A stretch of 42,614 nt of DNA from a virus (IMGVR_UViG_3300035180_001879:1-42614); one strand, 5' to 3'; shown: positions 1-42,614, numbered from the stretch's first letter. Numbers and translations: made by a program. Notes: a model not told the origin generated them from the sequence alone.

Positions 1-3000
1 GTCCGAAGGAGAGGCGTTCAAAACTGAAAAAGTAATCGGATACGCTCTATATGCAGCCTTCTTGGAAATATCAATCCATATTTCCTTGCTGTTCATTACT
101 AATAGCGAAGGCAAATTTGTAATATCATCATTGGTGGTATACAATTCCCAAGAAACATTTGTAATTGTTCCAGTACCCGCCAAGCTAACTCCGCTCACAA
201 AATATAACAACGATGTACCGCCCGACGCGACCGCCTGCTCTATAAATAAGCCAGCATAACTATAAGTATTTGCATCAGAACCCGTATATCGAAGATTAAG
301 TCTAGTTCCTCGAATAGACGAGCCCTTTCCCTCAGCTATAATACTAGAAGCGGGGTCGGTATCTCCTCCAGTAGTATTGAGAGTCAAACTGTAACGATGA
401 AAAGTGGGATTAACGTCATTAACAAGAGTCAACTTATTAGTACCGGCAGAAGAAGGCGCACTCGTTCCAGCCATATCTGCTATCACGTTTCCAGCATGAG
501 GATACGCACGAGATATACAACCTACCACGCTGCCAGTTGACAATTCAGAATAAGTAAGAACGTCATAATCATTAGCGGGGACATAATCGAAAGGATAGAG
601 AGTACGGAAATTTGTAGCTTGAACAGTGTGGGTCCAGAAATCCCTAGTCCCACCTGCGGCGTCGTCTACTTTGTCCCATCCACGCACACCACCACCTTCT
701 ATTCTACCGTCTGTGTTAGACGCGGACAATGTGGCTCCTAAATCACAAATACCTGACTTTTTATATTGATTCCACGCGGTAGACGGGACAGGAGGAGTTA
801 CAGCAAATTGATTAAAGGTCCCTGTGCCGTCAATAGTAAGCCTTAAGCCACCAACAAACATAGGACGTATACGCCACGCATCTGAAACCGTAGAGAACGA
901 GGGGTCTGATAGCCAATTTCCACCCGTATGTATCACTACGTTTTTGAATGTAAATGTATAGCTAGTGTCATTATACTCATAACCCTCATAAGAAAACAAG
1001 CAAGCCTTGCCATCAAGTACATCATGGATAAGTACCATAACTCCTACTTCGGGTATTTGTGGTCTGTATCCCAATAATTCATCCTGTATTACATCTGACC
1101 ACAATCTTATGGCACTGTCGCTAGTCAAGGTAATAGTCGCAGCAGTAGAATCGTAAGTAATAGCGGTAAGATTAAGTCCGTCGTGCGTCCCTTGATTTTG
1201 GCAACTTACCCACTGCCGCTCTCCTGCACGAAAACCGCCACCGATACCAGGTCCTGTGTACCACTGAGCACTGTCAGAGAAGGGGTTGGGATCGACATAA
1301 GGGTCAGCGTACTGATTTAATTGAAAATTATCCAAGTGATACATATAAGCAGTATAAAGGGCAGTCGAAGTGAATATCGAGCCCAAGTCTTCTAACAAGT
1401 CATTTATGTAAGAGGATTCCGATAAGGCAAACCACATCTCATTACTCACTGTGTCTTTATACAGTGGAGCAATATGTATAGGATAATCAGGATTGATTTT
1501 AGCTAAAAAGGGAACCGAACAAGTAGCATCGGTAGGCGTTAATTCAGTCCATCCAGCGGCACCCTTTCCTACGGAATCCCAATACGTATTAAGTTGACGA
1601 ACACTAGTGTTATCTGGTACAGCAGAAGTCGAGTTCTGTAAAATAGTTAATGCCGTATCTAGAGCAGCGTTAATACCATTCTGTATGTCGATATACACGT
1701 GCGCATTAGTACCAGTAACATTTGTGACATAGCCTAATCGACGTATAGGACTAGTGCTAGTACCAGAATAGGTAGGCAGTGTAGTAGTGGCATTTCCTGC
1801 TGTTGCTGCTCCATCATCCCAGACCTGCAAACCGATATCTGCTGGAGTATTTGCGTTAAGACCGGCGATATATTGATTGAATCCATTAGTTGAGGGATCC
1901 CATTCTCCTTTTGTAGCAAGCCAGTGATTGCCAGAAGCATCATTCATAATGTATACTCCTAGCAAGGTAGCCCCAGGAGTTTTCGCGGAAACTTGATATG
2001 TGGGAACTGTCCCTGGTATTACTTCTATTAGCTGTCCTTTTGTAGCGGTCAATGGTATGCTACTAGGAATTACCACTGTCCTAAGTGTGAATCCAAAGTG
2101 TCCTAGGACCCAAGTGTTAACGTCGGTGGAGCTTTCTGCTGCTATATCAGATAAGGCTTGGTGTGTTACGTCGGTTGCCCCTAATAATGTACCAAACTGG
2201 TCATAAGTGCCAAAAGCAATGATATAGTCAGAAGTTGTTTCAGCTAGGACTCGTCCTATTTTAATCGAATCTAATGCTAGGACGGCAACTCCTCCACTAG
2301 TATAAGTTTTTCCTGACGTATTTGCATTAACAGTAAAAGTTGTAGAATCTGTTACAGTGATGGTATATGAATTTCCGTTTAATACATCACCTACGGAGCC
2401 AGTAATTCCTGAGAAAGTTACCACAGCATCAGACATTAAATCGTGGTCAACAGATGTAGTAATAGTAGTGGTTGTACCAGGTGTTATACTAGCGATATTG
2501 ATTGTACGTTTATTGCTTACCAAGAATGATGGGGTACAAGCAGATGGAGGTACATTTTTTGGCAGTGGAGCAAAACCAAGACGAGGATTGTTCTCGTCAT
2601 CCGTGGTAGAACACAGATATAAATAGTCGCCTACTTCTGGTTTCAATCTTGACCCCGCTGACCAGGACGCGCCTGCATTCCAAGACGTGGTTGCAAATAT
2701 CTCATGGTGAAAGTCTCTGTTCTTTGGTATACTTATCGCGTCAGACTGAACGAGACTATAAAAATAAGCATCAGCAGTCGTGGAACTAACAGTACCATAA
2801 GCAAGTATACTACCATTCATATCTACAGGGAAAAGCAACACAGGAAGATACGTAACATCAAGTAATTGATTAGGGGCAATTGTGGCGGCGTCTACCAACA
2901 ACTCTCCAGTATTGGCTTGAATAGCACCAATTTTGTAAGACCCCCTGAAAGTAGTATCATAAGTGTCCGTTCCCAATATCCAGTTAGCAACATTTGCATC

Positions 3001-3180
3001 TGTCGTGTGTGCCATCCAAACGGTGCCAACCGCTTTTTGCAAATCAGCTACAACTTTATAGCTATCTTCAATTGATGGAAATGGTTGATTATCTCCCGCC
3101 GTGTTATACAACGTGGTAGGTAGATAGGTTCCTATCGGTGCTTTGTCGGTTATCTTGATGCCTTGATAATTACCAGCCAT
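1..3180 (-). CDS. Large virion/tail-fibre-like protein, >=1060 aa, runs off the left edge (not in ORF track)
   Basis: Manually translated from ATG at 3180 (AGGAG upstream): MAGNYQGIKITDKAPIG...VLNASPSD with no stop down to base 1. Thr/Ser/Gly-rich, with an E1-FCCH-like module (IASITPGTTTTITTSVDHDL...VTFSGITG...LNGNSYTITVTDSTTFTV). Function inferred from context. Confidence 0.85.
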   Translation of the reverse strand, partial: MAGNYQGIKITDKAPIGTYLPTTLYNTAGDNQPFPSIEDSYKVVADLQKAVGTVWMAHTTDANVANWILGTDTYDTTFRGSYKIGAIQANTGELLVDAATIAPNQLLDVTYLPVLLFPVDMNGSILAYGTVSSTTADAYFYSLVQSDAISIPKNRDFHHEIFATTSWNAGASWSAGSRLKPEVGDYLYLCSTTDDENNPRLGFAPLPKNVPPSACTPSFLVSNKRTINIASITPGTTTTITTSVDHDLMSDAVVTFSGITGSVGDVLNGNSYTITVTDSTTFTVNANTSGKTYTSGGVAVLALDSIKIGRVLAETTSDYIIAFGTYDQFGTLLGATDVTHQALSDIAAESSTDVNTWVLGHFGFTLRTVVIPSSIPLTATKGQLIEVIPGTVPTYQVSAKTPGATLLGVYIMNDASGNHWLATKGEWDPSTNGFNQYIAGLNANTPADIGLQVWDDGAATAGNATTTLPTYSGTSTSPIRRLGYVTNVTGTNAHVYIDIQNGINAALDTALTILQNSTSAVPDNTSVRQLNTYWDSVGKGAAGWTELTPTDATCSVPFLAKINPDYPIHIAPLYKDTVSNEMWFALSESSYINDLLEDLGSIFTSTALYTAYMYHLDNFQLNQYADPYVDPNPFSDSAQWYTGPGIGGGFRAGERQWVSCQNQGTHDGLNLTAITYDSTAATITLTSDSAIRLWSDVIQDELLGYRPQIPEVGVMVLIHDVLDGKACLFSYEGYEYNDTSYTFTFKNVVIHTGGNWLSDPSFSTVSDAWRIRPMFVGGLRLTIDGTGTFNQFAVTPPVPSTAWNQYKKSGICDLGATLSASNTDGRIEGGGVRGWDKVDDAAGGTRDFWTHTVQATNFRTLYPFDYVPANDYDVLTYSELSTGSVVGCISRAYPHAGNVIADMAGTSAPSSAGTNKLTLVNDVNPTFHRYSLTLNTTGGDTDPASSIIAEGKGSSIRGTRLNLRYTGSDANTYSYAGLFIEQAVASGGTSLLYFVSGVSLAGTGTITNVSWELYTTNDDITNLPSLLVMNSKEIWIDISKKAAYRAYPITFSVLNASPSD

Positions 3181-3195
3181 AACAGCGTCTCCTTT

Positions 3196-4071
3196 TTATG
3201 CAGTTTCGGGGGGACTGAGCCAAATTTTCCAAATGATTTTTAAGCCAGCTTCGTTACCATAAGATACTCCTCCCGACACAAAATGGTAAGCAAATAACGT
3301 TTCGTCGATGTCTTTATATGAACTCATGTACAAACCAAAATGATAAAACGTGCCTGGAACTCCTTCGGCGGGGGAGGGAGGGGGGTCTGGAAAAACACCC
3401 ATACAGCTTACGTATTGTCTACCCTGAGCTTTGCTTGGATACAATACAGAAAAGCTAGAACACTCGGAAACCAATGACGGTTGAGTGTGCTCTCCAGGCA
3501 GGTACAAGCCATTGTTTTCTCCAAGACTCGGTAAATCAGCCGTGATCCAACCTGTGTACTCTGGAGAATAGGACACTGGAAATGTAAAAGTAAAAGCGTT
3601 TGTATTGAGTACGGACTTAACTGAAAATGGCGTAAAATAGTTGTTAAAATAAACGGAGTTATTGTATTGTTGAGTGCCTCCAATATAAAAAGCATCTCCT
3701 ACATTTAGGTTGTGTGGTTCATTGGTATACACCGTGCAAATGCCATACGCTACTGATATGCTATTTATGGACGTTACGGGGGGACTTTGCCTTATCGCGC
3801 TGTTATTTCCATTTGAATCAGGATTCATTACAGTAGAAGCTTTGATTGTAGTGAAGGTGGTTATCCGACTATATGCTCTTCCATCGCAAAGAAGTTTAGC
3901 TAGGGTGTGAACTCCTCTCCACTGTGTCTGATTAGAATGCTCATATATTGGTACTAATGTATCAGGAGAATCCTTTTGAAACACGTACAAAGACACGTCA
4001 CCATTCAATGGAATAACATCAGTAAATGTGCCTTTGCTGCGTAGTTGATTCATGTGTTTACGAAACTCCAA
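3196..4071 (-). CDS. Putative baseplate/tail-collar-associated protein with FCCH-like insertion (291 aa)
   Basis: N-terminal HSNQTQWRGVHTLAKLL resembles the neighbouring 170-aa gene; internal TVYTNEPHNLNVGDAFYIGG...FTFTF module; C-terminal LKIIWKIW. Start codon uncertain. Confidence 0.6.
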   Translation of the reverse strand: MEFRKHMNQLRSKGTFTDVIPLNGDVSLYVFQKDSPDTLVPIYEHSNQTQWRGVHTLAKLLCDGRAYSRITTFTTIKASTVMNPDSNGNNSAIRQSPPVTSINSISVAYGICTVYTNEPHNLNVGDAFYIGGTQQYNNSVYFNNYFTPFSVKSVLNTNAFTFTFPVSYSPEYTGWITADLPSLGENNGLYLPGEHTQPSLVSECSSFSVLYPSKAQGRQYVSCMGVFPDPPPSPAEGVPGTFYHFGLYMSSYKDIDETLFAYHFVSGGVSYGNEAGLKIIWKIWLSPPETA

Positions 4072-4570
4072 AATGTAATGTCCAAACGATTTCTAGATAA
4101 GTACCTATTCCCCAGCTAATCCCTGTAGAAGTATACCAATAAGCCAATGCCATTCGATTAGATAATGTCGAAGTATCATTTAACAATAACGCAAATTCAT
4201 AATAGGTACTCGAAGACCCCGTAAACATTCCTGTGCAAACCACACTCTGTACACCAACAGGAGAAATGGATGGAGTAGCTTGAAATCCCCCTTCGTTCTG
4301 ACTCGAAGCATATCTAGAATAGGCAAAAGGAGGATTGGCAGCAGACTTGAGTGCTGGTCCTGCTAGAGGAGGCGTAGAAGCTGGACCTAATGCAATATCA
4401 ACTACTTTGTACATTGTTGTGGTATTGCCTGCGAGTGCTTTCGCCAAAAGATTAGCGCCAGCATATTGAATCTGGTTGTGTTCAGTCACCAACTGTCGTC
4501 TAGTACCATCAGGCCATACTTGATAAGCACGGAACTCTCCAGAAAGCAGGTCAGGTTCTATAAATTGCAT
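4058..4570 (-). CDS. Putative tail-collar/baseplate accessory protein (170 aa)
   Basis: AGGAG upstream; EHNQIQYAGANLLAKALAG...YEFALL...LEIVWTLHF pattern typical of small myophage collar/baseplate proteins. Confidence 0.55.
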   Translation of the reverse strand: MQFIEPDLLSGEFRAYQVWPDGTRRQLVTEHNQIQYAGANLLAKALAGNTTTMYKVVDIALGPASTPPLAGPALKSAANPPFAYSRYASSQNEGGFQATPSISPVGVQSVVCTGMFTGSSSTYYEFALLLNDTSTLSNRMALAYWYTSTGISWGIGTYLEIVWTLHFGVS

Positions 4571-4591
4571 GAAAATTTCTCCTGTACAAAA

Positions 4592-6904
4592 CTATGGTAG
4601 CTGCGTTGGAGGAAGTATGAGTTGCGCGATGTCTATATTTCTTGTCTCTCGATTACGTTTCATTTTAATCGAAGCGTTCTGATAAAGGTCTGAATCAGGA
4701 TAAGGAGCACGAATACTAGGATAATTAGTACGATATGAAAGGTTCTGTCTGCGGTCCCCACGATGACCTAGCCAGTAAGCAGTAGAACCTGCTAAATGAC
4801 TTGAAGGAGCATATTCATCAGAATATCTTGGCAACGCATTTCTCTCTATAGCTATATTCTCTGAATTACCGACCTTTCCTATTAAACGAATGACCTCTCC
4901 ATTGTCAAAGGCAAAATAACCCATTTCTGGATATCCTGATATCAAAGCTAAGAAAGTGTTGATAGAAATAGGGGCATTGAGTTGCAAACTAGCGCTGTCT
5001 ATCCAAGTAGCGTCTATTGATATTTCTGATAACAATCGAAGTTTGAGGTCTCCAGTATATAGCGTGTAAGTTGCTATATCATTGTCTGAAAAAGTGTGAT
5101 TTGATATTATGGCGAGCGTGTCAGGAGTAGATACACCAGGCTGAGTAAAAGTAGCACTGACATTATCGGCAACTATTCCATAATAAGTTTGTCCTGAAAC
5201 GGTTAAACTTATACATGAATTCGTCAAAGACCCTGAACGATAAAAAGGCATAGGCATCGAAATTCGAGACCACGTATTTGTAGTTGCTGAATATTTCAAT
5301 TGCCCACCAGCTAAGGCAGTAGCGTCTCCTATTATGTAATACCAGACGGGGGAGGATGTAGTCGGCGCTGAAGAATCAATAACAATGTTGTTTCCATCTG
5401 TTACTGACAAAACTCGAAAAGCTACCAAAATCAATAACTCTGCTCCTGGCCAAGCTGACGCATTTTCTGTCCACCAGCTAGAAGGATTGGTAATAGAAAA
5501 CTTGGTGCTGTCATTAGCAACTCCTGTGCCTAGCCCCTGTCCCATCACTATCCCGTTACCGTCTTTAATCCAGAATTTGTATGGCGTAGCTGACACGGGT
5601 GGTGAAGGTTGAGAAACGTATGGCGAATTGAGCGGAGTCAAATCAGTAAATTGGTTATTAATAAAGTTTCCTATTGTATACCTATAAGGCAACAAAACAT
5701 AATCTCCTATAAGGTTTGCTAAGTCAGAAGGAAGCACTACAACAGTGTGTAGAGCGAGGGAATGTAAACCACCCACGGCGATGGCCGTAACGCCAGTGAG
5801 TCCCGAAACCTGGACGGGGAGATTACTATCGGTGTTGGTCCCGTTGCCAAGCTGGCCATTATCATTATTCCCCCAAGCCCAGGCTGTCCCGTCATTCTTC
5901 AAGGCGAGGGAATGATAATTGCCCCCCGCGATAGCCGTAACGCCAGTGAGTCCCGAAACCTGGACGGGGAGATTGCTATTGGAGAAGGTCCCGTTGCCAA
6001 GTTGGCCATTACCATTATTCCCCCAAGCCCAGACCGTCCCGTCATTCTTCAAGGCGAGGGAATGATATAAGCCCCCCGCGATGGACGTAACGCCAGTGAG
6101 CCCAGAAACCTGGACGGGGAGATTGCTATTGGTGTTGGTCCCGTTGCCAAGTTGGCCATTACCATTATTCCCCCAAGCCCAGACCGTCCCGTCGTTTTTC
6201 ACGGCAATGGAATGTACCACGCCCCCCGCGATGGCCGTGATACCTGTAAGCCCTGAAACTTGGACTGGGACATTGCTATTGGTGTTTGTCCCATTGCCGA
6301 GTTCGCCGTATTCATTATCCCCCCATGCCCAGACTGTCCCATCATTTTTCAAGGCGAGGGAATGCCCCCCGTCCCCCGCCGCGATGGCCGTAATTCCAGT
6401 TAAACTGGAAACCTGAACGGGAACATTGCTACTGTTCCAGGTCCCATTGCCGAGTTCGCCGCCATAGTTATACCCCCATGCCCAGACTGTCCCGTCATTT
6501 TTCAAGGCGAGGGAATGTCCCCCGCCCCCCGCGATGGCTGTAACGCTAGTAAGCCCCGAAACCTGAACGGGAACATTGCTACTGTTCCAGGTCCCATTGC
6601 CGAGTTCGCCGTCATAGTTATACCCCCATGCCCAGACTGTCCCATCATTTTTCAAGGCGAGGGAATGTGAACCGCCCCCCGCGATGGCCGTAACGCCAGT
6701 GAGCCCTGAAACCTGAACGGGGACATTGCTATTGGTGTTTGTCCCATTGCCGAGTTCGCCGTCATCGTTATACCCCCACGCTAGTGCCGAACTACCACCC
6801 ACAAGACCGGCAGAAAATGGCGAAACAGGATACACAGAAGACAGTGTTTTAGTGTCACTGCCTGTTATATTTGCGAGAAATTTTGAAATTATCTCTTGCC
6901 TCAT
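4592..6904 (-). CDS. Virion protein with a 7-bladed RCC1/BLIP-II-like beta-propeller; putative receptor-binding protein (770 aa)
   Basis: Seven ~50-aa repeats of WAWG.N..G[EQ]LGNGT...SN.PVQVSGLTG.TAIA.G..HSLALKNDGT, followed by an AT-rich phage structural-type C-terminus. Confidence 0.9.
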   Translation of the reverse strand: MRQEIISKFLANITGSDTKTLSSVYPVSPFSAGLVGGSSALAWGYNDDGELGNGTNTNSNVPVQVSGLTGVTAIAGGGSHSLALKNDGTVWAWGYNYDGELGNGTWNSSNVPVQVSGLTSVTAIAGGGGHSLALKNDGTVWAWGYNYGGELGNGTWNSSNVPVQVSSLTGITAIAAGDGGHSLALKNDGTVWAWGDNEYGELGNGTNTNSNVPVQVSGLTGITAIAGGVVHSIAVKNDGTVWAWGNNGNGQLGNGTNTNSNLPVQVSGLTGVTSIAGGLYHSLALKNDGTVWAWGNNGNGQLGNGTFSNSNLPVQVSGLTGVTAIAGGNYHSLALKNDGTAWAWGNNDNGQLGNGTNTDSNLPVQVSGLTGVTAIAVGGLHSLALHTVVVLPSDLANLIGDYVLLPYRYTIGNFINNQFTDLTPLNSPYVSQPSPPVSATPYKFWIKDGNGIVMGQGLGTGVANDSTKFSITNPSSWWTENASAWPGAELLILVAFRVLSVTDGNNIVIDSSAPTTSSPVWYYIIGDATALAGGQLKYSATTNTWSRISMPMPFYRSGSLTNSCISLTVSGQTYYGIVADNVSATFTQPGVSTPDTLAIISNHTFSDNDIATYTLYTGDLKLRLLSEISIDATWIDSASLQLNAPISINTFLALISGYPEMGYFAFDNGEVIRLIGKVGNSENIAIERNALPRYSDEYAPSSHLAGSTAYWLGHRGDRRQNLSYRTNYPSIRAPYPDSDLYQNASIKMKRNRETRNIDIAQLILPPTQLP
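5750..6787 (-). repeat. Coding tandem repeat, 7 x ~150 bp (RCC1 blades)
   Basis: Near-identical DNA units; 6408..6518 vs 6558..6668 differ at 2 of 111 nt. Confidence 0.95.
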
Positions 6905-6925
6905 GCGACTAATCCCTTAAGTTAA

Positions 6926-7264
6926 TTAATCTAAACCACCCCCACCTCCACCTCCGCCAAAGACATCTTCTAAGTAACCTAAAAATCCACTAGGAAGTTC
7001 TAAAGCAATTGCCCCGCCTGAACCCAAAGCTACTGGCATCTTAAGTGTCCCGCCCACACCATGATAAGGCTCATCAGCAGAGAAGACAAATGATAAAGAG
7101 TCTTCACAGAGGTTGTCAACATTGACTCTGTTTTCAGGAAACATATTTGAAGCTGACTCCAAAGAAGGTAGTTTACCTGTTTCATCGTCTACAGGAATAA
7201 ATACCATCTTAGGATAAGCTCCAAACTCAGACGTTAATATAAGATTGACTATCATGTCCGACAT
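6926..7264 (-). CDS. Hypothetical protein with C-terminal Gly8 run (112 aa)
   Basis: Tightly packed ORF between two fibre-like genes, AGGA upstream; no family recognised. Confidence 0.7.
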   Translation of the reverse strand: MSDMIVNLILTSEFGAYPKMVFIPVDDETGKLPSLESASNMFPENRVNVDNLCEDSLSFVFSADEPYHGVGGTLKMPVALGSGGAIALELPSGFLGYLEDVFGGGGGGGGLD

Positions 7265-7273
7265 TGAATAATC

Positions 7274-10200
7274 CTACGTATGATATGTTAGCCAGTAAGA
7301 CATCTTTCCAGAAATTGAATTACCATTATAAATGCTAGGAAAAGTAAATGTAACATTGTCTATTTTAGTAGCAACTTGAAGTCCATCTAAATCACTATTT
7401 CCCGTATCTGAAATTATGACATTCGTATTGCCATCGGGTAGTAAATGCGGGGCAGCAGTAGTAGCCGTAGCGGTGGTTCCGTTTCCTGTAATAGACACGG
7501 CTACATACGGATTCCCATCACTCATAAAATGATATTTATACTGTCCAGGCCCACCATAAGCAACGGGTATGAGTGGTCCAGGTACAGGCGTGCCGTCCGA
7601 AACTAGCGTTGGGTTGCCATAGGCCGAGGCAGTCTCAGCCATAAGCTCAATGCCAGTGTTCGCTTGAGCCCACGTTTGGCCGCCGTCTAATGACCGCCAG
7701 ACGCCGCCGTAGGTATAGGGACTTCCGACGCGAGAAGCCCAGACATAGGAAGGGTTATTCGGGTCAATCCAGCCGTGCCCGAAATCAACCCCAGTTTCTA
7801 TTTCGGCGGGCGTCCAGACTGGAGTGCCAGCGGCAATGTAAGAAGCTGGAGCAGTCAGGATGCCGCCCTGCGCGAGTCCGAGCGTCTGGGTGTCGTTACC
7901 TTGGGTGGTTAGGTCTATGGCAGGGCCATCTTTGGTTAGCGACAGCTTTATATGGTTCGCGTCCACGTAGATTACAAAATAGTCCTGGCCGTCAACTAAA
8001 GGTTGCAAGGCGTCGCCGCTTTTCTTGCGGTAACGCACTATTTGGTTCGTTACCCATCCGTGGTTGCTCAAGGCAATCGTATTTGCAGAAACGTCAACAT
8101 AACTTTTGTACACGATACTCGCGGCGAGCGAGCTTGTTCCTAACGCTATAATGCGGTCGGGATGGAATAATATCCAGGGCACCGACGCCGAAGTAAAGGC
8201 CGAGGGCAAATAGTTGACTGGCGTTCCGCCTGGCTTTGTGTGAGTTGCGGGGTCCACCCAGGTTTCGCCCTCGAAGCAGCCGTTCCAGACTCCATTGACC
8301 ATTTGGCCTCGCCACAATGTACCAGTGTACGCACCCCAAGGTGGAAGCGATGGGTCCGAGGGGAAATAGAGCACCCGAAGATTAGCATCGCCGTATCGCA
8401 GTAGTGCCCAGCTTTGCCCGTCGTCATGGCTGACCGCTATTCCGTCTCCGAGAGTATAAAGAGTGCCAGGATAAGGCCAGTACAGGTACTTCACGTTGCA
8501 CGGCACGGTGATGTAAGTCTGAGGAGTCGCTTTCGGAGGATACCATGTATTGCCACCGTCGCTGGAAACGTGAATATGGTTGTAATAATCGAGCATACAA
8601 AGCACGCTCGGAGAGCCAGGCTTCGCGCAGACTCCCATGCAATACTGCGCTTCTGGCGGCTGGATAGAGACGAAACTTTCACCGCCATCAGAAGAACGCA
8701 TCAGGTTGACGCCGCCGCTAGCGTAAAGGTAACCATTAGCCGCCATTAGTTCCGCGCCAGCACCCGCATTCAGGTCCGCCCCAGCGCAGGTTGCCCTTGT
8801 CCAGACCTTGCCCTCTCCGTCGCTGCGCCATAAGCTCTGCTGCGGCGTACCGTTGTTGGAGTAGAAAAGCGCATAAACATGCCCAGCGCGACCTCCTGTA
8901 GGTGGCACTGCTGCTTGTAGTATTAGCCAAAACTGCGTTCCTGCAGGAAGCCAAACTGAAGGAGAAAAAGTATATGTATACGCAGTAGGAACTCCCGCAT
9001 TAGAAACAGTTACTGTATCGCTTGTGCCCAATACATCTTCGCCCTCTGGAGATGCTATCAACAATCGAGTAGGTATAGAAGTCACAGGAGAATCTAGCAT
9101 CACTGTTGCGGACATTACTGTTTGAGGCTCGGTTGTGGTATAGTCTAACAAAACTACTGCATCGGAAAGCGCCGACGACGCACCCGAAGTGTTTGAGCTA
9201 GTTCCTATATAAGAAGCGTCATACCAATTAAACGGTCCTACGGTTGCCCCAGTTGATAAATTAAGATTCGTAGTAACATTGGAAAAAGACAATCCTGCTT
9301 GATTATTTGAAGTACAACTAGTAATAGTAGCGGACGTAATCCTAATATCTTTAGGGTCTACAACATACGGACTATTAAAGAAAGTAGGAATACTGCCACA
9401 ACCTTCTACCCATTTTGTAAAAGTCATACTACTTGATTCCGGAGATGTACAACCCATATCCATCCCTGCATAAGAGACTACACAAGTCAGATTTATCTGT
9501 TTCTGATTCTCTCCCGACCACTTGCCTGTTTGAGAAGTGGTATACTCGCCTACTATGGGCATGTGTAAATAATCTGATGCTACAGTCGAAACAACATATC
9601 GGCCATCGTAACTAGTTGTGCCTTCAATTGTCACCACATCATTAGGGACTAGCTCAATTGGGGTGTCTGAGGTTATGATAACTGTACCATTGCCTCCATC
9701 TGATACGCCTGTTATGTTTCCTGTGAATTCACCACCATAACGCAGAAAATCTCGCCAAGTCAAATCATAGTAATTATCTAAGGAACTTTTAACCAAAATA
9801 GTATCTTGTGTAGCTCCCGCAACCACATATTGTGCATACCACTTATACAACGGGGGTAAATTAGGGTCTGCCCCCGATACAGTAGCAGTAACATGTTTCT
9901 TGAACAGGGTGCTGTTAGAGGTGTCAAACGTTAACGTTGGCGCAGATAATGGAGCTACAAAGTTTGCAGAAACTATATTGGTAGAATACTGAGTATTACC
10001 GTTACGAGTTACACGCACTCGGAATAGCTTGGCCCCTACACCATAATCAGCTTTGGTAGCTACATACGTTGTCGAGGTGGCTCCAGTAATTGGTGTCCAA
10101 CTAGGCGTACCTGCAGGAGAAGACTCCCATTGCCATGTATCCGTATTAGTAAACTGCAAGTCATATTCGTTGATACCTAAAGTCAACGAATTGCAAGTGT

Positions 10201-10291
10201 ACGCCGAAGTAGTTATTGGCGTACCTTGAGTATTCTCTGGAAGAGAACCACCCATTACAGTAATAGTAGGTTGAGCTAAAGTGTCTGACAT
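7274..10291 (-). CDS. Multidomain tail fibre/receptor-binding protein with Asp-box (BNR) propeller (1005 aa)
   Basis: Ig-like N-terminus (WQWESS...WTPITGATSTTY), FCCH-like modules, Asp boxes RSDGEGKVW, RSSDGGESF, VSSDGGNTW, VSHDDGQSW, RSLDGGQTW. Confidence 0.8.
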   Translation of the reverse strand: MSDTLAQPTITVMGGSLPENTQGTPITTSAYTCNSLTLGINEYDLQFTNTDTWQWESSPAGTPSWTPITGATSTTYVATKADYGVGAKLFRVRVTRNGNTQYSTNIVSANFVAPLSAPTLTFDTSNSTLFKKHVTATVSGADPNLPPLYKWYAQYVVAGATQDTILVKSSLDNYYDLTWRDFLRYGGEFTGNITGVSDGGNGTVIITSDTPIELVPNDVVTIEGTTSYDGRYVVSTVASDYLHMPIVGEYTTSQTGKWSGENQKQINLTCVVSYAGMDMGCTSPESSSMTFTKWVEGCGSIPTFFNSPYVVDPKDIRITSATITSCTSNNQAGLSFSNVTTNLNLSTGATVGPFNWYDASYIGTSSNTSGASSALSDAVVLLDYTTTEPQTVMSATVMLDSPVTSIPTRLLIASPEGEDVLGTSDTVTVSNAGVPTAYTYTFSPSVWLPAGTQFWLILQAAVPPTGGRAGHVYALFYSNNGTPQQSLWRSDGEGKVWTRATCAGADLNAGAGAELMAANGYLYASGGVNLMRSSDGGESFVSIQPPEAQYCMGVCAKPGSPSVLCMLDYYNHIHVSSDGGNTWYPPKATPQTYITVPCNVKYLYWPYPGTLYTLGDGIAVSHDDGQSWALLRYGDANLRVLYFPSDPSLPPWGAYTGTLWRGQMVNGVWNGCFEGETWVDPATHTKPGGTPVNYLPSAFTSASVPWILFHPDRIIALGTSSLAASIVYKSYVDVSANTIALSNHGWVTNQIVRYRKKSGDALQPLVDGQDYFVIYVDANHIKLSLTKDGPAIDLTTQGNDTQTLGLAQGGILTAPASYIAAGTPVWTPAEIETGVDFGHGWIDPNNPSYVWASRVGSPYTYGGVWRSLDGGQTWAQANTGIELMAETASAYGNPTLVSDGTPVPGPLIPVAYGGPGQYKYHFMSDGNPYVAVSITGNGTTATATTAAPHLLPDGNTNVIISDTGNSDLDGLQVATKIDNVTFTFPSIYNGNSISGKMSYWLTYHT

Positions 10292-10303
10292 TTACAAGTT
10301 ACC

Positions 10304-12088
10304 TTAAGCTATTGTGGATTGACCACTTTGGTGTTGCGTTCCCTCATTATCACTGCTATAAGAATTGACTACTTTGGTTATGATTTCCCCATCTGCCACT
10401 AAACGTAATAGCGTAGGTTGACCATTTGACAATTGACTATTATTTAGGTAAGGGTAACAGCCAATAGTATAAGACGATACTCCATTAACTATATCTTCTA
10501 AACCAACCATAGAATAAAATATTGGCCATACGTGAGAAGAATCAAGTGGGTCTCGATATCCTGTGGGAACACCGTTTACACTATCAGTTCGAGTAAGTAC
10601 AACACCATCGTCATAAGTGCTATTTATTCCATAGCACAAACCATAAGGTCGTCCTAAAGAAGACGGTGCTCCCATATATCCTTCACCAACAGTGCGTGAA
10701 GAACTTGCTAAAGAGTCGGGCATGTAACCGTCACTTGCTCTGAAAACCTGGTATGTGACAGGTCTTCGAGTGAATACAAAACCTACGCCCGACAAGTTAT
10801 AAGTATTAGAATTTGCAGGCCATCCAGGCAGAAGTCCTCCAACGGCTTCATTCAATCGTGCCCAATAATACCAATTTGAACTGGGTTGGTCTGGGTCGGG
10901 AGCCACATATATGCTAGACACTAGCATAGGGTGCCCAATGGTAGTAGGCGAAAAGGGATTTTGATACACCGTCACGTATGTACCTGGAAGTGTCCACTCT
11001 ATTGCCGTGGGGTCTACATAGGGAGGTGAAGACGGCGCAGAACCTATTCTCAACGCCGTGAAGGTATCATGTGCCTCTACTTTAGAGACACCATTTTTAT
11101 ATACAATTCCACCCATATCTGGCCAGGAAATCTGCAAATGATTTCCTGTTGCTGAAAGATATGGAACTTGTACTCCTATTACGGGGGATATACTTTTAAT
11201 GGTAGACCCTTGAGTTCCAGCTACCTCAGCTAAATAAGTGTAACTCTGCAATGAGTAGTAAGTATCAGGCCAATAAGTTGCTGAGCGAACTTCCAGTCTA
11301 GGTGGCTGTGTGACTGTTGCTTGTACAAGATAGCTGAGAGCATAGACTTGAGAAACATCAGGTGCTGGATTAGTGTCGTTTGATTTTATATTAAAGCTAA
11401 TAGAAGACAGGTTACTAGCACACTTAGGTTCATCCTGTCTCCGTATTCCTGTCCAATCTCCGTGATATTTGGGGCAAGCACAAGCTACAAGCAGTGCCTC
11501 ATTTAGTTCTAATACAGGATGAAACTCCTCCCCAGAAAGTCCATCATCATCAATTTGCACAGCTGTCAAAAAAGTATCGTCCCAATAAAACGGCTTAAAC
11601 TGACGCCACGTTGATGCTGCATCCGCCACGTCTAGTGTAGTGATTTTATTGGGGTCCCCAAACCAGAGAAATTGCGTATCAATTTTTGCTGATTTGCTGT
11701 ATACCTCGCACGACACACCTTGACGAGTAAGGTCAACTTCATAGCTAACAGTTGACAAAACAGATTGCCAATTTGGATTCCGACCTCCTTGGACGACGCT
11801 TTGTGTTTGAGTAGGAGGGTCGCTACTTAATTCTGGGTGAAAAATAGAGACAAGCATAGCAGTTACAGTAAAATGTGACTTAACTGCGTTGATATTTAGC
11901 TCAAACACAATTCCAGGAAGTGTGGTCAAACTATTAGAGCCTTGGACAACCAAAAAAGGAGTAGAATCTACAAGAAAAACCAAATCTGGCGTTGGAGTTC
12001 TAGAGTTAATTATAGCCCTCTCTGTATTCGAGGGAGTCCACTTCATTCTTAAAATGTTTGCTTTTCGGTCTAAGATAGAAATAGCCAT
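10304..12088 (-). CDS. Hypothetical virion structural protein (594 aa)
   Basis: Long ORF between the gp7-like wedge and fibre genes; beta-rich, Ser/Thr/Pro/Tyr-rich composition. Confidence 0.7.
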   Translation of the reverse strand: MAISILDRKANILRMKWTPSNTERAIINSRTPTPDLVFLVDSTPFLVVQGSNSLTTLPGIVFELNINAVKSHFTVTAMLVSIFHPELSSDPPTQTQSVVQGGRNPNWQSVLSTVSYEVDLTRQGVSCEVYSKSAKIDTQFLWFGDPNKITTLDVADAASTWRQFKPFYWDDTFLTAVQIDDDGLSGEEFHPVLELNEALLVACACPKYHGDWTGIRRQDEPKCASNLSSISFNIKSNDTNPAPDVSQVYALSYLVQATVTQPPRLEVRSATYWPDTYYSLQSYTYLAEVAGTQGSTIKSISPVIGVQVPYLSATGNHLQISWPDMGGIVYKNGVSKVEAHDTFTALRIGSAPSSPPYVDPTAIEWTLPGTYVTVYQNPFSPTTIGHPMLVSSIYVAPDPDQPSSNWYYWARLNEAVGGLLPGWPANSNTYNLSGVGFVFTRRPVTYQVFRASDGYMPDSLASSSRTVGEGYMGAPSSLGRPYGLCYGINSTYDDGVVLTRTDSVNGVPTGYRDPLDSSHVWPIFYSMVGLEDIVNGVSSYTIGCYPYLNNSQLSNGQPTLLRLVADGEIITKVVNSYSSDNEGTQHQSGQSTIA

Positions 12089-12108
12089 ATTATTCTAGTC
12101 CCATTTAC

Positions 12109-14853
12109 TTATAAAATTTGTAACTGCACTGGTAACACTGCTGTTTTTGGCTGCTCAGTTCCTGTGCTGTCGTAAGGTTCCACACTAATGGTTAGCGTAT
12201 ATGTCCCAGAAGCAAGGATTTTTCCAGATGGGAGAGGTACAGGAATTACCATATCCATTGTAACATCTGGAGTAGTAATAGGGGAGATGCCTCCATATTG
12301 AGTATATGTACCAGCCCAAGATGTGCCAGAGGACTTGAGAACAGTTACAATCTCCTCGGAAACCGTTTCTGCCTTAGCTTCTAGATTACCCTTCCTATCA
12401 TTACCAAATAACGACATTCTGACTCGCTTGGATGTTCCGTCTCTTCGTACAGATACTGGAACTGTTATTCTGACTTGCGTAGTATGACCAGAAGTATCAG
12501 AATTTGTTGTTATGGCGGGTGTACCTACACTCAGACCACAAAACACTTGTCCTGGCATTTGAGGAGTTCTCGTGGTTCCCCCTTTGTATCCTCTCCAGCC
12601 TCGTGTCGGCTCCATGCCTTCTTCGTAGATGATATAGGGCGTTTCGGAAGTGGGCAAAGATATTACTACCATTCTATATGAATTCCAAGGTTCATAAAGA
12701 GTGCCTGGTCTTTGTGTAGATAGGCTTGCTTCATTATCTCTTACATAGAAAGCTCCCACGCCGTTACCTATAATGTCTATTAGATATGGTGTATTAGGTG
12801 TGGTATTCCAGTCATAAGTTTGAAATTTGTATCCTCGACAGCCATTGGAAGGTAAATTCAGAGATGTTTGATTTAGCGGGTATAATACACGAGACGAAGT
12901 AAGCCCAGTTAATGATAGCCACACACGACCCGATACTAACGTTGTAGAAGTAAGAGAAGCTGCTTTTACCGCATCCTCAAAATAAAATGACGCCACTCCA
13001 GCAGAAAATTCTACGGCAGTAAGGTGTTTATCTGAGAATGCAAATTCATTGCTATCCGAGTTTATGCTAGTAGTAGCTAACGGGAACATCCCCGTTGCTG
13101 GCCAATTCTCTGATGGATACAATAAATCGGAAGGTATTTGCACGGTAATGGTGTCGGAATTGCCTACTCTTGTTACAGTAATTCCATGCCCAGAAATAGG
13201 ATACCAAATAGCAGTGGCCAACTTGACGCTAGGCGAATTAGGATCATTAAGCGCGGAATAATAGGTGTCTAAGATTAAAGAGTTTCGATAAGCATAATCA
13301 GGCGCAGAACTAATTCGGTTGCCAATCACATCAAGCACCCGCGCTTTATTTCCCGCGCCGTCTTGGTAATAAAATACTGAAGAGCTAGAAGTGACATTGA
13401 CAGGAATCTTCTCAGTGCTATTAGTAAAGACGGGGATAGAGCTACCCAAAGAAGACGTATCTATTTGAGCTAGTTCCGCAACGTCTATTCCTGGTAAAAT
13501 GTGATCTTCCCAAGTTTTCGATAAATCTTGTATCACATTCCAAGGGCCATTCCATATCTCTGGGGAGGGATTAAATATAGGACTATTCGGCCAGCTAGGA
13601 TTTTCTGCAGATGACAATCTGAAAGCTCCATTAGAAAAAGCTTTGCCATGCGTACCTTTGTCAGAAGTTTGATAGTATTGCCAATCAGAGTTGGTAAGTG
13701 CGTTGTAATCAATATATTCAGGAGCGTAGTCTATTAAATCTCCATTTTCATTTCGCCATTTTTCATAATATTCAAAGCTAAAATAGAGAAGTTTTAGCAA
13801 AGAGCGCAAGTCACGTACTATGCCTTTTCTCTTGAAAAGAGTAAAAGCATAACGTACTTGCCATCTCCAAAAATCAGGATTATCTGTCTTTGTTTCCCAA
13901 CCTAAATTTCGCAACATATAGGGTAGCCAAGCCGCCTTCGCTTTAGCATAATCCATATCTGCTTGCAAATCCAAATCCTCTTCGAGGTATCTAAAAAATG
14001 GTGCAATAGAATCCATGTATTTTTTGAGTGTTTGAGAGGAGTCAAAATCCCAATACACTTGTGGTACATACGCATACAGTCTTCTACTGAATTTGTCAGC
14101 TATACCTAACGCTCTACTAAAAAAAGCATTGGAATTATTCAACACTGGTGTAGTGAGCGGAGAAGGATTTGTAAAAGGCGAAAAGCCAGGTCCATACGAC
14201 AGCACAAATAGCGGGGTACCTGCTGCCCAAGTACGTCTAAATACAGGTGTTCCATCAGGCAACGTAGTGTGCACTGCAGTATAAAGAGTGGGGTCAAGAG
14301 CTACATACGAAGTCCAGTCCGGTAACGGTACTGAATCTCCTGCGTCGTAATTAGGATAAACCATTCGCAATCGTTCTCTATCAATAATATCAAACCTAGC
14401 TACCTCTGAACCTAGCAGACCAACAAAAGATTTAGGTAGTCTGTCTGTCGAGTTAACAAACACAACAGTATCGTTGTAATTTACTGCGGCAGTAGTAGAA
14501 ACAGTGGGGATATCCCAACGCAATACACGTACATACGCGGTAGGTACAAAAGGCAAATCTTTTGTAAGAGCAGTAGGAGCACTCGCATAATCATAGATAG
14601 CTGGGTGATAAGAATCGGCGTCTGTCTCCTGCATCACTAGCTTATCAAATTGATAGTACATCTCCTCGTCTTCTATTTTGATATACCCTTCCCAAGGTAA
14701 AATGTCAAACGGGTTAATGAGTTGCTTAGAAATAGGATGCTCGACCAGTCCCAATCCTACCATTGCGTCTTTGTGGTACACCACACGCATATTTAAGTAC
14801 TGTGCCTCGTACTTAAGATTGATGGAATTGGCAGGAGTCAGAGGACTGCTCAT
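12109..14853 (-). CDS. Baseplate wedge protein, T4 gp7/P2 gpI-like core with extensions (914 aa)
   Basis: Core YAYVPQVYWDFD..LKKYMDSIA...AWLPYMLRNLGW...WRWQVRYAFTLFKRKG; directly follows the gp6-like gene. Confidence 0.8.
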   Translation of the reverse strand: MSSPLTPANSINLKYEAQYLNMRVVYHKDAMVGLGLVEHPISKQLINPFDILPWEGYIKIEDEEMYYQFDKLVMQETDADSYHPAIYDYASAPTALTKDLPFVPTAYVRVLRWDIPTVSTTAAVNYNDTVVFVNSTDRLPKSFVGLLGSEVARFDIIDRERLRMVYPNYDAGDSVPLPDWTSYVALDPTLYTAVHTTLPDGTPVFRRTWAAGTPLFVLSYGPGFSPFTNPSPLTTPVLNNSNAFFSRALGIADKFSRRLYAYVPQVYWDFDSSQTLKKYMDSIAPFFRYLEEDLDLQADMDYAKAKAAWLPYMLRNLGWETKTDNPDFWRWQVRYAFTLFKRKGIVRDLRSLLKLLYFSFEYYEKWRNENGDLIDYAPEYIDYNALTNSDWQYYQTSDKGTHGKAFSNGAFRLSSAENPSWPNSPIFNPSPEIWNGPWNVIQDLSKTWEDHILPGIDVAELAQIDTSSLGSSIPVFTNSTEKIPVNVTSSSSVFYYQDGAGNKARVLDVIGNRISSAPDYAYRNSLILDTYYSALNDPNSPSVKLATAIWYPISGHGITVTRVGNSDTITVQIPSDLLYPSENWPATGMFPLATTSINSDSNEFAFSDKHLTAVEFSAGVASFYFEDAVKAASLTSTTLVSGRVWLSLTGLTSSRVLYPLNQTSLNLPSNGCRGYKFQTYDWNTTPNTPYLIDIIGNGVGAFYVRDNEASLSTQRPGTLYEPWNSYRMVVISLPTSETPYIIYEEGMEPTRGWRGYKGGTTRTPQMPGQVFCGLSVGTPAITTNSDTSGHTTQVRITVPVSVRRDGTSKRVRMSLFGNDRKGNLEAKAETVSEEIVTVLKSSGTSWAGTYTQYGGISPITTPDVTMDMVIPVPLPSGKILASGTYTLTISVEPYDSTGTEQPKTAVLPVQLQIL

Positions 14854-14865
14854 TTTTGCTATACC

Positions 14866-17508
14866 TTAATCCGAAGAAGGAATTACTTTGATTATGATAT
14901 TGGGAGCCAAACTTACAGTTAAGTTTTGAGACTTACCATAGGCTGCATAAGTAGTAGAGTTAGAAAATAGGTTTCGAGTTATTCCCCACAAAGTCTGGCA
15001 GTCTCTATTCTGATATGCAATAAATTCTCCCGCAATTTTTATTACACCAGAAGGAGGTAGCAAACTAAAATCACTGCCAGCATTTGTAGCTAAAGAAATG
15101 CTATCAACTGGCTGAGGTAACACGTCTTCCCCCAACAAGAACGGCATACTGTTAGTGTTAACCTGCGTAGATATAGTACCAATAGCATTTGAAAAAGGAA
15201 GTAAACCTAACACAGAGTCATTAGGTACTCCCGTTATGTCTTTGTCTATCACTAACGGTACATAATTGGCCTGAGTTGGGTCCGTATTATTAACTACATA
15301 TTGTGTAGCATGTGAAAACTCAACGGAAGCGATGCCTGGGATAGCCTGTACTGTACTGAGTATGGGTGATATTCTCAGCGGCATACCAAATCCCCAAGTC
15401 TGATTAGTAAAGTTGAAATAAGATTCGAGGGCATTTATGATAAGATTTGCTACCGAGGCAGAGGCAGATGAGTCAGAGCGCACGGTCAATAAAATATAGA
15501 TGGGAATAATTTTGCCTTCGAGAATGAGCAATTCGCAAGGCTCCACTTTGTATGTATTTATTGCCCGATACAGGTCGGGTCTCACTCCGCCTAAATACAC
15601 TCGACTATCTTTCATGTGTGACGTTACCTGTGTGCCATATTTTCCACGAGAAACGATATTCAAGCCACAGAAAGGTTGCTGTCCTCCTGTATTGGATTGA
15701 GAGGTATAATACGTAAAACTTGAAGAACCAGCAGAAGGATAGTCTGGTTCTACTTGAGCTTCTATAAATTCATCGTCAATCTGTAACAACGCTATCTGAG
15801 AATCCATACCAGGCCATAGGGGACTATAAACACCTGGACCTTCCACATTAAATGGCTGTCCCGTGGAAGTAGTTAATTTAACTGCCATTCCAGCGGGCAC
15901 GTTGGTAAACCCATTTAGCAAAGAAAGTCCAACAGTAGCACCTATAGGAAATAAGCTTGTGGCATCGTCATCCGCAATGTATACTGAATAGTATTGATTG
16001 TGAACAGACGCAAGATCTGAGGGCAAACGAGAACAAACACGACTAATGCCATTCACCGAGAGCAAACCAGTATAACCCCCAGACAGGCTACTTGCTATAG
16101 TACTGATATTTTCCTCGAACTCTACTACTGTTGCTTGTCTATTAGCATAGTAAGTAGTCTTGGTCACAGTATAAAAGGGAAGACCTTGGTTAAGAATGGT
16201 TTGATTTACCCCATAAAACGGTCTAGCATAACCTTCTGCTGTCAAAGTGTATTCCATGATTCTTAAACGAACTAGGTTGCCAGTTGCATCATTATTCAGT
16301 AGCTCGGCTTGTGCCTTAGCTATTCCTGGAAATTCAGAGGCGTATGAAGCAAAATCTTCTCCAGACACTAATCGTCCTTGTCTTCGGATTCTAGCAGGTA
16401 ACAGGGCTTTGATTGTAGCCAAATTATCTCCGTTACCTCCTCCAATAGATGCAGCAAAGTTTGTCAGCATGACTGTGGTAGGTGCGGACTGAGTGGTATA
16501 CGCTGAAATAGGCAGATTAATGCTGCTAGATGAAATTTTCTTTGCGCTATTGGGCGAAGTACGATAATACACCCTAATAAAGTAGTTCTGAGGGGGGATG
16601 GCTCCAAACACACCATTACCAAATTTAATAGAAGCTCTAAAATTCCCGTCCCATTCCATTTCATAGTTTTTGTCATACGGTCCACTGCTAGACAAAGTAG
16701 CTACTTCAGTCCAGGCATTGTCTACAACAGAGCCATCACGAGAAATAAGTTGTACTGACGCTCTAAATCCTCCGTTAGCATAATCGGTAAGAATAGGAAA
16801 ATAGGCTAGAGAGAATAACTGGTCGGCGCTACCATTAGATACGAAGGTTTCTATGTGTGACACACCTTCGACAAGTATCCAAGGTCTTGCTGGTGGATTG
16901 TATAGCTGATTAGCGGGAGGGTCGGAGTTTACAGCATTGTTATTGATAGCTAAAAACTTGGAGCCGCCTACAGCGTCTATATATTTAGGAATGTAGTCAT
17001 CAGTTAGTTCAAACAATTCAAATGACGCAGTACCCAACTCAGTTGCCACGTCCACTCTCTCACCAGGAGTGATGTACACATCCGAAGTCAATACGTTATC
17101 TGTGCGAGTCATACGCATATTGATATATTTGGTTAGTGGGTCCACTTGATACAGAAATGTGGGTGATGGGGTAATAAGTTTTTCCCCAACCAATAGCATC
17201 ATGCGAGTCAACGTTTCTGTATCAGTTACTGAGTCTAGATACCCTTGCGCTCTTTGAAAATCGCTGCGAAAAGCTAACATACATGCGGTATACGCAATCA
17301 GTTCCAACAACATCATGCCTGATGAACTCTCCAAGAAGTCCGTCCAATCAGGATAATTCTGGCTGATGAATTGCACAAGCAATGCCCGAACAGTATTGAA
17401 ATCATATTGCAACGAATAATCTGGTAGAGAGCGCAGCCGCTTAGTAAAACCCAAAGCGATAGCGGTTACAGGAGGCAAACAAGAAGTGGGTTTGGCGGTA
17501 GTAGACAT
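14866..17508 (-). CDS. Baseplate wedge protein, T4 gp6/baseplate J-like (880 aa)
   Basis: YDFNTVRALL...WTDFLESSSGMMLLELIAY; IKFGNGVFGAIPP; GGGNGDNLATIK...RLVSGEDF; FGMPLRIS...QAIPGI motifs. Confidence 0.93.
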   Translation of the reverse strand: MSTTAKPTSCLPPVTAIALGFTKRLRSLPDYSLQYDFNTVRALLVQFISQNYPDWTDFLESSSGMMLLELIAYTACMLAFRSDFQRAQGYLDSVTDTETLTRMMLLVGEKLITPSPTFLYQVDPLTKYINMRMTRTDNVLTSDVYITPGERVDVATELGTASFELFELTDDYIPKYIDAVGGSKFLAINNNAVNSDPPANQLYNPPARPWILVEGVSHIETFVSNGSADQLFSLAYFPILTDYANGGFRASVQLISRDGSVVDNAWTEVATLSSSGPYDKNYEMEWDGNFRASIKFGNGVFGAIPPQNYFIRVYYRTSPNSAKKISSSSINLPISAYTTQSAPTTVMLTNFAASIGGGNGDNLATIKALLPARIRRQGRLVSGEDFASYASEFPGIAKAQAELLNNDATGNLVRLRIMEYTLTAEGYARPFYGVNQTILNQGLPFYTVTKTTYYANRQATVVEFEENISTIASSLSGGYTGLLSVNGISRVCSRLPSDLASVHNQYYSVYIADDDATSLFPIGATVGLSLLNGFTNVPAGMAVKLTTSTGQPFNVEGPGVYSPLWPGMDSQIALLQIDDEFIEAQVEPDYPSAGSSSFTYYTSQSNTGGQQPFCGLNIVSRGKYGTQVTSHMKDSRVYLGGVRPDLYRAINTYKVEPCELLILEGKIIPIYILLTVRSDSSASASVANLIINALESYFNFTNQTWGFGMPLRISPILSTVQAIPGIASVEFSHATQYVVNNTDPTQANYVPLVIDKDITGVPNDSVLGLLPFSNAIGTISTQVNTNSMPFLLGEDVLPQPVDSISLATNAGSDFSLLPPSGVIKIAGEFIAYQNRDCQTLWGITRNLFSNSTTYAAYGKSQNLTVSLAPNIIIKVIPSSD

Positions 17509-17521
17509 AGTTTAGGTCCCT

Positions 17522-17911
17522 TCATCCTAAAAGCGGTTTTTTGAATTTCACGGCAAAGTCAAACGGATACTCATTTTGTGTTTTTCTGTCTTTAATCGAC
17601 ATCAAAATATGACATACTGGAGGTTTGGCGTTGTTATCTACATACGCGGATATTGATAACACCTGTAACAACGGCTCAAACACTGACATCTGTTCCACTA
17701 TCGCGGACTTAAGATTAGTGAGGGAAGTAGTATCTAGCGGGTCAAACAAAAAGTCGTGTACCCCAACTCCAAAATAGGGCAACATTACTCGCTCGCCTTT
17801 TCTAGTCAATAGCAATTGTATGAGACGACCTTGTATAGAGTTTTGCTCCGAAGCTATTTTGAAATAGCCAGCAATGCCTTTTTGTATAGGAAAATCTATT
17901 TGAACTGACAT
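17522..17911 (-). CDS. Baseplate wedge subunit, gp25/GpW family (129 aa)
   Basis: LLLTRKGERVMLPYFGVGVHDFLFDP...FEP signature. Confidence 0.95.
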   Translation of the reverse strand: MSVQIDFPIQKGIAGYFKIASEQNSIQGRLIQLLLTRKGERVMLPYFGVGVHDFLFDPLDTTSLTNLKSAIVEQMSVFEPLLQVLSISAYVDNNAKPPVCHILMSIKDRKTQNEYPFDFAVKFKKPLLG

Positions 17912-17921
17912 GAGTTATGTC

Positions 17922-18968
17922 CTACGCGCACCCACTGTTGAAAGGACTGTTACTGCTACCTAAATCGATAGAAAGATTAGTTCCAGTACCAAACTGCCCA
18001 CCAAAAAGGCTCAAAATTTGTGATAACCAAATACGAAGTCTAGCCTGCCGAGCTTGAATGTGTGCTATAGAGTATATTCCTGCCGACAAAGACTGTAATT
18101 TATCTGGATCCAAACTTTGTGCCATCGAAGCCCTTTTTTGTAGTCCATCGGATTGAGAAGACACTTGATTCATAACATTCTTAGCTAGATTTGCGGCGTC
18201 AGAAATACCAACAGCTTGAAAAATAGAAATCGGAATATTGCCTAATCTTATGTCACCAGCATTGCCCAATCGAGAAACCAACTCCCCTAATGGCATACCA
18301 TAGGAACCTTGAAGAGAGGAGATTCGATTGTAAACTATCTCTGCATTTTGCCCCTTGAATGAGGTGGACGTAGTTGTCAGTACTTGAGCCACTAGAGCGG
18401 GAGTGATATCTAGCGCGTTTGACGCTTGTGCGGCAGTATTGATTTCTTGCATCAACGTAGCTAAATCTGCCATTTCTCCAAGCGCCTCAAGAGTTTTTAA
18501 CAGACCAGAATTATCAGCGTAAGAAAGACCACAATTAGCGCCACCTCCTATAGGTAATCCTACATTACTAGAGGGGTTGGCAGTAAAAGTGATATCTCCC
18601 TGCGTCAAACTGATTAATGTATTAGAGGGAACGCCGCTGATAGAAGAAATCGCATTTGTTGCAATTAGGTCTCCAGGACGTAGATTTGACAAGACTCCTA
18701 GACCCGATATCGCGGAGGGAGACAACGTTCCATTCGATAACCTAGATAAATCATATCCCAATCCTGGAAGAGCACACTGAGGAATAGGCAATTGCGTGTC
18801 GTCGAAATTCATACCATTCATAACATCTAACACGTCTTTTAGCAATTTCAACAACTCTAAGATGAGCGTAATAATAGCCAACAAATTTACGACATTCTCC
18901 ATAGGAACAGGAGGGTCATAATCTGTTGATACTGTCAATAATGGGGCGAGACTGAAAGTCATAGACAT
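17922..18968 (-). CDS. Hypothetical protein between spike and gp25 (348 aa)
   Basis: AGGA upstream; hydrophobic/amphipathic segment VVNLLAIITLILELLKLL; no family recognised. Confidence 0.75.
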   Translation of the reverse strand: MSMTFSLAPLLTVSTDYDPPVPMENVVNLLAIITLILELLKLLKDVLDVMNGMNFDDTQLPIPQCALPGLGYDLSRLSNGTLSPSAISGLGVLSNLRPGDLIATNAISSISGVPSNTLISLTQGDITFTANPSSNVGLPIGGGANCGLSYADNSGLLKTLEALGEMADLATLMQEINTAAQASNALDITPALVAQVLTTTSTSFKGQNAEIVYNRISSLQGSYGMPLGELVSRLGNAGDIRLGNIPISIFQAVGISDAANLAKNVMNQVSSQSDGLQKRASMAQSLDPDKLQSLSAGIYSIAHIQARQARLRIWLSQILSLFGGQFGTGTNLSIDLGSSNSPFNSGCA

Positions 18969-18977
18969 TTTGAGTCC

Positions 18978-20066
18978 TCAGCTGACAGACAAAGTACCAA
19001 TTACTGTTATGGTGGAAGTAATCTCTGCGGTAGGCGCTTTTGCCGTGACCGCACCAGTGGTCAGTGATATGTCTGAAGTGGTTATTGTTGTAAGACCAGA
19101 CACTGTTAATGTCAACACTCCAGTTATGGTCGTCGTCTGTGCTAACCCTATCGTTTCAGTAAGAGTTCCTGGAACTGTCAAAAAAGTATTGAAGCCTTCT
19201 AATAACAACATTGGCGGCGCACCAGCAATTGGGTCTTTAATGCCAACTGCGGTAGAAATGCCCCCGTAAATAGCGGCAGCTTTTTGCGCTATTACTGTGG
19301 TATTGCCTGTGGATACCACACTAGCATTTTCTGAAGCGGTGACTGTAAATTTCTTTGTAGCAATATTCACTGACTCGGCAGTAGTAATGACGCAAGAGCC
19401 TTTTGCATCATCTAACTGTATACTATTTCCTCCCTGTGTTAAAAGGTTTATCTTACCTCCATCTTTGCCTTCTAACAATTCAATCGTGCCACCTTGCTTG
19501 CCGGTCATTACAATGCGCTCTTCGTCTTTTTTATCAGAGATGACTATCTTTCTGCCACCCTTGGACTCAAGATAAATGCCCTCCGCATCGTCTTCTTCAC
19601 GAAGATAAAACGAATGTCCCTTTGGGGTACGAAAACCCCAGGCTTTTGGTATTTTGTCCTGTGGCTTTGTTCTGTCGTATACTTCAAGCGGAATTCTGTC
19701 CTGCTGATACCAACCCCCAATAACGACGGGGTTATCATAAAGTGTGCTACTGTGTAAAAATAGGATAAATACTTTACACCCTATTGGATACGGAAATGTA
19801 GCGCCATATCTTGTTCCAGACTCTTGACCACCACCAAATACATTTAATGTCCAAGCCCACATACCATCATCTTTGTTTTTGCTCTCTCTTTGTGATATTG
19901 CCTCAATAAGCACTTTTACTCGTCCAAGACCTTCGGGGTCTACATTATTTATGACAACACCACGATACAATACACCAGGAGAAGCCTTGGTTTGACTACC
20001 TTTACCCCAGGCGGCGACTGCTTCTTGGGCAATTGCGGGTTGTGGATGAGGGGGCTCTATACCCAT
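18978..20066 (-). CDS. Central baseplate spike, gp5/VgrG/gpV-type OB-fold plus beta-prism (362 aa)
   Basis: LYRGVVINNVDPEGLGRVKV...P.G.KVFILF...PVVIGG, FRTPKGHSF, then Thr-rich beta-strand repeats; AGGAG upstream. Confidence 0.92.
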   Translation of the reverse strand: MGIEPPHPQPAIAQEAVAAWGKGSQTKASPGVLYRGVVINNVDPEGLGRVKVLIEAISQRESKNKDDGMWAWTLNVFGGGQESGTRYGATFPYPIGCKVFILFLHSSTLYDNPVVIGGWYQQDRIPLEVYDRTKPQDKIPKAWGFRTPKGHSFYLREEDDAEGIYLESKGGRKIVISDKKDEERIVMTGKQGGTIELLEGKDGGKINLLTQGGNSIQLDDAKGSCVITTAESVNIATKKFTVTASENASVVSTGNTTVIAQKAAAIYGGISTAVGIKDPIAGAPPMLLLEGFNTFLTVPGTLTETIGLAQTTTITGVLTLTVSGLTTITTSDISLTTGAVTAKAPTAEITSTITVIGTLSVS

Positions 20067-20084
20067 CGTGTCTCCTAAGAAGGT

Positions 20085-22730
20085 CTAAGAAGAACTGCGC
20101 AAATTGTCTAACGCGGTCTTGTAATTGCTCAGTCCTTGCATACGGATGTCATAAGGACCGAATGTACCATATTCTACCTTAGCTATTTCATTTTGATATA
20201 ATGACCAGAAGGTATCAGGACTGTAGTTAGTATACTTTCCCGTTATTGGATCGGTAGTTAACGACATTGAATTAAACACGCGATTTACAGAATTGATGCC
20301 GTACTTAAATGCCATTTGAGAGGCAAATAACCTGTCGTCATAATTAGGTATTTTGTTAATATAGGAACTGCCAAAAGCTGAATATAGATTTTGTGTACCT
20401 ATGTCCAGACTGTTTTGCAGACTAAAGGCCGAGGCTTGGGACTTGGCTGCGGTACTTCCAGTAGCTACTCCTCCTGGAGAAGTAGCAGAAGGTCCTACTC
20501 TTGAATTAAAACCCGCAACTCCATTAGCGTACGTTGCTGGATTCAGAGGAAAGCCGCTATCTTGATTTCTTGGTGCGCTTGCCGAACCGCTATTGCCCGT
20601 GACGGCTCGAAAGGTGTTGTATATATCCTGTGTAGCGGGAACTTGGTCAAGATAATCTGCCGTGACGGATGCTGAAGCTGCGGACCTAACTACTGCAGCG
20701 AGCTGCACAAGAACGTTACTAAGACCCCCAGCGCCAGAACTTTGTCCACCCGAAACAGACATACCCGCTAATGGTCTTGGGGGGGCAGTGCTAACATTGT
20801 TTATGTCTGTACTTCGAGTAGCCACCTGTCGCATGGCGTCTGCTGTCTTTGAGTTAGGTTTGAGTCCTCCCAACTTAATGAGGCTCATACTAGATGTCCA
20901 AATACCTTCAGCAATAGAATCCGAAAGCGCAGTAACAGAATATGTACCTTTCAACCACGGCAATAGCACGTTTCCCTCATTAGCAAAATCTATCTGCACA
21001 CAACCATATAACACTTTTCTAAGCTCTGGATCGCCCACCACCTCTACTTGCAATTTAAGACCTATCATAGACGCTGAAGCTTCTACTATGCCAGTTTCTT
21101 TAGCCGGTCCTTGCTGTCCTTGTGTGGCAGGATTGGTGGCAGAACCTGGACTATTTACGCTCTTTCCTCCTGCGGTACAGTCTTTTTCATACGCAGCTTC
21201 AGGAGTGTCGGTGTTATCCGAAGCTTTACTGTTAGCCCCCTCCAATTTAGGTCCGTCGGTCGTTTTCTTTTTTGCATCCTCGCTAGTTGCGTTGTCAGTC
21301 GAAAGCGTATCTTGGGGGTCTAAACGAGTAAGGTACCAACCTAGCACATTGCTAGTGTCAACCGATAAACGAATTATTGTGTTATGAGGATCTTTCTTAT
21401 CTGTGCTAAGCCATTTGTATTTCTTAAGTACAATCATGTGAGCTAAGGATTCATCCAAACCAATAGCCTCCATGTCTTCTTTCTTCCCTCCTTCATCTTT
21501 AGCGGTAGCGATGTCGGCTAATATGTCTCTAGTTATCCAAACATACACATTTTCACCCTCTGGATTATTAGTAGTTGTCCAATATCTATCTCCAGAACTT
21601 TGGCTAGGTGGAGTTTTCCAGGTTCCATCAAAATAGTAGTAATCACTAGGCTTTCCTGGTAATGTGTGTCCTGCCTGTACAAACACCCGTTTGTATTTAT
21701 GCTTGGCATCGTCAGAGAGTTCTTTTAGCTGCGAATCTAGCCACTCAATAAAGGTTTGGTCTCCTACTCCCCAATTTGCTGGTTCTTTGCGGTTCTCTTC
21801 TTTTGTCCAACCCGCACCACTATCGCAAGCCTCCTTAGACAAACCCAAAAGATTGGAAGAACCCTCATTTATACCCGCACTGTTTGGTACAGGAGGTCCA
21901 CCTACCAAAAGGTATACTTTGGTCTTACCAAGCTTGTTACAGGCAAGCATTTTTTCAGCATACAATTTTAATGCTTGAGGAAAACTAATTTTATCCTTAC
22001 TGCCATTGCCCAAGCTAGTATCTTTGGTAAATCCTGGAGGACGAGTGTTCAACAAAGTGCTTGCAACATCAGTAAATGTCAGCACGTAAGTATTACCAAA
22101 ATAATCCGCTGTAACATCTAAACCCGATAATATGTATGTCATTCCTGTTCCTGCCAATTGCCTAGTATCAGACACGCCCTCTTTTGAGTCTTGCCAACCA
22201 TATTCCAAAACAAGATTGCAGCCCGCTTGAACTGTATAAGTTTGTTTTAATATACTATTGACAACAGCCTCCTCTATAATAGAGCCCGTAGGATCATAAA
22301 GATTAACGTGAACTACGTCTCCACCTTCGGCTGCTGCGTATTGTACATCAACTTGACGAAGGAAGTTGAATCTGTCTTTGAGCCACAGTTTTTTGACCAC
22401 GGAATAGGAAAGATTAACTTTACTTTCCTCCGTGTTTTCATACACACCGTAGTTTATGATAATATTTTTAGATGGATCGTTAGGATATACGTTAAAAATG
22501 GTTTGATTGTTTCCTGTGCCAAACACCAAAGAAAAGCGCACCCACAATGCTACTGCTGGAAGGCTAGGTATACGTCCTTGTCCGTTCTTTATCATAGCCT
22601 GTATAAAACTATAATTGTAATCGTGGATGCCCTCAATATCCTGTTGCTCTGGGGTCAGTTCTGTAAAATTGGAAAACGCAGCTATACTGTGTGCCTGATT
22701 TGGTTCAACTGTGGGTTTGGGTACGGGCAT
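20085..22730 (-). CDS. Probable baseplate hub (gp27/late-control D-like) with C-terminal extension (881 aa)
   Basis: Position between gp53-like and spike genes; LVLEYGW and LQVEVVGDPEL...LKGTYSVTALSDSIAEGIWTSSMSLIK hub-type motifs. Confidence 0.7.
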   Translation of the reverse strand: MPVPKPTVEPNQAHSIAAFSNFTELTPEQQDIEGIHDYNYSFIQAMIKNGQGRIPSLPAVALWVRFSLVFGTGNNQTIFNVYPNDPSKNIIINYGVYENTEESKVNLSYSVVKKLWLKDRFNFLRQVDVQYAAAEGGDVVHVNLYDPTGSIIEEAVVNSILKQTYTVQAGCNLVLEYGWQDSKEGVSDTRQLAGTGMTYILSGLDVTADYFGNTYVLTFTDVASTLLNTRPPGFTKDTSLGNGSKDKISFPQALKLYAEKMLACNKLGKTKVYLLVGGPPVPNSAGINEGSSNLLGLSKEACDSGAGWTKEENRKEPANWGVGDQTFIEWLDSQLKELSDDAKHKYKRVFVQAGHTLPGKPSDYYYFDGTWKTPPSQSSGDRYWTTTNNPEGENVYVWITRDILADIATAKDEGGKKEDMEAIGLDESLAHMIVLKKYKWLSTDKKDPHNTIIRLSVDTSNVLGWYLTRLDPQDTLSTDNATSEDAKKKTTDGPKLEGANSKASDNTDTPEAAYEKDCTAGGKSVNSPGSATNPATQGQQGPAKETGIVEASASMIGLKLQVEVVGDPELRKVLYGCVQIDFANEGNVLLPWLKGTYSVTALSDSIAEGIWTSSMSLIKLGGLKPNSKTADAMRQVATRSTDINNVSTAPPRPLAGMSVSGGQSSGAGGLSNVLVQLAAVVRSAASASVTADYLDQVPATQDIYNTFRAVTGNSGSASAPRNQDSGFPLNPATYANGVAGFNSRVGPSATSPGGVATGSTAAKSQASAFSLQNSLDIGTQNLYSAFGSSYINKIPNYDDRLFASQMAFKYGINSVNRVFNSMSLTTDPITGKYTNYSPDTFWSLYQNEIAKVEYGTFGPYDIRMQGLSNYKTALDNLRSSS

Positions 22731-22742
22731 TTTACACTCTCA

Positions 22743-23039
22743 TTACCTTTGACTAGCCGACCAGCGTTCTAGAAACACGGAAATTGCTGGAATCAGAAGT
22801 CGATCTTGTGCAGAAAAACCATTAAACGGATCAGTAATAGAATTGAAAATTGCTATAATCCAGAAGTAAGACGGATTTCCATATTCACGTGCAGCTATCA
22901 AATCCAATCGACCCTCTTCATCACCTGTCACTAAATGATATGAAAACGGAATATTAGTTAATGGAGGAAGCTTGATTACATTCAGAAGTTGTTTACCCCC
23001 AAAAGCCTGGGCTGGCCGCATAGTCCATGAAGATGACAT
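22743..23039 (-). CDS. Baseplate wedge gp53/LysM-like protein (98 aa)
   Basis: RLDLIAAREYGNPSYFWIIAIFNSITDPF...LLIP signature. Confidence 0.92.
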   Translation of the reverse strand: MSSSWTMRPAQAFGGKQLLNVIKLPPLTNIPFSYHLVTGDEEGRLDLIAAREYGNPSYFWIIAIFNSITDPFNGFSAQDRLLIPAISVFLERWSASQR

Positions 23040-23051
23040 AGGAAAAGTCTC

Positions 23052-24122
23052 CTATTGGTTATTGTAAATTTGTTGCACAGGGCTAAGAGGAATACTTGGG
23101 CTTCCTGCTGCTGGCGCTGTAGGTACTGGCGCGGAAGTAGCAGGAGTACCCGCACTAGTAACTTGAGGACCAGGCACCCCGCTAGTTGAAGTTCCAAAAC
23201 CAGAAGCAAACGAAGATTCTACTCCTGCCACACCGCCAGTATATGGTTGTTTCATTGCCTGTGCCTGGAGTTTAGCAATGTCTTCGGCAGAGGGAGCAGG
23301 CGCAGAGCTATCAGAGGGGGTTTGTGTTCCTCCTGTCTTTGAGTTCCCAGCCTTTGCGTTAGCCTCCGCCTTAGCTGCCTCTTCAGGTGTGGTCGGAGCT
23401 GTTCCTGAAGGGATTGGTTTTTGGCCAGGAATGACAGAAGCCTTATCCTGGTCAGTTCCTGCTCCATACTGACCAACCTGTGCAGGGGTTCCAGAATTGA
23501 TGAACGAGCCCGTACCAAACACGGTTGTAGAAAATATTTTGAGTTCCAAATTAAGCTCGATAGAGGCTGGACATTTGACCGACCATCCTTGAGGATCAGG
23601 ATTGTCCTCTTCTAATGACAGAGACCCTTTTGTGGGCTGATTAAGTCTTTCTGCACTGGGGGTGATAGTATAGCTAGCCACCATTGCAGTCATGCCACCC
23701 TCATCCTCGGTAAACTCGTCCTTGTCTAATACCACTCGTCCATCTTTTATGGTTGGCACGTGACTTACAAACCAGGGACCCAAATTTAGACTAATATACA
23801 TTGGTAATCCAGCTTCAGAAGGCAAAACACTCCGACGCACTAATGCTGCTAGTACTAGCATATCATAAGCGTCTGACTGGGATAACACACCAAACTTAAG
23901 ATTGAAAGAAACTGTTCTAAATCCTGTATTCTGGTAAACTAGCAGCGGCTCAATCCTTTTGGCAATGCTAGTTTCGTGATAGTTTGCAGCGCGACGATCA
24001 GACAAGCCTTCAGGAATACCTTGGAAATTGACCTGAAACGCTTGACCATTAGAATAAAATGTGATATAGCCGTTTGACGTATCGCCACTCTCTTTGAATA
24101 ATACTTTATCTGGCTGCGGCAT
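23052..24122 (-). CDS. Tail tube initiator / baseplate tube-like protein with low-complexity C-terminus (356 aa)
   Basis: FQGIPEGLSDRRAANY...EPLLVYQNTGFRTVSFNLKF motif of contractile-system tube-fold initiators; lies between tape measure and LysM genes. Confidence 0.75.
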   Translation of the reverse strand: MPQPDKVLFKESGDTSNGYITFYSNGQAFQVNFQGIPEGLSDRRAANYHETSIAKRIEPLLVYQNTGFRTVSFNLKFGVLSQSDAYDMLVLAALVRRSVLPSEAGLPMYISLNLGPWFVSHVPTIKDGRVVLDKDEFTEDEGGMTAMVASYTITPSAERLNQPTKGSLSLEEDNPDPQGWSVKCPASIELNLELKIFSTTVFGTGSFINSGTPAQVGQYGAGTDQDKASVIPGQKPIPSGTAPTTPEEAAKAEANAKAGNSKTGGTQTPSDSSAPAPSAEDIAKLQAQAMKQPYTGGVAGVESSFASGFGTSTSGVPGPQVTSAGTPATSAPVPTAPAAGSPSIPLSPVQQIYNNQ

Positions 24123-24131
24123 GTTCTCTCC

Positions 24132-27100
24132 CTATCGAGAACTAAATGGAGAATTAACAGCAAATCCAGTGGACATCGCAGACGCTTTAGCCAAAGATTG
24201 CGCACCAGGTGTACTAGAAACTGAATTACTAGAAGCGCCTGGACCTTGGAGACGATTCTTTAGTATGTCTCTTATCTGTTCTTGAACAGCTAGCTGTTTA
24301 CTAGCAATAGCAGGAAGATTGTTTCCTGCCGCGTTAGCTGAAGTTATTACATCTGGTGATTTGCTTATCGCCACCGCCCGTACCATAGCATTTATCATTG
24401 ACCTTACGGGCATAATCAATTCTGGACCAGCATCTCCAAAAATGGCAGGGGTAGGACGATCAGCAAATCCTCCTCGTTCAGCTATCACAGCGTTACTAAA
24501 ACCTTTAATGTACCTACCTACTGAGGCATTGTGTATAGCCGTACCTTCGGTAGGGTTAAAATTGGGATTGGCTCCCGCGTGCATCCAATCTAGTGCTCCC
24601 TTTGGTCCTAAAAAGTGAGCGGCGGCAAGCAACTGTTCTGTAACCCGCCCACTTTCTGACTTTTTCAACTGGTTTAAGTTTTCCATAGTGAACTTGTCCA
24701 TGACATCTTCTTGTAATTTTGGCGTAGTCAAAAATTGGGAAGCTACTGATTCTGGCAATCGTAATTGACCGTTCGGAGTTTTTTCTCGTTGCCAGCCAGT
24801 TAAATCAGCCAAGGTTTTATGTACAAACTGATATTTACCTAGAGCGTCTGTGTCTTTATTTCTCTTGTCGTAAACGCCCCCAGATTCTACTTGCGCTATT
24901 TTGTCTTTGAAAGATTTCAAATCCAATTTACCTGTCTCGCCCACTGAGAAACTAAAATCTTGGGGAGCGCCTCCTCCTGGGCTTCCAGCCATATTTTCTA
25001 GTATTTTGTTGCCACTACTGACTGCATTTCCTACAGCCCCAGCAGCAGCGCTCACTGCGCCTCCTACGGCGCTTGCAGCGTGTCCTACCCAAGAAACGAG
25101 CTTACTGGCTCCGCTTGTAGTAGTAGAAGAAGAATTTTCAACTAGCTTGTGTATATCCGCCGCCATTTGGGTTTGCACGTCTAACTGTTGAAGTCCTACT
25201 TTAGTAGCTTTGCCTGCTATAACCTCTCCAGTAATAGCCGCAGAGTTTCTAGCGGTTCGGAGTAACTCACCTATTGGCGTAATAGCCTCTTTTCCTGCCT
25301 CGCCTACGATAACTCCTCCGCCAGCTTTCCTAGGAGGCTCTGGTTTTCCTAAAAACCAATTGACAGGATTGACATAGCCCCCTTTTCTAAACCAGGATAC
25401 CTCCCCAGTTTTTTGGTCAACTCCCCAGTGCGTTATCTTATTTATGAAATCACCTAGTTTTATCAACGCATTTGTAAAATGTGAAGAAGCCCAGTCAATG
25501 GCTTTTTCAAATACCCCAAAAGGCTCTATGATATATTTCTGTATCAATGATCCTATCTCCCAGCCTAGTAAAAATGCGCCAATAACTTCAGCTACCGTAG
25601 AAGCTAGAGCCCCCATAGCGCTTTCCACTAGTGTTGGTATAAGTTTTACAATGAAGTCTGGAAGTACTTTAGTAAAAATTCTCAGCAATCCTTCTCCTGC
25701 CCATTTCCAAAGACTCTTGCCAAAAATCTTTTCAACGGGCTTAAACAACCACTTGCCTACACCTTCTATTTTTTGTCCCCACTCCATGAGCTTTAGACCA
25801 AAGCTAGTAAATTTTTCGCCACTCATTACAAGCATTTTTCCAGCCTTGAATATGTAGCTTCCCACTCTTACTATCGACTTAGCGACGCTTGCCAATTGTC
25901 CTAGTATAACAAATGCGGAAGAGAAAATTCCTACAAGTCCTCGCACTCCTGAAAGTTTGCCTAAAAAGGACGCGCCTCGACCTATGGCTCCCAAGATTGA
26001 ACCCAAAAGGTTCATTATTGGGCCGATGACGTATCGTTGTAGTGAGTTCTTGTATAGTGTTGTAATACCTCTCTTAAATTGATCCATACCTGAAGACCAA
26101 GTTTCCTGAGACTTTATAAACGCTTTGTCTGAGTCGGCGGTAGCTTTTTTGGCTTCCTCAGCGTCTTTTGCTACTTTTTCCATTTGTTTCGAGAGTGTTG
26201 TATGCTCTGCTCTTGCCGACAGAGCTTTCTGCATCATATCTTGAGGAACACCCCAAGCTTGAGCCATTGCTTGTGCGGCAATGATGTTTCCATGAGACAT
26301 CCGAGCTACTTGGTCGGCCATTTTAGCAGTGCGCAAAGAGAACTTTTCAGGAGCTTTAGCAGCCTCATTCATAACCTGCTCAATGGATGCTCCAGTCAAC
26401 CCTGCTATAAGTGCTAAATCTTTTAATTGGTCTGGCGCGGGAGCTAAAGCTTTGTTGATAGCGTTGAGGGTAAATTCAGCGCTAATGCCCAACTTTTTGA
26501 ACTCACCTTCTAATGATAACACGCCTTCTTCAAATTTTGCTGTCTCTCCTCTATTGGCTCTCATAACAGCTAGCATATTAGGACCAAACTTATCAAAGAC
26601 TGCCATAGCCTCTTCGCCAGTGACACCTAACGCTTGTATAGTATGTACCATACCTTGCATTGAGGCGTTTACTTGGTCTTCACTCATATTCAACAACTGC
26701 ATTTTTTTAGCATAATATGTAGCTGACGTGGCGGCATCAACACCTAATACACGACCCATTTTACCTGAAGCTTCCACTACTTTTGCTAAGTCTTTTCCTG
26801 TTTGAGTAAGTCCAGCTTTACGAAGGGCAACAGCCGCACCAGCCGCATCTTCAATTGATTCTCCGGCGGCGGCTCCAGCAGCAGAAACCTCTATTAAAGT
26901 TTTTTGAACTTCCTGACCAGACATCATTGTCATGCGTCTGAATTGCTCAAACGCATCTTGTTGCTGTTGTACCATAGCAATAGATTTTTTGCTAAAGTCA
27001 ATAAGCATATCAGTTCCCAATTTTTTAGCCGCGACACCGAGCACCTTAAGGTCTTTTAGTGCTTCTTCGTTCTGTGTGTGTCTATTACGAGCCCACACGT

Positions 27101-27269
27101 CCCCAGCTTTGAATAATTCCTTAAGCCCAGCACCATACTTTTGAAGCTCCGCAGTAGCCGCTTTAATATCGTTTTGCGCGTCTTTTAGCTTTTTGGCTTC
27201 AAATTCTACAGCAAGGATAGTCCTGTCAGGTGGAGTGCCTCCAGGTCCTGCGGTTATTGGTGCTGCCAT
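24132..27269 (-). CDS. Tape measure protein with C-terminal lysozyme-like/lytic transglycosylase domain (1045 aa)
   Basis: Ala/Lys-rich helical N-terminus, hydrophobic middle, IAQVESGG...ALGKYQF...LLAAAHFLG motifs; AAGGAG upstream; follows the chaperone pair. Confidence 0.9.
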   Translation of the reverse strand: MAAPITAGPGGTPPDRTILAVEFEAKKLKDAQNDIKAATAELQKYGAGLKELFKAGDVWARNRHTQNEEALKDLKVLGVAAKKLGTDMLIDFSKKSIAMVQQQQDAFEQFRRMTMMSGQEVQKTLIEVSAAGAAAGESIEDAAGAAVALRKAGLTQTGKDLAKVVEASGKMGRVLGVDAATSATYYAKKMQLLNMSEDQVNASMQGMVHTIQALGVTGEEAMAVFDKFGPNMLAVMRANRGETAKFEEGVLSLEGEFKKLGISAEFTLNAINKALAPAPDQLKDLALIAGLTGASIEQVMNEAAKAPEKFSLRTAKMADQVARMSHGNIIAAQAMAQAWGVPQDMMQKALSARAEHTTLSKQMEKVAKDAEEAKKATADSDKAFIKSQETWSSGMDQFKRGITTLYKNSLQRYVIGPIMNLLGSILGAIGRGASFLGKLSGVRGLVGIFSSAFVILGQLASVAKSIVRVGSYIFKAGKMLVMSGEKFTSFGLKLMEWGQKIEGVGKWLFKPVEKIFGKSLWKWAGEGLLRIFTKVLPDFIVKLIPTLVESAMGALASTVAEVIGAFLLGWEIGSLIQKYIIEPFGVFEKAIDWASSHFTNALIKLGDFINKITHWGVDQKTGEVSWFRKGGYVNPVNWFLGKPEPPRKAGGGVIVGEAGKEAITPIGELLRTARNSAAITGEVIAGKATKVGLQQLDVQTQMAADIHKLVENSSSTTTSGASKLVSWVGHAASAVGGAVSAAAGAVGNAVSSGNKILENMAGSPGGGAPQDFSFSVGETGKLDLKSFKDKIAQVESGGVYDKRNKDTDALGKYQFVHKTLADLTGWQREKTPNGQLRLPESVASQFLTTPKLQEDVMDKFTMENLNQLKKSESGRVTEQLLAAAHFLGPKGALDWMHAGANPNFNPTEGTAIHNASVGRYIKGFSNAVIAERGGFADRPTPAIFGDAGPELIMPVRSMINAMVRAVAISKSPDVITSANAAGNNLPAIASKQLAVQEQIRDILKNRLQGPGASSNSVSSTPGAQSLAKASAMSTGFAVNSPFSSR

Positions 27270-27299
27270 GACTTACTCCTTGGGGATTTTATTGCCGTG

Positions 27300-27336
27300 A
27301 AAATAAAACGGGGGAGCAAGAGTTCACCTGCTCCCC
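27300..27336 (-). terminator. Rho-independent terminator
   Basis: Minus strand GGGGAGCAGG-TGAACT-CTTGCTCCCC (10-bp stem, one G-U) followed by CGTTTTATTTT. Confidence 0.8.
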
Positions 27337-27355
27337 TATATATTCTCTTTGGTTA

Positions 27356-27586
27356 TTACAATACTACTGGGTTTGGCAACCCATGTACCCTTCCCTGTTT
27401 TTTTAACCCCGATAAATATCTTTGTTCTTGCTCTTGGGCTTTTTGTTCTTCTCGTTGTAGTATAGTAAAATAGTCCAAAAGCCGTTGAACAGGGAGGTTG
27501 TCAACGGCTTCTAAACCTAAGTGGGCATTAGAACAAACATACAAAACAAGCTTATCGAGACCTTCGGTGTCGATAGCCTCAATCAC
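27356..27586 (-). CDS. T4 gp51-like small tail/baseplate assembly protein (76 aa)
   Basis: HLGLEAVDNLPVQRLLDYFTIL plus charged helix; overlaps the gp26-like gene by 8 nt; precedes the tape measure. Confidence 0.6.
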   Translation of the reverse strand: MIEAIDTEGLDKLVLYVCSNAHLGLEAVDNLPVQRLLDYFTILQREEQKAQEQEQRYLSGLKKQGRVHGLPNPVVL

Positions 27587-28328
27587 CGAGGAGAAAAAAT
27601 TCCTTCGGTCTTAGCGAGAAGGAAAACTCGGTTATCTTCATACATTTATCGCATTTGATAGTAGCGTCTAAATCTAGTCCAGGGGTTACTTGAGTCAATA
27701 CCTTTTCAATGGCTCTCCAATCCAGATAATGAAGTTGGGTTAGGAACATGTGAGCTTCAACGGGCGTCAAGCCTTCAACATTCTTGACCATTTGCCAAAG
27801 TCTGAACACTGGCTCATTAGGCTCTGTGTTTGGCGCTTCTTTCTCTGCCTTAGCCACTTCGGTTTCTACTTCTTTTTCCATCTGCCTATTGAAAAGAGCA
27901 ATATCAATTCCTTTGTTGGCTTTTGGCAGATGTATATGTATTGGATAGCCAATCGTTTCGTCAAACTTCTTAACTGGCAATTCAAAAAGATTAGCAGAAG
28001 CACCTAGTTTTTGCCCACAATTAGGATTAGAGCATTCTATCTCGAAACTGTACTTTTCTCCAACTGTCAACGCACGTATCATATAAAACATGTAGATACG
28101 GTCGCCAGTCAGTAACAAGTCTGTATCAAATTTAGCTGCTCCTCCCTCTAGGCAGGACTGTAATATCTTGTCTATAAAGTAATCGAGGTTAGTAATTTTG
28201 GAGAAGTATCGCAACTCACTGACTGTGAGATGTCGAAGGTTGACTGTGGCAGGCACAGGTAAATTTGCAGCTTTATAATACGCAGCTCCTGGTAAATCAA
28301 ATGGTTTGTAATCGATAGATAGAGACAT
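27579..28328 (-). CDS. T4 gp26-like baseplate hub/tail assembly chaperone with Zn-ribbon cysteines (249 aa)
   Basis: LRHLTVSE...LLTGDRIYMFYMIRALTVGEKY...CSNPNC ... CDKC ... EFF. Confidence 0.82.
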   Translation of the reverse strand: MSLSIDYKPFDLPGAAYYKAANLPVPATVNLRHLTVSELRYFSKITNLDYFIDKILQSCLEGGAAKFDTDLLLTGDRIYMFYMIRALTVGEKYSFEIECSNPNCGQKLGASANLFELPVKKFDETIGYPIHIHLPKANKGIDIALFNRQMEKEVETEVAKAEKEAPNTEPNEPVFRLWQMVKNVEGLTPVEAHMFLTQLHYLDWRAIEKVLTQVTPGLDLDATIKCDKCMKITEFSFSLRPKEFFLLGD

Positions 28329-28373
28329 CGTAATACCCTTTCCTTTCTTCGTGGTTTATAGGTTTGCCTATTA

Positions 28374-28385
28374 ATAATAGCGAAA
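28374..28385 (-). promoter_or_regulatory. Candidate late promoter element TTTCGCTATTAT (copy 1)
   Basis: Exact 12-mer found in three intergenic gaps; here upstream of the gp26-like gene. Confidence 0.6.
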
Positions 28386-28403
28386 ACAGTAAATAGCAGC
28401 TAA

Positions 28404-29117
28404 TCAAGCCGTTACGTAATCTGTACGATTGAGATTTGGCGAGTTTTCCCTTGTTACGTAGCTACTACGATTATTATTGTTAGCCCCACCAAATCCAGCA
28501 AAGTAGTCTGGATCAAGCGATGTTGGTGTTACGTTTTTGTTAGAGTCTGAACTTGCTGGTAACTGATTATCCGAGGAACTTTGTGCCACTAAAGAATTGT
28601 TTATTTCCCCAGGTAGCACAACTCTGTCAGGTAACACGGTCAAACTTCCCATCAATATTCCTCCTTCAGACTGATAAGTCAATTGTGATACTGAGGCGGA
28701 CATAATTTGGCAATTATATAATTGCCATGTACCTAAGTTTTCACCCCTGCCTGACAGATGGCTTATCTCAACATTGAACCTATACAAGTCTTTATTGTAG
28801 ACGTGTCCAGGCTGAAATTGAGAGGTAGTAAATTCTGCTTGTCGCTTGACTAGGTCATAAAACGGATTAGTAACAGTGTCCTGCATATAGAAACTCATTG
28901 AGCTTTCGCCAAAAGTCACTTTGCTAATGCTCCTATTAAAGGCGGTTCCATCCCACCACTCATTTGCGGCGAACGTAACTGTTGGTAAGCTGACCTCGGC
29001 TAAATTTTGCTCAAACCACCAGGGGGAATCAAAGTGCTCAGGAGTAAAGATAAACATAGCTACAAAACGGTTTACCCGCAAATATTCATTTTTCATGTTA
29101 TCAAAAGCGGTAGGCAT
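28404..29117 (-). CDS. Second gp19-like tail tube-fold protein (minor tube/gp54-like)
   Basis: YLRVNRF...VSLPTVTF...Y.FNVEI...WQLYNC tube motifs plus a Ser/Asn-rich tail; ATG at 29117 preferred over GTG at 29129. Confidence 0.8.
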   Translation of the reverse strand: MPTAFDNMKNEYLRVNRFVAMFIFTPEHFDSPWWFEQNLAEVSLPTVTFAANEWWDGTAFNRSISKVTFGESSMSFYMQDTVTNPFYDLVKRQAEFTTSQFQPGHVYNKDLYRFNVEISHLSGRGENLGTWQLYNCQIMSASVSQLTYQSEGGILMGSLTVLPDRVVLPGEINNSLVAQSSSDNQLPASSDSNKNVTPTSLDPDYFAGFGGANNNNRSSYVTRENSPNLNRTDYVTA

Positions 29118-29196
29118 AGACGACACCACTCGAAAAAGCAGTATAAAGAGGGGGAGGGGGTGGAGATTTTTCCGCCCCCCTCATTAACAGTTGCTA

Positions 29197-29799
29197 TTAT
29201 ACTCGTCCTATAGAGGAGGAGCCAGCATTCGGTTCAACATTAGCATAATCAAATCGCCAAGTAACGTTTAATTCAAGCGGCGCACCGTCAGAAGCCATAT
29301 CAAGCGAGCCAGTGTCAATGCTCATTGGCCAAGCATTATACAAATGCCACGTCTCTGCGGGATTAGTAACATCCAAATCTGGACCTAGAATAAGCACATC
29401 TACATTGTGCTTGTAGTCGTATGGCGCGCCCATAGCCCCCATAGCTAGGGAGTTTGTGTTGGTAGGACCTGGATTGTAGATTAACTTGTACCAGCCTAGT
29501 ACAGACTGCATGATATTAAACGTATCGCTCCTGCGATCTCCAGGCCCAAACAGGTAGTCATAAAAATTGCATGTCCACGTTTCCCAAGTCGGCTTACCTG
29601 CCACAAACCACGGAGTGTTCAAGTGATGAATGGGTTGCTCAGACACAGCAAACTTTGGTCTAGCAGAAGCCTTAACTGCCATGGATAGAGTACGTCCAGA
29701 TGCCCCAGGAACATCAGGAAACACTATCCAAAAGCGGTTCTGCCTTTTGAGTTCTGATGTCATTTGTTGCTGTAATTCGCTGTTAAATGTGATAGCCAT
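29197..29799 (-). CDS. Major tail tube protein, T4 gp19-like (200 aa)
   Basis: ELKRQNRFW...ARPKF...VAGKPTWETWT...YKHNV...WHLYNAWP...LDMAS...WRFDYA; strong AAGGAG; follows the sheath gene. Confidence 0.93.
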   Translation of the reverse strand: MAITFNSELQQQMTSELKRQNRFWIVFPDVPGASGRTLSMAVKASARPKFAVSEQPIHHLNTPWFVAGKPTWETWTCNFYDYLFGPGDRRSDTFNIMQSVLGWYKLIYNPGPTNTNSLAMGAMGAPYDYKHNVDVLILGPDLDVTNPAETWHLYNAWPMSIDTGSLDMASDGAPLELNVTWRFDYANVEPNAGSSSIGRV

Positions 29800-29880
29800 T
29801 TTTGCTTCTCCTTGTGCTATAATGTCGCTAATCCCCGTTCCTTTTTGCTAAATTGCACGTATCCTTTTCATTCAATTTCC

Positions 29881-32673
29881 CTAGAAAGTTGTTGTGCTAG
29901 CTAGTGGTTGTGCGGGAGAGCGAACAATCACATCATACACCTGTACTTCGATATCTGGAACTGGCTGCAATTCGATAACGAAATGTGCTCTTGACGGTAC
30001 GGCGGCTACGTCCTCAGCAGTAGTAGCATCAGAAAGCCGGAATGCATAAAGACCGCGCTTTGTTTTTATAGAATCAAAAACGGGGTTAATTGTAAGCAGA
30101 AGCCGCCTACGTTCAAGCGCGTCATTGGGGTTAAACTCAGAAGCTAGCGCAAGATTTTGCACCGCCAATTCAGCACTCGCAAGCAATCTGCGAACACTAA
30201 AATAACTAAGCATTGACGCGGTTTTTTGCATGGTCTTGTTGCCCCACACAGTAATCGTACCAGAAATCTTGGCAATGGGGTTGATTTGTACTGAGTATAG
30301 ATTATCCCTATCATTGAGAGTAGGATAGTTTTCGAGTTCTAGGAATTCGGGTACAAGACCCCTGCGCATACCCGCAGCGCCAGCATAAGGAACTTCTGAA
30401 GCGTCAGTCACAGCCAACGCTCTTAGTGCGGCAATTGTAGGCGGCAGCCACACATTGACCTGATTGTAGCTGTCATAAATCTTTCCATAGTTGTAATACA
30501 GGGCTGAATAAGACGAATCAATTCCGCCAAAATCTGCCGAGCGGTAATTGACAGCATCATTTGGGGAAAGACCAGCAGGTACATCAAGAACGCAGACAGA
30601 AAATTTACGTCCCGTGCAAACTTGGTCCATTACCGTTGCTAGTGCTGGTACTGATGACACACCAGGAATAGCTAACACGTCGTAGGGAAGCGTACCATCA
30701 AAAGATTCGATAGCCTGCGCCGAGGCAAGCAAATCTGAATAAGCAGGATCTACAGAGGCTTTGGCTGCGGCGTTAGCGGCACTGATATTGGCAATGTAAT
30801 CAGTGTAGTCTACATCAAACGTACCATCATAACCTCCAATAAGAGTGGAGACATAATATTGTACCGGAACATTGCTAATGGAGCTGACTGCAAAAGACGC
30901 CAAATTTGTGCTAGTGCTTGCTGGTAATGCGCTGAGCTTAACGTAGGATGAATATGTATCTACGTCCTGCACTAAGTCAGACTCTGACATATTTATCCAG
31001 CGCTCTAAAGCGTTACCAGAAGAATCGTACACTAGCAACTCATACTCTGAAGAGTTTTGGTTAAATGAGGAATAAATTTGATACCCATTCCCCCATGTTC
31101 CACGACCCTTGCTAACTGCGGCATATCTATCAAAGTCAGCAAGAGTATAATAGTAATACTTGGTACCGAGTGCTAGCTTGTACATATACTGTCCAGTAAT
31201 GGGAGTTTGTGTGGTAGTTTGACTGACCGCCGCGTTGCCTACTATACGCCAAAGCGCGGTGCCAGAAGGATTGATGTGCGTGGACACTAGATACTGTCCA
31301 TTTTTGACTGGAGCAGTAAGACTGTCCGAAGTGTAGGCTCCAGCATCAGGAACAGGAGAGGCTGTTACACCAACCACAGCATACAGAGTATCTCCGACTG
31401 CAAGAGGAGACGAAGAACCACCTACGATAGTGTTGAGATTAGAAAGCGAGCCTGTGGTATCGTTAGTAGCAAAAGTATCAAAAATGTATTCCGAACTTGC
31501 ATTGCCAGTGAGGGCATCGATAGACACTAGATGTGCATACTTGCTACTAGCTACACCATTAAGACCCAAAGTGATAGCAGAGGTGGGGTGTTTACGTGCT
31601 AAAAGCGTAGGTGTATATGATACCGCATCAGTAAAAGAGCCAGTAGTGCTAACGCCTAGTGCCACAAAGGTATTTGTCGAATCAATGTAGTGAGTAACAT
31701 TTCCAGAAGAACGATAAATAACCCAAAGGTTATAGCCAGCGGGGAGTGCAGGAAGGTTGGAGAATGTAACAGTAGACTTGTTCTCTTTCACTGGGCCTAC
31801 ATTTATTCCCTGTGACAAATACGAATGTGCAGTAATATTATCAAATGTGCCGTCAATGCTATAGGCATAAGCCACTCGGTACACTACTTTGTCTGTACCT
31901 GGTTCAGAAGAATTAACTGTGACTGTAACTCCGCTAGCGTCTGGACCAAACGCGCCTAGTGGATTTGTGTAGGCAGTAACATAACGCAAAGTGTTATCAA
32001 GTGATGTCCAAGAAGCCGTCGCCATATTAGCTTCAGCATCATTGACAGTCAGTGTAGTAGTTGCTGGTGTAGCGGTAGTTTTAGGGAAGAGAACGTTTGA
32101 CGAAAACGCAGGCTCTGCGTGCCCTACATATACGTCTGATGCAATAGTAAGCGGGTAGCTAGGACCTATGCTCAAAGTATTTTCAAAGTCCACGCCATAG
32201 GAGTCGTAGACGTATGTATACTGATTAGCAGTTCCCGCATATCCCGTAATATACAGCTTAAATAAGCCACGAGAATTGTCAATGGGTTTAAGATATATTA
32301 CAATAGGTTTCTGTGCCGCAGAGTTTAGCAAATAACTAGAATTAGTTACGGGTATTTCTACCACACTCGAAGATACGAAGTTTACGTTGACGCTTGTTCC
32401 TATTTTGACAAACTTAGTCGATGTAACGCGCTTGTAATACAACTGGTTGCCGAAACTCAAATACTCCATAGCACCATACGTTCCTGGCATACTCGGTTGC
32501 TGAAAGCCGAACATCTTAACAAAATTTGCTTTCGTAGTAGTCAGGATGGGCTTGTCGTCTCTACCTTGACTAGCTTCGCCAAGAATCAAATAAGGACGAC
32601 CAAACGCACTGCTTGCTACTGCACTCTGGTCTAGTTCATTGATTACTACTTGTGGAGAATTATAAGTGGTCAT
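29881..32673 (-). CDS. Contractile tail sheath protein, gp18-like, with large insertions (930 aa)
   Basis: SPQVVINELDQS N-terminus; GTWGNG; SSYSALYY; AAGMRRG; RDNLYSVQINPI..VWGNKTMQ...VRRLL; FNPND. Confidence 0.96.
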   Translation of the reverse strand: MTTYNSPQVVINELDQSAVASSAFGRPYLILGEASQGRDDKPILTTTKANFVKMFGFQQPSMPGTYGAMEYLSFGNQLYYKRVTSTKFVKIGTSVNVNFVSSSVVEIPVTNSSYLLNSAAQKPIVIYLKPIDNSRGLFKLYITGYAGTANQYTYVYDSYGVDFENTLSIGPSYPLTIASDVYVGHAEPAFSSNVLFPKTTATPATTTLTVNDAEANMATASWTSLDNTLRYVTAYTNPLGAFGPDASGVTVTVNSSEPGTDKVVYRVAYAYSIDGTFDNITAHSYLSQGINVGPVKENKSTVTFSNLPALPAGYNLWVIYRSSGNVTHYIDSTNTFVALGVSTTGSFTDAVSYTPTLLARKHPTSAITLGLNGVASSKYAHLVSIDALTGNASSEYIFDTFATNDTTGSLSNLNTIVGGSSSPLAVGDTLYAVVGVTASPVPDAGAYTSDSLTAPVKNGQYLVSTHINPSGTALWRIVGNAAVSQTTTQTPITGQYMYKLALGTKYYYYTLADFDRYAAVSKGRGTWGNGYQIYSSFNQNSSEYELLVYDSSGNALERWINMSESDLVQDVDTYSSYVKLSALPASTSTNLASFAVSSISNVPVQYYVSTLIGGYDGTFDVDYTDYIANISAANAAAKASVDPAYSDLLASAQAIESFDGTLPYDVLAIPGVSSVPALATVMDQVCTGRKFSVCVLDVPAGLSPNDAVNYRSADFGGIDSSYSALYYNYGKIYDSYNQVNVWLPPTIAALRALAVTDASEVPYAGAAGMRRGLVPEFLELENYPTLNDRDNLYSVQINPIAKISGTITVWGNKTMQKTASMLSYFSVRRLLASAELAVQNLALASEFNPNDALERRRLLLTINPVFDSIKTKRGLYAFRLSDATTAEDVAAVPSRAHFVIELQPVPDIEVQVYDVIVRSPAQPLASTTTF

Positions 32674-32690
32674 CTTTCACCCCTATAAGG

Positions 32691-33080
32691 TTAATTCTTG
32701 TGACTTGTTTTTGAAGCCGACTTAAATGTGGGCTTCAAAGCTCCCTTTCCTCTTTCTTGCTTTTCTTTATTTTCTACTGCTGAAGTTACTATAGCAGACT
32801 CTTCAGAAACTGCTGAAGCTGCCTCTGTTTTTTCGTCGTTTGCTTGCGGCATCTCAGCTTCTGTTTCGGAGGTTTTTGCCGTGGTAGGAATCTCTGCCTG
32901 CAGCAAATCGACGGTAACAAATACGCCTGGCGCACTCTTTGTCAATACGGGATTCTTCGTCTTCGCGTCAACAACAAAGGATTTACACGAAACTCCTTTT
33001 AATACAAATGTCTCTCCAGCATAATTTAGAGCCACAAAACCAGGCGATTTTTTTCTGAAAGTTACAATTTTTTGTGGCAT
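32691..33080 (-). CDS. Hypothetical protein upstream of the sheath (~129 aa)
   Basis: ATG at 33080 follows a purine-rich RBS and is preferred over the track start at 33137; charged low-complexity C-terminus. Confidence 0.7.
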   Translation of the reverse strand: MPQKIVTFRKKSPGFVALNYAGETFVLKGVSCKSFVVDAKTKNPVLTKSAPGVFVTVDLLQAEIPTTAKTSETEAEMPQANDEKTEAASAVSEESAIVTSAVENKEKQERGKGALKPTFKSASKTSHKN

Positions 33081-33153
33081 AATTTTACCCTTCCCTTTCC
33101 TTTCCTCATTGTGAGAGTTATAAAATCCTCTCATCAAAGGTATATTCTCGACA

Positions 33154-33186
33154 CAAAAAGAAAAAGCGTCCCAAAAAGGGGCGCTT
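33154..33186 (-). terminator. Probable Rho-independent terminator
   Basis: Minus strand AAGCGCCCC-TTTTT-GGGACGCTT (one mismatch) followed by TTTCTTTTT. Confidence 0.55.
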
Positions 33187-33218
33187 AAGGATTTAGTAAA
33201 ATTTTTGCTGTTTGACTT

Positions 33219-33485
33219 TTATTGTATAGTAACGTCCTCTACTGTGTGACTGATTTTTGTTATTTCACCACCAAACTCGTTGACCATATACTGAATATCA
33301 GCCAACTCGTCCACAACGTTAGTGTTTTCAGTTCCTAATTGTGTGAGTCTTCTTGCACCTAACTCATCAGCAGAAGGAATATCGTGTTCGATTCGTTCCT
33401 CGTCTGTTTGCAGGAAATGAACTGGCACGAGTTCAGTTACCGACAAGATAATTCGATGTGTAATTACTGCGGTTTTGGCTTTCAT
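33219..33485 (-). CDS. Hypothetical protein (~88 aa)
   Basis: GAGG precedes ATG at 33485, which avoids the overlap created by the track's TTG start at 33521. Confidence 0.65.
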   Translation of the reverse strand: MKAKTAVITHRIILSVTELVPVHFLQTDEERIEHDIPSADELGARRLTQLGTENTNVVDELADIQYMVNEFGGEITKISHTVEDVTIQ

Positions 33486-33504
33486 AATTAGCCTCAACAC
33501 TAGC

Positions 33505-33774
33505 TTATGCGGGACCGTCAACTTGTGCCGACTTCATTGCTAATTGTTCTTGTAACATATCAATCGTCTTTTGTGCCTGTTCAAGATTTTTCTGTAAATT
33601 GTAAACATTTATTTCTAGAGACGACTTCTCGGAATGAAGTTGTGCAATAAGTTGTCCCCTGTTCAAATACATCTGAGTTACTTGGTCTAGCTGAGACCTA
33701 AGCTGTTCTACCTCTGTGGGCTGTTGTGGAGGCTGTGTTACTGTGTCTGGTGACGCAGAACGATTATCTGACAT
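33505..33774 (-). CDS. Small coiled-coil protein (89 aa)
   Basis: AAGGAG RBS; Gln/Leu heptad pattern. Confidence 0.75.
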   Translation of the reverse strand: MSDNRSASPDTVTQPPQQPTEVEQLRSQLDQVTQMYLNRGQLIAQLHSEKSSLEINVYNLQKNLEQAQKTIDMLQEQLAMKSAQVDGPA

Positions 33775-33880
33775 TTTGTTCTCCTTGTGGATTACTCCCC
33801 ATAAGGGGCTTCCTGTTTTAGCGTCAAGATAGACGCGATATGAAAACCTTTCAGCGACCTGCCTACATGTTCTCTCAGTT

Positions 33881-33892
33881 ATAATAGCGAAA
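33881..33892 (-). promoter_or_regulatory. Candidate late promoter element TTTCGCTATTAT (copy 2)
   Basis: Exact 12-mer just after the GT2 stop codon, upstream of the coiled-coil gene. Confidence 0.6.
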
Positions 33893-33898
33893 GTTTCA

Positions 33899-34633
33899 CT
33901 ATATGCTATGGTCTCCCCATTTTTCTATGTATAGCTGTCTATTCAATTCCCAAGAGCGATAAACTGCATCTGCGTCTACCTTACCAAAAGATGCAGATGC
34001 GGGGATGTCTCCAAAACCATGTTGCACAGTTACAAGCGGAGTGACCCCTAGCCTATAACCCCGTAATTTAGCTCTCCTGCACCAATCCATGTCATCACAT
34101 CCATAACCAGTAAACCTTTCGTCTAGTGGCCCTGTGTCGTCCCAAGCTCGACGTGCTATGCAAACAGCAGCAAAACAAATAGTACCTAGAGGGCGAATAG
34201 AGTAATCTTCTCTTTTGTTTGCGTACAACAACTGAGAGCCATTTCCAATCTTACCTTTAGAAATTGCTAAAGCTATTGCTCCATAGGGATGATACTTAAT
34301 CTCTGCAGGCTGACTATGGAGCAACTCTTCTAGCTTTGGAACAAAATCTATAGTATCAAAAATTATGTCGTCATTAAGCAATAGCAAGTCGCTGTTCTTG
34401 TCTAATGCGGCTACGCACAGATTTGTGTTCCTAGCAAACACAAACGGCTTAGGCATCGGTAAGATATTAACACCTACAGCTTGATATTTAGCTTTGCACT
34501 CTTCCGACAGTCCATCGTCTCCAACTACAATTTCACACACGTTTTGCCAATCGGGCTGCATTTCAAATAGGTTGTCTAGCAGCCTAGTCAAATGCTCGTC
34601 ATATTTGCTAAGAATAGTTATGCCTAGCTTCAT
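33899..34633 (-). CDS. Glycosyltransferase family 2 (GT-A fold)
   Basis: IVVGDDG, FVFARNTN, LLLNDD, GPLDERFTGYGCDDMDWCRR motifs; ATG at 34633 preferred over the track's 34654. Confidence 0.92.
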   Translation of the reverse strand: MKLGITILSKYDEHLTRLLDNLFEMQPDWQNVCEIVVGDDGLSEECKAKYQAVGVNILPMPKPFVFARNTNLCVAALDKNSDLLLLNDDIIFDTIDFVPKLEELLHSQPAEIKYHPYGAIALAISKGKIGNGSQLLYANKREDYSIRPLGTICFAAVCIARRAWDDTGPLDERFTGYGCDDMDWCRRAKLRGYRLGVTPLVTVQHGFGDIPASASFGKVDADAVYRSWELNRQLYIEKWGDHSI

Positions 34634-34712
34634 GTCAGGTCTTGACTCCCACAAAAAACAACCCTAATCTGCCTTGCTGTTAAGTTTATAGCTTTTACGT
34701 CCTCGACAAAGC

Positions 34713-35642
34713 TTATAACTGATTTGTACATATCATCCTCGTGATGCCGTCAGTTAGCGTGACTTGCGGAGTCCATCCTGTAGCGGACACAAATGAACTG
34801 ATATCGGCACAAGAATGCTTGATATCCCCTTGCATTTCTGGCTCAAACACAACCTCCACAGACTCACCTAAAGCATTATTAAATATAGCAATAACATCAA
34901 GCAAGGAGATTCCTATTCCTCGTGCTACATTATAGATGCCTCGTAGGTTTACAGCAGAAGTATAGGCTTCTACAGCATCCGAGACATACAAAAAATCTCT
35001 TGTTTGTTTTCCATCACCATAAATAGTCAACGGCTCTCCTTTTGCAATCTTGTTAGTAAAAATGGCAATAACTCCACCATCTTCTGTGCCTCTTTGCCGA
35101 GGACCATATACGTTAAAAAATCTCAATGAAACCCCGATAGAAGAAGCCGCTACAGCAGCAGTCGCTAGATATTTAGATAAAGCATAAGGAGAAGGCCATT
35201 GAATGTCAGAATGGGCTGCGCTTTCCACAAGTTTTTCTTGTGAGTCGCTATTTCCATATTCAGCCGCAGATCCCGCAAACACAAACGAGGTAAAGCCCAA
35301 TTTCTCTGCCTTGGACAACAATGTTACTGTAGAAACATAGTTTACTAGCATAGTGCGACTAGAACTCAGAATCGATGTCTGCACACTAGAAATTGCTGCC
35401 AAATGAAAAATTGTATCTAGTTCAGGATATTCAGTTTTCAAATCATCTAGCAATTCGGGTTCTGTAACTGATCGACCTACAAAATAAAAAGCTGGATATT
35501 TCAGCGCGTTTACAAGGTTATCCATTGAGCCAGTTGACAAATCATCTACGCCTACCACTAGCCAATTATCAGCAAGTAGGCGGTCTACTAGGTGACTTCC
35601 AATAAATCCTGCGGCTCCTGTCACTACACAAGCTTTAGCCAT
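34713..35642 (-). CDS. NAD-dependent nucleotide-sugar epimerase/dehydratase (extended SDR, GalE/WbpP-like; 309 aa)
   Basis: TGAAGFIGS, HLAA, YALSK (YxxxK), LRFFNVYGPRQ, IYGDGKQTRDF; overlaps the upstream gene by 8 nt. Confidence 0.95.
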   Translation of the reverse strand: MAKACVVTGAAGFIGSHLVDRLLADNWLVVGVDDLSTGSMDNLVNALKYPAFYFVGRSVTEPELLDDLKTEYPELDTIFHLAAISSVQTSILSSSRTMLVNYVSTVTLLSKAEKLGFTSFVFAGSAAEYGNSDSQEKLVESAAHSDIQWPSPYALSKYLATAAVAASSIGVSLRFFNVYGPRQRGTEDGGVIAIFTNKIAKGEPLTIYGDGKQTRDFLYVSDAVEAYTSAVNLRGIYNVARGIGISLLDVIAIFNNALGESVEVVFEPEMQGDIKHSCADISSFVSATGWTPQVTLTDGITRMICTNQL

Positions 35643-38493
35643 TGTATGCTCTTAAAATGCTTCCTAGCATTGGTTGAAAAACTTGCAATATCTTGTTAGC
35701 TGTATCGTTGATATTTTCATCGATAAATTGTACTAAGGGGTTGTTATTATATTCTCCACAATACACTGGCAGATTTCGCATCAAGACGGGCATCTGCCAA
35801 CTCAACGCCTCTTTTATGACCAAAGGATTTGTTTCCATTGTAGACGAGAATAGGAATAAGTCCATCGCTCCATAAAAATCATCCAAGTCTGAGACCTCTC
35901 CCCAAATCACACAATTGCTAGGTTTATTCTCCATCAACGGTTTCCAATAATTAGCAAAATTTGGAGCTTGGTTTCCTACAAAATGAAACACGTATTGAGG
36001 CAACAACCTAGCTATCTCGAAAATCTCTCCTTGATTTTTCCAAGGAGCAAAGAGACCGACATTTAGAATGTGCTTCTTGCTGGCATCCAGTTTCAATGAG
36101 TTTAGCGTGGTGGTTCTGTCGGGACGAATATGTGGCTCCAACGTATATATTACTTTCTGTATTGGAATGCCTAGATTAGCAAACTCTTCTGCATGATACT
36201 GTCCTACGACAGCAAAAACATCTGGCATAAACCGCTTTGTCGAAGCTTTGGTGGCAGAGTTATGTGTAGTCTCCACAAGCTTATACGTCCTAGCCTTACT
36301 GTAAATAAAGCTAGCTATATCGTCAGGCAGGAAATTTTCAGGAGCCTCTTGCATGTGAACGATGGTGGGCTTAAATGCTTCCAATATAGCAGCTAGTTGA
36401 TCAAGTTTGTTTTGATTGTCGTTAAGAGTATAAAACTTTGAGAGAGCTTTGATTTTATTGCGTTGCACAACATAGGCGTCCCCAAGAAAATTGTATTCGA
36501 CATAGCCCGTTTTGTGCCCTGCTGCAACCAAGTCTCTGATACATGCGTAAACGTATTGAGGCATACCGCCAGTGCTGCAATGCGGGGCAATAAATAATAC
36601 TCGCTTCTCGTCGTTAGTAGTGATAATCTGACTTGTTTTGGGCTCTCTAACGCCGTCTATTAGTGATTCCCCACCGTCCTCGTGTCTGATGTACCGTTCG
36701 TATGTAATGGCTATGCGCTTATTAGCGGAAGCAAACACTTCGTTATACCAAATATCCGCGCCATACCAAGGAACGGTCTTAAAGCTATGCAATAGAAATT
36801 CTCTACTGCGCCGAGGAAACACTATAAATTGGAGTCCGATTATCTTGTTGGTTAGATACATATCCTCACTGAGACGTTGTAATTCCTCTGACTGCAATAC
36901 GCCAGTAAATACACAGTCTTTATATCCCATGCTGAAATAATCTATTGCATTTGCTATTGCTGTATCGCAGCACCGCAGTAACGTCTCATAAACCTGCTTT
37001 ACGGGCATATCAAGTTGTACGTCTCGCTCACACAAAATCAAGAAATCAGTATCATCAGAAAACTCTTCTTCTACTGCTCGTTTATGCGCAGCCCAACATC
37101 CGTAATGCCCAGGTTTGAGAGGTTGTCCATCTTGCCCCGTTGGATGCAAAGGCTTCAAATCGGGAAGCGTGGTTGTGTAGCCATTATTGTGCTGGGTGTA
37201 CTCAATCCCATATTTGGCTAGCTGTGAAAGGCTTGCGATGCTCGCTTTTTCTACTGGGTCTTCTGGACGCGATAGCAAATGAACGAGTTTTATTTTATAA
37301 GGACATTCTTGCTGTGTCATTTCAGTTTGTTCTATAGGTTTGCCAAACACAATATTATTTATGGCTTCCTTCACCATCTCTGGCGTAATACTAGTGGAAC
37401 ACTCAAAGTTCTTTTCTCGTGGGCACCAATACCAATTACCCTTTTCTAGTGGATACTTTTCCTCATTAAAACAGCCATGACAAACGGAAGGATTGTGAAT
37501 ACGGTAACAGTCAGTCATTTCCGAAATGGGATCGGTAAACCCCGAAATCATTATTACGGGGACGCCTAAAGCCCACGCTAGCCAGCCTGGACCAGTAGAC
37601 ACGGTAATCAAAAACTCTGCGTGCTGAATAATGTTTACTGCATCTTCAATTGCTGTCCCATTCATTCTAACTACATTATCAAGTGACGAGGGCTCCTTAC
37701 TAACTGAAACAACAGTGTAACCGAGCGACGCCAAATAGTCTACAATTGTTTGCCAGCCTCCAGGAAATAGCCAATGTTTGCCATAGAAAGTGGAAAACTC
37801 TGATATAGCGACGTACTTTCCCATTACCAATCTTGGCGCTGACGACCTAGCTACTTTAGTTCTAATCTCAGTGAATGGCAGACCCAAATAGTCTGAGGCT
37901 GCTTTCTGCAAGGGAAGGTGTCTCCACCCGTTCTTGTTTCTGTTTCTGTCCTTTTCGACCACGCCAATATGATAACGAGCATAACAATCGGAACTCATTT
38001 GCCAAGGTTCTTTGAACTTGATATTTGGATACTCGGACTTAAAGAGATTGTTCCAAAATGTTAGTGCTGTAACTTTACATCCATGACGTACTCCGAACTC
38101 CTCAATATATGGCATCCAAGCAATTGTGTCGCCTAAGCTCTTGCTATCAAGAAGTATTTCTACTTCCTTGTCGTGCACATTGAACTCATGCACAAAAACC
38201 AACACGCCGTTTTCATGCACTGTAATACGCCAATTAACATAATACTTCGGACCCGTTTCTGCCCAATGATTGTATTCTAAATCGGTTTCATATACAACCT
38301 TATTAGTATCTTTATCCATAAATGTTACATGATACAGCGCGTTGGTGTCATTGGAGGGCAATTTAGTACCAAGAAAACTAGCGTCTCCTTTTAGGATTTC
38401 TACGCGAGCGCCATTTAGAAACGTAAGCTTTATTGTGTTACCAAAAGGAGTAATTGCAGATAGTCTATCTGTTGACAAGGCAGTCTTTCCCAT
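35635..38493 (-). CDS. Three-domain glycosyltransferase: autotransporter O-heptosyltransferase (Aah/TibC-like) + GT25-like + GT4 (952 aa)
   Basis: Domain 1: SKSLGDTIAWMPY, WLAWALGVPVIMISGFT..E, CHGC...WCPR...FECSTSITPEMV (four-Cys iron finger). Domain 2: GHYGCWAAH...FLILCERD. Domain 3: APHCSTGGMPQY, NVGLFAPWKNQ, DLFLFSS..ETNPLVIKEAL. AGGAG RBS. Confidence 0.85.
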   Translation of the reverse strand: MGKTALSTDRLSAITPFGNTIKLTFLNGARVEILKGDASFLGTKLPSNDTNALYHVTFMDKDTNKVVYETDLEYNHWAETGPKYYVNWRITVHENGVLVFVHEFNVHDKEVEILLDSKSLGDTIAWMPYIEEFGVRHGCKVTALTFWNNLFKSEYPNIKFKEPWQMSSDCYARYHIGVVEKDRNRNKNGWRHLPLQKAASDYLGLPFTEIRTKVARSSAPRLVMGKYVAISEFSTFYGKHWLFPGGWQTIVDYLASLGYTVVSVSKEPSSLDNVVRMNGTAIEDAVNIIQHAEFLITVSTGPGWLAWALGVPVIMISGFTDPISEMTDCYRIHNPSVCHGCFNEEKYPLEKGNWYWCPREKNFECSTSITPEMVKEAINNIVFGKPIEQTEMTQQECPYKIKLVHLLSRPEDPVEKASIASLSQLAKYGIEYTQHNNGYTTTLPDLKPLHPTGQDGQPLKPGHYGCWAAHKRAVEEEFSDDTDFLILCERDVQLDMPVKQVYETLLRCCDTAIANAIDYFSMGYKDCVFTGVLQSEELQRLSEDMYLTNKIIGLQFIVFPRRSREFLLHSFKTVPWYGADIWYNEVFASANKRIAITYERYIRHEDGGESLIDGVREPKTSQIITTNDEKRVLFIAPHCSTGGMPQYVYACIRDLVAAGHKTGYVEYNFLGDAYVVQRNKIKALSKFYTLNDNQNKLDQLAAILEAFKPTIVHMQEAPENFLPDDIASFIYSKARTYKLVETTHNSATKASTKRFMPDVFAVVGQYHAEEFANLGIPIQKVIYTLEPHIRPDRTTTLNSLKLDASKKHILNVGLFAPWKNQGEIFEIARLLPQYVFHFVGNQAPNFANYWKPLMENKPSNCVIWGEVSDLDDFYGAMDLFLFSSTMETNPLVIKEALSWQMPVLMRNLPVYCGEYNNNPLVQFIDENINDTANKILQVFQPMLGSILRAYNG

Positions 38494-38658
38494 TGCTTAA
38501 ACTCCTATGAGAGATGAGCACAAAGGTCCATAAAAGATACGCAAAATTAATAGAAATGCGATTTCAAATAGAAGATAAGCCCACGAAAAGTTAGATGCAG
38601 GAATAAGTCTGATGCCTTATCTCCTATTGAGTGACGTGCTCGTGTGCTCTTTTCGTTT

Positions 38659-38670
38659 ATAATAGCGAAA
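38659..38670 (-). promoter_or_regulatory. Candidate late promoter element TTTCGCTATTAT (copy 3)
   Basis: Exact 12-mer about 165 nt upstream of the glycosylation operon start. Confidence 0.6.
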
Positions 38671-38710
38671 CCCCAAATGGTCGGCGTACATAGAAAAGAC
38701 GATGTTTTGG

Positions 38711-38836
38711 ATAACTGTCCCCGTCAATGTTTCGCTCTGGTTTAATCGCAAGCTAGTTCATAGTCTGCAAGCTTCCTATAGCAATCCCATTCACCGTTGC
38801 TACGATTGTGGGTCTACTAGGCGAGACGTATTCCCG
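38711..38836 (-). pseudogene. Decayed copy of the 3' end of the 76-aa gene (39184..39309)
   Basis: Gapless 126-nt manual alignment, 81/126 identical; translates REYVSPSRPTIVATVNGIAIGSLQTMN*LAI..., with an internal TAG and no start codon. Confidence 0.8.
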
Positions 38837-38842
38837 TTCTCT

Positions 38843-39172
38843 TTATGACTCCGTTGTAATTGGCTCTGGGTGCTGCGCTGCTTTAGCTTTAGCCCACGCC
38901 ACCATCGTTTCTGCCATTTGCCGCAGTTGATCATCTAGCGCTAGGATAGCCTGCTGTGTGAGTCCCGCTGCTATCATATCCTGTACGGTGAAATCGTAGC
39001 GTACGTTGGATTCGGGCTTGTGATATTGCTGCCCTGCTGCGTTGACATCTCCTGGCGCAGATAATTCACCTGCAGCCTCGAATATCGTACAGCTAGCACC
39101 ATCACGGTGAAGTTGAATTTCTTGGATGTAATGCTCTACTGTTTTAGAGATTGTTTGACTATCGTATCCCAT
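38843..39172 (-). CDS. Hypothetical protein, possible fibre chaperone (109 aa)
   Basis: GGAGG RBS; small gene downstream of the fibre cluster; function inferred from position only. Confidence 0.7.
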   Translation of the reverse strand: MGYDSQTISKTVEHYIQEIQLHRDGASCTIFEAAGELSAPGDVNAAGQQYHKPESNVRYDFTVQDMIAAGLTQQAILALDDQLRQMAETMVAWAKAKAAQHPEPITTES

Positions 39173-39183
39173 TGTGACCTCCC

Positions 39184-39414
39184 TTAACTATTTCCGTTAA
39201 TCTGTTGCACAGACCCGATTGACACCCCGTTTATGGTCTGCACACTCTGCATTGCTACCTGGTTTACCGTCGCCACGGTTGCGGGTCCACCAGGCGGGAC
39301 GTACTCCCAATACCCACTTGCAATATCTTGCGTAGCACCCCCATAGGTGCGCTTATAAAGGGTCGAGCTAGTAAGCCGTCCAGAAGGGCATCGGCGAAAA
39401 ACGTTGGTAGCCAT
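39184..39414 (-). CDS. Small hypothetical protein with 11-aa C-terminal repeats (76 aa)
   Basis: TAATG coupling to the upstream gene; VATVNQVAMQS/VQTINGVSIGS/VQQING repeats. Confidence 0.65.
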   Translation of the reverse strand: MATNVFRRCPSGRLTSSTLYKRTYGGATQDIASGYWEYVPPGGPATVATVNQVAMQSVQTINGVSIGSVQQINGNS

Positions 39415-40232
39415 TACGCGCTCGCAATCTCTAGTGTCAACTCAGGAAGACCCGTTGACGTGCTATCAGCATTAACCATCAAGTACAGCGCGGAATCAGT
39501 ATAGACAATCGGCATCCCAGTTTTCAGCAGGTCGTGAACGTCTCCCCAGTTTGCAGTTACGATTCTGCCTTGCGTCCATAGTGGTCGGAGAATCAGGATG
39601 TTAAATGCTCCAGCGGTCATTGCCGTTCCGCCGTTGGTCACGATGACGCTTTCAAGTTTCTGAATCCCCGTGTCGCCTGACTGGAGCGCGATGGGAAGCA
39701 GTCTTCCCAGCGTTAGAGACGCGGCGGCGAGCGCGGCGGTGATAACTGATGTCCGACCAGTAACGCCAGCAGAGTTGGTGTATGTCAATTGCACTTGCCA
39801 TGCTGTTCCTGTCGCAAATGCCGTGCTGACCTCTAGCCAAAACTCGAAACCCTGTCCAGTCCCTTCTGGGGAGCGCCCCAAGATGCTCGGCTGGCTGGAT
39901 AGCGTGGTTGTACCACCAGCATAACTGTACGCTCCAGCCTTATATACCATGTCAAATATGGCCAGCCGCGAAGCGACAGTATTGGCAAACTCGACCTTGC
40001 TCAGATACCCCGTTCCCGATGAAAAAAGAATATTGGGACATCCAGCCGTCGCGTCAGTCGGGACCACTCCTGCCGAGGTGCTAGTACCAGCAAGAACGCC
40101 AGCGCCAGGGTCTCCCGCAATGTCAAACACCGAGAAGGGGGTGGCTGCTAATGAAGTTCTGGTCGCCGTTTTTAGGATGCGCACCCGCTGCTTACTAGCT
40201 GCGATATACTGGTCTAAACTGCTTATTGCCAT
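39414..40232 (-). CDS. Putative virion structural protein, jelly-roll-like (272 aa)
   Basis: GGAGG RBS; LTYTNSAGVTGRT...LQSGDTGIQ...ILRPL pattern of phage fibre-associated proteins. Confidence 0.7.
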   Translation of the reverse strand: MAISSLDQYIAASKQRVRILKTATRTSLAATPFSVFDIAGDPGAGVLAGTSTSAGVVPTDATAGCPNILFSSGTGYLSKVEFANTVASRLAIFDMVYKAGAYSYAGGTTTLSSQPSILGRSPEGTGQGFEFWLEVSTAFATGTAWQVQLTYTNSAGVTGRTSVITAALAAASLTLGRLLPIALQSGDTGIQKLESVIVTNGGTAMTAGAFNILILRPLWTQGRIVTANWGDVHDLLKTGMPIVYTDSALYLMVNADSTSTGLPELTLEIASA

Positions 40233-40241
40233 TTGTACCTC

Positions 40242-42614
40242 CTATACGTGGGTAATGTAATCTGGGCTTGGGCAGAAGTAGATAACAGTCGCAGTCAGCG
40301 CGTACCCAATTACTCGAATTGCCGCCCCAGACGTTGTTGGTTGCGTCGCAGTGATTTGCCCTGCAGTCTCACTCATGTACAAGACTGCCCCAGGCGTCCA
40401 TGACCAAGCATCGTTTCTGACGACAGAATTAGGAAGGGCAACACTCATTGCCTGCCCGCTAGTCTTACTCTCCAGGGCTATAGCGACCATTCCAGCATAG
40501 GTGCTAATATTGTTAGCGTCGGTCTGTACCCATTGCCCAGAGGAGTTGAGAATCACGAGGTCCATAATAGTGATAGACGCCCCAGCCTGCAAGGCGTTCA
40601 TTGTTGGTCCTATCGCGGTGAGGTTGCTACCTGGCAGAGCAGATATATTGGCGGTTCCTGACGTACCACTTGTTCCTGAAGACCCATTACTACCTGATGT
40701 TCCTGAAGTTCCTGAAGACCCATTACTACCTGATGTCCCTGATGTGCCAGAACTACCAGAAGTTCCTGATGTACCGCTCGTACCCGCATTTGTCCAAGAC
40801 AATATACCAGAGCCATTATTAGTTAAAACGGTATTTGTCCCGCCTTGTGCAGTTGGTAATGTATACGTAATATCAGCAGATTGGTCTCCGCCTTGGAAAA
40901 TGGTATGATAGGTTGGAGATGTTCCACCCTCAAGAATACCAAATGTACCCTCTACAGTGAGTTTTTGTCCAGGAGTAGTTGTCCCGATACCAACTCTGTG
41001 ATTAGCACTATCCACAAAAAGAGAATTGGTATCTACGGTAAGATTGGTAGAAGTTAATCCCAAAGCTGCTAAAGATCCAAATCCTGTGCTTCCATCTGTT
41101 ACTTTCAAAGTTTGTGTCGCACTTCGTAAAAGTCCTACATCGTCTGTTCCAGCAACTGCACTTTCAAAACCTAACTGCTTTGTATTTGCTATTGAAATGT
41201 AATTAGCAGGTGAAAGAGTCCCAATACCCATACGGTGAGTATTGGGATCTATGACAAACATTTGTTGGTCAATTGCGTCTCCAAACACAAACTGTCCGCT
41301 ATTATAAATATAATTGCCAACAAATTTAGGCAATCCTGCGCTAGCATTTGCGTAAACTAGTGTCCAGGCACTGTCGTCGTTAGCAACAATAGCTCCAACT
41401 GTAGGAGCCCCCGCCCAATTTCCGCCTGACTGTCCTAGAACTTGGAATCCAGCTTGTGGAGTGGCTGTCCCAACTCCCAAAGAATTGCTTATAATTAAAC
41501 TATTAGATGGGGCAGCAATGGAACCCGCATAACTTCCTATTGCCACTCCACCCGCTACGTCTAATTTGGACTTAGGCTGACTTGTCCCTAGTCCCAAAGC
41601 AAAGGTAGAAGTAAAGACATCTTGAACAGCGCCGCTATTATTTTTTATTTGTATTAAATCGCTTGTACTCTGCCCAGTTCCGGCTTGCACAATTAAATTG
41701 GTAGCATAAGTGCGATTGTATATTTGAGCCGTTCCTCCAACATCTAATGCAACGCCAGATGTAATAGAAGTGGTTGCTATCCCAACTGGAACTGCCGATA
41801 TTATATTTTGGGGACTCAATTGTACAGCCATGGAGGTTGGAATAGCCGGAGGAGACCCAGAAGCGCCTGGAGGATACCGAAGAACTTCCCCAGAATATGA
41901 AAAATCAAGATAGTTTCCACTAGATACTGGACCAGAGATACAATATAACCGATACCCAACCGCACCATAAACCCAAGTAAAATATGGTATGATTCCATAA
42001 CCATCTGGGATGTTCAGTGCAACAGGAGAAGAAACTATTCCTACGTTCCCTGCTGCATCTCTAGCAGCCACAACAAAAGTGTAGTTACCTGCGGAATATA
42101 TACCTGAAGGATTGAGAGCTATGCTGAAGTTACTTGGGGCACTTAACGGAACACTATAAGATAAAGCAATAAGTTTTCCGTCCTTATCTAGTGTCATTAA
42201 CGATGATCCGTTATTCAACCATTGACTATGAATGACACCAGAAGTGACAAGGGCATTTTTTGTATCATAAACGTAAGCCGTTGCCGTCGCGCTGTCTGCA
42301 ACGTCAGGCGTAAGGGACATTTTGCTAGTAGAGCCACCTAAGACGGACAGAGCAGAAAGACCAGCACTAAATATAGGAGCACCGTTAATAACAGTCTGAG
42401 GAATGGTTTGGTCTAAAGCTAGAGCATTTAAGGCTCCATCAGCACCTGAAGTACCCGATGTTCCTGACGTTCCAGAAGTCCCTGGCAAACCATCGATTCC
42501 AGAACTACCAGATGAACCTGAAGTTCCTGATGAACCATCGATTCCAGAACTACCAGAGGTTCCTGATGTACCAGAGGTTCCTGATGTACCAGAAGTTCCA
42601 GAAGAACCTGACGA
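40242..42614 (-). CDS. Tail/head fibre protein with Gly-Thr-Ser collagen-like tracts; 5' end outside the window (>=790 aa)
   Basis: Frame stays open from the track's TTG (42488) to base 42614; repeated (V/L/M)G(I/L/V)GT..P fibre motifs; two Gly-X-Y tracts. Confidence 0.88.
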   Translation of the reverse strand, partial: SSGSSGTSGTSGTSGTSGTSGSSGIDGSSGTSGSSGSSGIDGLPGTSGTSGTSGTSGADGALNALALDQTIPQTVINGAPIFSAGLSALSVLGGSTSKMSLTPDVADSATATAYVYDTKNALVTSGVIHSQWLNNGSSLMTLDKDGKLIALSYSVPLSAPSNFSIALNPSGIYSAGNYTFVVAARDAAGNVGIVSSPVALNIPDGYGIIPYFTWVYGAVGYRLYCISGPVSSGNYLDFSYSGEVLRYPPGASGSPPAIPTSMAVQLSPQNIISAVPVGIATTSITSGVALDVGGTAQIYNRTYATNLIVQAGTGQSTSDLIQIKNNSGAVQDVFTSTFALGLGTSQPKSKLDVAGGVAIGSYAGSIAAPSNSLIISNSLGVGTATPQAGFQVLGQSGGNWAGAPTVGAIVANDDSAWTLVYANASAGLPKFVGNYIYNSGQFVFGDAIDQQMFVIDPNTHRMGIGTLSPANYISIANTKQLGFESAVAGTDDVGLLRSATQTLKVTDGSTGFGSLAALGLTSTNLTVDTNSLFVDSANHRVGIGTTTPGQKLTVEGTFGILEGGTSPTYHTIFQGGDQSADITYTLPTAQGGTNTVLTNNGSGILSWTNAGTSGTSGTSGSSGTSGTSGSNGSSGTSGTSGSNGSSGTSGTSGTANISALPGSNLTAIGPTMNALQAGASITIMDLVILNSSGQWVQTDANNISTYAGMVAIALESKTSGQAMSVALPNSVVRNDAWSWTPGAVLYMSETAGQITATQPTTSGAAIRVIGYALTATVIYFCPSPDYITHV
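40653..40784 (-). repeat. Coding 9-bp-period repeat: 14 Gly-(Thr/Ser)-(Ser/Asn) triplets
   Basis: GTSGTSGTSGSSGTSGTSGSNGSSGTSGTSGSNGSSGTSGTSGT. Confidence 0.95.
42429..42614 (-). repeat. Coding 9-bp-period repeat: >=20 Gly-X-Y triplets, continuing past the window edge
   Basis: Uninterrupted GSS/GTS/GID/GLP/GAD/GAL triplets read directly from the sequence. Confidence 0.95.

Follow-up and report, generated by a model that had tools for sequence, protein, structure and literature searches.

A candidate phage system for fibre O-glycosylation, pairing a TibC-family enzyme with collagen-like Gly-Thr/Ser-Ser tracts

Does an uncultured, contractile-tailed phage glycosylate its own fibre? The question is raised by a stretch of viral DNA of 42,614 nucleotides (the window), in which all genes lie on the minus strand and an operon for sugar transfer sits between a fibre gene with Gly-X-Y tracts and the sheath, tube and baseplate genes downstream. 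A preliminary description had recognised four glycosyltransferase (GT) domains and an epimerase in this operon, and these are found as TIGR04414, GT25-like, GT4, GT2 and PF01370, in the order GT fusion, epimerase, GT2. The features are:

40242..42614, minus strand, fibre gene, predicted acceptor; 790 aa seen, 5′ end missing, ORF open at the contig end
42429..42608, minus strand, Gly-X-Y tract 1 (aa 3-62), 20 triplets (10 GTS, 5 GSS), reaching the contig end
40650..40784, minus strand, Gly-X-Y tract 2 (aa 611-655), 15 triplets (9 GTS, 3 GSS), adjoining the C-terminal domain
40245..40646, minus strand, C-terminal domain of cement/neck-fibre type, likely trimeric (PF09956, gp82 match)
39414..40232, minus strand, conserved phage protein, 272 aa, no named family (phrog_427, E 1.6e-5)
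38843..39414, minus strand, two small ORFs, 76 and 109 aa
38659..38670, minus strand, 12-mer TTTCGCTATTAT, putative late promoter of the GT operon (repeat count against shuffles)
35635..38493, minus strand, three-domain glycosyltransferase, 952 aa
37351..38337, minus strand, its TibC/Aah-family domain, aa 53-381 (TIGR04414)
36634..37308, minus strand, its GT25-like GT-A domain, aa 396-620 (fold and homologues)
35659..36612, minus strand, its GT4 domain, aa 642-938 (PF00534 and PF13692 over cut-off, PF13439 under)
34713..35642, minus strand, NAD-dependent sugar epimerase (PF01370)
33899..34654, minus strand, GT2-family glycosyltransferase (probable start ATG at 34633, 244 aa)
33881..33892, minus strand, second copy of the 12-mer, before the coiled-coil ORF
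33505-33774, minus strand, coiled-coil ORF, 89 aa
29881..32673, minus strand, tail sheath
29197-29799 and 28404-29129, minus strand, tube genes
28374..28385, minus strand, third copy of the 12-mer, before the baseplate-hub gene
27579-28328, minus strand, T4-type baseplate-hub gene (PF12322)

In agreement with the earlier statement that the fibre tracts are mostly Ser/Thr, 27 of their triplets are GTS or GSS (19 and 8, respectively), and proline takes one of the 70 X/Y positions. Just 35 triplets are visible in the window, which counts against the reading that we prefer below; the longest uninterrupted tract in related loci has 566. The longest Gly-X-Y run in 20,000 shuffles of the fibre protein was 8 triplets, and none of the 30 other window ORFs scanned has a run of at least 4. 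The fibre, with its uninterrupted Gly-X-Y repeat, matches the collagen family PF01391 (57 bits against a cut-off of 27.2), and its PHROG tail-fibre matches run through the repeats. Proline and charge, which stabilise known phage collagens according to the passages available from PMC3368898, are nearly absent from these tracts, and a conformation other than a triple helix (i.e. a polyglycine-II bundle or coil) may be adopted.

The C-terminal domain scores just below the PF09956 cut-off (23.3 bits against 24, E 8.7e-5), its family profile matches aa 123-222 of the neck fibre gp82 of cyanophage A-1(L) (E 9.3e-8), and Atlas matches were found for a homologue. Homology to the trimeric gp82 and to cement proteins makes a trimer likely, and the label 'tail fibre' does not suit a domain of cement/neck-fibre type. 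In the passages of PMC10966104 available, gp82 is a trimer of 241 aa in a bead-chain fibre and its glycosylation goes unmentioned, whereas the window fibre has at least 790 aa with Gly-X-Y tracts. Such tracts occur in 12 of the best 150 homologues of the C-terminal domain, 5 of these with proline, which hints at a slot for collagen. The middle region appears to be a common fibre module, because none of its 16 longer homologues bears a Ser/Thr or Pro Gly-X-Y tract. A search for relatives with the tube protein returned one contig, 100% identical to window positions 19200-35915, and did not recover the fibre 5′ end.

TibC is an E. coli enzyme that glycosylates adhesins. The search with the strand-loop-strand O-heptosyltransferase model (TIGR04414), which had been suggested as a check, gave 256 bits for the first domain of the fusion against a curated cut-off of 200, and the sequence match to TibC has an E-value of 1.4e-47. 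The predicted model (pLDDT 90) comprises an N-terminal beta-barrel and an atypical GT-B fold, as in TibC, with a TM of 0.92-0.93 and an rmsd of 2.3 to the TibC structures 4RAP/4RB4. The catalytic base D110 of TibC and its donor contacts T226, K230 and W305 are retained as D122, T235, K239 and W304, all four iron-finger cysteines are present (C338, C341, C357 and C365; a putative iron site), and Ser stands at the position of TibC P300, as in Aah. According to the passages available from PMC4358343, R286 of TibC reads the adenine, the beta-hairpin thumb (F265/V266) builds the dodecamer, and both are required for activity on TibA. In the phage enzyme the R286 position is A285, and the thumb, 24 residues long in the Aah-type reference, is shortened to 14 and has no FV tip; both changes count against the preferred reading. 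Arg occupies this position in 32 of 83 viral tips, and in all 43 tips with a 24-residue thumb.

The window's own middle domain gave no direct HMM match, and 13 of its 23 aligned members match PF01755 (GT25) at E<=0.1 (best 1.7e-6). Its top structural matches are the collagen glycosyltransferases COLGALT1 (GT25; aa 336-574, Z 18.5, rmsd 3.1, 209 aligned) and Mimivirus R655/R699, followed by bacterial beta-1,4-galactosyltransferases (Z 14.2); the identity is 13-14%, however, and COLGALT1 acts on hydroxylysine, whereas the phage tracts have no Lys. For GT4 and GT2, a PDB sequence search returned nothing significant; the GT2 ORF has a weak match (E 6.7e-6) and its homologues bear PF00535. The epimerase ORF overlaps the stop of the fusion gene by 8 nt, scores below cut-off for both HldD (TIGR02197, 124 against 274.6) and GalE (136 against 262), and has UDP-glucose 4-epimerases as its best PDB matches.

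The distance from fibre stop to fusion start is 1,749 nt, close to the ∼2 kb given earlier, and is occupied by three small ORFs; that these and a separate putative promoter lie between fibre and enzyme speaks against the preferred reading. The Atlas clusters of the 272-aa protein are 90-97% viral, and the 76- and 109-aa ORFs had no family match in profile searches. The upstream 12-mer noticed earlier as common to the operon and a tail gene, here the baseplate hub, has exactly three copies in the window, all intergenic, where 0.25 are expected and 0 of 100 shuffles reach three, and we infer that it is a promoter. Scans of the window for sigma-70 promoters (29 found, 29.0 expected) and terminators were at chance level.

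Co-occurrence of enzyme and tract, proposed in the preliminary description as a test, is found across phages. The pattern (G[ST][ST])4 occurs in 32 of 48 viral records with the enzyme, a count drawn from related, not independent, records and possibly inflated by 7 sequences from tract-selected loci that were taken into alignment A1, as opposed to 1/40 sheath-selected and 0/47 proline-collagen controls. It is present in all six near-complete IMG/VR records with the enzyme and in three of the nine records found with the window's protein alone. In the reverse test, the enzyme is present in 14 of 48 tract-selected records, as against 0/47 proline-collagen and 1/40 sheath-selected ones; the 34 without a visible enzyme are mostly fragments, one being 84% complete. 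Conversely, the pattern is missing from 16 of the 48 enzyme-bearing records; two of these, LR756504 (636 kb) and a record of 66 kb that is 79% complete, have no tract by a looser pattern either. The nearest distinct enzyme (48%) belongs to another type of phage, where its gene comes directly after that of an 830-aa GTS protein, and the phage isolate Mel-JY01 bears the pairing. On another viral contig, L001, a cassette 95.2% identical over 3,773 nt directly follows a tRNA array, with GT2 as a remnant only and neither 12-mer nor tract in its 19 kb. This copy, the enzyme-bearing records without tracts and the tract-bearing records without a visible enzyme count against the preferred reading. About 1,800 IMG/VR stretches are estimated to match the enzyme's patterns, and no paper on the pairing was found among open-licence papers and preprints.

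Cellular genomes agree. In Methylomicrobium oryzae RS1, a stand-alone enzyme adjoins an exported GTS protein in a housekeeping context, and 13 of the 15 genome-wide pattern matches lie inside that GTS gene; in Bordetella sputigena (6/6) and a Schekmanbacteria MAG (10/10), every match lies beside the enzyme gene. All or most genomic tracts of this kind are thus beside the enzyme gene in two cultured bacteria. The window enzyme falls outside the autotransporter-linked clade that contains Aah (40 tips, no virus), which a repeat tree, without support values, recovered. A tract lies within 10 kb in 1 of these 40 tips as compared with 22 of the 37 GTDB tips outside the clade, and long SGG-rich neighbours accompany 9 of the 40. 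Profile searches found no autotransporter match among the window ORFs.

Because the enzyme is repeatedly found with such repeats in other phages and also in bacteria, it is likely that the phage glycosylates its own fibre, and we regard it as probable that the TibC-like enzyme O-glycosylates fibre serines and that the other domains extend the glycan. The core of the preliminary description, a TibC-family enzyme acting on fibre Ser/Thr, is thereby supported by co-occurrence, whereas its ADP-heptose donor and the label 'tail fibre' are not. The purposes named there, from helix stability and LPS mimicry to shielding and adsorption, are each a possible role. The TibC-family domain would attach the first sugar to serines of the Gly-Thr/Ser-Ser tracts, and the other two domains of the fusion, GT25-like and GT4, would together with the stand-alone GT2 lengthen it into a short glycan. 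The acceptor would be the Ser before Gly, because Ser occupies 77% of Y positions in tracts of this kind and the TibC/Aah partners are Ser-Gly-Gly rich. Nucleotide sugars would be the donors, transfer would occur late in infection and inside the cytoplasm, and the epimerase would provide UDP-Gal or UDP-GalNAc for the GT25-like domain. Because the ring-building thumb is gone, the phage enzyme would not form the dodecamer ring of TibC, and a non-dodecameric enzyme would suit an extended chain over a beta-helix. The glycan may coat a neck- or head-type fibre and stabilise a triple helix without proline, which the C-terminal domain, as a trimer, would hold in register; in the passages available from PMC11923368, (Gly-Pro-Thr)10 changes from a coil to a triple helix when its Thr is glycosylated.

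The first donor may equally be ADP-heptose or another nucleotide sugar. Use of ADP-heptose, as proposed earlier, is unsupported, because R286 is replaced by Ala, the epimerase is nearest to UDP-glucose 4-epimerases and few of the enzyme-bearing phages have heptose genes. Among 37 enzyme-bearing viral records, gmhA gave 2 matches, of which the one in the tract-free LR756504 is over cut-off, and rfaE domain II gave 6, 1 over cut-off; rfaE domain II, common in Gram-negatives, is over cut-off in 5/5 enzyme-bearing bacterial genomes. The step from donor to a Gram-negative host is therefore weak. A purine-rich motif upstream of 21 of 23 genes (loose pattern, without shuffle control) speaks mildly against Bacteroidota, and 10 of 37 other records carry bS21, which in the available passages of PMC9723584 characterises phages with predicted Bacteroidetes hosts.

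Might the tracts instead be primed by the GT25-like or GT4 domain, e.g. with galactose as by COLGALT1 on collagen, and the TibC-like domain cap or extend? The fold match to the C-terminal domain of the human collagen galactosyltransferase, the GalE-like epimerase in the operon and the related GT4, which 49 of 83 viral loci have in fused form or nearby, would fit. We nonetheless consider this unlikely, as a GT25-like domain is near in just 19 of these loci and 4 of 77 GTDB loci, GT4 is found in 8 of the latter, the GTS proteins of methanotrophs are flanked by a stand-alone TibC-like gene, and the COLGALT1 match may mirror GT25 membership alone. It is quite improbable that the enzymes act, as in mycobacteriophages, on virion proteins other than the fibre (capsid, sheath, tube) and that the tracts are a linked but separate trait. 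Ser+Thr makes up 18-22% of many structural proteins of the window, 34 loci have sheath-type genes within 10 kb of the enzyme and some enzyme-bearing phages have no tracts, but this reading would leave unexplained why enzyme and tract adjoin in cellular genomes and why sheath-selected phages almost lack both.

A mobile host-takeover cassette altering host LPS or surface proteins, for superinfection block or serotype change, is suggested by the relation of the TibC fold to LPS heptosyltransferases (TM about 0.5-0.6), by LPS enzymes among GT25 members and by the L001 copy in an accessory tRNA region. It is very unlikely given the closer match to the protein-acting TibC (TM 0.93) with barrel and iron finger kept, the location among virion genes with a motif common to the baseplate gene, and no flippase or polymerase match in 29 ORFs scanned. 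Glycosylation of phage DNA against restriction, for which GT4/GT2 enzymes of phages are known (available passages of PMC12619734), appears least probable: no base-modification gene is among the ORFs scanned in the window, which holds part of the genome, the substrates of TibC-family enzymes are proteins, and the link to a peptide repeat would be unexplained.

The preferred reading, glycosylation of the fibre by the TibC-like enzyme, places the locus beside several known systems. Like TibC-TibA and Aah-AIDA-I of E. coli, it sets the enzyme gene near a gene for a Ser/Gly-rich repeat protein; unlike them, it is phage-encoded, its enzyme is fused to GT25-like and GT4 domains, and a Gly-X-Y fibre takes the place of the beta-helical autotransporter as partner. 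Mycobacteriophage virions bear glycans at the C-termini of capsid and tail-tube subunits (Freeman et al. 2023, as summarised in available passages of PMC12619734); phage-encoded glycosyltransferases are predicted to decorate the virion in both cases, but in the present system the enzyme is of the TibC family and the predicted target is a repeat tract within a fibre. BclA of Bacillus anthracis and vent-worm cuticle collagen, Thr-glycosylated collagens in which glycosylation is proposed to replace hydroxyproline (cited in the passages available from PMC11923368), likewise place a hydroxy amino acid at Y of their Gly-X-Y tracts, although this is Thr, Pro is kept and other enzymes are used, whereas in the phage tracts Y is Ser, X is Thr or Ser and Pro is nearly absent. 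More tentatively, and on balance doubtfully, proline-free (Gly-Thr/Ser-Ser)n 'serine collagens' may be a distinct class of triple helix, unable to fold until a TibC lineage that forms no dodecamer has densely O-glycosylated it, with enzyme and tract being swapped among phages and some bacteria as a portable glycosylation tag in which sugar replaces hydroxyproline.

If the preferred reading is true, a widespread uncultured phage group makes its fibres as glycoproteins by means of an enzyme family whose study has until now been confined to enterobacterial adhesins, virion glycosylation reaches beyond actinophages and giant viruses, and the TibC family gains a second acceptor type. A simple repeat that serves as a dense glycosylation tag would be a useful tool. 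The pairing is testable without this uncultured phage, because the isolate Mel-JY01 and a cultured methanotroph bear it, and the old idea of sugar in place of hydroxyproline in microbial collagens would become directly testable.

The 42.6-kb record covers part of the genome of a contractile-tailed phage, and its minus strand holds all the structural genes. In the reading direction, the fibre gene is followed by three small ORFs, a 349-nt gap, a 952-aa glycosyltransferase, an epimerase and a GT2 gene, and downstream of GT2 come three small ORFs, the sheath, two tube genes and the baseplate hub. The fibre and the fusion enzyme lie as follows:

40242-42614, minus strand, fibre gene, open at the contig end
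35635-38493, minus strand, 952-aa glycosyltransferase

The 12-mer TTTCGCTATTAT is present in three copies in the window (0.25 expected), and we read it as a putative late promoter. The preliminary description had the operon sharing this motif with a tail chaperone gene; it does precede the operon and a baseplate gene, the hub, and its one other site in the window is ahead of an 89-aa ORF. The two tube-like genes form a tandem pair (28404-29799, each phrog_4542) downstream of the gene for the 930-aa sheath, which contains a large insertion. The distal tail genes include a 770-aa RCC1-repeat protein (4592-6904), where GC is raised. A 1005-aa protein with BNR/sortilin-like repeats (7274-10291; GC 0.55 at 8001-9000) may bind sugar or act as a hydrolase in the tail.

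Residues 53-381 of the enzyme score above the cut-off of the autotransporter heptosyltransferase model TIGR04414 (256 against 200 bits), bearing out the family proposed in the preliminary description, and align with TibC of E. coli at an E-value of 1.4e-47. The predicted model of this domain matches TibC with a TM score of 0.93 (rmsd 2.3), as against about 0.5-0.6 for LPS heptosyltransferases. When positions named for TibC in the available part of PMC4358343 were projected onto the window enzyme, D110, T226, K230, W305 and the four iron-finger cysteines were conserved, whereas R286 is replaced by Ala, P300 by Ser (as in Aah), and the beta-hairpin thumb is 10 residues shorter and lacks the Phe-Val tip. 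According to that part of the paper, R286 contacts adenine, the thumb builds the dodecamer and TibC activity required both; because both are altered here, we do not class the window enzyme as a canonical autotransporter heptosyltransferase, though by sequence it belongs to the TibC/Aah family. Residues 396-620 gave no match in a direct profile search; 13 of 23 aligned members of this domain match the GT25 profile, and in structure its model comes closest to human COLGALT1, a collagen galactosyltransferase, whose C-terminal domain it matches at Z 18.5 (rmsd 3.1, 209 aligned, 14% identity). The C-terminal domain of the fusion is GT4, and the epimerase is closest to UDP-glucose 4-epimerases and falls below the HldD cut-off. 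The records of the two closest GT2 homologues and of two close fusion-protein homologues agree in the lengths of their longest contigs (34,604 and 76,758), which suggests that GT2 and the fusion travel together. Among the 120 matches listed, fusion homologues vary in domain order and in cargo, the latter comprising FkbM and other methyltransferases, GT2 and epimerase.

Gly-X-Y repeats form two tracts in the fibre, one of 20 triplets and one of 15; of these 35 triplets 27 are GTS or GSS, and a single Pro occurs. The longest run in shuffled fibre protein was 8 triplets. In four runs the tracts were covered several times as deeply as their flanks, consistent with an assembly that broke inside the repeat and with additional repeats of this kind, either upstream or at another place. 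A lower-depth variant in two runs (33916-34705, 39182-42413) omits most of the GT2 gene and fuses the remnant to fibre-like pieces at joints flagged uncertain; it suggests that another related phage has the cassette placed ahead of a fibre gene. The last 134 residues of the fibre match the cement family PF09956 just below cut-off, and a profile of 37 C-terminal-domain homologues matches the C-terminal half of cyanophage A-1(L) gp82 (E 9.3e-8), a trimeric neck-fibre protein according to the accessible text of PMC10966104. On these two matches, a neck- or head-type fibre with its C-terminal trimer directly after the second tract would be no less likely than a tail fibre. Homologues P0153, P0158, P0179, P0182 and P0263 of this domain have other proline-poor Gly-X-Y tracts, of GYS/GFS and GDT types, and may be additional glycosylated collagens.

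Co-occurrence of the enzyme domain with such tracts across phages, as put forward earlier, was assessed in 48 whole enzyme-bearing viral records, drawn from 50 of about 96 loci (longer contigs, near-duplicates dropped), with a DNA pattern for (G[ST][ST])4G. The pattern is present in 32 of these 48, as against 1/40 sheath-profile-selected records (the 40 longest-type contigs of 79) and 0/47 proline-collagen-pattern-selected records (from 50 of 79 contigs); for the sheath comparison the Fisher p is 6e-11, with records that are related and mostly fragments. All six enzyme-bearing IMG/VR records at least 90% complete have the pattern, and Mel-JY01 and the viral record LR756501 have both enzyme and pattern. 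In the reverse direction, the enzyme occurs in 14/48 tract-selected records (from the 50 longest of 60 contigs), compared with 0/47 proline-collagen and 1/40 sheath-selected records; the lone enzyme and lone tract of the sheath set sit in separate records, both incomplete. Tract-selected loci contributed 7 of the 21 sequences in the search alignment, and the pattern was present in only 3/9 records retrieved with the window protein alone. INPHARED has the domain in only 4 of 50,697 records. Across 640 distinct tracts, partly GTS-pattern-selected, Ser is the residue at 77% of Y positions, and runs reach up to 566 triplets.

In an unrelated phage type, the nearest distinct enzyme (48%; L313:2691-15281) follows genes for cement and the major head protein, a gene resembling sialyltransferases and one for an 830-aa GTS protein. 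Microcystis phage Mel-JY01 (PP395634.1; L015:2-3049) has a plus-strand ORF of more than 1,000 aa whose GTS tracts are long (149 triplets in one case) and sometimes in register with Gly-Pro-Pro. The annotation covers it mostly with two minus-strand 'hypothetical proteins', which read as the VPEVP shadow frame of the ORF, and names the enzyme gene just 'methyltransferase FkbM'. The bS21 gene of this record and the 35% GC of that stretch sit oddly with a Microcystis host.

Among GTDB loci, a tract lies within 10 kb of the enzyme in 25 of 78, some of the MAG contigs probably being phage. In a tree of 160 domains, a single clade (40 tips, none viral; support 1.0; SH-aLRT 100 in a subset of 73 tips) unites the E. 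coli Aah-type enzymes with those of Burkholderiales and Selenomonadales, and it keeps the complete thumb and R286; here a tract accompanies 1/40 tips and long SGG-rich neighbours nine, and a genome-wide pattern search of Succiniclasticum, from this clade, gave 0 matches. Outside it, tracts accompany 66 of 120 tips (22 of 37 for GTDB tips alone). Methylomicrobium oryzae RS1 has a stand-alone enzyme gene (326 bits) that faces the gene of an exported protein carrying 17 triplets of GTS type; sigma-factor, protease and FtsH genes surround the pair, and 13 of the 15 pattern matches in the 4.7-Mb genome fall within the exported protein's gene. Matches flank the enzyme in 6/6 cases in Bordetella sputigena and 10/10 in a Schekmanbacteria MAG. 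This cellular pairing breaks the phage-lineage confound of the co-occurrence. Small exported or lipoprotein-like GTS/GSS proteins of 9-35 triplets, several with a poly-Asp end, adjoin the enzyme in methanotrophs, Arenicellales and other Gammaproteobacteria (L412:11169-11870 in M. oryzae, and loci L393, L394, L395, L405, L424, L429 and L455); together they likely constitute an undescribed bacterial protein O-glycosylation system.

Other results count against the reading that this enzyme glycosylates the fibre. In the viral contig L001 (19 kb, 6% complete), a fusion and epimerase 95.2% identical to the window's over 3,773 nt start 46 nt past a 12-tRNA array, and the contig holds no 12-mer, no tract and only a GT2 remnant; on this sequence evidence the cassette is mobile and need not sit by a fibre. 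That copy (L001:9920-13857), its GT2 shrunk to 150 nt, is in a different large phage, also with KamA, TROVE-like and deoxyribosyltransferase genes. Among enzyme-bearing records the tract search was also negative for LR756504 (636 kb) and for one that is 79% complete, so another acceptor may exist in LR756504; a gmhA over cut-off (LR756504.1:430182-430640) lies 27 kb from its stand-alone TibC-like gene. R286 is retained in 14 of 44 tract-linked viral tips, and its loss is therefore not tied to the tract. Few enzyme-bearing phages have heptose-pathway genes, bS21 is found in 10 of 37 such records, and the odds that ADP-heptose is the donor are about even.

TibC is known in bacteria, and our literature search found no paper joining it with phage virion glycosylation. 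Virion glycosylation itself is known in mycobacteriophages, as summarised in the available section of PMC12619734. We consider it probable from the sequence that, late in infection and in the cytoplasm, the TibC-like domain adds the first sugar to Ser at the Ser-Gly steps of the fibre tracts, and that the GT25-like, GT4 and GT2 domains extend the glycan, which may serve in shielding or adsorption. Since Pro and charge, the stabilisers of known phage collagens (PMC3368898, in part), are nearly absent here, and with a precedent for Thr glycosylation stabilising the triple helix (PMC11923368, in part), it is plausible by analogy that the glycan would stabilise a proline-free triple helix.
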